Shown one piece after another: positions 1 through 64,000 of a DNA stretch of 64,000 bases. This DNA comes from Malacoraja senta (taxonomy: Eukaryota), in the NCBI GenBank assembly GCA_038087875.1, contig CM075987.1, positions 20,152,001-20,216,000 on the forward strand, read 5' to 3'. The number at the start of each line of letters is the position of its first letter. The stretch's first letter is position 1. Both the position numbers and the translations under genes were made by a program. Below the pieces are notes generated by a model. That model was not told the DNA's origin, made no database searches, and was given only the letters and a program-made list of their open reading frames with translations.

Positions 1-870
1 ATACCAACTCTTCAACTATCATCCCCCCTTACCCGACCTCAATTTTTTATTTTTTTAAAGTACTTTTGCACCCTATGTTTGTAATAATTCTATAAATGCA
101 GACCACGTCAGGTGGAAGTGATCTGGTTTACCTGCTAGGAGGAGTCTTATCTCTTCAAGGTGTAGTGTTTCAAACATATTTGAAATCCACATATTTATAG
201 TTGGTATTGGAGCCTTCTTCCAAAATTTTAGAATTAGCTTTTTTCCAGTTATTAACCCATAATCCATTAATTTCTTTTGAAACACATTTAGTTCTGGATC
301 ATCTTCCGTTATTCCGAAGATAATCCATTCTGCTTTGGGTATCAGTCTTGTTTTAAATAACTTTGTAAAGATTTCAAAAATTTCATTCCAAAATTTTTGA
401 ATTTTTGTACAGAAGACAAATGAGTGCGCTATAGTTGCTTCTTGGGATTGACATTTATCACAAATAGATGATACGTTTGGGAAAATTTTATGAATTTTAG
501 TTTTCGAATAATATAATCTATGTAAAATTTTAAATTGTATTAAAGTGTGTCTTACATTAATCGAGCATTTATGTACTTTTAATAAGTATTCATTCCAACT
601 TTCCTTTGAAATTTTAATGGCTAACTCTTGTTCCCAGTCTCTTCTGATACCCTCCGTAGATGGTATTTGTACATTTAAGATAATATTGTACAAATATGAT
701 ATTAAGTTTGCTGATTCCGCTTTTGTCTGCATTGCCTCGTCCAGTACATCTGCTGGGTTATTATGATGATCTTTTATATATTTTTTCAAATAGTCGCATA
801 TTTGAAAGTATTTAAAATATTGATTATTTCCGAGTTTATATTTTATTTGTAATTGTTGAAATGAAAATAA
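1..870 (-). mobile_element. L1/Tx1-clade LINE, ORF2 C-terminal fragment (intronic, antisense to collagen)
   Basis: ORF 73-789(-) has QFKILHRLY and the C-terminal Cys-rich motif CDKC..HSFVFC..IQKFW typical of fish L1/Tx1 ORF2 ends. Boundaries approximate. Confidence 0.85.
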
Positions 871-1218
871 TTATGACAAAAATAAACTGAATATACAATT
901 GCAGGAAGGTGCTAAACGTGCATTATGGATTGTTGGCATCTATCTTCAGCTCTGAATTGTTAACATACAATGTTATACAACACTTTATACACATTTTCAA
1001 CGTTTTAGAATATGTGCAAAGTTCAGTGATTCTTTATTAATTTTTTTTATTTGGGATTTTGTCAGTACTGACATTTTACTAAATTTTTCAAACTTCTGAT
1101 CTTTGTGAATCTGGAAAGTTACTTATTCACACCCTACTGTCACAGTTAAACATGGTCATAGCTACAATAGTGTTTGAAAACTGTTGGCGGGAGAAAATAA
1201 ACTCTCTTTACTCTCCAG

Positions 1219-1272
1219 GGTAAAGAAGGCGTCATGGGTCCATTTGGATTTACAGGTCCTAAGGGGCATCCA
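1219..1272 (+). CDS. COL27A1: Collagen alpha-1(XXVII) triple-helix exon, 54 bp (GKEGVMGPFGFTGPKGHP)
   Basis: ctccag|...|gtaagt, phase 0, perfect Gly-X-Y, canonical 54-bp collagen exon. Confidence 0.92.
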
Positions 1273-1399
1273 GTAAGTATTCTTTCCTTTGTCTTTATGA
1301 AGTTAAATCAAAGAATTATTTGAATAATTGGTGGGATTTACAGTTTTTCATTATAACTTCCCTAGGCATGACAAATTTTATTTCCTATTTATTTCTTAG

Positions 1400-1435
1400 G
1401 GTCCAAAAGGTTACAAAGGAAATGAAGGTGATACG
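1400..1435 (+). CDS. COL27A1: COL27A1 triple-helix exon, 36 bp (GPKGYKGNEGDT)
   Basis: tttcttag|...|gtaaga, Gly-X-Y x4. Confidence 0.9.
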
Positions 1436-2823
1436 GTAAGACCAATAGTGAAAAAAATTAAAAGCCGGTCTCTCCACTTGATAAGTGAACTCCAGTTTCT
1501 CTTCGCTCTTCAATTTGAGGAACTTAATTTCTGTTCAAGATGTGATTTGTTAGTCATTTTAGTTTGTGTTGATTATTAACAATGATTGTACATATTGATT
1601 AATAGAACATAAGGAAGAGGAAGCTGATTAATCCATCAGAGCTGGTTAAGCAAAATTTAGAAAGTTAAAGAGAAAAGGCAACGAGATGTTGCTGAGTAGC
1701 AACATTGGTAATAATAGCCAAAGTCCAATAAAAACAAACAATAAAGCATATGTACCTCCTGTCAGAGTAAAAGCACGGGGAAAATGTACAAAAACAAATT
1801 GAAAGCTCTTTCTCTTAACGCATGCAGTATTTGCAACCATATTGATGAATAATAGCACATATAAATTAAATGGCTATGATCTCATAGCATTTGCAGAGAT
1901 GTAGATCTAAAGTGACCAAGATTAGGAAGTAAATACTCCAGGATATTTAATTCTTAGAATAAATAGAAGCAATGGAGGAGGAGGAGGATAGGTTGCATAG
2001 GATAAAAACAATGAGAAAATGGATCATGGTTTGGAAAATCAAGAAATAATCATTTTGGGTGCAGCTAAGAAATAGCAAGGGGCAGAAAACTTTGGGAGTT
2101 ATCTATGGACTTGGATTGTAATGAAATGCATAATACTGTAAAACTCCACTAATCCATTATCCATTGCTTATCTTAAAATAAAAAGTTGACCCAGGAGTCT
2201 CCTCCAGGCACCCTAGGCCTCCTCACCACTGTGAAGGCTGACCAACGCAGTGCTCAGGAGCCATAGGCGACGTTAGAGCAAATAAGAAATGTTCTGTACA
2301 TGTCTGTCAGAGGACTCTCATACATATCTGCTGGATCTCACTTTTGTTCATGATTAGTGTGCATGATGGTTCCAACAATCTTACGGGGTTGGACAGGCTA
2401 GATGCAGGAAAAAATTTCCCAATGTTGGGGGAGTCCAGAACCAGGGGTCACAGTTTAACAATAAGTGGAGGCCAATTCACTGGATGTTTTCAAGAGACAG
2501 TTAGATATAGCTCTTAGGGCTAATGGAATCAAGGGATATGGGGAGAAAGCAGGAACAGGGTACTGATTTTGGATGTTCAGCCATGATCATATTGATTGGC
2601 GGTGCAGGATCGAAGGACAGAATGGCCTACTCCTGCACCTATCTTCTATGTTGCAAATAGGTTGGGGTCAGCAATTCTGAATGTAGAGATCAGTGCCTTA
2701 GCAGAGCCATTGTTACAGGGGCTGGTTATCAATATTATATACTACCAAAATATTTCTGAGGATGTCCATGGGACTGACTTATCATTTTCTTTTATTTTGC
2801 CTCCCTCCTTGATTGAATGACAG

Positions 2824-2841
2824 GGGCCACAAGGACCAAAG
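2824..2841 (+). CDS. COL27A1: COL27A1 triple-helix microexon, 18 bp (GPQGPK)
   Basis: gacag|GGGCCACAAGGACCAAAG|gtaaga with an upstream pyrimidine tract; keeps the Gly-X-Y register. Confidence 0.85.
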
Positions 2842-3325
2842 GTAAGATGATGTCTTTTAATTTTTCAGATTATGTTATTCTTTTCTGGCATACATTTTGC
2901 AGAGGTTGCCTGATATAACCTGAAAACAGCACCAGTATAATTTTCAGTTTCACATTTGCTGGTGTTTTTACACTAAAAAAAGGAGCAATTCCACACCAAA
3001 AGGAGAGAATGGTCATCCCAGTGCAAACTACAGACAAACAAATCTTCCCATGACATGCTACAGTTTTGCCCTGCTGAGCACATATTCATATTATGAATCT
3101 GTAGTGTTACAAGCGATTGAGGCATATCCTACTTGCCCACCACAGAGTACAGACCATTCCGCTCATGTATTGCCCATCAGAAAAAATATATTAATTAGAA
3201 TCAGCTGCTATAAAACAATTGTAAACTTACTGTTAGAAAATACCACTATGACGTGTTCAATAAATATTTCTTTGTAAACACAATACTGGAAACTGATAGA
3301 ATACTTTATGCCTTCTAACTTTTAG

Positions 3326-3361
3326 GGTCCGATGGGGCCTCGAGGACTCCCTGGACCACCA
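3326..3361 (+). CDS. COL27A1: COL27A1 triple-helix exon, 36 bp (GPMGPRGLPGPP)
   Basis: ttttag|...|gtaagt, Gly-X-Y x4. Confidence 0.92.
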
Positions 3362-3471
3362 GTAAGTTCCTGGATTTTGTTTTTAACTCTTAACACCATA
3401 GCAACGTTTAGAACCTCAGTGACTATTGTTTGCAATGGGAAATAGAATGTCACAGAGCATAATATAGGTAA

Positions 3472-4062
3472 CTAGACCAAGTGGGACCCATTGGAGCCCT
3501 GTCACATGGGAGGTCAGGTCCCCCAACGCATCCCGTTCCCCCAACGCAATATTCCACCATTCACCCATAGCCCCCAACTACACAGGGGCGGCTCATTTCC
3601 CCTTATCCGCCAACACTCCCTCCCCCTCCTCTTCATTCTCCCTCTTTTTAAACTTTAAAAAAATGCAAGCACTTGCTGCCAGGACTTTAAAAAAATTGCA
3701 ATTCCACTTCCCCTGCCTCCCCCAGCACTCCCTCCCCCTCCTGTTCAGCCTCCCTCTGCCAGGACTCAGTGTTCTGTGATGGCAACATTTTTGCAAATGA
3801 GATCCCATTGTGACTGTAACTGCCACTGCAGTGTTCAAGTCATTCTTTCTCAACTGGATTTTATAAAGTTAAAAATGTGAATAACTTGTAAAATATAACA
3901 CCAATCTGAACGAAACTTGATGAAAACACACCACAAGACAATTGTGAGTAAGGTGGTGTAAAAATTGTAGTGCTATTCCGTACCGTTTTGGCAAATTTCA
4001 GGATCTCACTCACATGCAGACATCCAAACAAACAAGATGAGAGTTTTTGTAATATATATAGA
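3472..4062 (-). mobile_element. Non-autonomous Helitron-like element (591 bp) in a collagen intron
   Basis: Minus strand reads A^TCTATATATATTAC...GGGCTCCAATGGGTCCCACTTGGTCTAG^T: 5'-TC and 3'-CTAG termini, inserted between A and T, no TSD, imperfect GC-rich hairpin ~11 nt before the 3' end. Confidence 0.75.
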
Positions 4063-4110
4063 TAATCCGAAATTAATTTTTGGTTAGCTAACATTTGATC
4101 TTTTGAACAG

Positions 4111-4137
4111 GGTCTTCCCGGAATTCAAGACGCACTC
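4111..4137 (+). CDS. COL27A1: COL27A1 exon, 27 bp, end of helix/telopeptide (GLPGIQDAL)
   Basis: ttttgaacag|...|gtaagt, phase 0. Confidence 0.85.
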
Positions 4138-4563
4138 GTAAGTCATTGAAAATTAATTAATCTGTTCATTCTTCATGTATCAGAATGCCAGACTCTGTTA
4201 AATGGCTACTAAATTTAATCTGTTAAATTTCTCATAACACATATCCAACTGAGAGTTGACCACAGGTAGATACTTTCATAATAACAAGATAATGGGGTGA
4301 ATTAAACATTTTGCACAATGTACAATTCATCATACAGCATTATAAAATAATATTCTTTATTTTCCACATACAATAACAGATTTGAGTGGGTAATCTATAA
4401 TATACATTGATTGCTGTACAGACCTAAAAAAGTTAAATATTTCTAACATTTTTACTGCACTCAGCCCATTGCTACCTTGCTCCAAGAACTTTCTACTTTG
4501 TCCCAACTCGAGCATCGAGTTTCAGAGTTTTAGATGTTCTTATTTTGTACCACTAATTTTCAG

Positions 4564-4629
4564 AAACATGAAGAGCTCGGTGCTGCTTTACAAGCTTATA
4601 TTGAATCAAAAACTACACTCAGGACAGAG
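4564..4629 (+). CDS. COL27A1: COL27A1 exon, 66 bp (KHEELGAALQAYIESKTTLRTE)
   Basis: ttttcag|...|gtaact; resembles the clade C collagen linker before the C-propeptide. Confidence 0.85.
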
Positions 4630-4743
4630 GTAACTTAATGCCCCTAATCTGCACATTAATATCCTTCATCCGTTTGAAACCATTCTTCATAAAATTTGCA
4701 TTATATAATTAATCATGATTATGTATTTGTTTCCCTTACCCAG

Positions 4744-4912
4744 AACTATCAGAATTCAGACCTACCTTTGATTGACCAGGGAGCAGAGATCTTTAAGACT
4801 CTACACTACCTCAGTAATCTTATCCACAGCATAAAGAACCCTCTGGGCACCAGGGACAATCCTGCCCGGGTCTGCCGTGATCTTATGAACTGTGAGCAGC
4901 GAATGAATGATG
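4744..4912 (+). CDS. COL27A1: COL27A1 C-propeptide (COLFI) exon, 169 bp
   Basis: cccag|[57 protein letters not shown]|gtaagt; COLFI N-terminal motif GT..NPAR.C.DL..C. Confidence 0.95.
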
Positions 4913-5359
4913 GTAAGTTCAGCCCCAACACTAATACTGATTCTTTTTACTAATGCAATGTTTTTCGATATCTGTTTAGTACCTCCCCACGACAACATTA
5001 CCACACAATTTGAATCCTATTATTAATGTATATGACGCAGCACAGATGGACACCATGTAATCCATTTGGCTGCCAGCTCTTTGCTGAAGTTATCCAGTTG
5101 ATCATACTCCCTTCTCTTTCCCAGTTTCCCACTACTTTTTCCCTTCACGAGTTAATCCAATTCACTATTGAATGTACGATTAGATCTTCCACCACTGTTT
5201 CAAGCAGTACATTCAGCATCAAAACACTAATCGTGTACAAAAATATTTTCTTGTGTCACTTCTGATCCTTTGCAAAGCATTTTAAATGTGTATGTTCTGC
5301 TGCAGTTCCTCTGCGAGATCTGCACGTACCAGCCCGTTTGACCTTTTCTAACGCCATCT

Positions 5360-7830
5360 ACTAATGTAAGATGGTGCCTACCTGCAGTGACATTTTGCCA
5401 GCGGCACAACAGAAAATCTTCAAATATAGTATTTCTGAGCTCACCTGTATCAAAGAATCTGCAGAAATCAACGATGTAAGTAGCGAGCTGCTAACGCATT
5501 TAAATGCATTAGCGCTACTGCGAACTCCCGAAGGTAGCGACTGTAAGGGAATCGTCAATCGGAGGGGAATCCCCGACCTCGCGGAGGAGCGCAGGTACAG
5601 TAAGTACTGTACCTGTAAACACCGGGGAGGCCTTCATGGACTCTGGAGTCGAGGCCGTCGGGCAGGATCTCCCAGCAGCAACGGAGCTGGAGGTGCCGAC
5701 TGTAAGGGAATCCCCGAACTCAGGGGAATACCCGACCTCACAGAGACTCGCAAGTACTGTACCTTTAAACACAGAGGAGGGCTTCATGGAGTACGGAAAC
5801 GTGGTCATCGGGCAGGAGGGGGACAGAGGAACAACTCCAGGACTGCTTGGAGGCTGTAGACTGGGCAATGTTCAGGGACTCGGCAACGGACCTGAATGAA
5901 TATGCCACAGTCGTTACAGACGGTTTCCTAACCAGAAGCCTTGGATGAACCATGAGATCCAGATTCTTCTGATGGCAAGATCCCGGGCATTCAGGTCTGG
6001 CGATGCAGAGGTCTATAAGAAGTCCAGATACGACCTTGGTAAGGCCATCAAAAAGGCCAAAAGGGACCTGCTCTAAGCTGGAGGATGAGACGGATGTTCG
6101 ACAATTGTGGCAGGGCTTAAATGCCATCACCGCCTACAAGGCGAAATCAGGAGGCGGCTCAAACGACGAGCTCAATGCGTTCTACGCACGGTTCCATAGG
6201 GAGAACACTGATGTGCCTTCCCGAGCCCCTATTCGCCCTGACCCTGTTACAGTCATAGTCACAGAGGCCGACGTCAGAAGATCCTTCAGGGGGGTGAACC
6301 CTCGGAAAGTGCCTGGACCTGATGGTATACCCGGTCGTGTTCTCAAGACCTGTGCAGAACAACTGGTGGGAGTTTTTGCAGACATTTTCAACCTCTCACT
6401 TCTGAGGTCTGAGGTTCCCACCTGCTTTAAGAGGGCATCAATAATACCGGTGCCCAAGAAGAGTAAGGTGACGTGCCTCAATGACTATCGACCAGTGGCA
6501 CTAACGTCTGTGGTGATGAAGTGCTTTGAGAGGTTGGTTATGGTGCACAACAACTCCTACCTCGACAAGAACCTCGACCAACTACAGTTCGCTTACTGCC
6601 ACAACAGGTCAACGGTAGATGCAATTTCACTGGCTCTCCACTCTGCGCTGGATCACTAGGACAATAAAAACACTTACGTCAGGCTGTTGTTTATAGACTA
6701 CAGCTCGGCGTTTAATACCATCATCCTTTCCGAGTTACCAAGCTCACGGAACTGGGCCTCTGCGCATCTCTCTGCAATTGGATCCTCGACTTCCTTATCC
6801 ATAGAGCACAGTCTGTTCGAATTGGAGGAACCACTTCATCCTCAGTAACAATTAGTACGGGAGCACCTCAAGGTTGCATGCTCAGCCCCCTGCTTTACTC
6901 ACTCTATACCCATGACTGCGTAGCCGGTCATAGTGCGAACTCCATCATCAAGTTCGTCGATGACACCACTGTGGTTAGACGAATCACAGATGGGGACGAG
7001 TCAGAGTATAGAAGTGAGATCGACCAACTGACCAAATGGTGCCAGCACAACAACCTGGCTCTCAACATCAGTAAGACCAAGGAACTGATTGTGGACTTTA
7101 GTAGGGGAAGGATGAGGACCCACAATCCTGTTTATATCAACGGGACAATGGTGGAGAGGGTCAATAACTTGAAATTCCTGGGCATGCATATATCAGAAGA
7201 TCTTTCCTGGACCCAGCACACCGATGCAATTGTACAGCAGGCACATCAGCGACTCTACTTCCTGAGAAGATTACGGAGATTCGGCACGTCGAAGAGGATT
7301 CTCCTAAACTTCTACAGGTGCACGGTAGAGAGCATTCTGACAGGTTGCATCGTGGCCTGGTTCGGCAACTTGAACTTCCAGGAGCGAAAAAGACTACAAA
7401 AAGTTGTGACCACTGCCCAGTCCATCACCGGCTTTGACCACCCCACCATTGAAGGGATCTATCGTAGTCGCTGCCTCAAAAAGGCAGCTAAAATCATCAA
7501 GGACTCACACCATCCTGGCCACACACTTATCTCACCACTGCCATCAGGAAGAAGGTACAGGAGCCTGAAGACTGTAACATCCAGGTTCAGGAACAGCTGC
7601 TTCCCCACAGCCATCAGGCTATTAAACACAACGAATAAGCTATGAGCTCTGAACTGCAAAAGACTATATTATTATTTGTTATTTGCACTATATTTGTTAT
7701 TTATTTAACTTTTTTTCCCCAGTTATATACAATGTTTACATATTCACATATTCTGTTGTGCTGCAGCAAGTAAGAATTTCATTGTCCCGTCCGGGACATA
7801 TGACAATAAAACATTCTTGACTTCTTGACT
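5360..7830 (+). mobile_element. Rex1/Babar-type LINE, decayed, endonuclease region missing
   Basis: ORFs 6003-6659 and 6878-7645 encode RT ([26 protein letters not shown]) with stops and frameshifts; 3' stem-loop then GACAATAAA and (CTTGA) tail at ~7760-7830. 5' boundary approximate. Confidence 0.9.
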
Positions 7831-8278
7831 TTTCTCCATGTTGATAGCATGAACTTCTCCAGATTGAAATTAACTGGTTGGAAGTCAAGACCTGTCAAGA
7901 AAGAAAGTTTGTTATTTCCTTTAAAAGCCTAGTTGTACACAGACCTAGACAACTCTCAAACTGCTGGATGAACAAAGTCTAAAACACAAATTGCAATGCT
8001 ATATCCCACATGCTCTAAAGCATAGACTCAGAGACACACTTGCTATCAGCCTCTACCACTTGTACCAAGGACTTATTCAATTATCTCAATTTTTAGGTAG
8101 TTTCTGAATATGTTTTGAGTAGTAAATATCCAATTACAGGTCAATCCCACTTTTGCCTAGCTGGCTAGATATGCGGACCACAGACCATTTTACAAAGAAA
8201 ATCTGAATGGTGCATTTCCCAACTTCCACTTGTTGCTTGTGTACAATTATGTTTCTTATTCTTTTATGTAATATTTAG

Positions 8279-8388
8279 GCACTTACTGGATTGATCCCAA
8301 CCTTGGTTGTACTTCTGACACAATTGAAGTAGCCTGTAACTTCACTAATGGTGGACAAACTTGCCTCAAGCCCATCACTGTGTCAAAG
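8279..8388 (+). CDS. COL27A1: COL27A1 C-propeptide exon, 110 bp ([37 protein letters not shown])
   Basis: atttag|...|gtaagg; phase 1 in, phase 0 out; YWIDPN.GC motif. Not shown in the ORF track. Confidence 0.96.
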
Positions 8389-8491
8389 GTAAGGCTATGT
8401 TCTAACCTATAGAGTCATACAACACAAACTGTTCCGTCACCCTAATTCATCCATGCCGGCCAGGTTTTGTAACTGAGCTAGTCCCGTTTGG

Positions 8492-8622
8492 TCTCTCTCT
8501 CTCTGTCTCTCGTTCTCTCTCTCTCTGTCTCTCTCCCTCTCTCTCTGTCTCTCTCCCTCTCTCTCTGTCTCTCTCCCTCTCTCTCTCTCTCTCTGTCTCT
8601 CTCTCTGTCTCTCTCTCTGTCT
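8492..8622. repeat. (CT)n/CTGT microsatellite
   Basis: Directly visible. Confidence 0.95.
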
Positions 8623-8819
8623 AATTGGCTTGGTTAATTGGCTTGGTGTAAATGTAAAATTGTCCCTAGTCTGTGTAGGATAGTGTTAATGTGCAGGGAT
8701 CACTGGTAGGTGCGGACTCGGTGGGTCGAAGGGCCTGGTTCCACACTGTATATCAAGCCTAAACTAAACTAAAAGATTGTATCTACCTCTATAATGTCAA
8801 CCCTTAGTTTCAGTTTTGT

Positions 8820-9850
8820 TTATTGTCATTTTACCACCTTAACCTCATACATTCCAAGGAATAAAAGACCCAGTCTATCCTTCCTCTCTAAGCTCTCAAA
8901 ATCAGGCAACATCCTTGTGAATCTTTTCTGCACACTTAATGACATCTTTCCTAAAGTAGGGAAACTAGAACTGTACCCAATAAAGTGATCTCAAAGTCTT
9001 GTAGAACTATAATATGATATGCCAACTCCTATACTTAATACTCTTACTGATGATGGTCAGTATACAAAACGGCTTCTTTACCACCCTATCCACTTGTGTC
9101 GCCACTTTGAAGGAACTTAGTACTTCTGTCCATAGGTCTCTCTGCTCTACAACACCCTTCAGGGGCCCCAGTATTTACTGTGCAAGTCATGGCCTGGTTT
9201 GACTTGCCAAAATGCATCATCTCAAACTTGTCCGAGTTAAATTCCATCTGCCATTTCTTGGCCCACTTCCGTAATTAATCCAAATATTTTTGTAAACTTA
9301 AATATCCCTCTGAACTGTAGCACCAATTTTTGTGTAATCTGCAAATTTACCAACCACGCTAGCTACATTGTCATCCAATTTGTAAAATAGATGAAATAAA
9401 ACAACAGCAGAGATCCCTCTGGCACACCACTTACTCCCCTCTAACTCCTTCCACTATGTCTATTTTAAATCCAATCTTATCTCCCATGTGACCTAACCTT
9501 CCAACCTGGCCTATCATGCAAAACCTTGTCAATGGTCTTGCTAAAGTCCATGTAGACAATGTCCACCACCCTGATAACCTCTTCAAAACCGATCAAATTT
9601 GTTATACACAATTTCCCACACACAAAGCCTTGCTGGCTATCCCTAATGCTGATAGATCCTGTCCTTCAGAATCCCCTCCAGTAACATACCCACCAATTAT
9701 GTCAGGCTCATCAGACTGTAGTTTCCTGGCTTGTCCTTACAACCCTTCTTAAAGAGGGATACAATATTAGGCAGCTTCCAGCCTTCTGATACCTTCCCCC
9801 ACCCCATCGTCACTAAAGACAATGCAAGTATCTCTGCCAAGGCTCCAGCA
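8820..9850 (-). mobile_element. Degenerate CR1 LINE fragment
   Basis: Similar to the CR1 copies at 10570-11400 and 18700-20635 (e.g. ggcaacatccttgtgaatct). Boundaries approximate. Confidence 0.65.
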
Positions 9851-10569
9851 ATTAGCTAGGGTGCCAGCATGCTTGGAACATCCCTACACATACCTAAAAC
9901 CTGATTAACCCGCAGCACACTAATATAGCAAAGACAATGGCCTGAAGAAGGGTCTCGATCTGAAACATCACCCATTCCTTCTCTCCAGAGATGCTGCCTG
10001 TCCTGCTGAGTTATTCCAGCGTCTTGAGTTTATCTTCGGTTTTAACCAGCATCTGCAGTTCCTTCTTACACATTCCTTACTCTAAGCTGTTCCAATACTG
10101 CTACAGCATTGCCAGGTACCCAACAATGTGGAACATTTCCCAGAGGTATGACTGCCCTTGTTTGTGTTTGATTGAGTGTGGCATCAGAACACTGTTGAAA
10201 TTGAAATCAATGGCAGTCAAGGGAGGCTTACCTTGTATGAAAGAAGATTGTTGTGGTTGTTCAAGGTCTATCATCCACAACCATCTGGCACCATCCAAGA
10301 CACCACTGCTGTAGTTTCTCAGTGCAGTGTCCTCTGTCCAATCAGGTGCTTCAGCAATGAATTCCCTTTGGTCATAAAATGAGAATATTTTGGGAGTATT
10401 TGTAGCTCTAACAGTGGTCTGCTCCTGCTCATAATCAACTTTTTTTTTCCCCCCTGATGATTGCACAATATTCAATTCCATGCACAAAACTCCATTCACA
10501 GCTACTCCACAAATGAAGCCATCCATGCAAGAGCTGAACAATGTTCAGGCAAGGACAAGCAACAGAGTC

Positions 10570-11400
10570 TGACCAGCAATAAGCCCTTCAGCCTAGCTTG
10601 TTAATGCTGACCAAAACCATTTACTGTAGTCCAACTTGCCCACATTTGGCCCATATCCATCTAGACCTTTCCTATCCATGTACCTGTCCAACTGTTATTT
10701 GGCCTCAACTATCACCTCCGGCAGGTCGTTCCTATACCCACCACCCTCTAAGTGAAAAAGTTGCTCCAAAGAGTTCCTATTAAATCTTTCACCTCTCACC
10801 TTAAACCTATGTCTTCTATCTACTCTGGGTAAAAGACTGTGCATTCACCCTGTCTATTCCCCTCATGATTTTATTCATGATCACCCATTTGCCCTCTGTG
10901 CTCCAAGGTCCTAATCTGCCCAACCTCTCCCTATAGCTCAGGTCCTCGAGTCCTGGCAACATCCTCATAAATCTCCTCTGCACTCTTTCCAGCTGAATGA
11001 CTGGATGACTAATGACTTCATGTGACAGGATGACCAAAAGTGAACACAATACTCCAAATGCAGCCTCACCAACATGTTGTACAAATGAAACATAACATTC
11101 CCAACCCTATTCTCAATACCCTGACTGATGAAGGCCACTATACTAAAAGCCTTCTTGACTATCCTATCTACCAGTTATGCCTCTTTCAGGGAGCTATATA
11201 CCTGTACTCTTAGATCCATCTGCTCTCCAACACTCCCCAGGACCCTACCCTTCACTGCGAAAGTTCTGCACTGATTTGACTTTCCAAAATGCAACACCTC
11301 ACACTTATCTGCATTAAACTTCATTAGCAATTCCGCAGCCCCCTTTGCCGAGTTTTTCAAGATCCTGCTGTGATTTTTGATAACCATCTCTCTATCATTT
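10570..11400 (-). mobile_element. CR1 LINE 3' fragment
   Basis: ORFs give MKFNADKCEVLHFGK and LERVQRRFMRMLPGL..LSYRERL, CR1 ORF2 C-terminal motifs. Confidence 0.85.
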
Positions 11401-13898
11401 AAAGGTTCAAATTGGACCGCCAATAAGTTATTATCTTTCTCACTTTAATAATGAGAGGAGGAAGGTTGCTGTAAAGAGCTGCCGTGCCCATCAATACCAG
11501 GAGGTGACTGTGGCAGGAACAAAATCATAACCATAGCACTACCAAGAGGTGTCTGGTGCTACTGCAAGTGCTTTTCTTTCTTTTTTCTGCAGTGACGATT
11601 GTTTTACCTAAATGTTTGAAAAAAAAATTTTGAACGGTTATTCAAGGTTTTGGAATCTTATTTTATTATTAGATTATGTAGAATATCAAGCTGGGTAAGT
11701 AAATGAGAGAATGATTGCATGTGGAAGGATGAGAAGATGGAGGCACAAGATACTGCAGGCGCAGACGTTTCTGGAGGATCTTAGTGGGTCAGGCAGCATC
11801 TGTGAAGGGAAATGGACAGATGGCATTCCTTCTGACAGGATCGGAGGAGCCTCAAATGCAACATGAATGCTGGCAAAGACTGCTTGGATGAGGGACAACT
11901 TGATTGAAGTGCCTAACATAATACAAGGATTTCCCAACATAGCTACAAAACATCTATTTCCTCTGCTGAGCAAGTCCTGGACATGAACACATATTTGGAT
12001 CTTGGCCATGCACAAGAGAAACCATAAACCGCAAAGTTGAGCAAATCAGGACTTTTCTCCTGAAGAAAGCCAAAGCTGGGTCAGTTGACATGTTCAACAT
12101 TGAAATGGGTAGATTTTGTCTGAGGTTAGGATAGGATCTGAAGGCCATTTCATTGCAGAGCAGGATGGACACAAGGTGGTGAATTGCCACCTCCTGTAAC
12201 AGAATTCCTCAAGCTACAAGGGCATCATTCTACTTTAAGTTGCTGAGTACATAGCTAGTGCATATAGTTACACAACAGATATTGCAACTATCATTTTAAC
12301 CTTGGTCGGAAAGACAAACAGTTCAGTATAATTCTGCAACAAAACTATTACTTTAATTGTTTTAATTCAAAATTAGACGACTATTACAAATGAAAATGAA
12401 AAAATTGCAGAACAAAAAATACATTTAAAAAAATGCTGGGAAACATTCAGCAGCACGAGTAGCATCTATAGATAGAGAAATAGTTAATGATCCATCAGAA
12501 CTGAGAAAAGTGAGAAAACACGTTAGTTTTAAGGTGCAGAGAGGAATGGATAGGGCGTAGGTTAAGACAATGGCAATAACCTCTATTAGTTTAGATTAGT
12601 ATTGTCACATTACTGAGGTAGTGAAAAGCTTTGGTTGCGTGCTATCCAGTCAAAGAATAAAATATATATGATTACAATTAAACCGTCTCTAGTGTACAGA
12701 TAAAGGATAAAGAATACAATATCAAGTGCAAGATAAAGTCTAATTAAAGATAATTAAAAGGTCTCCAATGAGGAAGATAGGAATAGGTTACTTCTGGTTT
12801 CAACCTATATTATAAATCTCTGCAAAGAAAATGGTATATCTATCATCTTAATTTTGACCTCATCCTGTCACTTTAAGTTTAAATAGCAAATACTTAGGAG
12901 AAGCTATGATATGTACTTGAAGAAAAGTAAATTGCAGGATTATGAGTGAAAATATGAGATGTGTAATTAAATTAAGACAGCTTTCGCTGAGAGCCACAGG
13001 GCATGACAAGGAAAATGGCCTCCCGTGCTGCATCAGGCCATGATTCAATGATGTATGTACATTTATCTTGATCCTGATGATAGTTGGGCATTCTGTATAA
13101 TCATTGATCAAATATTGTAATAATGCTTTAAACATATGCAAAGAGTTACACAATAAATATAATGCAAGAAGCAGGAGGAGTGGGCTGTCCAGCCCTTCTA
13201 ACCTCAATCTCCCATAGTCCATCCTTACCCTTCACCTTAATCTTAGCCATCTGAGTCTTGAAAACACTCAGCAACAGAGTCTAGGGCAGAAGATTCCAAG
13301 AGCTCATAACTATCTCGTACGAGATCTTTTTCCTCATTTTAGTCCTAAATGGGACAAGTCATTTGGACCAGAATTCTACATTCTTCAGCCAAAGGAAACG
13401 TTCTCAACAGATACCCTATTATCCTTGTGATTGAGGCAGTGCAGCGTACCTTCTTGCTAATTATTAACCGTGTTTGAACACATCTATTTTTGTCATCTGT
13501 TCGTTTTTGTACACTTGTAGAATCCTTTACATATTCTATGTCCTCTTTTTAGTAGCCATTTTCTAAACATAGCTTCAACAACTCCAAATCTTCAGGTTTG
13601 TGTTATTGCTGTTGGAATATTGAAACCACTGCTTAAACGTGCTTCTTCAGTGTCCATCTCACTGAAAAAAATAAAAACTGATTGAAACTATCCTTTAAGT
13701 TGAAGGTGAAAGATAAAATACTAGATAATTAAAATAAATAAAGTACTACGTGTAATTAATGTTGCATGTTTTTCTTACTAATAATGATTGCTGTGTTTGT
13801 AAGGATCACAATTTGTTAGCCAGTTGAAGCCAGTGCTTTCTAGCCCTATTAAACCAGATTCTAACAAACTGGATTTTCATTCTTTTCTCTGGTTTCAG

Positions 13899-14117
13899 TT
13901 GGATTTTTCAATGGGAAGAGTCCAGATGAACTTTTTGCATTTGCTGAGCTCCGAGGCAGTCCAACACATTACCATTCACTGCCTCAATGTGCCAGTCTGG
14001 ACAGATGGAAGCTCGAACAAGCCATTTAAACAGGCTGTCAAGTTCAAATCCTGGAATGGCCTGGTGCTGGAGGCAGGAGGGCAGTTTATTCCGAAAGTGC
14101 TGCTGGATGATTGCCGG
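13899..14117 (+). CDS. COL27A1: COL27A1 C-propeptide exon, 219 bp
   Basis: tttcag|[34 protein letters not shown]...[24 protein letters not shown]|gtacag. QAV and EAGGQF fit COL27A1 better than COL24A1 (comparison from memory). Confidence 0.95.
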
Positions 14118-14782
14118 GTACAGATCACCTTGAATCAAATCCATCTTCACCTTGTGCCTTTGTTCTTTACATTACTAATGCATTGCTGTATTTTGTTGCT
14201 CCTTATTTTGCACCTAATGCAGAAGTAAAAGTTCTGTATATTGCACGATGCCCAGCATTAACTCAGGAGAACAGGGCATCTCAATTGTTCCATAGCAACA
14301 TTTTCCAATTTGTTACCTCACATCTTAATCAGGCTTGATGACAAATATTTTTAATGATATGGGGTCATGGTCAAGAGCATTTCCGTGCCTCATATCAACA
14401 ACACAACATTTGCAGTTATGGAAGACATGCAGGAGCATCATCGAACAGTATGGGAAATGATATTGTATTTGACAATATTAGATCAGGTTAAAGGAGAAGG
14501 ATTTAGGAAGCAACCAAAGAAGTAAGAGAGACGGAGAGATTTAGTGAAGGGATTCCAGGGCTTTTTGGCCAGCTCAAGCCAAGGCCACTAGGGGTATATG
14601 CATTGACTGTTAGAGGGTTTAAATTCTATCCTAGGGAACAAATGTAAAATTATAATTGCCATTACCATCCTTCAGAAAGAAAGCAAAGTGATTTTTAACT
14701 CAACAGTGAAACCCATTATTTTAGCTTTATTATAAGTAAAATAAAACTGGTGACCATATTCTTTCTCGTTATTGTCTTTCAG

Positions 14783-14929
14783 ATACAAGATGGCCGATGG
14801 CATCAGACTCACTTCATTTTTCACACACAAGACCCCAATCAGCTGCCAATAATCAGCATCTATAACTTACCACAACCAAAGCCAGGAATACATTATCACC
14901 TAGAGGTCGGGCCTGTCTGCTTTCTCTGA
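14783..14929 (+). CDS. COL27A1: COL27A1 terminal coding exon ([48 protein letters not shown])
   Basis: tctttcag| acceptor; ends with fibrillar collagen GPVCFL and TGA at 14927-14929. Confidence 0.96.
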
Positions 14930-17020
14930 ACTCCTGACTGAACAATCTTCAACCCACATCAGAGCATAATTGGTCTTTACTATATATTAAAGTAAAGAAA
15001 TTGCTGGTATGATGTGAAGATGTCACATTCTGATCAGAAAAGGCCAACAATGGCTTAAAAAAAAAATTAAGGAAAATGTTATCAGACTTGATTTAAGGAA
15101 GAGTTCTTAGCTAAAACAACTAGAATTGAAAATCTCCACCAGTAGCCAATGAATCTTTCTGCCATTGTGTTGAGAGAAATGAGAAAGTCTATAACTGGGT
15201 TGCAGAAAATCAATTTTGTGAAAAAATTGGTTTCCAGTAGCTGTGAAACTACATCACAAGTCATGAGCAGCCATAGGTTAGGAGACTTCTAAAAGAGTGA
15301 CTAAATAGCTGGGGGCTACATGCCTGATAAGCATCACCAATGTGCAATAGTGGAGGGGAAAGGGGAACTTGTAAGAGTTGTTGAAATGTTCTAAATCCAT
15401 GAGACTTAATTTAATGTGTGAACCATTAGAGAGTTGGCCTGCAGACCTGCAGATGCTTGGCCCAATTGACTGGTTTCAGGCAAGGGGGAAATCGGAGAAA
15501 AGAATGGTGCATTTGCACCAGATAGTTTTCAAGATTTATAACACGGTGCTAATAGAATTAGTTTCCCAGGGTGATTTTCTACCTCCCATTTCCTGGTACT
15601 GGTGCTCACATTCTCAGATTTATTTCCATGCGTATGTCAGTTCAGACACAGTGGTGCTATGCAATTCCGACAGGACAAACGTGGCTGCCCCGGATAGCGT
15701 TTCTACTTACTGAGTAGGGCGAGAACCCTCATCCCTATTTCACCTGCCCACTTCTCCTTACAGAAGTACAATACTTATTAACTTAATTATGTCTAGAGTG
15801 CCTTTAGTATTTTAAGGGATAATTTTAATTGTGCTTTGAGGAGGGATGAAAGCAGCCTGCCCTTCCTGTGTCACTGACTGACCTTTTAAAAGAGTAAAGT
15901 TGGAAAGTTGATGAGAGTTAAAGTATTTTTGAAAGCTATACTGTTTTTTAAGTTCTTTATTTTGAATACTGCTTCTGTTTGTACAGAGTTGCCCTTGAAA
16001 GCTGTAATTAATATTTAGGGAAGCTTTATTAATTAAAAAGGAACTAGATCTTTACTGAAATGGTAGATTTTCCACCTTTTAAAATTGTGTAAAATGTTTC
16101 TACGTGCTATGTTGTATACAGTGGATCAATATTTTACAGTCTGCTATTTAATGTTATTTAAATGTTTTAAAATCATAGTTTAAAAAAAAACAAACGCCTC
16201 TCCCTTTTACAGATGTCTATGTTTCAAAGTAGATCTGTCTTTTTTGTAGTTGTAAACATGTTGCTTCAGCACCCAACTGGTCTTGGAAAGTTATGTGGAG
16301 TTCTTTTGTGGCTTGTTTAATGTGTAAATTTGGTGCTTTGAAGAGAAGAATATTTCAGTGTTTCAAATCTATACGGTATTATGCAGAGTTTAAACGTACT
16401 GTATAGGAAAATGCATTAAGCGCTTTTTAATTCATGGTTATTTTTTTTACTTTGAAGGAACTATGTGAAGAATCTAGAATTCTAATACATTATTTTAAAT
16501 TTATTTCGTTTAAAAAGAATCTGATAATACAGTTGAAAAGCCAGCCATCAGAATACCTCAGATACATGTTGGTACCATTCTGAACACATTTCAACCTTGT
16601 TTCATTTTATCTTAATTTTTCATTTTTTTACTTTGGGTTTTTTCTATTCCATTTGCTTTTCTGTGTGTGTCTGTTGCTATAGAAACAGATTTGCCATAAA
16701 ATGGTCATCCGCAGACAACAGTATCATTATTGCCTTAGTTGCAAATGTTTGAACGTTCTGTACAACGGTTCACTATTTAGCTGTGAAGTACCTTACTCGG
16801 CCTTCGCTAGTCTCATTGGGGCTTAGACTTCCATTGTTTGAAATTAAAAGTTTCTGAAACTTTATTGAAATAAAAATTTCAAACTGAAGCAATGAAACCT
16901 GGGTTGTCTGTTTTGTTTCAAGAAAAATGTAGATTCCACGTAAAAAAATAATCAAAACCTTTTGAACTAACAAGGGATTTTTACACTGGAAATAAAAGCA
17001 GAATCTCACTTCTTATTACC
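14930..17020 (+). promoter_or_regulatory. COL27A1: COL27A1 3'UTR with candidate polyadenylation signals (AATAAA 16869-16874, 16991-16996)
   Basis: AT-rich stretch after the stop with no recognisable repeats; contains miR-29 and let-7 seed matches. The 3' end is inferred. Confidence 0.6.
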
Positions 17021-18699
17021 ATTCAAATGACAAGTCTTTGCAGAATAATAACCAAGAGGCTTCTTACACACTTTGATAATAGATTTTAAATGTTACATGC
17101 TTCCTCACTCCACAACATAGCTTGCTATTGACATGCTTTTGATACTCGTATTGTTTTAACTTCTTCTATTTAAAAGTTCTCATGCTTTTTATAAGGAGTT
17201 CTGGATTGAGAATTGAGACTCATGATATTTTGACTCCAGTACAAGTACCAACCACTTTCTGTGGCAGACATATCTAAACTCATCTCATGGCACAAATTAT
17301 TTATTAGACTTAATCAGGGGTTATGGGGAGAAGGCAGGAGAATGGGGTTAGGAGGGAGAGATAGATCAGCCATGATTGAATGGCAGGGTAGACTTGATGG
17401 GCCGAATGGCCTAATTCTGCTCCTATCACATATGACCTTATGAATTTCAGAATTCCCTCAAACTACATCTACAACATCAGCATTCCTCAACAATAAATGT
17501 CTAACATTGAGCAAATGTTTAAAATTACTAATTTCCAGGTAATGTAATTACACTTATACATTGAAGAAATCTTAATTTTGCATTTTTCCATCAAAATATT
17601 CACTTCTTCATTATCTACTGTTCTTCTGTCTATGGACATGTTAATGTTTTGATATTTTCAGAATCCTTACTGTACTGAAGCCTCATCACAACTCCACCAT
17701 TCAGCTCCTGCCCTATCCCAAACCAGCATGGCTGCACAGTCTTTTATCACCAATACCTAGTCTTTCTCCGACACAAAAATGTCCAAAGGCTAATCAGCAC
17801 TGTAAATTTGGTTTAGTTTAGTTTAGAGATAAAGTGTGGAAACACACCCCCCGGCGCACCGAGTCTACACTGACCAACGATCACTGGTTCTATGCTGCAA
17901 ACTAGACACAATCTACAGAAGCCAAATTACTTACATGGCTTAGGAGTGTGGGTGGAAACCAGAACACCATGTGTAACAGTAACTGAGTTGGGAATTCATA
18001 CTTTGCACTCATGATTAAATATAGTCAGAAGGGTGGAAAATCTTGTTAGCGGTGAGAGAACTTGATCAGTTTTCTTTATGCTCAAGATAACTAATGGAAA
18101 ATGAGGCAGGTTTCCAATGAGGGTATGTTTACAATCCAGACTCCAATGTTAACTGTCTGCCCCATTGTTTCTCGTGCTATGCCTAACATTAATACATTAT
18201 TTTCTCTGTAACCATGAGCAGAACCACGAGGTTTCCAGTAATACCTTGCCACACCTTTTCTGCCACTTCCTACGCTGATTTTTATGTGAGCCTTTAAATG
18301 AGAAAGCAAAGGGGACGAATAAGCATTCCAGAAACTACACTTTACTAACCAAATACATACAGTGCAGTGTCCTGATATAATTAAAATGTCCTATATTGGG
18401 AACACACCAAAAATAACAAGTCAGCAATTACTAAAAGAAAAACAAAGTCATTCCAAAATTGTGTTTCTGAGTTCAACCAGTAATTTACAAATGTGTAAAC
18501 CTCCCTCATTAGCAGCATTTAACATTTGTTCATTCCTAGATTTACAAGAGTTGGCTTTAATGCATTACATGTATCTGAAAACACTGCCATCTCAAATAAC
18601 AAACTGGTAAACTGGGTACACACACGGTGACACCTGATGTTGGGAAGCACGTACCATCTGATATACTCTCTGCAATGCCAATGAAAAACAGCTCATCAT

Positions 18700-20635
18700 T
18701 CAATACACAATAGGTGCAGGCCATTTGGCCCTTCGAGCAAGCACCACCATTCAATGTGATCATGGCTGATCATCCACAATCAGTACCCCGCTCCTGCCTT
18801 CTCCCCATATTGCCGACTCCACTATCTTTAAGAGCTCTATCTAACTCTTGAAAGCATCCAGAGAACTGGCCTCCACTGCCTTCTGAGGCAGAAAATTCCA
18901 CAGACTCACAACTCTGTGTGTGAAAAAGTTTTTCCTCATTTCCATTCTAAATGGCTTACCCCTTATTCTTAAACTGTGGCCCCTGGTTCTGGACTCCCCC
19001 AACATTGGGAACATGTTTCCTGCATCTAGCGTGTCCAAACCCTTAATAATCTTATACGTTTCAATAAGATCCCCTCTCATCCTTCTAAATTCCAGAGTAT
19101 ACAAGCCCAGCCGCTCCATTCTATCAACATATGACAGTCCCGCCATCCCGGGAATTAACCTCGTGAACCTACGCTGCACACCCTCAATAGCAAGATTGTC
19201 CTTCCTCAAATTTGGAGACCAAAACTGCACACAATACTCCAGGTGTGGTCTCACTAGGGCCCTGTACAACTGCAGAAGGATATCTTTGCTCCTATACTCA
19301 ACTCCTCTTGTTATGAAGGCCAACATGCCATTCGCTTTCTTCACTGCCTGCTGTACCTGCAAGCTTACTTTCAGTGACTGATGAACAAGGACCCCCAGAT
19401 CCCGTTGTACTTCCCCTTTTCCCAGTTGACACCATTTAGATAATAATCTGCTTTCCTGTTTTTGCCACCAAAGTGGATAACTTCACATTTATCCACATTA
19501 AATTGCATCTGCCATGCATCTGCCCTCTCACCCAACCTGTCCAAGTCACCCTGCATCCTCATAGCCTCTTCACAGTTCATACTGCCACCCAGCATTATGT
19601 CATCTGCAAATTTGCTAATGTTAATTTTAATTCCTTCATCTAGATCATTAATGTATATTGGAAATAGCTGCGGTCCCAGCACCGAGCCTTGCGGTACCCC
19701 ACTAGTCACTGTCTGCCATTCTGAAAGACCCGTTAATCCCTACTCTTTGTTTCCTGTCTGTCAATGAATTTTCTATCCATGTCAGCACTCTACCACCAAT
19801 ACCATGTGCTCTAATTTTGCCCACTAATCTCCTATGTAGGACCTTATCAACTGCTTTCTGAAAGTCCAGGTACACTACTACATCCACTGGCTCTCCCTTG
19901 TCCATTTTCCTAGTTACATCCTCAAAAAATTCCAGATTAGTCAAGCATGATTTCCCCTTCATAAATCCATGCTGACTCGGACCGATCCTATTACTGCTAA
20001 CCAAATGTGCGGCTATTTCATCTTTTATAATTGACTCCAGCATCTTCCCCACCACTGATGTCAGGCTAACTGGTCTATAATTCCCTGTTTTCTCTCTCCC
20101 ACGTTTCTTTAAAAAATGGGATAACATTAGCTGCCCTCCAATTGTGAATCTATAGAACATTGGAGAATGATCACCAATGCATCCACGATTTCCAGAGCCA
20201 CCTCCTTAAGTACCCTGGGATGCAGACCATCAGGCCCTGGGGATTTATCAGCCTTCCCAACACCATTTCCTGCCTAATGTGCATTTCCTTCAGTTCCTCC
20301 GTCACCCTAGATCCTCTGGACAGAGTAGTACAAACTAAAAACTAATACTCAGGGAGATTGTTTGTGTCCTCCTTAGTGAAGACGGATCCAAAGTACCTGT
20401 TCAACTTGTCTGCCATTTCCTTGTTCCCCATAATAAATTCACCTTTTTCAGTCTTCAAGGGTCCAACTTTGGTCTTAACCAATGTTTTCCTCTTTACATA
20501 CCTAAAGAAGCTTTTACTATTCTTTATATTCTTGGCTAAGTTACCTTCGTACCTCATCTTTTCTCCCCGTATTGCCTTTTTAGTTATCTTCTGTTGCTCT
20601 TTAAAAGTTACCCAATGCTCTGGCTTCCCGCTCAT
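18700..20635 (-). mobile_element. CR1 (HER1-like) LINE, 5'-truncated, frameshifted RT
   Basis: ORFs 20342-20815, 19702-20160, 19371-19709 and 18841-19362 give GNYRPVSLTSVVGK, GVPQGSVLGP, KFADD and RPHLEYCVQFWSP. Confidence 0.93.
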
Positions 20636-21081
20636 CATTCGGTAAATAGAACGCTGGAGTAACTCAGTGGAACAGGCAACAACTCTTGGTAGAATGAGTG
20701 ACATTTCGGGTCGAGATCCTTCTTCAGACTGAGAGTCAGGGAAGAGGAAGACACAGAGATATGGAAGAGTAAGGTATGAAAACGAGGCACAAAGAGGACC
20801 CAAAACATCACCCATTCCTTACATCCAGAGATGCTGCCTGTTCTGCTGAGTTACTCCAGAATTTTGTGTCTATCTTCGGTGCAAACCTGCATCTGCAGTT
20901 CCTTCCTAAACAATTTATCTGGTCATCTTGTTTTGGAGATGCAGTGCTGGAAGATTGTGGGCTTTGGGGGGGGGGGGGGGGTGTTCAGCAGTGGTAGCCG
21001 TACTGCATGGTTGCATCCTTTCAAGATCCACAGGTCGGTGCAGAATGACAGGGTAATGAAGCAGAGTTGAAACTTGCATAT

Positions 21082-22040
21082 GGGTGTTTCCGTAAATAAG
21101 GGTACCAACCTGTGACATGGGTGACCATATTTGAAAGTTATTAAATCATAATGAAACACCAGAGCATTAAAAATGGGTCTACCTATGATCCTTTTGAGCT
21201 AATTTGTGATCAAAATAGACCAGAATGTGACCAAAATTGAATACTTTCAAAATTGAAAAAAAAACAAGAAAGACAAATATTTATAAGACATAAAAGACAT
21301 ATGTCTCTTATACTGATTTCTAAGCTCCCTTACAAAACGTTGGCATGTATCTCACCACAGGCCCATAGTTCAGGTCAGGGTCATTACAATCACGTTGTTA
21401 AAAAATATATTTTTTTTTAAATCGCGACGAGTGCAAAAAACCCGGCAGAGACTACAGAATTAGACATCGATAAAATAGCTGAGCAAAGTAGTTTTTATTT
21501 CCTGATTTTAAGTTCTATTCATTATTAAGTATTTCAATGGAAAGCTTAAACACAAAATATAAACAATTTTAAAAAAACAATAAATATAAAAAACGGTTAC
21601 TCAGCTTTTAATTCACACATATCACATGGACACTGCAACTCAAGTTCTGCTGCTAAAACCTGGGGCGTCAGAAAACCAACTTATCAGGTCATAAATGATT
21701 TTAAAAAATCATAAGCACAATCAGAATTTGGCTTATATAGTTATTTAATTGCAAAATTAATGTAATCTTTCTGGTATAAACTAGCCAAAGGATTTGATGA
21801 AATCCTGCTTGAAATGTCACAAAAAAAGGCAAGAAAACACACTTATCTGATGTTTTTCTTTGTAAAAACAGATTCATTCATTTTTGCTTCATCGCATTAT
21901 TTTGGCTATACACCATGATCTATACTACTTAAAATACATGATATGAAACAATGGGAATATTACATAAATTACAGGAAAATAACCTGGAGGTTTGAAGAGC
22001 TTCAGTTTCACTACTGAGTGCTGTATTTACGGAAACACCC
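21082..22040. mobile_element. Non-autonomous DNA transposon (MITE) with GGGTGTTTCCGTAAATA terminal inverted repeats
   Basis: 21074-21098 TTGCATATGGGTGTTTCCGTAAATA is the exact reverse complement of 22024-22048; AT-rich non-coding interior; AT/ATAT flanks are a probable TSD. Confidence 0.8.
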
Positions 22041-25000
22041 ATATGCAAATGGTGTCAAATATCAGCTAGGTTGGCATTTTCTAGAGTAATAGAAAGTTAC
22101 AGCACTGAAATAAGCCCTGGGCCAATCAGGTGTGTGCCACCAACTACCTATTCATAGTAATCCAGCATTCATTCCATTACTTTAAATTCTCCACGTTGTT
22201 CTATAACTGACATATACATGCAATGTACCACATACCTGCAGCAGAAACTTGACCCCTAAGACCACGTCCCTTTCAGCAGCGTCTAGCACGGGACCATTCT
22301 CTGCAAATCACGCTCCAACCTTTGAAATATTTTGCCAGCCATTTAATCAAATTCTTCAGGCATACGGATGTCCGGAAACTTCAAAGGTCGGTTAGTACTG
22401 CTGACATGGACAAATGTTGAAAAATATCCTGAAAAATTGATTAAAAAATAAGAACTGTTTCAACTAAAAGAAAACAATTAAGAAGTAAAAACAGTTAAAA
22501 CAAACTTAAAACTATTGAATATATTTATAATCGTGTATTTTTATTAATTAATTTTAAAATATATACATTACCTGAAATTTAGCTCACTGCTAAAGGAACA
22601 ATTGCTTCACTTGAGGTGAATGGAGTTATTTAATAATTGGAGTAGTTTGAGGTCAGATCTTCCAGTGTAACTGCTGTGCAACCACATGACGATGTTGGTG
22701 TAAGACGTCTCACTTCAGTGCAGTCAGAATGACAGCGACAGGGAACATAGCGATGTTCAGGACTTGCACCTTTGTATTGTTGACCTTTAAAAGTGCTTTG
22801 GAATGGCATTCTGACCCACACAGTGATAGAATTGTGCATCTCTAGTCTAAAGATGTTGGGAATAGATGTGAAGTGGTTGAAACAAACTAGGACTTGGCAA
22901 AAATCAATATCAGAGAAAATGTTGCCAAAATAAAAATCACTGAAAAAGCATACAGTAAGTAACAAGTTGTCTGGCTGGATTCGTTCAATGAAACAGATCC
23001 CCAGAAAAGCCCAAAGCAACTTCACTAAAGCATAAAATCACATTGTGTTCTCAATGCACTAACTGCTCCAGCCGCCACTCCAACAATCGGGTTGGTTAAG
23101 CATTAAAATACAGTTAAATTGTTCACGTGTGAAAAGAAAACAAATTGTCCTAATGGAAGAATTATTAGCAATTCTTTCACAGTTAGTTCCTATTTTCATG
23201 CAATGTCACAGAAGTAAACCTCATGAAGACGAAGAATAAGAAAGCTATCAAAGAGCAAACAAACAAAACTAAACCAAGCTGTCCACGTCGTAGACTTTTA
23301 ACGTGCAATCATTTCCTGGGTGTTAAATGTACTTTTTGTGTTAGTGTCTCATTTCAAAGCAAAGCAAAATTTAACACCTTCAGAAAAGGTGTAATAAAAG
23401 TGGGGTTCCATTAGAGAAATATTCATTCACCAATTTCTATGTATCTGGCAGTTGAATGAATCCATATTTTAGTTAAATAAATGCATTTAAAATGCAATTA
23501 CAGAGCAGACTGAAAGCAATACAAAGTATCTTATAGTTATTAAGATAGCGATGTGGTGTACTAAACAGTTATAATGTATAACAAACATTTATACACCTTA
23601 ACATAACTAAACTCTTCAAGCAGGGCTTTGGCTATAGTACGGCGTTTTGAACCTCTAAAAAGTTTTTTAAAATGTAAATTTTTTAAATTTTAATCTAATT
23701 TTATACATTTTTAGTTATTCATTTATTTAGGTGAATGATCAAAAAAAAAAGAGAAGTGGCAGGAATGTTGATGGAAACAAATTGTTGATAATGTAGCTTA
23801 ATTTTTAATTGTTGATAATGTAGCTTAACTTTGTGTACCAGAACTTTGTCTACAAAAGCACTGTTGCTAGGAATTAAACCATACAAACAATTTACATTAA
23901 CAGCTTTTTTTTTAAAGAGAAATAATTCTCTCCAATGAATTTTAGTGCAATGATACACAATGAAATGCTGTATCAGAATGTTCTGGATTGTTCAGTCAGC
24001 AGGCAAATTAATGCAAGCCAAGTATTTTTATATGTTATATGTGCCACAAACAGTACAATGCAGTTCTTACTTTCTGTAGCTTAACAGATACATTAATGCA
24101 GTATTACAACAAATAGTTATATAGTAACAATATAATAAATGATCAGTAACAGTAGGTAACCACATATTAGTTCGCTTCATTCATCCCAGCCAGAAAGCAC
24201 GATTAGGCGCGTTGATGCCCTGAGCAGCAGCCATTAACCATAACAGTGGCACAGTTGGCAGAGCTGATGTCTCGTAGCGCCAGAGATCCGGGTTTGTGTG
24301 TATGGAGTGGATGTGAAAGTGAGATAACAAAATAGTGTGAGCAGGTGATCGATGTTGGTGTGGACTCAGTGGGCCAAAGAGCCAGTTTCAATGCGGCATC
24401 TTTAAACTAAACTCAGATTTCACACACTAACAATGCAGTAACAGTCGCAATCTCCCCACTTAAGGATGATAAAAAAAGTTTCTAGGTTTCCTGCTGTTGA
24501 TCACCGCAGAACACCCGCTGTTAACACAAGTTGTATTCAAGTCAGGATGCATTTAGGCCATGTTGAGAGGTCTAGCAAAACTCACTCGACAATGGCTGCT
24601 TGGATGAGAGTCCAGAGGAGACAAATAATCTCACACCTGAATCTCTTTACTGCACTACATCCTGGTAGAAAAAGCTTTTCTCAACTTACACGATCAAAAA
24701 TATTGACATTTGGGATTCAAGATGTTAACCTTTTTGCTGTAAAGGGAAGTATGTTTCACCAGATTCTGTTAATGGCCAAACCTCTCCGTCCCCAGTGTCA
24801 TCCCAGCAAACTGGGCAAGTAAAGCTTGAGCATGGTTTCCTTACTTTTCCATTCAATGCCTTTGTTAACAAAGCCAAATATCTCATATACTTTCCACTCA
24901 ACTTTTCTTGCCAAACCCCACACCCCAACCTTGGCATCACCCCTCATGACTGAAGAGTTCAGATAATGCTGACTCTTTGTGTTGCTCCCCTCAAATGCAT

Positions 25001-26981
25001 TACTTCCAATTACCGACAAAACCTTATCTGACTTGTGTCTGCTCATTCACCAGATCCTTCTAAAGTCCACTACTATTTTGCTCAATATTTTCTCTGCTGC
25101 TAGTTTTTGCATCACTGATAAATCATGAAAATGCTCTCCCTGTATCTTTCTCTCGATCATTTCTATGTACCGCTACAACAATGGCCCCCAACCCTACTGC
25201 ACACTTCCTTTCAATCACCTGCCTTTTTTAATCCTTTGCTAATTTCCTACTCACGTTATCAGCATGTCATTAACGTCACACCCTTCGGTATGGTCAATTA
25301 TCATGCAAGAAGTTTATCCAAAGAATAAAGCCAGGGACTCTGAACACAGACGGTCTCAATGCTTTATGGATTATTTAACACCTTCTGAAACACCCAGTAT
25401 CGGCCAATATCGCTCAGAGCACCAGAACACCGATTTAATTTTCATTCGGAATATAGGATTAGATTTATTATTGTCACGTGTACCGAGATACATTGAAATA
25501 CTTTTTTTTGCAATGCTATCCAATCAAATCAGGTGATACTGAACTCAAATACAATCAAACCGAACTCAAGAACAATGGGTAGAGTGAAGGGAAAATACTG
25601 AGCACAGAATACAGTTCACAGCATTGTAGTGTCCAGTTCCATTGACAAAGTCCAATGTCCGCAATGAGGTAGAGGAGACTTGGTCTGTACCCTAGCTTAT
25701 GGATGGATGGATCAGAAGCCTACACAAGGTCTTTAAATATCTTTTCTTGTTTAATCTTGTTAACATTGCACAATTAAACCTGACCGATTAAAACTAAAAG
25801 TGAGACCATTAGTTTATGATTGGGCTGTAAAGGTACAAATCAAAGGCTCAGTTCATAATGAGTATAAACATCTTGAGCAAAGTTACATAATTCCTTCCCT
25901 GAAAGACATTGGTAAACATGCATAGTGTTCATGATGACCTGGATGGTTAAATTCCTGATCACAGCCCAGATTTCTTGAACTCTGTTTCACAATTTAACAC
26001 ATCAGGAAATGACCAGAAGAGTTGTGTGATTATTCAGTTCCACATTTCCCAGACAACCCACATATTGTTGCTACCTAACATTTCCCAGCAAACAAAACAA
26101 AGTAGCCATAATTCTTCAAAATAATTTGCCGAAAACAAAATTCTATTCAAATAAATACTGAGAAGGAACTTACAGGGGCGAAGGGCCTATTTCCGCACTG
26201 TATTTCTAAACTAAACTAAACTCTGGCGACTAGAACAGAAAACCAGGGATTGCTCTCCTTTCCGATACAGGGAGTGCAGGACTGTAGGTCCAGTTAAACC
26301 AAGGCCTCCGTACCCTTTTCAACAGTAACTCCAGCTCCATGTGTTACCCACAAATAGACTTGCATTTACACAGCATCTCTGTGATCCCAGAGCTTCAAGA
26401 TATTTTCAAGGGTTGAAGTACCTTTGAAATGTTGTAATAATCTGAACCACTGCAGACAAATTACACAGAGCAAGATTTTACAAGCAACATTGTGACAATG
26501 TCCATATTAATCTGTTGTTTGTAGGATTGGTTAAAATAAATGAATATCAGCCAGCACTCTGCCCGGTCTTGAAGTTGTGCTCTGGGATCAATTTGGAGTT
26601 GTTAGGCCTGGACCTCAGTATGGGTGCTGTCTGTACGGAGTTTGTACGTTCTCCCCGTGACCGTGTGGTTGAGCTCCAACCCAGGGGGGCAGGCAGGCAG
26701 GCCCTGGTTTAGTGTTCCAGATAACGTCAGCCTTGTTATTGTGCTCAAATTCCTGGCATGGGCCTTGAACCCACCACATTCTGACTTGGAGGCAAGAGTG
26801 TCACCCATTGAGCAAGAGCAGTCAGCATGGTCAGCTCTCAGGGTCGGGCAGAACATTCCGTTACTGCTTCATGAAGAAGGCTTCTGGTTAAAGATCTTAT
26901 TTATGCACAATAATAGCTCCTGGCAGTAGTCCAGGAAAACACCTCATCTTGTGATGAAACCAGAAATGGACAGGATGCTAT

Positions 26982-27039
26982 TGGGCAAAACATTTTGCCC
27001 ATATTCAGATTGCAACAAACTCCAAGGCTCCTATATAAA
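26982..27039 (+). promoter_or_regulatory. Core promoter of the lipocalin gene: TATA box, C/EBP-type site, inverted repeat
   Basis: TATATAAA at 27032-27039, 54 bp before the ATG; ATTGCAACA at 27009-27017 (reverse TGTTGCAAT fits T(T/G)NNGNAA(T/G)); TGGGCAAAA-ca-TTTTGCCCA at 26982-27001. Confidence 0.6.
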
Positions 27040-27092
27040 CCCCAGTGCTGCTAACTCTCTACAAGACGTTGGCAAACAACGCGGCCAGGACA

Positions 27093-27209
27093 ATGGTTGC
27101 CCTCTCCCTGCTGATCTTCATCGCTGCCAGCCTGATCCAGTTGTCCGCTGCTGGTCCATCCGACTGTAAGAAGCTCCAGCCGAAAAAGATCGACCTGAAG
27201 AGTCAGGCG
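27093..27209 (+). CDS. Lipocalin (orosomucoid/alpha-1-acid glycoprotein-like) exon 1, signal peptide
   Basis: ACAATGG Kozak context; MVALSLLIFIAASLIQLSAA-GPSDCKKLQPKKIDLKSQA|gtaaga, phase 0. Full CDS join(27093-27209,29386-29528,31793-31863,32790-32900,34311-34414,36204-36245) = 588 bp, 195 aa, open throughout. Confidence 0.88.
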
Positions 27210-27449
27210 GTAAGAAAGCATAAATCAAACTGAAAAGGACAAAAATAATAGCTGGCATTTTTCAAATCTTTGTTTGTGCAAAACCATTTTATTTCTTTTT
27301 TAAAGTGTTTTTTACTGTGGTGAAATGTTTTGCTATAGCAGGCTCCCACAAACAAAACGGTAATGACCAGACAATCTCTTATCAGTGAGAATAGTTGAGG
27401 AGTGAACATTAACAGGACATTATGATAAATGTTATATTAGGATTAGGAC

Positions 27450-27845
27450 TGAGATGTGGAAAAACTTTTTCACCCAGAAAGTTGTGAATCTGTGGAATTC
27501 TCTGCCACAGAAGGCAGTGGAGGCCAGTTCACTGGATATTTTTAAGAGAAAGTTAGATTTAGCTCTTAGGGTTAAAGGAATCAAGGGATATGGGGGAAAA
27601 AAACAGGAATGGGGTACTGATTTTAGATCTGAAGAAGGGTCACGACCTGAAACGTCATCCATTCCTTGTCTGCCTGACCCGCTGAGTTACTCCAGCATTT
27701 TGTGTCTACCTTCGATTTAAACCAGCATCTGCAGTTCTTTCCTACTGATTTTAGATGATCAACCATAATCATATTGAATGGCGGTGCTGGCTTGAAGGGC
27801 CAAATGGCCTACTCCTGCGCCTATTTTTCTATGTCTATGTTTCTA
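27450..27845 (+). mobile_element. CR1 3' tail interrupted by a 114-bp Penelope-derived insert (27629-27742)
   Basis: FFTQKVVNLWNSLP motif; insert flanked by the 14-bp direct repeat TACTGATTTTAGAT (27615-27628, 27743-27756). Confidence 0.85.
27629..27656 (+). ncRNA. Minimal hammerhead-ribozyme motif of Penelope-like-element type
   Basis: CTGAAGA-A-GGGTC ac GACCT-GAAA-CG-TC: CUGANGA core, stem II, GAAA, palindromic ACGU stem III, GUC cleavage triplet. Activity untested. Confidence 0.6.
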
Positions 27846-29385
27846 AATCATTAAAATGGTGCAATGAGATCTTTTATGACATTCTTGGAGGGTGATGGTT
27901 TAACAATTGCATCGAAAGGTAGCTCAAGAGTGTTTTGTTTATGATGGAGACCTGAACCTTGTCTAAATAACACGGTACAACTGACCCATTGAATACATGA
28001 GTACTTGACTTTGATTCAGAACATGCAAACCTTCCGTCACTTCTCTCAGAGAGATACACCAATTTGTCCTTGAAATCTCCAGTAATGAAATTGGATTTTG
28101 GATTCAGGCGAGGATCTGACAATCAGGACGATGGAACCAAACTGCATTTTGCTGTTTTTCCATTCATTCGTTATGAAAGTGTTGGAGTTGATGTTGGGAA
28201 GGACCATTGGAATGAGTTAAAAATTATGGAACCGAGTCTTTTCACTCTCCCAATTGGCCGTGGGGAGAATGGGCACAAGGATGGATGTGTCAGCCGACTA
28301 ATGACATGAGTGTTGGGGATGGAACAAGATGCCAGGTGAGGAGACCTCTGAGAGTACACTCAGCCAGCGGTGGGAACCCATTGGAAGAGTGTCTCCAGTT
28401 CTCAGCTAAGCTTCAGTTACCATGGCTTGCGTGGTTCTGCTTTACAAACCTGACTGATCTCTCCAGCCATTGAGGAGTTGGTGGACAGCAAATCAGGAAC
28501 GTGGGTTCCATCAACCATTCCATCAACCATGCCACAATGTAGACCCACCCTGCAGTGTGACAAAGAAGGGGAGGTCTCCAGTGGCCAGGGCAATATTCAC
28601 GCTTCATCCAAAGTCATTGACACCAACAATCAACTATTTATCCCCTTCCTGCTTAAAGCAGCTTTCAGGGCATGGATGGTTGCTGCGTTTCAGATATAAT
28701 AGAGTCACACAGCATGGAAACAGGCCCTTCAGCCCAACTTATCCATGCCAATCAAGATGCCCCATCTAAGCTAATCCCATTTGCCAGTGTTTGGCCCATA
28801 CCAGTCTAAACCTTTCCTATCCATGCACCTGTCCAAGTGTCTTATAAATGTTGTTATAGTATCGGTTTCAACTGCCTCCTATGGCAGATCATTTCATATA
28901 CCCATCACCTTCCAAGTAAAGAAGTTTCCCCTCATGCTCCTGATAAATCTTGCCCCTCTAAACTTAAATCCAGGTCTGGTTTTTGATTTCCCTATCTTGA
29001 GTTAAAACTTCTGTGCATTCATCCTCATGGTTTTATACACCACCACAAGATCATCCCTCAGTCTCTTGTGCTCCAAGGGAAAAAGTCCTAACCCTCCCGA
29101 CCTCTCCCTATAGCTCAGGCCTTCAAGTTCTGGCAACATTCTCATAAATCTTTCCTGCACTCGTTCCAGCTCCAGAGAGCTTGGTTCAAGTTTACCGACA
29201 GTATAATGTCTATACTTTATAAGAACCTCATTGTTTGTAAATTACTTTGAGACATCCTGACAAGCTTTGTTGTACCTTTGAAGATTATGTCACAGAACCT
29301 GTGTCTATAGAAGAAATGTTGAGAAACCTTTAGCATCCACCGTCCATTCACAACGATGCCTTGTTCTCTTCTTCATCTCCAATAG

Positions 29386-29528
29386 TTCTCTGGCAAATGG
29401 TACTTGCTGCGCTGGGCAACACAGTATGAGCCTTATCGAAAGGAGTTTGGCCACGTGGACAATGCATACTTTGTCAACTCACCTGTTGTCCGAATGAACA
29501 AAACATTGATGAAGGGCTACATGCGAGT
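29386..29528 (+). CDS. Lipocalin exon 2, 143 bp, SCR1 motif
   Basis: ccaatag|FSGKWYLLRWATQYEPYRKEFGHVDNAYFVNSPVVRMNKTLMKGYMR-GT|gtaagt; the G-x-W-Y lipocalin signature sits at the exon start; phase 2 out. Confidence 0.9.
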
Positions 29529-29817
29529 GTAAGTACACTTTACGCAGGGTCTTCCATCTCGTCCCTCTTTGGTAACTGGCTAAGCACATTCAGTCTGTGA
29601 CCCTGGCCATGCACACCGGCACCACAGGTAGTGTGGCTGCCTGGGCTTTATCCCAACATCCAGTGCCATCTGTGTGGAGTTTGCACGTTCACCCTGCGAC
29701 CGTGTGGGATTCCTCCGGGTGCTCCAGTTTCTGGACCTGGGGATTGGTATCTTAAGTTACCACTGCGGGGTAGCACATGAATGTGGAGGAGTTGATGCAA
29801 AAAGATTATAGAGAACA

Positions 29818-30123
29818 GTGGCACGGCGGCGCAGCGGTAGAGTTGCTGCCTTACAGCGCCAGAGACTCGGGTTCAATCCAGACTACGAGTGCTGTCTGTA
29901 CGGTGTTTGTACGTTCTCCCCGTGACCGTGTGGGTTTTCTCCGAGATCTTCAGTTTCCTCCCACACTCCAAAGACGTACAAGTTTGTAGGTTAATTGACT
30001 TGGTACAAATGTAAATTGTCCCGCGTGTGTGTAGGACAGTGTCAGTGTGGGAGATCGCTGGTTGGTGCGGACTCGGTGGTCCGAAAGGCCTGTTTCCGCG
30101 CTGTATCTCTAAATTAAACTAAA
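29818..30123 (+). mobile_element. tRNA-derived V-SINE (HE1-like), near full length
   Basis: Box A (GGCGCAGCGG), box B (GGTTCAATCC), V-SINE-like core (gtacgttctccccgtgacc), CR1-like tail ending (CTAAA)n. Partial copies near 8625-8775, 17810-17970, 24225-24415 and 38905-39150. Confidence 0.85.
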
Positions 30124-30294
30124 GACGCAGCAAATGATGGGGTTGCTCAAAACCTCTGGTAATAACTTCTTTTTAAGAAGTGTTCACATATTTGCTGCCC
30201 TTCGGATGAGGAGAAATTGATTTTCATGACCAGATAGTGAACCCAGTTGGGAAATCAGTAAACTCTACCCTGGGGGATAACTGATCACTTAAAG

Positions 30295-31397
30295 CCGGGG
30301 TCGGCAACCTTGTGCATAGGGGCCCGATTCCATGTCTGTGAGCGGTTGGAGGGCTGCATCAAATAAAGTTTATTTAATAAACCTCAACATATTTATATAT
30401 TTATTTATACAATGCGCTGTGCGGTTCAGGTCTGAGGGACGGGGACTTCCTGGCTCAGGGAGATCACATAACGGGGGGAGAGAGAGAGAGAGAGAGAGTG
30501 AGGGAGGGAGAGGAGAGAGGAAGCCCGGGACGGAGCAGCCAACCACCACCTCCAGCGGTTGCAGCCGAAGGACACTGTAGCTGGCTGGCGGGCCGGCAGA
30601 AAGCGCTGAGGTGGCGGCCGGTTCCGCTGTCCAGTCCCGGCGGCCACTCGCAGCCACCCGAGCTACTTCCCTCCCCGGCCACAATGCGGTGGCTCCGCAC
30701 CCGGAGCGCCGCGGCAGCGGTGAGTGAGTTGCTGCCATGATCTCCGACCCCCTCCTTCTCAACGCTCCTGCCCTCCCCCCAATTTTGCTACTTTGTGCAG
30801 CCCAGGCCGTGCTGACCCGGGCCAGACTCCCCACACGCTGTGGAAATGAACTCTTCCCACCCAGCGGCGCTGTCCTTTTACAGCCGATTCCCATCTCACA
30901 CAGTTCCAGGGTTGAAGGCGTGCCAGGTTCCGTGGAGCAGTCTCTACGAGAGTGGCATTGCTCGGCCAACTCCACTCCAGTGGACGGCCACTGTCCCTGC
31001 TGCCCCGGTGGAAAGCTGCTCCGTCTTCCCGCCCTGGGGACCGGACCCGAGTCTTGGTAGAATGTCACTATCAGCAAACTGGACCTAGCCACCCAGCCAG
31101 AGAATGGAAATCAGCTGCCAGCAATGAGGGATAGACTTGGCTATCCCTCAGTACAGCAACATCAGGAACAATGTTCCAGGGTGAACGAGCAGCAGGCACT
31201 GCAGCCACTGCAAATGCAAATTCACTTTTAGATGCGGGAAAAAAATATATATACGACCGCAGGCCGGATGTATGCGAAACAATATATATAAATATACAAC
31301 CGCGGGCTGGATGAATGCGGGAAAAAAATACTGCGGGTTGGATGATTTCCAGTTATGGGCCGCATTCGGTCCGGGGGCCGTAGGTTGCCATACCTTG
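30295..31397. mobile_element. Non-autonomous hAT (Charlie-like) element with GC-rich interior
   Basis: Termini CCGGGGTCGGCAACCT / AGGTTGCCATACCTTG; subterminal blocks shared with 33189-33647; no TSD recognisable. Confidence 0.65.
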
Positions 31398-31792
31398 GGA
31401 GGGGGAGTTTCTTTGGATGCTCAGGTCAAGTCTGGAATAGCACAGAACAATTCTTCCTCCGAGCCTTTTAGAAATATAATTATGGGTAGATGTCAATAGT
31501 TTCCACTAGTGGAAGAGTCTTAAAGGAAGTGGAGCAGCTGGGGGGTGGGGTGGGTAAAACATGGTTTCAAAATATAGGGCCGGTTATTTAAAACCAAAAT
31601 TAACTACATTCTACACCAGATGCTCCATTGAGTGCAGCAACTCAATGGAGCATCCACAGGAGAGGGAATAATCCAGCAACAAATCAATCCATCAAATGAA
31701 CTGAGGCCCCGAGGAAGGAATAAAGCCATTAACACAGAGAAGGGACTCACCAGTTCTTACTTGGACACCAATTCCTTTTTTATTTCACCCAG

Positions 31793-31863
31793 AGGAGACG
31801 AATGCATCTCGGAAATAGAGGCCTACCGCTTGTCAAATAATGGCATGGATTTCACCTGTGAAG
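31793..31863 (+). CDS. Lipocalin exon 3, 71 bp, GC donor
   Basis: ttttatttcacccag|A-GDECISEIEAYRLSNNGMDFTCE-G|gcaagt; phase 2 in, phase 1 out; carries the conserved barrel Cys. Confidence 0.85.
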
Positions 31864-32789
31864 GCAAGTACCAATATTAGGAGTTAAGCAAAAGTATGAT
31901 TGATTGTGCATCTTAGCTCAGCAAATCACAATTATGATTTCCAAAAGTCATCTGAACGGATATATAGACAGGAAGGGCGCAGAGCAATATGGGCCAAATA
32001 CAGGCAAATGTGGCTAGCCCAGAATGCCAACGTTGGTATGGACAAGTTGGGCCAAAGGGCCTGTTTCCATGCTCCATCATTCAATGGGTAGAAATATCAC
32101 GTTGATAAAACTCAATAGTAACATTCAAGCTTGGGAAAATCATTAGCCACTCAATTCTGCCATACAAGAGGATGATGTCAGGTAAATCTAACTTTTGTCT
32201 AGAAATTGGAATGCAAAGCACACTTTCGTTTAGGAACTAATCATGCAATGTTGAATAGGACGGGAGTGAATTTGCTCTGTCTGTAATAAATTCCATGGTC
32301 AATGCCAGATAGTCTTTCGGGTTTTAACCTTTCTCCGTTTGGACATCATAGTAATGTTACAACAAGCGCATTTCCCAGGCTTAACACAGGGCATTTCAGC
32401 GAGTATCTGAATTCACCTGGGGCAGACAGGTAAGGACAGCAGACACCCACCGGTAAGACACAGGTGAACCACATTTTTTAAATGATAAAATAACAGTTCT
32501 TGTGATCATTATTACAAAGTCCAGTTTCTATTTTAAATTCCAGGTTATTTACTGAATTTAATTTCCTCAGGTAAGATTTGAACTCTGGGCTGGATTGTCA
32601 GTCCAGGCCTTCGGCCTATTGATCCCAGAATCTAAGCACAGTGCCACCAGTTTATTGTTTTTCAATAACCTGCTACAAGTAATTCCCAATCCTGCCGTGC
32701 AACACTATATCAGCAATGGGCCCCACAATGCTAAACATTGCTTTCTACTTGGAAAGTTGGTAAAGTTTTTTTTCTTTGTTCACTTGTAG

Positions 32790-32900
32790 CAAAACCATTT
32801 ATGGTGTTCAGAATTCTCAACACAAAGATTCGAACTTCCTTGCTTTTCCACATGCAAGAGAAGAGAGAAGGCAGAATCTTCCACACAATCTCCCTCTATG
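32790..32900 (+). CDS. Lipocalin exon 4, 111 bp
   Basis: cacttgtag|CA-KPFMVFRILNTKIRTSLLFHMQEKREGRIFHTISLY-G|gtgagt; phase 1/1; ends at the start of SCR3 (SLY-GR). Confidence 0.88.
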
Positions 32901-33188
32901 GTGAGTGCACGGTGCCTTATGCAGGTAAACGCTCAATGAAGAATAGTTTCTAAGCCACGGTATCTTTAGTTTAGTTTATTATTGTCACATGTATCAAGGT
33001 GTAGCAAAAAGATTTTTGTTGCATGCTATCCAGTCAAAGACAAGACTATAACTGATTACAACCAGGTCGTCCACAATGTCCAGATAAAAGGTACAACCGT
33101 TAGTGCAATATAAAATCCAATAAAGTCAGATTAAAGATAGTTCAAAGGTCTCCAAAGAGGTAGGTGAGGTCAGTACCACACTCTAGCT

Positions 33189-33647
33189 CAGGGGTGGGCA
33201 ACCTTGTTCTGCATAGGGGCCGGGACGCATGTCTGTGAGCGGATGGCGGGCCACATCTATCACGTGTACATATGGATCCCGCCCCCATCCCGCCCCAGAT
33301 GCCAGGCATCAAATCACGTGTTCACAGAAGGAAGACAAAAATGCTGAGGAAACTCAGCGGGTGAGGCAGCCTCATGCAATCCTTGCATGTCTCACCCGCT
33401 GAGTTTCTCCAGCATTTTTGTCTACCTTCGATTTTTCCAGCATCTTTCTTAAACGTGTTCACAGAAGGTGCGCGGCCGTGCCGGCGGCTTTGCGCAGGAT
33501 ACGGTACAGCCAGAGCTCGGCTGTGCGCTTGGCCACACTCGGGGCGGGCGCTCGGCGGGCCGGATGATTACGGGGGGGAAAAATCCACCTGCGGGCCAGA
33601 TGATTTCGGGTTATGGGCCGCATTCGGCCATAGGTTGCCGACCCCTG
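33189..33647. mobile_element. Non-autonomous hAT-Charlie-like element with 8-bp TSD
   Basis: TIRs CAGGGGTGGGCAACC / GGTTGCCGACCCCTG; TSD CTCTAGCT at 33181-33188 and 33648-33655; inserted into a minus-strand LINE tail (~32965-33880). Confidence 0.9.
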
Positions 33648-34310
33648 CTCTAGCTGGTGAGAAGATGGTTCAGATGCCTGATAGCAGCTGGGAAGAAACA
33701 GTTTCCAAATTGGAAGTATGAGTTTTCAAATTGCTGTACCTCTTAGCTGAGGGTGTGACCAGGGTAAAACTGGTCCTCAAATATGCTGGTGGTCTTGCCG
33801 AGGCAGCGTGGTCTAGAGGGAGTCAATGGAAGGGAGGTTGGTTTGCCTGATGTCTGGGCAATGTCCGCAACTCTCTGCAGTGGGTCAGAGGATTTATCTT
33901 ACTTCCTACCCTGTTGTCCCTCCATCTTCCCCTCCAGTTGCCCCTCATATTCATTCATCTCCCTGCTCTTTTAATCTTCCCATCTATCTTTACTTCTACC
34001 TGCTCACCTCCACTCCCCTCCGCCCCCCTTGCCGCCTTCCCTAGTCCCTATGTTACGTACCAACACACTTCCTCCTCCTCTTCCCCTTCCCTTTCTACTT
34101 CCCTCTACAAGCCTCTCTCTCTTCTACCAACTTGCCCCTTTCACCCACCCCTTGGCCCAAAGGCACCGCCTCCAGTAGTCTTGCAAACAATATTGCCTCT
34201 TTATCAGATGTGTCTTCTCGTAGTCAACATGTACCAAGGCAAATAGGAAATTACCTCCTCAAGATTTATGACCAGAGAACATAAACCATTTTATTTTTGT
34301 TCATCAACAG

Positions 34311-34414
34311 GTCGAAACCCAATTGCAATGGAGAATGAATTGAAGATCTTTGATGATCAGGTGCAATGTGTGGGAATGAAGAGTGATAAAATTGTAGTCC
34401 CACCTCGACTGAAG
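34311..34414 (+). CDS. Lipocalin exon 5, 104 bp
   Basis: tcaacag|GT-RNPIAMENELKIFDDQVQCVGMKSDKIVVPPRLK|gttggc; completes LYGR (SCR3) and the C-terminal helix with its Cys; phase 0 out. Confidence 0.88.
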
Positions 34415-34456
34415 GTTGGCTTCTTATTTTCATTCCAGACATAAATGCTCAGGATA

Positions 34457-34874
34457 GACACAAATAGCTGGAGTCACTCAGCGGGTCAGGCAGCATCTTT
34501 GGAGAGATGGAATAGGTGACATTTCGGGTCGAGACCCTTCCCCTGAAGAAGGGTCTCGACCTGAAATGTCACCTATTCATAGATACATAGAAACATAGAA
34601 AATAGGTGCAGGAGTAGGCCATTCGGCCCTTCGAGCCTGCACCGCCATTCCATATGATCATGGCTGATCATCCAACTCAGTATCCCGTACCTGCCTTCTC
34701 TCCATACCCCCTGATCCCCTTAGCCACAAGGGCCGCATCTAACTCCCTCTTAATTATAAGAGGGAGTTAGATGCCTGCATTCCTTTTCTCCAGAGATGCT
34801 GCCTGACCCGCTGAGTTACTCCAGCTTTGTGTGTCTACCTGTGGTTTAAACCAGCATCTGCCGTTCCTTCCTGC
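34457..34874. mobile_element. Penelope-derived short insertion with inverted structure and nested CR1 tail
   Basis: 18-bp direct repeat ACATAAATGCTCAGGATA at 34439-34456 and 34875-34892; head-to-head copies around 34510-34578; CR1 3' end at ~34580-34755. Confidence 0.75.
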
Positions 34875-36203
34875 ACATAAATGCTCAGGATATAGTTTTC
34901 TTGTGACAAGTCATAACTCCCTGAAAATGACAATACAAGCAGATAGAGTGGTAAAGAAGGAATATGATAGGCTTGCTTTCGTAGGTGAGGGGATTGAACA
35001 TAAAAATCAGGATGCATCTTTATGGGAGGTTTATCAAAATGATGCCAGGATTAGGGGGTATTAGCTACAGGGAGAGGTTAGACAGACTTGGATAGATGTC
35101 CCTGGAACATTGGAGATTACGGTGGGACCTGATAGAAGTAGATAAAATTATGAAAGGCATAGATAGGGTAGACAGTCAGAACCTTTTTCTCAGGATGGCA
35201 AACTCAAAGACTAGAGGTCATAGCTTTAAGGTGAGAGGGGTAAAGTTTATAGGAGATGTGCAGAGCAAGTTTTAGTTTTTTTACACTGAGGGTGGTTAGT
35301 GCCCGGAATGTGCTGCTGGGGGTGGTGTTTGCAGAAGATGTGATTGTGGCATTCAAGAGATTTTTAATAGGTACGTGGATATGCAGGGATTTAGGGATAT
35401 GGATTAGGTGTAGGAAGTTAAGAGTTGGTGTTGGCACATTATCGGCCGAAGGGCCTGTTCCTGTGCAGTATTGATCTATGTTCTACGTGATGGGACATGC
35501 TGGTACAGCATTCTGGTACCTTATAAAGTTAAATGCTACATTTTCAAATGGTTCGAATTTTTAATGTTGCAAGGTTAGTACTAAAGTTTAAAAAATAAAA
35601 TGTAATAATTCAATTATGTGGTCAGGCCTTTAAACAGGTTAAGCAGTTTATAGGATGACAATCTGCCCGAGACACCAATAGCAAGGAACATTATGCCTTC
35701 CAGCACCTTTTTTTAATTCAAAATCATTGGTTTTCGCAGCTCAAAAGCAAAGACCTAATACTTATGTCATTATTGGCTCTCGACAATAATTTCCAACTAC
35801 ACCTGACATCTGCCAGTCTCACAAATATGAGTGCATCAGAAATACTGTTCCTGCTCTAAACTGCATCAAAACACTGAGTTCTGGAGTAACTCAGTGATCA
35901 GGCAGCATTTGTGGAGGGAATGGTCCTGACCCAAACGTCACATCACCTATCCATTCTCTCCACAGATGCTGCTTGACCCACCGAGTTACTCCAGCACTTA
36001 GTGATTTACTCGAGATTCCTGCATCTGCAGTTCCTTGTGTGTCTATCAAAAAATCTGTAAACACTTGACTCAAAGTAAACTAGAATTTGTTATCATGCAG
36101 ATGAAGCTCTTTAAATTCCTGATGTACTCTGATAGAATAAACACTGTTGCTGCTGTCTTAAACACGTTTCCCATTACAGAATGCTTTGTTTTCTCTCCTT
36201 CAG

Positions 36204-36245
36204 GCCGAGTGCAGCCCACAAGACACAGTGGAAGCCATCAAATGA
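36204..36245 (+). CDS. Lipocalin exon 6 (AECSPQDTVEAIK*)
   Basis: ttttctctccttcag| acceptor, phase 0, C-terminal Cys, TGA 36243-36245, AATAAA at 36247-36252. Confidence 0.85.
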   Translation, partial: AECSPQDTVEAIK

Positions 36246-39200
36246 AAATAAAAGCACCAACTCCTCCGCAAGGAGGAGCGTTGGAAATCACTGTCCACCA
36301 ACACATTTCCAAAATTAAGTTTCTGTATCAATTCCAAGTTAGCAAAGAGCTAGTCACTGTACACTCATTTAGCACTAGTCCCGAGATTATTTTGTAACAA
36401 GAGTCCCACCAGCAGGTTCTCTCACCGATGGTACAGATTTAAAAGCAGCTTAATCCAACAACAATGCAGGTTCAGTTTGGTTTGTTCAGGTCAGCAAATA
36501 ACGACACTATTCAAACTGTTGGTTTTTAAGCCAAGTTCCCCTCCCTTTTTTCCCTCCTTCTCTTCCCTGTGCCCCATCTGGATGATCTTTTCTCCCTTTC
36601 TCCTTACCCTTCCAGCTGTATCCCTTCCTCTGGCTTCACATTTTGTGCCTCTTCTATCCTTATCTCACACGTTTTATCTTTTCATCTCTGACCGTTGCCT
36701 AATCTGCCAATCAACACCCCCTCCCTCACCTGCATCCATCCGTGTCCCACCCACACCTCTCTTCCAGCTTCTCCCCCCACCCCACTCTAATCAGTCTGGA
36801 GGGTCCCAACCCAAAATGACACCTATCCATGTTCTCCAGAGATGCTGCCTGATCTGCTGAGCTAATCCAGCACTGCATCTTGTTTTTTGTAAACCAACAT
36901 CAGCAGTTCCTTGCCTCAATATCATGACAATGCTCTACCCAACAAGAGTGCAAACTCCACACAGACAGCATTCGAGGTCAGGATCGAACTAGTCTCTGGC
37001 ACTGTAAGATAAATAGCTCTGCCACCTGCACCACTATGGAAATGATTGCTTCGCGAATCTCCTCACCATCTGTGCTATTGATGTAGATTAGACATGTTTG
37101 AGGTCAACTGTAACTCACCCGTGAGAAAAACACAATCAAATCTAGTTATTTGATCTTGACAGGGTTATTAAAGCAATGGATCCCAAGAGAACACAATGCA
37201 CTTGTGTTGCCTTAAATGGCCCCCATTATTGTTTTGATTTAAGGCATTATTCGAAGAGAGCGCAGTGTAATGTCTCTGAATACCAGGTCACAGGAATCCT
37301 TCTATTCAAAGAGTGGGGAATGTTAGTGGAATGGGAGCATTCAATTCTTTAAGAAGTTGTTTTGACAAAAGGACCCGAGAGGAAACAAATACATTTATTT
37401 TAAACAATTTTAATCAGAGTGTATTATTATATTCTGACATAAGGTGTCTGAAAGGGTAGTGGAAATAGATTTAATAATAATGTTCAAAAGGGAATTGGAT
37501 ACATCTTAGAAAAGATAAGCCGTGTTTGGGGAAATTGAAGCAGAGTGGGATAATTAGATAACTCCAGGAGCCGGCAAAGTCGCAACAAATTGGCAGCTCT
37601 CCATTTCAAATGATGAACCAATATATTGTTGAGTTTAAAACTCCTACATGCTATCAGTTTGCTGTCATTGAGAAAAGAACAGAATGATAATAGACAATAG
37701 ATAATAGACAAAGAATGAGGAAAAATGAGAATGTTCAGCTTCATCTGTTCCTCCCATTCCATGGTTCCAGTTGCCTTTTCCTTTTTCCTTGTCTGCTTCC
37801 ACCAATCACCCACCTACCTCAATTTCTCAATTCTACCCCTTCACATTCCACCCCTTCACACTCCACTTCCCCCCCCTCCCCCCCACCCCATGGTCTCTAT
37901 CTGCCCCTCATCTTCTCCTATGTACACCTATCACATGATGGCCCATCTCACCCCTCCTCCTTCCTGCAAACTGGCCATCTTCCCTCTCCACTCAGTCCTG
38001 ATGTAGGGTCTCGGCTCAAAACCTAGGCCATCCCTTCCTCTCACACCCCCTCTCCAGCAGATGATGCTCAACCTGCTAAATCAACACTAGTTTATTAGCG
38101 TGCTTCATTTTGCTTGCAATTTCACTAGAGTGACAGTGGCACTATAACAGTGGGCCATGGGATCTTCGTGCACTTAGTATGCATAACAGCAGAACATGTG
38201 AATGGGAAGAAGAGAATTAGATAAAAAACGACCATCAAGATGCCAATTTCTGAACCACATTGTCCTTCTTTTAGTGAGGTAGATGGATATGTAGGGAATG
38301 GATGGATATGGATCAAGTGCAGGAGAGATTGATTTAACCTGACGTCATGTTCAGCATGGACATCGTGGGCCGAAAGGCCTGTTCCTCTGCTATACTTGTT
38401 CGATGTTCTATGTAGTCAGATAATAATTAATCTTCCTAGAATAAAGGAACCATTTAGAAATACATCCATGTGGAAAAGGAATGACTTATTCTTTCTTGTA
38501 CCCAACTTGTAAGTGTACCACACTGTTGCCATGTGATACGGACAAGTTCACCATCAATATTTCTTTCTTGGGAATAAAACTTTACTTTGCACAGCACTAT
38601 ACTGCCAATTATTTGTGTACTTATTAATTAAATGTATTTCAGTATCAGATGGGATGTTCCAAAAGGTCAATTTTAAGTTGAAATAGTGAATGAATGTAAG
38701 ATAAATGGAAATGACAGTCATAATCATAAGTCATAATGATCATAAGTCATAGCAGTAGAATGAGGCCATTTGGCTACTCCGTCATTCAATCATGGCTGAT
38801 CTATCTTTCCCTCTCAACTCCATTCTCCTGCCTTCCCCCCCATAACCCCTGATGTACTAATCAAGAATCAGTCGTCTCCCACTTTGATTCCTCTGCTCAC
38901 CTGCTCTTTGTTTACTTTAGAATGGAAAAGCTGGAAACAGGCACTTCGGCCCACTGAGCCCACACCGACCATCGATCACCCGTGCATACGATTTCCATGT
39001 TTCTCATCCACTCCCTACACACTAGGGGTAATTTACAGAGGCCAATTAATCTAGAAAATTCGCACATCTTTGAGATGTGGGAAGAAACCCACGTGGTCAC
39101 AGGGAGGACGTGCAAACTCTGCAAGACAGTACCAAGGTCTACCAGCTGCACTACTATGCCACCCTTTTTGGGCATTTCCTCTTTGGCCATGTCCTCACCC

Positions 39201-40429
39201 AGACTCCCTACTACAGCCACGTGTCTTTTCAGGCTGTGCCTTGCCTCACCCCCACCTTCTCCCCCCCCCCCCCCACCCCCCACTTCACTCAGTTTGAAGG
39301 ATCCCAACCCAAAACTTCATTAGTTCATTCCCACAGTGGATGCTACCTGACTTACTGAGTTTCTTCCAGCATCAGCAGTTTCTTGGGTCTCCAATGACAG
39401 TCATCTTGGGGTTTCTGTGATCTTCAGATACTCCAAAGAGTTTTATGTCTAATAATGTGCTTATGTAATGTTGTAAAATGTTGTAACAGGAGAAGTTCGA
39501 ATGATGTGACCCTCTCACTACATCATTGGTATCACTGTCTTTCAATGCCATCATGCACAGTGCAAATTGCAACAATGCAAGAATGGTGCAGCAATTGAAA
39601 AGGACACTGATGTCAGCAATTAGAATTATTCAGCGTTAGAAAGAGTGGACGATGACCAATTAGATAATTTGGCAGGGTTCTCACAGGGAAAACAAAAGCT
39701 GAAAGAAAGATGCAATCGTTATATTTAGGATTGTAAAGGAACTTGACAAATCCAAAGACAGACACAAAATGCTGGAGTAACTCAATGGGACAGACAGCAT
39801 CCCTGAAGAGAAGGAATGGGTGACATTACAGGTCGAGACCCGTCTTCGGACTGAGAGTCAGGAGTGAGGGAAACAATATATGGAAGGGTACAAAGAACAT
39901 ACCAGGTGAGAACAGAACAGTTCAAAGCAGACAATTCCAAGTTTAACAAAGTATCACACTTTGCACAAATTACTGGTTGCACTTTTGAGGCGAACTCTGA
40001 AGTTCTGTTGGAACAAAACTTAATCGAGCAAATTCAATAAATGTCCTTAAAAAAAAATAACAGTGGTAATTAAGGAATTTGAGAAATGATCTGTAACAGC
40101 CAGAGTTTTATAGGAAGGACAAGTAAGCGATTCAAGCCAAGGGAAGTGGTTGAGGGAACATCATGCAGATCACCCTCTTGAATTGGGTTACAAGAACACA
40201 GATGTTCTCCAGATCAAAGCAGGCCAATATTGAATTTGTTATTCTCATGTAAAAAGACTAAGACTAAGCAGTAAACAGTGTTACACAGTAGCTTCAGAGT
40301 AGAAATGAGCCCTTCAGCCCCACAGGGCCATGCTAGCAATATTTCCCATGGTTCCCATCTCCTGTCGTTCCTAATCTAACCCCATCAACAGTTTCTGTCA
40401 TATCTTTCTCATGTTTGTCTAGTTACTCA

Positions 40430-41370
40430 TTAAATGTACGATACATTAGAACTTTATTTATCCCAGGAGGGAAATTGATCTGCCAACAGTTAAAAAACAC
40501 AAGATATATGAAACATGAAATTAAAGTGATGAGTGGAGAGTCCAGGATTGGGGATGTGCAAAGATTGGGGAGGGGGAGGGAAAGGGGAGTCAGTCCACCC
40601 CACGACAGAAGGGGGAGGAGTTGTACAGTTTGATAGCCACAGGGGAAAAAGGATCTCCTATGGCGTTCTGTGCTGCATCTTTGTTGAAACAGTCTGTTGC
40701 TGAAGGTGCTCCTCAGGTTGACCAGTGTGTCATGGAGAGGGTGAGCTGTATTGTTCAAGATGCTCCACAGTTTGAGGAGCATCCTCCCCTCCAAGACCAC
40801 CTCCAATGAATCCAACTCCAGCCCCAAGGAGCCAGCCTTCTTGATGAGCTTGTTAATTCTGTTGGTGTCCACGGCCTTCGCTCTGCTACCCCAGCACACG
40901 ACAGCTGTCACTGGCCACCACCGATTGATAGAACATCTGCATCAGCTCACTGCAGACGTTGAAAGACCTCTCCTCGGAAAGTAAAGACAGCTTTGTCCTT
41001 TCTTGTACAGGGCCTCAGCGTTCCTGGACAAGTCCAGTTTACTGTCCAGGTAAACTCCAAGGTACTTGTACTCCTTGGTAAACTGCACATCCACACCCTT
41101 GATGGAGACAGGGTTGCTCCTCTCCACCACTAACTCCTTAGTCTTCTCCGTGTTGAGCTGCAGATGATTCAGCCCACATCACTCAACAAAGTCGTTGACT
41201 ACACCTCTGTATTCAGCTTCCCTCCCCTCACTGATGCAGCCCACAATCGCAGAGTCCTCCGAAAACTTCTGCAGGTGGCAGGAGTTCGAGTTGTATCTCA
41301 AGTCCGAGGTGTAGATAATAAACAGGAAGGGAGAAAGGACCATCCCGCGTGGGGCCCTTGTGTTGCTCAC
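40430..41370 (-). mobile_element. Rex1/Babar-type LINE 3' fragment (second family)
   Basis: APRGMVLSPFLFIIYTSD..CHLQKFSED, YKYLGVYLDSKL, HPLH..RRSFFP; tail GGGATAAATAAAG. Confidence 0.85.
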
Positions 41371-44099
41371 TACCTAATGTGAGACAAAATTCTGTAGCCT
41401 GTTCTGTAGCCAGTTCTGTGAAACGTATCTGTACCACTTTCTCTGGCAGTAAATTCCCCATGATCATGTGTCTCAAAGTAAAGTTTATTCCTGAATTAGC
41501 TACTGGATTTATTAATAATCATTTTATATCTAAAGTTGTTGACATCAGATCTGCATAGAGTTTGGGTTATGGGTGGGGTGGAGGGAGGTGAGTTTGATAG
41601 GGAGGAGCTCACAACTAGAGATTATCATTCCCGATGGTTACCAGGATACACACAAGTGGCCTCACCAAACCATCTTCACACATCCTTCCCATTTCCAGAG
41701 ACAACCTTTGCCCATTAGATTGCTCTTCTCTCACCTCACCACAAGCTTGCAGCCCTTATGTTTACTGGCAGCTATCTAGGCTTCGATTGTTATTTTTTGG
41801 TGGGGCTAGTTTGATGGACCAGTGGGAATAATAATACTAGACTGTTCCACCCCCATCCTACCCCTCCCCTCTGCCATCCATTTTCTTAGAACAGGCAACT
41901 ATTGCTGAGGAAAGATAAGCTAGTAAGCAAATTTTTCACAGCCCTCTCAGGCAATCTTTGAATTATATAAAACCAGGCACCTCAAGTGTATCCAAGTCCA
42001 TGACTTTTGGTCTTTTGGTGAAAACAGGGGGAATTTTTGTACCCCTGCAGAGACAAATCTTGCAATGCAATGGGACGACAATGAATTGGTTGTAAAAATA
42101 AAAACTGAAGACGTCGTAAATCTGAAGTACAAACGGAAATTGCTGGAAATTTTCTGCAGAACTGTTCTGATGAAGGGTCTTCAATCCAAAACATTTGCAC
42201 TGTTTCTCTTCCCACAGAATCTGCTCAGCATTTCCTGTATTTTATGCTTTTCTTAAAAATATTATTGGTTGTGGTCAACAAGCCATTGGTTTTCATAATA
42301 CAAATTCATGCTTCCAAGAGCACAAAGAGATGCACAACGGTCTGAATAAGGGTCTCCCGTTCCTTCTCTCCAGAGATGCTGCCTGTTCCGCTGAGTTACT
42401 CCAGCATTTTGTGTCTATCTTCAGCACAAAGAATGATATCAGGCACAATTCAACAGACCTACTTCAGGAAAGGGAGGGAGATTGATTCTGTTGCTCTGAT
42501 TTTGACAAAGAGAATGCAACTCATCAACAAATTTCCAGAGAAGCAAGGAAAACACACTGACCTTTACACATCAATCTCCTCTTACACACAATAGTCAACA
42601 TCTTGCTGATAAATATGGTCTAAATATTTAGTCTTTATCCAATCTTGGCTTTAAGACTATGGACAAATGTTGCACTCTCCCAGTTGTTATTCCACACACT
42701 GATTGTTGACACATTGCACAGGCGCCAAAAGAATTTTCTTATCATCTCCACTTTCTATCTTGTCTCGAACCACAGAATCCAAAATAAACAAACTGCTTCA
42801 ACTACACAAGTAAAATAGCATTGTACTAAATGTTAGTGAAATTTACAACATTTTGCACTTACATGCACCGATTCTTGAGTCACTTATTCAATTGCTAATA
42901 TGTATGTGAAGGTAGCAGTTTATCTGAACCTGCAGGCACTGTATTAAAACTTCCTCAGCTCACAATTGACAATCTCAGCCTTACCACAATGCTCCCTCAT
43001 TTCACTATTTCTATATGGATAATTGAGAATACTCAACATACATTTTCAATTCAATATTATAATTAAACATAGATGGATCAGGCAGCTTCTGTGGAGAAAG
43101 CAGCAGAATTATTGTTTCAGATTACTGACCATTTTATGTGCACACTTCATTAATTCAAATTTCAGTGTTATCATTCAAATTATAAAGAGATATTTGTAAT
43201 GCAGAGAAGTTCATAAGGACGAAGAATCACAGAACCAACAAGATCTACAAGCTGTGAATAAACCTTTATATAAACAAAGCAGGATGCTTATCTCCAGCTT
43301 GATTAGAACATATCTGTCAAAGAACAGATACAGAGGTCACTTTACAGTTCTGAAAAGAGACTCATCTGCAACTGAAATGATGAAGGCACTGAATAATATT
43401 CCTGAGAAAAACTTAATGTGCTGAAGGAATTCAGCTAGTCAGGCAGCATCTGTGGAAGGAATAGACAGGCAATGTTTAGGATTGGACCCTTTTTCATATT
43501 CTATAATATTCCTGTCCTTGCTAAGTGTATTGTTCAAGGTGAGCCATGTCGAGTTGAGTTGAGGTTAGTTTATCGTCACGTGTACTGAGGCACAGTGAAA
43601 AGCTTTTGTCTTCATCACATGTCTACACTTCACTTTTAATGACCATAGTCCAATTTGTGTTTCAGAAATGGAATACCATGCAACTTGCAGAACATTTCCC
43701 AACAGGAGATAAATTAGAAGCCTCCCTATCAAAGACTGGAGGAACTCAGCCGGCTAGTAGCATTTGGGGAGGGAATGGGTGGGTGACATTTTCGGTCAGG
43801 AACCTTGTTCATTCTGACATCGCCTGTCCATTCCCACCCCAGATGCTGCCAGACCTGCCGGATTTCTCCAGCCCTTTTTTATCTGATCAATATTCCACCA
43901 TCTATAACTTCTTGTGTCTCCAAATATCCATATCGGCAGATGCTTACATTAGTAATCGTTCCAAAATAAATATATTACCCGACAGGCTGCAAGGGATAGA
44001 TCCATTAGCAATAAAAGGAATGGCATATTGCAGCTTATATGCCGCAATTCACGTCACTTTTTAGTGGTGCTCTTTTATTTTGAGTTATTTGCCACTGTT

Positions 44100-46775
44100 C
44101 AAGCTTCTTGTCTCACAGAGACATGGCTCACCCCCAGCTCCCCAGACTCAGCGGTCCAGCCTGAAGGGTTCTCCATCCACCGTATGGACCGTACACTGGC
44201 ATCTGGGAAAGGGAGAGGAGGGGGCGTCTGCCTCATGGTCAACTCTGCGTGGTGCTCAGACGTGGCAGTCCTGTCCAACTCCTGCTCTCCACACCTCGAA
44301 CATCTGGCGGTGAAGTGCCGTCCCTTCTACCTCCCAAGGGAATTCACCTCCATCATCCTGACCGCGGTCTACATCCCACCCCAGGCAGACGTCCGTCTGG
44401 CACTGGAGGAGCTGCACGCCATGGTCAACAAACACCAGACGTCTTACCCCGAGGCGTTCACCACCATAGCCGGGGACTTCAATAAGGCAAACCTAAAGAA
44501 ATCACTCCCTAACTTCCACCAACATGTCTCCTGCTGCACCAGAGGACGAAACACGCTTGACCACTGCTACACGACCATCAAGAATGCCTATCGTTCTATC
44601 CCTCGCCCTCACTTCGGTAAATCCGACCATACCGCGGTGCTGCTTCTTCCTGCCTACAGGCAGCAATTAAAGAGCGCACCCCCATAGGGGAGGACAGTAC
44701 AGAGCTGGTCGGTGGGGGGGGGGGGGGGGGAGTGGATCAACTCCAGGACTGTTTGGAGTCTGTAGACTGGGCAATGTTCAAGGACTCGGCAACGGACCTG
44801 AACGAATACGCCACAGTCATTACAGACTTCATTAAGAAATGTGTGGAGGACTGCATCCCCACCAAAACCTTCCGAGCGTTTCCCAATCAGAAACCTTGGA
44901 TGCACTTTGAGATCCGCACTCTTCTGAAGTCCAGACACCGGGCATTCATGTCTGATGATACAGTGGCCTACAAGAAGTCCAGATACGACCTTGGTAAGGC
45001 CATCAAAAAGGCCAAAAGGGACTTCTGCTCCAAACTGGAGGAAGAGACAGATGTTTGGCGGCTGTGCAGGGCCTGAATGCATTCAACTCTTACAAGGCGA
45101 AATCAGGAGGCAGCTCGAATGTCGGCAAAACATCACTCCCTGATGAGCTCAATGCGTTTTACGCACGCTTTGACAGGGAGAACACCGATGTGCCTTGCCG
45201 AGCCCCCATTCGCTGTGATGGTATTTCAGTCTCAGTCAGGAAATCCTTCAGAGGGGTGAACCCTCGAAAAGCGCCTGGACCTGATGGTATACCTGGTCGT
45301 GTTCTAAAAACCTGTGCTGGAGTTTTTACGGACATTTTCAATCTCTCACTTCTGAGGTCTGAGGTTCCCACCTGCTTCAAAAGGGCATCAATTATACCGG
45401 TGCCCAAGAAGAGTAAGGCGACATGCCTCAATGACTATCGACCTGTGGCACTAACGCCTGTGGTGATGAAGTGCTTTGAGAGGTTGATCATGACGCAGAT
45501 CAACTCCTACCTCGACAAAAACCTGGACCCACTGCAGTTCGCTTACGGCCACAACAGATCAACGGTGGATGCGATCTCGCTGGCCCTCCACTCCGCTCTG
45601 GACCACTTGGACAACAAAAACTCATATGTCAGGCTGTTATTCATCGATTACAGCTCGGCATTTAACACAATCATCCCCTCCAAGCTGGTTACCAAACTCG
45701 CAGAACTGGGTCTCTGCGCATCCCTCTGCAATTGGATCCTCGACTTCCTCACTCTCAGACCACAGTCTGTTCGTATTGGTGGAAATGTGTCAGACTCGAT
45801 AACAATTAGCATGGGAGCACCTCAAGGCTGCGTGCTCAGCCCTCTGCTGTACTCACTCTATACTCATGACTGCGTAGCCGGACATAGTGCGAACTCCATC
45901 ATCAAGTTCGCTGACGACACCACTGTTGTGGGACGTATCACTGATGGGGATGAGTCGGAGTATAGAAGAGAGATCGAGCAACTGTCCATATGGTGCCAGC
46001 ACAATAACCTGGCCCTCAACACCAGCAAAACCAAGGAACTGATTGTGGACTTTGGAAGGAGTAGGATGGGGACCCACAGTCCCGTTTATATCAACTGGTC
46101 GGTTGAAAGGGTCAAGAGCTTCAAATTCCTGGGCGTGCACATCTCTGAAGATCTTTCCTGGTCCGAGAACACTGATGCCATTATTAAGAAAGCACATCAG
46201 CACCTCTACTTCCTGAGAAGATTACGGAGAGTCGGTTTGTCAAGGAGGACTCTCTCTAACTTCTACAGGTGCACAGTAAAGAGCATGCTGACCGGTTGCA
46301 TCGTGGCTTGGTTCGGCAACTTGAGCGCCCTGGAGAGGAAAAGACTACAAAATGTAGTAAACACTGCCCAGTCCATCATCGGCTCTGACCTCCCTTCCAT
46401 CGAGGGGATCTATCACAGTCGCTGCCTCAAAAAGGCTGGCAGTATCAACAAGGACCCACACCATCCTGGCCACACACTCATCTCCCTACTACCTTCAGGT
46501 AGAAGGTACAGGAGCCTGAAGACTGCAACGACCAGGTTCAGGAACAGCTACTTCCCCACAGCCATCAGGCTATTAAACCTGACTCGGACATAACACTGAA
46601 CTTTATTAGCCAATACTGTTATTTGCACTTTATCAGTATATTGATTCATGTGTGTATATATTTATAGAATGCCTTGTAGTCAATGCCTATCTATGTTCTG
46701 TTGTGCTGAAGCAAAGCAAGAATTTCATTGTCCTATCAGGGACACATGACAATAAACTCACTTGACTTGACTTGT
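44100..46775 (+). mobile_element. Rex1/Babar-type LINE with APE endonuclease and RT, 5'-truncated, inactive
   Basis: CLTETWL, GRGGGV, AVYIPP, GDFN, LDH and SDH (APE); 512-aa ORF with GAPQGCVLSP and KFADD (RT); stop at 44685-44687 and frameshifts; tail GACAATAAA(CTTGA)n. Confidence 0.95.
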
Positions 46776-47239
46776 CATAGACTCGGGTATGGTGAGGAAT
46801 AGACACATGAAAAATCTTGCTTGCAGTTGCATCACAGGCACATAAACTCAGACAAACACACAAAAGCAAATTGTACACAAGGTTACACGTAAATTACAAA
46901 AGATTCTAAGAGGAAGTCTATGCAAAAGAAAAGCAAGATTAGTGCAAAAACATAATTAGAAAATACCAAAGTCTATAGTCGTGCAGGAGTCTTAGTGTTC
47001 CATTAACTTCCTGCCAAATTCGTCTTGCATAATTAAAGATAAAAGCTAAATGTTTCAAATAAGTAATTTAGAAAAGAAACTGAACTTCATACAACCAACA
47101 TAAAATGCATTGGTAGCAAGAGTTTGAAGGGCAAGTCAGGGGAAGAAGGCCACAATACCTGCAGTCCATGATGATAGATAATCTTTCGCTTTAAAGAGAA
47201 AGAAACTAGTTTTATTTCCTGTCATTGAATTAGAATACA

Positions 47240-47935
47240 TATACAATACAATTTATTTATCATTTGGACCCCGTTGAGGTCCAAACGAAATGTCGTTTCT
47301 GCAGCCTACATTACAAACGAAGAAGACCCAAGACACAACACAATTTACACATACATCCATCACAACGCTGTGATAGAAGGCAAAAAAACGTATCTCTCCA
47401 CTGCACTCCCCCCCCCCCCCCCCCGATGTCAGAGTCAAAGTCAAAGCCCCCGGCGGGCGATGGTGATTGTCCCGCGGCCATTAAAGCCACGCCGGGTGAT
47501 GCAAAGGTCGCGCACCGGGTCTTGGTGTTAGAGCCCCGGCGTGCGCTCGCAAAGTCCCGCGGCCACTCCAAGCCGCGCGGGGCGATGATGCAAAGCCCGC
47601 TCCAGGTGCTCTTCAACCCCGCAACTCGGGCGGAGAAGTTGCCGCTGCGGAAGCCCTGAAAGCGGTCTCCCACCAGGGACCCCTGGGCTTCCGGTGTTGC
47701 CGTCCGCCAGACCCGCGGCCGCAGCCTCCGAATCTCCGGGGGTCAGGTCGCAGCAGCGCTCCACCACAGCTCCACCCGCTCCGGACTCGGCCAGCCCCAT
47801 GACGGTGAGTAGTCCGCAGCTCCGCAACTGGAGCCCCAGGTCGTTCCTGCTGGAGGCCGCTCCACGTTGCCCAGCCCCAACGACAACGGAGACCCGACAA
47901 AGAAAAGGTCGGGTCTCCCGTGCAGGGGAAAGATT
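47240..47935 (-). mobile_element. GC-rich non-autonomous retroelement fragment with LINE-like 3' stem-loop tail
   Basis: Minus strand ends CTGCAG..ATTTCG-TTTGGACC..GGTCCAAA-TGATAAATAAA-(TTGTA)n; no coding motifs. Confidence 0.6.
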
Positions 47936-48797
47936 CATTAATTTGTGACTACCCTAACATTTTATGACCTTCACAGAGCAATGCTTTAGTAAAATTATAC
48001 GGCGCGTATTCCACAGCACAATATTCTTGACTTTACAAAACAGACCAAGGGACAAGTTATTGAAAGAAACAGTGGAAATCTGCTCCGTGACTCGCAGCCA
48101 TTTGGGAGAGAGAGGCAGCAGGCACATGGGAACAGCATGAACTCCAAGTAACATACGAACATGAATTAGAACAGTCCAGCCCTTTCGCCAAAAATGTCCG
48201 TGCTGAATGTCCATCCATTCATTCTCTGCATATCCATGTGCCTATCTAAAAGCCTCTTAAATGCCACTATTGTATCTGCCTCCACCACCATCCCTGGCAG
48301 CATGTTCCAGGCACCCACTACACTGTGTGAAAAAATAAAAATGGCCTGCACATCTCCTTTCAACTTTTTCCCTCTGACCGCTAGTCTTTATATTTATAAT
48401 ATATCGCTGTTTCTTCTTGTCAATTTATTAGAGCGATTAATTCCTGGAACTCCATATCCAACTATACCTTAGACCATAAGATCATAAGCAATAGGAATAG
48501 AATTAGGCCATTCGGCCCATCAAGTCCACTCCGCCATTCAATCTTGGCTGATCTATCTCTCCCTCCTAACCCATTCTCCTGCCTTCCCCACATAACCTCT
48601 GACACCCATACTAATCAGAATCTATCCATCTCTGCCTTAAACATATCCACTGACTTTGCCTCGACAGCCTTCTGTGGCAAAGAATTCCACAGATTCACCA
48701 CCTTCTGACTAAAGAAATTACTCCTCATCTCCTTCCAAAAAGAATGTCCTTTAATTCTGAGGCTATGACCTCTAGTCCTAGACTCTCCCACTGGTGG

Positions 48798-48997
48798 NNN
48801 NNNNNNNNNNNNNNNNNNNNNNNNNNNNNNNNNNNNNNNNNNNNNNNNNNNNNNNNNNNNNNNNNNNNNNNNNNNNNNNNNNNNNNNNNNNNNNNNNNNN
48901 NNNNNNNNNNNNNNNNNNNNNNNNNNNNNNNNNNNNNNNNNNNNNNNNNNNNNNNNNNNNNNNNNNNNNNNNNNNNNNNNNNNNNNNNNNNNNNNNN
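48798..48997. other. Assembly gap (200 N)
   Basis: Run of N; the round length suggests a scaffolding placeholder. Confidence 0.99.
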
Positions 48998-49628
48998 CAT
49001 CCCTGGAGAAAACGGCTAGGTAACATTTTGGGTCAGGACCCTTTTTCAGACAAGTTGTAGGTGGAGAGGGGATCTGGAAGCAAGACCAGGACAAGTCAGA
49101 GCTAGCAATAGATTACCTCGGGCAGGGAGGTTCCCTGATAGGCTAATTGTTGGCTAGTGACAATGTGATCTCAAGAGGGATAGATAGTTGCGAACTGTGG
49201 AACTAGTTAACCGACTTTAATGGAGGGCAGGCGGTGTAGAGTGAGGGGGGGATAGTGTTTGTAGAAGTTACGTAAACTGAGAGAATTCAACGTTCACACC
49301 ACTGGATTGAAAACTACCCGTGAAATATGAGAGGCTGTTCCTCCAATTTGCATGTGGCATCACTCAATGGAAGAGGCCCAGGAGAGAATGGTCAGTATGG
49401 GAATGGGAAGGGGAGTTAAAATGATTAGCAACTGAGAGATCCAGTAGGCCTTGGTGGACTGAGCGTAACTGTTCAGCGAAACTGTTGCCGACTCTACACT
49501 GTCTCGCCAATGCACAGGAGTCCACATCTGGAATACCAGATGCAGTAGATTAAGTTAGAGGAGGTGTATGTGATGTGATCCTCTGTCTCACATGGAAGGA
49601 CTATCGGGATCGCTGGATGGAGTTGAGG

Positions 49629-51628
49629 TAGCAATGTTACAACATTTTGATATTTTAAAAATAAAGTCTGTAATTTATCCCATCAGATAAAGCATAAAAC
49701 AAAGTTTAATTTGACACATAATTCACTTTCATATCTTCAGTATTAAAAAAGTTATGGCCATTTTCATACTCGGAAATTAGCATCTTGTTCCCTATTGCTT
49801 TTCCATTGACTTAACACAAAAGCTGTGATCGAGGACAGTCAAAAGCCCATAACTTTCTTAAAAATTAAGAGAACTGAAAGAAATGTTCAGTTATTATAGA
49901 TTGAAGCATTCTTAGAGAGAGAGATTAGAGATTAGAGATTAGAGATTCCTTTATTTGTCATTCAGACCTTTCGGTCTGAACGAAATTTTGTTGCCTGCAG
50001 TCATACAAATAATAATAAATGACAAAACACACAATAAACACAAATTAACATCCACCACAGTGAGTTCACCAGGTACCTCCTCACTGTGATGGAGGCAAAA
50101 GTCTTAAAGTCTCTGTCTCTTCCCGCCTTCTTCTCCCTCTGCGCTGAGGCGATCCAGGCTTCTGATGCTGTGGCCCCGCCAGGCAACGGTAAGCCAGTCC
50201 AGCGGCCGAATCCGTGCTCCGCGACGGGCCGGCTCAAACTCCGCGGCCCGGGGTGGTCGAAGCTGCCGAAGCTGCCGCCCTCCAGTCCAGCGGACGCAGC
50301 TGTAGTTGCGGGAGCCCCAGAAAAACAGGTCACCAACCTGTGACCTGCGCGCTCCCGACGATGTCGTCCACTGGGCCCGCGGCCGAGCCTCCGGATTCAG
50401 GTCCACTGGGCCCGCGGCCGAGCCTCCGGAATCAGGTCGCCACCAGTGTCCTCGGTCGCCACCGCCGGAACGCCACCGCAGCTCCGAAGCCGGCCAGCCT
50501 CGCGCTCCCGAAGATGTCGTCCACTGGGCCAGCTGCGGCCGAGCCTCCGGATTCAGGTCGCCACCAGTGTCCTCGGTCGCCACCGCCGGAACGCCACCGC
50601 CACCGCCGGAACGCCACCGCAGCCCCGAAGTTGGCCAGCCTCGCGCTGGTAAGTCCTGGCTCTGCCTCCGGAGCCTCGAGGTCGGTCGGTCGCTCGCAGT
50701 TGGAGTTGGAGGCCGGCAGCTCGCAGTTGGAGTTGGAGGCCGGCAGCTCCGCCATTTTGGCCTCAGCGCAGACGGAGGCAGAGAAGGGGGACACGACAAG
50801 AAAAAGTCGCATTCCCCCGAAGGAAGAGACAAAAGTCATGTTTCACCCCCCCACCCCCCCACCCATTCTGAAACAAATATGAAACAATCTTACTTAGATG
50901 ACATGAAATTAAAGCATATAATTAGTTAGTTACCTAATTGTAGCTAATTACAAAATTCAATTACTAGATCTAAACATCTATCAATTTCTTAAGAATAGAT
51001 TAACATTTTTAAATAGCGTAAGTGTCCAAATAACATTTACATAAGAATTCACAATATAACATAATTTTTAAATCTCATTGTCATGGATTTATAGGCCAAA
51101 TGGAAGGAATTAAATGTTTAATACCTGTAAATTAATGGCCATTTAAATCATCTTGCGAGTGGGGTTTTCTGGAACGCGATCATTTGGAACGTTGATTTGC
51201 GGTGAATTTAACCCCATATAGGCATGAAAAATTCTGCCGTTAGTTCGGGGAAAAGAATCACCGTTTCGCATTAAAAAATTTGAATTAAAGGCCTCTTAAG
51301 AAGCACTTTTATACAAAAAAATTAACTGCTTTCGTTTACCTGTCCCGTGCGTGAAATCCGTCCCCGTTGTCGGCGTTGACGGCTTTCGAAGCTGATTTTA
51401 AAATAACTGCAGCGCTGACATTGTCGATCGAATAAATATAAAAAATACACAAAACGCCCGTCGGAACGATTTTTCAGGAAACGCTGGCACTCCAACGAAA
51501 TATAATACAGGACAAGGTACGAGAAACCCGCGTTTTAACCCCGCCCCCCCCCTCAAAAGCGCCAAAATCGCGCACACGGCCAGTGGCAGAATTGCAGCGC
51601 CGCTGAAGGTAAGTATTGTAACATACCT
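49629..51628. mobile_element. Non-autonomous DNA transposon (TAG-terminal, hAT-like)
   Basis: Imperfect TIRs TAGCAATGTTACAA / TTGTAACATACCT(A); direct repeat AGTTGAGG at 49621-49628 and 51629-51636. Confidence 0.75.
49913..50863 (-). mobile_element. GC-rich non-autonomous retroelement with (AATCTCT)n tail, copy 1
   Basis: Highly similar to 61798-62612; candidate TSD CATTCT (49907-49912, 50864-50869); internal tandem repeats; 3' hairpin TTCAGACC-GAAA-GGTCTGAA. Confidence 0.8.
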
Positions 51629-52428
51629 AGTTGAGGGAGGAGGTATAAGGACAGGTGTTGCAGCTCCTGCAGTTGCGGGGAAAGTACCTGGGGAAACGGT
51701 GGTTTGGATGAGTGAACCAAGTAATTGCAGAGGACAGAAAGGGTTGGAGATGGAACGATGTGATTCGTGGTTGGATTGCATTGAAGGTGATGGAAATATC
51801 GGTTGATGTGTTGTATGCGGAGGCTGGTGGGGTGAGAGGTGACAGTCCAGGGGAACTCTGTCCTTGTCGCATCTGGGGGGAAGAGGAGCAAGAGCAGAAC
51901 TACGGGGCGCAGGAGACATGTGTGAGGGACCCATCTATAACAAAGGGGGAGACCACGTTCACTAAAGAATGAGGACATCTCAGATGTCTTTGTGTGGGAA
52001 AATCTCATCTTGGGAGCAGATGCAGTGGAGACGGAGGAATTGAGAGTAGGATATAGCATCTTTGCAAGAGGAACGGTGGTAACATGTGTAGTCCAGAGAT
52101 CCTTGAGTACTTTGCGTTGATTAAAAAAAATCATCATTCAGCATCAATATAAGCATAGTTATCACTTTGTAAATTGTATTCAGTTTGTGGCTTAATACCC
52201 AAAGATTCTTGTATCTACTTACGTCAAAGAACTTGGGAACAAAGGTGTAACTTTAGCTACAGGATTTTTTGTATGGCATTTTAGTGTACATCTTTTTTTC
52301 AAGTAACTAATGGAAGTTCTAGTCCTCTGTCCACTATTACCTGGAAATTTGAGGTCACCAAGGAAAAATCTTCAGTTACTTCATCAGACCTTTTAACCAT
52401 CATAAGATCAAAAGTGGAAATGTGCAAT

Positions 52429-53719
52429 CAGGGCCGGCCTTAAGCCGATTGGACCAATTGCTCCCAATTGGGCCCCGCGCCTAAGGGGGCCCCGCTCTAG
52501 GATCTTTGGAGTAATCTACTATCGGCTCAGGTAGATATACCCCGGGTGGAAGGGGGGGAGAGGGGTGAAGAGAGAGTAGAGGGGTGGAGGGGGAAGAAAG
52601 GGATAGACGGGGAGTGGGGTGTGAGGGGGAATGGAGAAGGGGGAGGTGGGTCGTTACCTCACGGTCCCGGGGCAGCGCTCCCGCCCCTCCAGTCGCCGTG
52701 CTTCACGCACACAGCCCCAGCTCCACCCCTCTCTCTCCCCGGGGAGACACGGTGAACAATACAGGGAGGGCCGGGCCGGGTGTTGGAACAACGTTTACAG
52801 ACCTCGGCATCAGCTCACACCCGTCCGCCCGGACCCCGGCATCCGCTCCTGCCGCCAGCCCTCTCCGTCCCTTCTCTCCTTCACGTCCCTCACTCCCTTC
52901 CCTTCTTTCCTCCCTCCCTTCTCTCCTTCCCTCCCTCCTTCCTCTCTCTCTTCTCCCTTCTCTCCTTCCCTCCCTCCCTTCTTTCTCACCTTCCTCACTC
53001 TCTTTTCCCTTCTCTCCTTCCCTCCCTCCCTCCCTCCCTTCTTTCTATCCTTCTCTCCCTCCCTTCTTTCTCTACTTCCCTCACTCCCTTCTCTCCTTCC
53101 ACCCTTCTCTCCCTCCCTCCCTTCTCACCTTCCCTCCCACACACACATAACGCACAGACAACTAGCACACACGCATCACGCACAGACAACTAACATACAC
53201 ACAACTAAGACACACATACACACACACACACACACACACCTCGCGCGCGCGCACACACACACACCACACACACTCACATATCTAAGTTAGGATGGGGTAG
53301 AAGCCCAAAGGGTAGAATGGGACTGAAGCCCGAAATTTAATACCTGGACTGGTTTTTCGCCAATAGTTATTGTTTTTCCAGGATCTAGTTAATTAATTTG
53401 TTTTTAACATTTCACAGTCACTAAAACAAGTGGTATTGTAACTATGTACTTTTCAGAGGTGATCTACACATTTTGTTTGTTACTTGTAGGCTTACATGTA
53501 TGCAATTTTATATTAAAATGTACCTTCGATCTGTTTGGTCCATTAACTCGCAGGCACTTTTTAAGCGCACATTTTGATTACTTTCCATTCTACCATAGAG
53601 ATATAAAGTCTATAATAAACTTTATTTGTATTTCTATGATTCTACAGACCTTGGCTGGGAACTTGGGGCTCACCAAAAATGTTCCCAATTGGGCCCCGCA
53701 CCTCCTAAGGCCGGCCCTG
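52429..53719. mobile_element. Non-autonomous hAT (Tip100-like) element with 8-bp TSD
   Basis: TIRs CAGGGCCGGCCTTA / TAAGGCCGGCCCTG; TSD TGTGCAAT at 52421-52428 and 53720-53727; subterminal CCCAATTGGGCCCCGC near both ends. Confidence 0.9.
52860..53280. repeat. Polypyrimidine (CCCT/CTT) tract followed by a (CA)n microsatellite
   Basis: Directly visible; it accounts for the S/L/P-rich spurious ORFs here. Confidence 0.92.
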
Positions 53720-55407
53720 TGTGCAATCATCAACAGACAATACCAAATTCAACTTTCAATTCCTTGAGAAATGATGTAGTCCAAGTCTGCATGCATCAAG
53801 AACCATACCACATCCAAGAATGGGCCAATGTTGGAAATAATATTCATGCCAAAGGGATGATCGGCAGTTACCATCTTCAAAAATAATCTAATCTCTTTTC
53901 TTTGACATTCAATGGCACCATCGTCATTGAATCCCCAACTAACAATATCCAGCAGGCCACCATTAAATATAAGAACATATGAAATTGAAGCAGGAATAAA
54001 CCATTTGTTCATTTGAGCATGCTCTGCCAGTCAATAATATCATGGTTGTTTGTTTAATTGCTAAGCTGCTTTCTTCCATAAACTTTATATCCTTCAAATC
54101 TCTTAATTTCTATCAATCTTGTTCTTGCATGTACTGTGCAATGAAACCTGGGCAGTCTTTTGGATGTAAGATTCCAAAGATTCACAATCTTTTAGGTGAA
54201 GACATTTCTCCTCTGCCCTGAATAGCCTACCCTTATTTTGTTGCTGTGATCCCCTGATTCTAGACACCTCCACCTGAAGAAGAATCATCCTTGCATTTAC
54301 CCAGTCAAATCTTGTAAGAATTGTGTTTGGTTCCATGAGATCACCTTTCCTTTTTCTAAACTTTCCTCACATGACAACCCTGACCAATGATCAGACTGAA
54401 CTATGGAGAAAGTCAACTGGTTCAGCCACAAAGGATAGAGTTCTAATGAATGCAAATACGATTAGCATAGATCGGCATAAAGGGCATCATGTATTGACTT
54501 AGTACGGTACATGAAGTGCCGACATGGAGATTAGTTCACCAGTACATCTATTTATGTTTTCTATTTTTGAGTTAGTCCAACAAAATCCATGTCTGTAGCA
54601 ATCTACTTAATCTTTTCACAGATTAATGGCACCAGAAATGTAATTGCAGAGTGAGCATACTCATCCTCTGGAGTTTGAACCCATTGTACTGTGACCGCTT
54701 TGATTATGCCATTGAAAAATTGATCCAAACACTTTACATGTACTTCAAAGATATCCAGGCTAATCTCCACTATAATTTTTTTAAATAGGTAAAGTGACCA
54801 TTTCAACTATAACATTTTACAACAATATCACCTCAGGTACTTAGTTTTATATTTTAATGCAGAATACATCTCATAACAGTTTATGAGAAGGAAAAATGTA
54901 ATTATTTGTGAAACACCACAGACGGTGACCTTTAATGTTTTGTGAAATGGGAAAGGAATGAAAGCAGATGATTATAATAACTGTTCCATGTGGTTTTCAA
55001 CAAGGTAATCTGGTCTAAATTATAGTAAAAATGCAACAAACAAGAATTGTGTCTTCACAGGTAGTCAGAGCAACGCTTCCACAATGATAATAACTACTTT
55101 TATGCTACCTGTCAAAATACTGTTAATTGCAGAGCGAGGTGACAATAGAATCTTTATTGCACACAGTACACATCAAATCAAACCCACAAGTCTCCAAATG
55201 TCAAGGGCAAGTTTAATATTTTGTATTCCAGTTTCTTTGTATCTATTCCTATCAATGCTGTTAATGCCAGTTTTCAGGGAAATATTAATAGCTCACATAT
55301 GTGCCTTGCTTTTCTTTCCACTATGGGTAATTGAACCCTTGATTATGCAATTGAACCCTTAATAAAAAATATACCATGGTGCTTAACAATATTCCAAGGT
55401 GCTCAGT

Positions 55408-55902
55408 ATCGTGGCTTGGTTCGGCAACTTGAGCGCCCTGGAGAGGAAAAGACTACAAAAAGTAGTAAACACTGCCCAGTCCATCATCGGTTCTGACCTT
55501 CCTTCCATCGAGGGGATTTATCGCAGTCACTGCCTCAAAAAGGCTGGCAGTATCATCAAAGACCCACACCATCCTGGCCACACACTCATCTCCCTGCTAC
55601 CTTCAGGTAGAAGGTACAGGAGCCTGAAGACTGCAACAACCAGGTTCAGGAATAGCTACTTCCCCACAGCCATCAGGCTATTAAACCTGGCTCGGACAAA
55701 ACTCTGATCATTAATAACCCATTATCTGTTATCTGCACTTTATCAGTCTATTTATTCATGTGTGTATATATTTATATAATGGTATATGGACACACTGATC
55801 TGTTTTGTAGTAAATGCCTACTATGTTCTGTTGTGCTGAAGCAAAGCAAGAATTCCATTGTCCTATCAGGGACACATGACAATAAACTCACTTGAACTTG
55901 AA
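55408..55902 (+). mobile_element. Rex1/Babar-type LINE 3' end, same subfamily as 44100-46775
   Basis: Close match to 46300-46770, including the tail. Confidence 0.92.
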
Positions 55903-56744
55903 CAAACAAAAAATATATACTTAAGTACAAAAGGAGATATTAGATGAATGATTAAAAAAAGCTTGTTTATCAAGGAACATTTAGTGATTTAAGATTCAAT
56001 GTTTTTTTGCTGTCTTGTAGAATTTGTGTGATTTTGTATATTTTATGTTTTTGTTTGAATGGGTCTATGTGCCTGTGATGCTGCTGTAAGCAAGATTTTC
56101 ATTGTACCTGTACCTCACCATACTTGTGAAAGTGACAATAAACTTGACTTGAACAACATCTGAATTCTTTGTATTTAGGTTGTGTGTGGTTGCAATGCTC
56201 TTCCAACTTCCAAGCATGTGTGGAACAATTGCACAGTTGCCCTCTCAATCAAACTGGTGAACAATATGCTGAAGATAACTACAATACTTTTAAACATATC
56301 CTTTGTATTTAACTGCACTCCATGCTACATTTTCCTGGAGAATTTACCTTGCAGAAGTTGCAGTGAAGTCTGTCATGAAATCTTTTTCATCTCTTTAAAT
56401 TGACTATTTTCTACCTCTATGCTGTGCTCTGCCCCATCTCCAGCTCATTTGCTGACACAGCATTGTCAACAGCCAATTTGTTTCAAACAGAAACAAAGAG
56501 TTGCAGATGCTGGTTTACAAAAAAAGACAAAGTGCTGGAGTAACTCAGCGGGTCGGGCAGCATCTCTGAAGAACATGGATAGGCGACATTTCAGGCCTAT
56601 GAAGACCCTTCTTCAGACTGATCAGTGTGTAATGTCACACTTCAACTCTCATAGTCTGCTTCAGTACGGTGTTGCTAGCTCTCAGTTGTCAACATGCAGC
56701 ACAGCAAGTGCGATCTATGCAGATAGCCATTGTGCAAAGTGAGG

Positions 56745-56995
56745 GAGAGCAAGTTTTTAAACAGAGAGTGGTGAATCTCTGGAATGCTCTGCCACAGAAT
56801 GTAGTTGAGGCCAGTTCATTGGCTATATTTAAGAGGGAGTTAGATGTGGCCCTTGTGGCTAAAGGGATCAGGGGGTATGGAGAGAAAGCAGGTACAGGAT
56901 ACTGAGTTGGATGATCAGCCATGATCATATTGAATGGCGGTGCAGGCTCGAAGGGCCGAATGGCCTACTCCTGCACCTATTTTCTATGTTTCTAA
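56745..56995 (+). mobile_element. CR1 3' tail
   Basis: QRVVNLWNALPQ motif and a tail ending ...ctcctgcacctattttctatg, as at 2380-2655. Confidence 0.85.
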
Positions 56996-58924
56996 TAGGT
57001 CAGATACATCAATGGCCACAGCTAGGCATCCCATGAATTCTATACAAGGTCATGAGTGCAATCTGTATACTCAGAATTTTAAGGAAGTTGACAATGCAAG
57101 CAAATGCCCATGATTGTTCAAACCAATGTGGCATTTTGGATGTGCACAATTGTGGATTCAATTTGGTAGAATTTTATGCCAGAAACACAACTCACACTAC
57201 AAATGAGGAAATGAATTTGACGATGAGCATCAGAACAGCAAGAAACCCATTTTAGGGGATTTGTCTGAATTAATGTTTATTCCAATGTGTATTATGTAGC
57301 AACCTTCTATTTAGTTCAGACTACTATGGTTTGTTTCATTGTTATGAATAGTGAAAGGCTGTAAAATTACCAATACTTTTATAAAACACGAGACATGCAA
57401 TTAGATACAAAATTCCATTGAGAAACAGTTGAACCCACAAATCCCCACCCACCCACACTCCTCCCCTGCCATAGATCAGGCACATCTGCACGCATTTAGA
57501 AACCACAACGTATCTAAAATCGAGAATAAAGGGAGTTAACATTAAAATTACATCAAGCTATTCCAGAAAGATTTCAGGATGCAATTTGTCATAATGTGGT
57601 GTTCATTTGGAATTCTGTCTTCCAAAATATGATTAAGGGAGGAAGGCCAATGGAACTTGTGAAAATTGAGAAGTAGCTTTCTGCCAGTCATGCTTTTACT
57701 TAACCAACGTGTGTGGATGGAGTCGAGATACACTCTACTGCACCAGCCAATCAGTCTCAAAGGGTGGACTCTAGATGCTGTTCAAATCCTTGAATTTGCT
57801 CACTGCCAATCTGTCCATGTGAAGAATGGCAGCTTTGGAGAAAATGAAAGGACACTGGCATTGATAGATTTTCAAACAAACAAGAAGTTCATGTCTATAG
57901 GAAAGTTATAGAAAACCACGGAGAGAAATATTTTTGCCAGACTTTGTGTCACTTGTGATTTAGTGGGTAGATTTTTTATTTTATCTCAAGTTGTTGAAGG
58001 TTGTTGATTCAGGCTCCATTCCTGAAGGAATGCAGAATGACATTCCTCCTATTAAGGGGTGATCACACATTCTACCAGTTAAGACCAATGGGCGGGTGTA
58101 AGATTGCACAGCTACAAGTGGAGACAGAGCAAGGAGTTCTCCTTCGAATCTTTCTAATGTTCTTTCCATAAGCAATCTCATTAGAGTAGAAAACCTAAGG
58201 TAGACAAAAATGTTGGAGAAACTCTGCGGGTGAGGCAGCATCTATGGAGAGAAGGAATAGGCGACGCTTCGGGTCGAGATCCTTCTTCAGAAAACCTTGT
58301 CATTGACCTCATTGCTGTTGTGGGATCTTATGTGTGCATGTTTGTGCTATATTACCTTTATTATCCCATGACTACATTTCAAAAATGATTTGTTTGTTAC
58401 AATGCAATTAAATATGACACCACTGTAGACATGTATATTTTTATAACATGGATATTTTTAATTGGGTGGGAGGAAGTAAAGTTGAGTTTTTAATCACGCT
58501 TGTAAATCCACACATTAATGGAGAGGTTTCTTAGTGAAACAGATGTCCCTTGAAATTTCCCCAATTTATTTCTATAACATTTAAGTCCGTGTTGTTGGCC
58601 ACAGCATCTACACAATCTACGTACAGAGAAAATATTCCATTGAAGCCTTTAGACCTGTTGCCTTATGCCCTTTGCCTCTAGAATGCAACAAATCACCAAA
58701 TCTTGCCACATTCTATTACTGTGAAACGTTGTCCTATTTGTTCACCAACATATTGGTCTTTGCCAATGTGCCTTGCTAATCATTCTCTTGTATGCAATGT
58801 GCAAACACCATTGTAAGTATTTTACATGCCATGGAAATTTCCCTTGTGTGTTTGTTGATCAGCAATCCTCAAGTGACATGGCTGTTATATTTTTCTTGCC
58901 TTTGTGAACACATTTGTACAGGGT

Positions 58925-59320
58925 GGTAGACACAAAATGCTGGAGTAACTCAGCGGGTGAGGCAGAAGAGAAAGAATGGGCAACGTTTCAGGTCGAGACC
59001 CTTCTTCAGACTGATGTCAGGGAGGGGGTGGACATAAATAGAATATAGTCGGAGACAGTAAGACTCGTGGGAGAACTGGGAAGGGGAAGGGGATGGAGTG
59101 ACAAAGCAAGGGCTATCTGAAGGTAGAGAAGTCAATGTTCATACCGCTGGGGTGTAAACTACCCAAGCGAAATATGAGGTGCTGTTCCTCCAATTTGCGC
59201 TGGGCCTCACTCTGACAATGGAGGAGGCCCAGGACAGAAGGGTCAGATTGGGAATGAGTAGGGGAGTTGAAGTGTTGAGCCACCGGGAGATCAGGTAGGT
59301 TAAGATCAGGTAGGTTAAGT
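58925..59320 (-). mobile_element. Penelope-like element 3' end: GIY-YIG C-terminus plus pLTR with hammerhead motif
   Basis: PVAQHFNSPTHS...RKLEEQHLIFRLGSLHPSGMNI (PLE GIY-YIG tail); CTGAAGAAGGGTCTCGACCTGAAACGTT at 59009-58982 lies downstream on the same strand. Confidence 0.88.
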
Positions 59321-59409
59321 AGAGGGTCAGCTAGTTTATTAATCTTGTGCATAGACAAGTATATGATAGCTAGTTTATCAATCTTGTGCATAGACAAAAA
59401 CTGATAGAA

Positions 59410-60011
59410 AGTGCTTTCAGAAAGTATTCAAACCACTTCACTTTTTCCACATTTTGTTACATTACAGCCTTATTCTAAAATGGATTAAATTATTTTTTTT
59501 ATCATCAATCTACACAGAATACCCCATAATAAAAAAGCAAAAACAGGTGTTTAGAAATTTTTGCAAAGTAATTAAAAAGAAATAACTGAAATATCACATT
59601 TATATAAGTATTCAGACCCTTTACTCAGTACTTTATTGAGGCACCTTTGGCACACCTGTATTTGGGTCATTTCTCCCATTCTTCTCTGCAGATCCTCTCA
59701 AGCTCTGTCAGGTTGGATGGGGAGCGTCGATGCACAGCAATTTTCAGGTCCCTCCAGAGATGTTCGATCGGGTTCAAGTCCGGGCTCTGGCTGGGCCACT
59801 CAAGGACATTCACAGACTTGTCACGAAGCCACTCCTGTGTTGTCTTGGCTGTGTGCTTAGGGTCGTTGTCATGTTGGAAGGTGAACTTCCGCCCCAGTCT
59901 GAGGTCCAGAACGCTCTGGAGCAGGATTTCATCAAGGATCTCTCTGTACTTTTCTCCGTTCATCTTTCCCTCGATCCTGACTTGTCTCCCAGTTCCTGCC
60001 GCTGATAAAAC
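59410..60011 (-). mobile_element. Tc1-family DNA transposon, one end with transposase C-terminus
   Basis: FQHDNDPKH and [15 protein letters not shown] (Tc1 DD34E); TIR-like AGTGCTTTCAGAAAGTATTCA at 59410. Confidence 0.92.
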
Positions 60012-60044
60012 AATTCCTCCAGTTTGATGACCTCGAAAAGATCC

Positions 60045-60648
60045 ACACATTTATCTCCTCCCGCCTAGATTACTGCAACTCCCTTTACACTGGCATCAGT
60101 CAATCTTCCCTGTCCCGCCTGCAACTGGTTCAAAACGCCGCAGCGAGACTCCTGAGGGGCACCCAAAATAGGGACCACATCACCCCGATCCTGGCCTCTC
60201 TCCACTGGCTTCCTGTGCGGTTCCATATAAGTTTCAAGATCCTCCTCTATGCCTACAAAGCCCTCAATGGGCTTTCCCCCACCTACATTAAAAGTCTTCT
60301 CACCCACCACACTACCTCCAGGTCCCTCAGATCGGCCGACTTGGGGTTACTGAACATCCCGCCGTCTAGGCATAAGCTCAGGGGCGACCGCGCCTTTGCA
60401 GTTGCAGCTCCTAGACTGGAACAGCATCCCCCTTCCCATCAGAACTGCCCCCTCCATCGACTCCTTTAAGTCAAGACTAAAAACTTATCTATACCCCCAA
60501 GCCTTTCTTGACGTCCTCTGACCGAGGGTTATCTGTATATATGTATGTAGTTTGTTTGTTTATACTATTCTTATAACAAATGTAAAGCACTTTGGCCAAC
60601 GAGAGTTGTTTTTTAAATGTGCTATATAAATAAATGTGACTTGACTTG
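60045..60648 (+). mobile_element. L2 LINE 3' fragment
   Basis: Translates as [39 protein letters not shown]2-type tail TGTAAAGCACTTTG..GCTATATAAATAAA. Confidence 0.9.
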
Positions 60649-60813
60649 TTCGTGTAGCTATGAGCAGCAGGGTTAGGAAATTAAACTCACGACACCTGGC
60701 GCCTCTCCATTTGTCAATTTTGTGTGGGCGACACATCTTACAATTGAATTTGTAATGTCTAGAATACATCAAATTACGTGAATAACTGTCTCGCCTTAAG
60801 GTAAAGACATAGA

Positions 60814-61770
60814 CTAGTCATCATCATCATCGTTGAAAACATTAGCGAGTTTCCGACGGGCATGGTGATGGAAGCACCACACATCTCTGTCCTCCATGCA
60901 GTTGGCAAGCTCCTCTTTTGTCTCTACACATGCATCTTCCATCAACGTCTTCAGCATCATCTTGATTGGCTGTTCCGGGTCACGTCTTCCATGGGTAGGT
61001 TCCCACAGCACAACCTTGTTTGCTGGCATTTCTGGGTGGTGGTGGCAGTGACCAGCGAGCCTCATCCTTCTCGACCTGATCTTCACGGTCAGAGATAGAT
61101 TCTCCCCATAGAGCAGGGCGTTGGGGATGTGGTTCCTCCAAATGACATTTTGAACTTTTCTGAGCATTCGGGTGTAGGTACCATCGAGAGACTTGGACAG
61201 TGCCTGAGTGAGAGTCCATGCTTCACACCCGTACAATAATATGGTCTCTACAGTTGCATGGAAGAATCTCAGTTTGAGACCCTTAGATATCCGAGACGTC
61301 CAGATTTTCCCCATGTTATTGAGGGCTTTCCATGCAAACACTTTCCGGACTTTGATGTCATTCTCCGAACTCTGCATCCTCGCTACCAGATACTTGAAGT
61401 CCTCCACTTTCTTGAGAGATGCACCGCCACTGGTCTTGAGAGACTCATGGTTTCTTGGCATTGAGGTGGACGCCCACTTTCTCGCAATCCGTCTTCTTGG
61501 CATTGAGGTGGAGGCCCACTTTCTCGCACTCCGTCTCGACCCTGCCGAGCAGCACCTGTGCTTCCCTAATCTGGTCTGACAGCAGAACGATGTCATCAGC
61601 AAAGTTGAGGTCTGACACGTTGACTGGCCCGATACTTCTCGAACGCCTTGGGGTGATTGTAAAGCCAAGGTTCTCATGTTCCTTGAGCGACTGCCCCATA
61701 GCATGATCAAGGACAATGACGAAGAGAAAGGGTGCCAGCCTGTCTCCCTGTAAGACCCCCGCGAGGGTCC
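60814..61770 (-). mobile_element. RTE-clade LINE 3' fragment, frameshifted
   Basis: GVLQGDRLAPFLF, DLNFADD, LLYGCEAW and RLAGHC; (GAT)n tail; 42-bp tandem duplication at ~61452-61535. Confidence 0.88.
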
Positions 61771-61797
61771 CTTGCGAGACTAGTACCGCACATGAAC

Positions 61798-62612
61798 AGA
61801 GATTAGAGATTAGAGATTCCTTTATTTGTCTTTCAGACCTTTCGGTCTGAACGAAATTTCGTTGCCTGCAGTCATACATATAATAATAAATAACAAAACA
61901 CACAATAAACACAAATTAACATCCACCACAGTGTGTTCACCAGGCACCTCCTCACTGAGACGGAGGCAAAAACCTTAAAGTCTCTGTCTCTTCCCTCTTT
62001 GTTCTCCCTCTGCGCTGAGGCGATCCAGGCTTCTGATGTTGTGACCCCGCCGGGTGTTGGTAAGTCAATCCCGCGGCTGAATCCGTGCTCCGCGACGGGC
62101 CGGTTCAAACTCCGTGGCCCGGGGTGGCCGAAGCTGCCGCCCTCCAGTCCAGCGGACGCAGCTGTAGTTGCGGGAGCTCCAGAAAAACAGGTCACCCACC
62201 TGTGACCTGCAAGCTCACGACAATGTCGTCCACCGGGCCCGCGGCCGAGCCTCCGGATTCAGGTCGCCACCAGTGTCCTCGGTCGCCACCGCTGGAACGC
62301 CACCGCAGACCCGAAGCAGGCCAGCCCCGCGCTGGTAAGTCCTGGCTCTGCCTCCGGAGCCTCGAGGTCGGTCGCTCGCAGTTGGAGTTGGAGGCCGTCA
62401 GCTCCGCCATTAGGCCTCGGCGCAGACGGAGGCAGAGAAGGGGGATACGACAAGAAAAAGTCGCATTCCCCCGAAGGAAGAGACAAAAATCATGTTTCAC
62501 CCCCCCACCCCACACATACACAACCCAATAAACTAAAATGTAACTAAAACAGGACAAAAGAAACCAACAAAAAAAGTAAAAACAGATGGACTGCAGGCGA
62601 GCCGCTGCTGTC
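61798..62612 (-). mobile_element. GC-rich non-autonomous retroelement with (AATCTCT)n tail, copy 2
   Basis: Same tail, hairpin and body as 49913-50863, but with a single internal repeat unit and a longer 5' end. Confidence 0.8.
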
Positions 62613-63359
62613 CATTAGTCCACAATATCTGTGCTGAACAGGATCCCAGGATCAAGAACACTATGTCCTCTGCCTGCACGTGATCCATATCCCTCCATTG
62701 CCTACATATCCATGTGCCTATCTAAAAGCCTCCTAAATGCCATTATCACATCTGCCTCCACCACCACCCCTGGCAGCACATTCCAGCCACCCACCACCCT
62801 CTGTGTAAAAAAACTTGCCCCACACATCTTCTTTAAACTTTCTCCCTCTGACCTTAAAGTTGTGCCCTCTCGTTTTTGGCATTTCCACCCTGAGAAACAT
62901 GTTCTTATTGTCTACCCTATCTATGCCTTTAGAATTTTGTAAACTTTTATCAATTCTTCCCTCAATCTCTGACATCACGAGAAAACAATCCTAGTCTGTC
63001 AAACCACTCCTTTTAGCTTGGTAGTTGTGGTTGTTGGATGTCAACAGCCCCAGGATATAACTGCAGAGGTTCCTCAGGAAAATATCCTAGGCCAATATAA
63101 TTTATGCTAGTGTATCATACACAGAGTTATTGGCTGCTGATTGCACAGTGGTCCATTTCATTCACATTTCCTCAAAAAAATTATAGTCTGTACCTTATCA
63201 ATTCATACCTGACAATCATGGGCTAATCAGTAGCAAGTAAAGTCATGCCAAAAAAATCTCAAAAAATAACCATCTCCAATTACCTTATCCTTCATTGTTC
63301 AATGGCCTGTGTTGCAGAATCAGGAGATTTGACGTCACCATGGACCTCTGGTCAGGAAA

Positions 63360-64000
63360 AAGATGTATGCATGGGACAGGTATAGGCAGCTGAGATCATG
63401 TGCATCCATGGAGGAGTTTTGGAAACTGAGGAGAATACTTAAGGAGGAAATCAGGAGGGCCAAAAAGGCGAAGGAGAAAGGTCTGGCAGATAATGTTAAG
63501 GAAAATCTAAGAAGATTACTTCAAAAGAGTGCATTCATGGAAAGTGGGTAACTAGAGAAAGAATAGGGTCCCTTAAAAAACAAAGCTGTCATCTGTGTGT
63601 TGAGCCCACAGGAAATGGGGAAAGTCCTCAATAAGTATTTCTCCTCTGCTTTTACCATGGAGAAAGACATATGAAACCTGGAACATTCAATGGACACGTT
63701 TTGAGGACAGTCGGTATTGCAGTCGGGGAGGTGCTGGACATCATAAGGTGTATGAAGGGAGATAAATCTCTTGGGCCTGATCAGATATATCTGAGGATAC
63801 GTCTGTGGGAAGTTTAAAAATAAATTGTGGAAGCTCTGGTTGACATATAAAAGTCATCATTAGTCACAGGTGAGGTACCAGAATTCTAGAGGGTGGCTGA
63901 TGTTGTGCCTCTATTTAAGAAGGGCTGCAAAGAAAATCCTGGGAACTATAGAACATCTTTGGAAGGCAAGTTTCTGGAGAGGATTCTGAGGGATAAGATA
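63360..64000 (+). mobile_element. Degenerate CR1 ORF2 fragment running off the window end
   Basis: Stop-ridden sequence encoding ..VVPLFKKG.KENPGNYR, upstream of CR1 RT. Confidence 0.75.

Follow-up and report, generated by a model that had tools for sequence, protein, structure and literature searches.

The window analyzed, a 64,000-nucleotide stretch of the genome of the skate Malacoraja senta (contig CM075987.1, positions 20,152,001 to 20,216,000), includes exons of the collagen gene COL27A1 and, about 12 kb downstream on the same strand, a lipocalin gene with six exons. The COL27A1 features, numbered within the window, are the following.

1201–1320, + strand: open frame with a collagen Gly-X-Y exon of COL27A1 (five or more consecutive G-X-Y triplets)
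4693–4950, + strand: open frame with a COL27A1 C-propeptide exon, COLFI positions 3–48 (PF01410, E 1.4e-9)
13803–14225, + strand: open frame with a COL27A1 C-propeptide exon, match at 13911–14123, COLFI positions 117–188 (PF01410, E 4e-12)
14699–14926, + strand: open frame with the last COL27A1 C-propeptide exon, COLFI positions 187–233 of 233, followed by a stop (PF01410, E 4.1e-6)

The best named matches of the frame at 13803–14225 were COL27A1 proteins (76% identity in sturgeon, 69% in frog and 65% in human), while the named COL24A1 matches shared only 49–54% identity. COL27A1 is thus the upstream, same-strand neighbor, as a preliminary description of this DNA had claimed. The interval between the two genes (14.9–27.1 kb) yielded nothing but a LINE remnant. 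In human, ORM1 and ORM2, the genes encoding alpha-1-acid glycoprotein (AGP), are neighbors of COL27A1 and share its strand. A passage in PMC11225360 places mouse Col27a1, Orm1, Orm3, Orm2 and Akna on one BAC. The preliminary description had pointed to AKNA as a gene to be sought further downstream; it was looked for as the downstream neighbor of the lipocalin gene and was not found.

Structure of the lipocalin gene

The features of the lipocalin gene are listed below with the evidence for each.

27032–27039, + strand: likely TATA box, TATATAAA (sequence)
27061–27209, + strand: exon 1, with 5′ UTR from about 27061, ATG at 27093, signal peptide and Cys25 (splice sites, spliced contigs)
29386–29528, + strand: exon 2, 143 nt, with GKWY, the first barrel strands and the sequon N77-K-T (splice sites, contigs)
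31793–31863, + strand: exon 3, 71 nt, with Cys91 and Cys109; the adjoining donor is GC (splice sites, contig gap length)
32790–32900, + strand: exon 4, 111 nt, its 3′ end encoding LYG of LYGR (splice sites, contigs)
34311–34414, + strand: exon 5, 104 nt, with the C-terminal helix and Cys167 (splice sites, predicted structure, contigs)
36204–36245, + strand: coding part of exon 6, 42 nt including TGA, with Cys185 (splice sites, translation)
36246–36742, + strand: 3′ UTR, minimum extent (contigs)

The six exons, all on the + strand, join into a 588-nt coding sequence for 195 amino acids followed by TGA. Their coding sizes are 117 (27093–27209), 143, 71, 111, 104 and 42 nt, and the intron phases are 0, 2, 1, 1 and 0. 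All five acceptors are AG preceded by pyrimidine tracts, and four of the five donors are GT. The donor of intron 3 is GC (AAG/GCAAGT, at 31864–31865), a feature absent from the preliminary description.

Joined exons were seen in assembled contigs from all four runs examined, which come from three studies and whose RNA nature is a guess. In each of two runs, one contig joins exons 1 and 2, continues through 69 unaligned letters and then joins exons 4, 5 and 6. The 69-letter gap corresponds to the 71-nt exon 3 with some slack at the boundaries; the 75 nt expected from the next GT donor do not fit. A contig of the third run joins exons 1 and 2, and one of the fourth joins exons 5 and 6. The 5′ ends of the spliced contigs (27061, 27073 and 27077) lie 22–38 nt 3′ of the TATA box. 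At the other end, contigs of this gene extend to 36451, 36505, 36704 and 36742. They continue past the AATAAA at 36246–36251, so that this signal, even if functional, cannot be the sole poly(A) site.

These contigs could also be read as DNA of a processed copy, the gene itself being unexpressed or decaying. The run records agree with this reading, since none of the 13 runs is recorded as RNA and one of the examined runs with spliced contigs is flagged 'probably DNA'. However, the contigs start 22–38 nt behind the likely TATA box and include a 3′ UTR, and neither a second nor an intronless copy was found in the skate's own 1.94-Gb assembly, in which the protein query matched only the exons in the window. 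Moreover, orthologues occur across sharks, rays and one chimaera with the reading frame intact and conserved, and 38 columns are invariant across 12 cartilaginous-fish sequences. An unexpressed or decaying gene is therefore extremely improbable, and the locus most likely harbors an expressed, single-copy, six-exon gene.

The RefSeq proteins of three skates, Amblyraja radiata (XP_032904691.1), Leucoraja erinacea (XP_055516144.1) and Rhinoraja longicauda (XP_078282085.1), differ from the M. senta protein at only 2, 3 and 12 of the 195 residues, and the gene model is therefore not a product of chance. The exons, sizes, phases and 195-residue frame given in the preliminary description were confirmed at their exact boundaries. 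Its description of the gene as hidden did not hold, because orthologous models are already in RefSeq, with annotations in at least 13 cartilaginous-fish species, several copies being named alpha-1-acid glycoprotein(-like). Among the skate models, both 'major urinary protein 3-like' and 'alpha-1-acid glycoprotein-like' are in use. The next relative after the skates is the Callorhinchus milii protein XP_007898473.1, 'alpha-1-acid glycoprotein' (profile E 1.5e-42). The skate and chimaera models represent the same gene, and their naming disagrees. The RefSeq names are misleading or generic, and to call the gene 'major urinary protein 3-like' is incorrect. Since the gene models are public, the contribution of this analysis is a corrected interpretation and not a new gene.

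Fold, motifs and charge of the protein

The product is a secreted lipocalin, its signal peptide comprising about 20 residues. It scored 32.6 bits against Pfam Lipocalin (PF00061, cut-off 23) and 31 bits against Pfam ApoM (cut-off 22), and all seven orthologues tested matched both families. The structure predicted by AlphaFold from a 49-sequence alignment (pLDDT 89.0, pTM 0.81) has the eight-stranded antiparallel barrel and C-terminal helix (residues 155–167) of the lipocalin superfamily. The top Foldseek match of this model was human AGP1 (3kq0, E 5.3e-11), and PDB lipocalins matched at E values of about 1e-10, with VIA-align Z scores of about 20. AGP chains reached Z 19.8–20.0 over 164–168 residues, the longest alignments among the matches listed, and AGP, alpha-1-microglobulin, PGDS and ApoM were tied within 1 Z. 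GKWY is found at residues 42–45 and LYGR at 146–149; G42 and W44 (the G-x-W of SCR1) and R149 (SCR3) are conserved without exception in the 12 cartilaginous-fish sequences compared. No TDY-type motif was read in the 195 residues. The preliminary description had anticipated these motifs and a secreted lipocalin, and its proposed comparisons with PF00061 and with the structure of human AGP both came out in favor of the fold.

In the alignment, Cys25, Cys91, Cys167 and Cys185 each have a cysteine counterpart in every named AGP, and they would form two disulfide bridges, C25/C167 and C91/C185. The same four are present in ApoM. Thus, the layout does fit AGP, as had been claimed, but it is not specific to ORM because the whole AGP/ApoM-type clade has it. 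Cys25 is present in 45 and Cys167 in 44 of the 49 aligned proteins, and both are absent from major urinary proteins (MUPs) and lamprey lipocalins. Skates have I124 and S127, so that the additional 124/127 cysteine pair of ApoM is absent; in most sharks, C127 occurs along with C109.

Without its first 20 residues the skate protein has a pI of 9.16, and it contains one N-glycan sequon (N77). Its elasmobranch orthologues have pI values of 8.2–9.6 and 0–3 sequons, whereas most sarcopterygian AGPs have pI values of 4.7–5.4 and 4–6 sequons. The skate protein consequently lacks, as judged from pI and sequon count, the acidic, sequon-rich character of AGP, and the term 'acid glycoprotein' does not describe it biochemically. 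In contrast to the basic elasmobranch proteins, that of the chimaera is acidic (pI 5.4) with three sequons.

Position among the AGP/ApoM-type lipocalins

Sequence comparisons place the skate gene in the AGP/ApoM-type branch of lipocalins. A 38-row clade (support 100/98) unites it with AGP and ApoM and leaves MUPs outside, the outgroups being limited to two MUPs and a single lamprey lipocalin. Two of the RefSeq names, 'major urinary protein 3-like' and 'lipocalin-15-like', would imply a kernel lipocalin of the MUP or LCN15 type, which is highly improbable. In a single-sequence search of the PDB, darcin (2.1e-6), LCN15 (2.1e-5) and MUP4 (4.2e-5) did rank above AGP1. However, in the profile search a MUP (9.1e-4) was among the weakest of the 37 matches, and the absence from MUPs of Cys25 and Cys167, together with the missing TDY-type motif, argues in the same direction as the tree.

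Within the branch, the profile matches were led, after the chimaera AGP, by a coelacanth AGP3-like protein (2.6e-25), a turtle AGP1-like protein (3.7e-16) and an ApoM-like protein (2.5e-11). The closest matches outside cartilaginous fish were therefore coelacanth and tetrapod AGPs, followed by ApoM. Comparison of profiles with hhalign gave 176.6 against AGP and 129.0 against ApoM, and 130.0 for AGP against ApoM. An ApoM clade of 7 rows, supported at 99/98, holds an ApoM-like protein of the basking shark, apart from the AGP-like gene of cartilaginous fish. The identification of the skate gene as ApoM itself was rejected, since the gene lies outside this clade, which has its own shark member.

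The six-exon, five-intron structure may also be common to ApoM. The skate gene equals ORM in this respect, for which a passage in PMC8217824 describes five introns.

The maximum likelihood tree leaves the cartilaginous-fish, sarcopterygian AGP and ApoM clades in a polytomy with at least two further coelacanth and gar lineages. Neither grouping of the cartilaginous-fish sequences was rejected by the AU test, be it with AGP (delta lnL 0.19, p 0.484) or with ApoM (delta lnL 4.19, p 0.315). The gene could thus lack a one-to-one relation to ORM and represent instead a separate ancient AGP/ApoM-type lineage, or the sister of ApoM; its adjacency to COL27A1 would then go back to the site ancestral to the entire group, or be coincidental. 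Such a reading would also accord with the nearly equal Pfam scores and with Cys127, which sharks share with ApoM and the coelacanth AGP3-like protein. No ApoM gene was detected in the skate genome, and one gene could stand for both; but the same searches also missed the lipocalin gene in the window and are therefore too insensitive to show absence. Against a separate lineage stand the clear excess of the hhalign score for AGP over that for ApoM, the AGP names of the best matches outside cartilaginous fish, the distinct shark ApoM-like gene and the genomic position, which is that of the mammalian ORM locus. We consider this alternative unlikely, though deserving of attention.

Our preferred interpretation, to which we assign a probability of about 0.65, is that the skate gene is the positional ORM orthologue in cartilaginous fish. 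The preliminary description had proposed an ORM orthologue: the profile matches, the location beside COL27A1 and the six exons speak for it, and the polytomy, the failure to find AKNA and the basic protein do not. The phylogeny it had called for separated the gene from the ApoM clade and the MUPs but recovered no clade of cartilaginous-fish sequences with AGP. The gene sits about 12 kb 3′ of COL27A1, the place of ORM1 and ORM2 in mammals. Its product may be a secreted carrier, probably acting in plasma, that would hold small hydrophobic ligands in its barrel; by pI and sequon count it lacks both the acidity and the dense glycosylation of tetrapod AGP.

Age of ORM and comparison with known systems

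The presence of an AGP-type lipocalin at the ORM position in a skate suggests that the lineage goes back to the origin of the jawed vertebrates or further. A passage in PMC8420045 proposes that ORM arose from APOM in terrestrial vertebrates, and one in PMC13151045 reports ORM to be absent from fish. If the orthology is correct, ORM would be neither derived from APOM on land nor lacking in fish, contrary to those passages. The ancestral ORM-type protein may then have been a carrier with a basic pI and few glycans, like that of elasmobranchs, the acidic, glycan-rich character having been gained later. It could instead have been lost in elasmobranchs, which is conceivable because the chimaera protein is acidic. 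ORM and APOM would be old paralogues, and may go back to the genome duplications of early vertebrates, since their human positions fall in the paralogous regions 9q32-34 and 6p21.3. For the joint proposition, that the ORM lineage and its COL27A1 linkage date from the jawed-vertebrate ancestor, that ORM and APOM are old paralogues and that the ancestral protein was perhaps basic, we see the chances as evenly balanced.

The orthologues in sharks, rays and a chimaera, together with the separate shark ApoM-like gene, bear on reconstructions of lipocalin evolution, on the naming of cartilaginous-fish lipocalin genes and on how drug and pollutant binding in fish plasma is modeled. Comparison with the elasmobranch form, basic and poor in glycans, is a natural way to ask what role the acidic glycan coat of AGP plays.

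Among known systems, the teleost TBT-binding proteins and PSTBP fall in the same broad clade as the skate gene, but no evidence links the latter to the binding of toxins or organotins. One protein of this kind, the 'saxitoxin and tetrodotoxin-binding protein 1-like' of Centroberyx, was a weak profile match (1.3e-4); it sits on a very long branch that did not settle in the tree. ApoM belongs to the same lipocalin branch and resembles the skate protein in the above-cut-off Pfam ApoM match, the four cysteines and the fold (Z 19.2). Unlike ApoM, the skate gene lies outside the ApoM clade, encodes no C124/C127 pair and adjoins COL27A1; human APOM is in the MHC class III region. The tetrapod ORM1 and ORM2 genes share with it the lipocalin fold, six exons, four cysteines, the lack of TDY and the adjacency to COL27A1, as well as the best profile and profile–profile similarity and the top Foldseek match, 3kq0. 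Human AGP differs in sharing only about 16% identity with the skate protein in the structural alignment, and tetrapod AGPs differ from this basic protein in being acidic and in having 4–6 sequons instead of one.

The lipocalin gene and its transcripts

The six exons proposed in the preliminary description, together with their sizes and intron phases (0, 2, 1, 1 and 0), were confirmed by reading the DNA at the exon borders, and all six of the peptide pieces that it listed were present in the stop-to-stop frames of the 26.5–36.8 kb region of the window. Joined by coordinates, the coding sequence comprises 588 nt, or 195 codons plus TGA.

Exons of the lipocalin gene (DNA read at the borders of each)
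27093-27209, + strand, coding sequence of exon 1, 117 nt
29386-29528, + strand, exon 2, 143 nt
31793-31863, + strand, exon 3, 71 nt
32790-32900, + strand, exon 4, 111 nt
34311-34414, + strand, exon 5, 104 nt
36204-36245, + strand, coding part of exon 6, 42 nt

All five acceptors are AG with a pyrimidine tract ahead of each, and the donors of four introns are GT (GTAAGA, GTAAGT, GTGAGT, GTTGGC). The donor of intron 3, a detail absent from the preliminary description, is GC (AAG/GCAAGT, at 31864-31865); the nearest GT is located 4 bases further on, and its use would shift the frame and eliminate the LYGR motif. When four orthologous proteins were compared with the window by tblastn, the only matches were the six lipocalin exons. 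Since the window protein (P0001), searched against the complete 1.94-Gb assembly, likewise matched these exons only, the gene is single-copy and has no intronless copy. Within intron 2, the stretch 30370-31110 is GC-rich (~51% GC) and moderately repeated in the compared sequencing runs. Both strands contain open frames in more than one phase, among them a 246-aa frame on the - strand. The stretch has no Pfam match and looks non-coding.

Assembled contigs from four sequencing runs belonging to three studies were compared with the window; the library type was guessed as RNA, which is on record for none of 13 runs. Of the words sampled from the 9.4-kb lipocalin stretch, seven guessed-RNA runs contained 5–9%, approximately the share expected of exons plus UTRs. 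Lipocalin contigs lacking the introns were found in all four runs compared. Record 15 of run X3 (872 nt) and record 19 of run X5 (1150 nt) both consist of exon 1, exon 2, 69 unplaced letters, exons 4, 5 and 6, and 3′ UTR, while record 8 of X2 includes the exon 1–exon 2 join and record 6 of X1 the exon 5–exon 6 join. The 69 unplaced letters and a two-letter border slack add up to the 71 nt of exon 3, which supports the GC donor of intron 3. Because the genome contains no processed copy, these contigs are most simply explained as derived from transcripts. Exon joins predicted in the preliminary description were observed in every run compared, but in libraries whose type is only guessed as RNA.

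The lipocalin contigs start at 27061, 27073 and 27077, i.e., 22–38 nt downstream of the sequence TATATAAA (27032-27039, + strand), which is located upstream of the gene. At the other end, an AATAAA at 36246-36251 immediately follows the stop codon; the contigs continue to 36451-36742, so, even if this signal serves for polyadenylation, another poly(A) site must exist. Contigs of X1, X3 and X5 also cover 36883-37500 at depths similar to those of the lipocalin contigs. This region is separated from the 3′ UTR contigs by a high-copy repeat at ~36776-36880, and could be either a longer lipocalin 3′ UTR or a separate transcript.

The neighborhood of the gene

The adjacency to COL27A1 claimed in the preliminary description held. 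A Gly-X-Y exon and three COLFI exons are found upstream of the lipocalin gene on the + strand, and the last COLFI exon reaches the profile end at 14926. The middle COLFI exon, used as a query, retrieved 52 proteins; the top named matches were COL27A1 (sturgeon, 76%; frog, 69%; human, 65% identity), whereas named COL24A1 proteins showed only 49–54% identity. Between 14.9 and 27.1 kb the sole Pfam signal on both strands was a LINE reverse-transcriptase remnant. Therefore, the next recognizable gene beyond the 3′ end of COL27A1 is the lipocalin gene, ~12 kb away and in the same orientation. Transposon remnants and an assembly gap were also noted in the window.

Transposon remnants and assembly features
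76-870, - strand, LINE-type reverse-transcriptase remnant
5973-7642, + strand, LINE-type reverse-transcriptase remnant
19374-20205, - strand, LINE-type reverse-transcriptase remnant
44998-46590, + strand, LINE-type reverse-transcriptase remnant; open 531-aa frame, full RVT_1 match (E 2.9e-31)
61448-61915, - strand, LINE-type reverse-transcriptase remnant
59670-60050, - strand, DDE_3 (Tc1/mariner-type) transposase remnant (E 1.2e-13)
48798-48997, assembly gap of 200 N

One LINE remnant lies inside a COL27A1 intron and another in the COL27A1–lipocalin spacer. In two LINE copies a Pfam ALKBH8_N match directly behind the reverse transcriptase is apparently part of the element.

In the human gene order at this locus, ORM1 and ORM2, which encode alpha-1-acid glycoprotein (AGP), lie directly 3′ of COL27A1 on the same strand. 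The genes that PMC11225360 lists for one mouse BAC are Akna, Orm2, Orm3, Orm1 and Col27a1. AKNA, which the preliminary description suggested looking for downstream, was not found: Pfam PF12443 had no match at E <= 0.001 in the skate genome, and its one weak match (E 1.73) is located on another contig. As this search matched none of the control genomes either, its outcome carries no weight for or against the presence of AKNA. The ORFs in the window between 36.3 and 64 kb (128 on the + and 84 on the - strand) contained only transposon domains. The same was true of the first ~80 kb past the window (pieces L012 to part of L018): of the 186 ORFs measuring 85 aa or more in the following 100 kb, the 150 in this part were scanned and no neighbor gene was detected. 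A PDZ search for WHRN produced 124 matches from the 150 of 222 candidates scored, none of them on the contig of the window (CM075987.1, here C11). CT-rich low-complexity tracts (CCCTCT-like units) are present at 33.8-34.2 and 36.5-36.8 kb of the window and at ~2.5–7.7 kb of L012 (C11:20216001-20226000). Such tracts create many long false open frames, and the ORF-dense stretch of L012 consists of this kind of DNA.

Elsewhere on this 28.5-Mb contig, 9.4 Mb from the window, a TNF-family exon (10,709,852-10,710,157, + strand) and a V-ATPase G gene (10,754,138-10,759,397, - strand; one exon present twice, 3.3 kb apart, with identical scores) are located ~45 kb from each other. Two tandem Kunitz exons ~1 kb apart (12,856,529-12,857,688, - strand; 7.3 Mb from the window) resemble the bikunin-encoding portion of AMBP; in the surrounding 40 kb, distant lipocalin queries gave no significant tblastn match. 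Both pairs fit human 9q32-33 (ATP6V1G1/TNFSF15 and AMBP), but they were given little weight because the V-ATPase G/TNF pair fits the MHC class III paralogous region (ATP6V1G2/TNF) equally well.

Placement among the lipocalins

The assignment to the lipocalins was upheld, as all seven orthologues tested passed both Pfam Lipocalin and Pfam ApoM. An AlphaFold model built with 12 close sequences only reached a pLDDT of 41.6; with a 49-sequence alignment of profile matches the values were pLDDT 89.0 and pTM 0.81. In this model residues 2-17 form a signal helix at the N-terminus and residues 155-167 a further helix; with its eight strands, the predicted fold is clearly that of a lipocalin. The resemblance to human AGP, which the preliminary description suggested checking by structure prediction, was seen in Foldseek, where AGP1 (3kq0) was the best match (E 5.3e-11), with Ex-FABP, AGP2 and ApoM close behind. 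By VIA-align, however, alpha-1-microglobulin, AGP, PGDS and ApoM tied at Z 19–20, the longest alignments being those with AGP chains (164–168 residues; model 20-191). Comparison of the predicted fold thus selects no lipocalin subfamily.

A profile of 12 cartilaginous-fish sequences was searched against 1.84 billion representative proteins and produced 37 matches at E <= 1e-3, 20 of which were looked up by name.

Profile matches following the cartilaginous-fish proteins
Coelacanth AGP3-like, E 2.6e-25
Leatherback turtle AGP1-like, E 3.7e-16
Paddlefish ApoM-like, E 2.5e-11
Basking-shark ApoM-like, E 3.5e-11
Marsupial, bird and monotreme AGPs and coelacanth ApoM, E ~1e-10 to 1e-9

A teleost PSTBP-like protein, a lamprey lipocalin and a MUP matched far more weakly. 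In profile–profile comparisons the cartilaginous-fish family scored 176.6 against AGP (189 columns) and 129.0 against ApoM (154 columns), and AGP scored 130.0 against ApoM, which indicates that the cartilaginous-fish family and AGP resemble each other more than they resemble ApoM.

A maximum likelihood tree of 41 rows was rooted on two MUPs, leaving out fragmentary or multi-domain sequences (P0069, P0082, P0086, P0089, P0090, P0096, P0101), the isoform P0066, and P0002, P0007 and P0008. Within an AGP/ApoM-type clade of 38 rows (support 100/98), the cartilaginous-fish proteins (13 rows, 99/98) and the sarcopterygian AGPs (11 rows, 88/90) each formed a clade, as did the ApoM proteins, one of them from a shark (7 rows, 99/98); additional coelacanth and gar lineages also fell here. 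The tree therefore placed the gene with AGP and ApoM, but the backbone among these groups was not resolved and gave no clade of cartilaginous-fish proteins plus AGP. AU tests rejected neither the grouping with AGP (delta lnL 0.19, p 0.484) nor that with ApoM (delta lnL 4.19, p 0.315). The four cysteines that the preliminary description took as fitting AGP are near-universal in the AGP/ApoM-type clade (C25 in 45, C91 in 49, C167 in 44 and C185 in 48 of 49 aligned sequences), and the bonds of this framework are predicted. C25 and C167 are absent from MUPs and lamprey proteins. The set marks the AGP/ApoM type and not ORM alone. Searches for ApoM in the skate genome gave no significant match with P0073 as query and none with PF11032; the latter also missed the window gene, and this search is thus insensitive. 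In coelacanth, the unnamed clade member P0075 (LOC135352767) and the ApoM P0078 are each on a 24,554,469-base contig and may be linked. Based on position and profile similarity rather than on a resolved tree, we consider the chances about two in three that the lipocalin gene is an ORM orthologue.

Annotated orthologues and comparison with AGP

The preliminary description regarded the gene as hidden. This did not hold: exon 2 alone retrieved seven annotated cartilaginous-fish proteins, and the 90% cluster of the best match contains three RefSeq proteins.

RefSeq proteins in the cluster and differences from the window protein
XP_055516144.1, Leucoraja erinacea, 'major urinary protein 3-like', 3/195
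XP_032904691.1, Amblyraja radiata, 'major urinary protein 3-like', 2/195
XP_078282085.1, Rhinoraja longicauda, 'alpha-1-acid glycoprotein-like', 12/195

Other orthologues are annotated in sawfish, stingray and manta and in six-gill, horn, saw, epaulette, zebra, hound and cat sharks, under names such as 'uncharacterized', 'lipocalin-15-like' and 'alpha-1-acid glycoprotein-like'; the chimaera protein XP_007898473.1 is called 'alpha-1-acid glycoprotein'. A word-index search with the alignment as query found 12 matches among 4868 candidates, all elasmobranch orthologues. The gene is thus not new, its models being public, and the skate orthologues called 'major urinary protein 3-like' are misnamed.

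Our literature search turned up no description of ORM/AGP from cartilaginous fish, and none of ORM–COL27A1 linkage outside mammals. As summarized in PMC8420045, ORM appears in terrestrial vertebrates, possibly from APOM, which is missing from the cartilaginous-fish sample of that study. PMC13151045 reports ORM1-3 from no fish species, although its figure or supplements may show a ghost shark count. An ORM orthologue in skates would be a modest but real correction to this account of lipocalin evolution.

The analysis thus established a signal peptide-like N-terminus, a confident barrel model, a conserved four-cysteine framework and spliced contigs. The protein would be secreted, probably into plasma, and would carry small hydrophobic ligands in its barrel. 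Cys109 is unpaired in skates and paired with Cys127 in most sharks, and both are missing from stingray and manta; a cysteine at position 127 is shared by most sharks with ApoM and coelacanth AGP3-like. The window protein carries a single N-glycan sequon (N77); with the first 20 residues removed, its calculated pI is 9.16. Elasmobranch orthologues have 0–3 sequons and calculated pI values of 8.2–9.6, and the chimaera orthologue has 3 sequons and a pI of 5.4. In contrast to the basic elasmobranch proteins, most AGPs from coelacanth, lungfish and tetrapods carry 4–6 sequons, at a pI of 4.7–5.4. By calculated pI and sequon number, the elasmobranch proteins therefore do not fit the biochemical definition of an 'acid glycoprotein', and their basic surface suggests a range of ligands or partners other than that of AGP.
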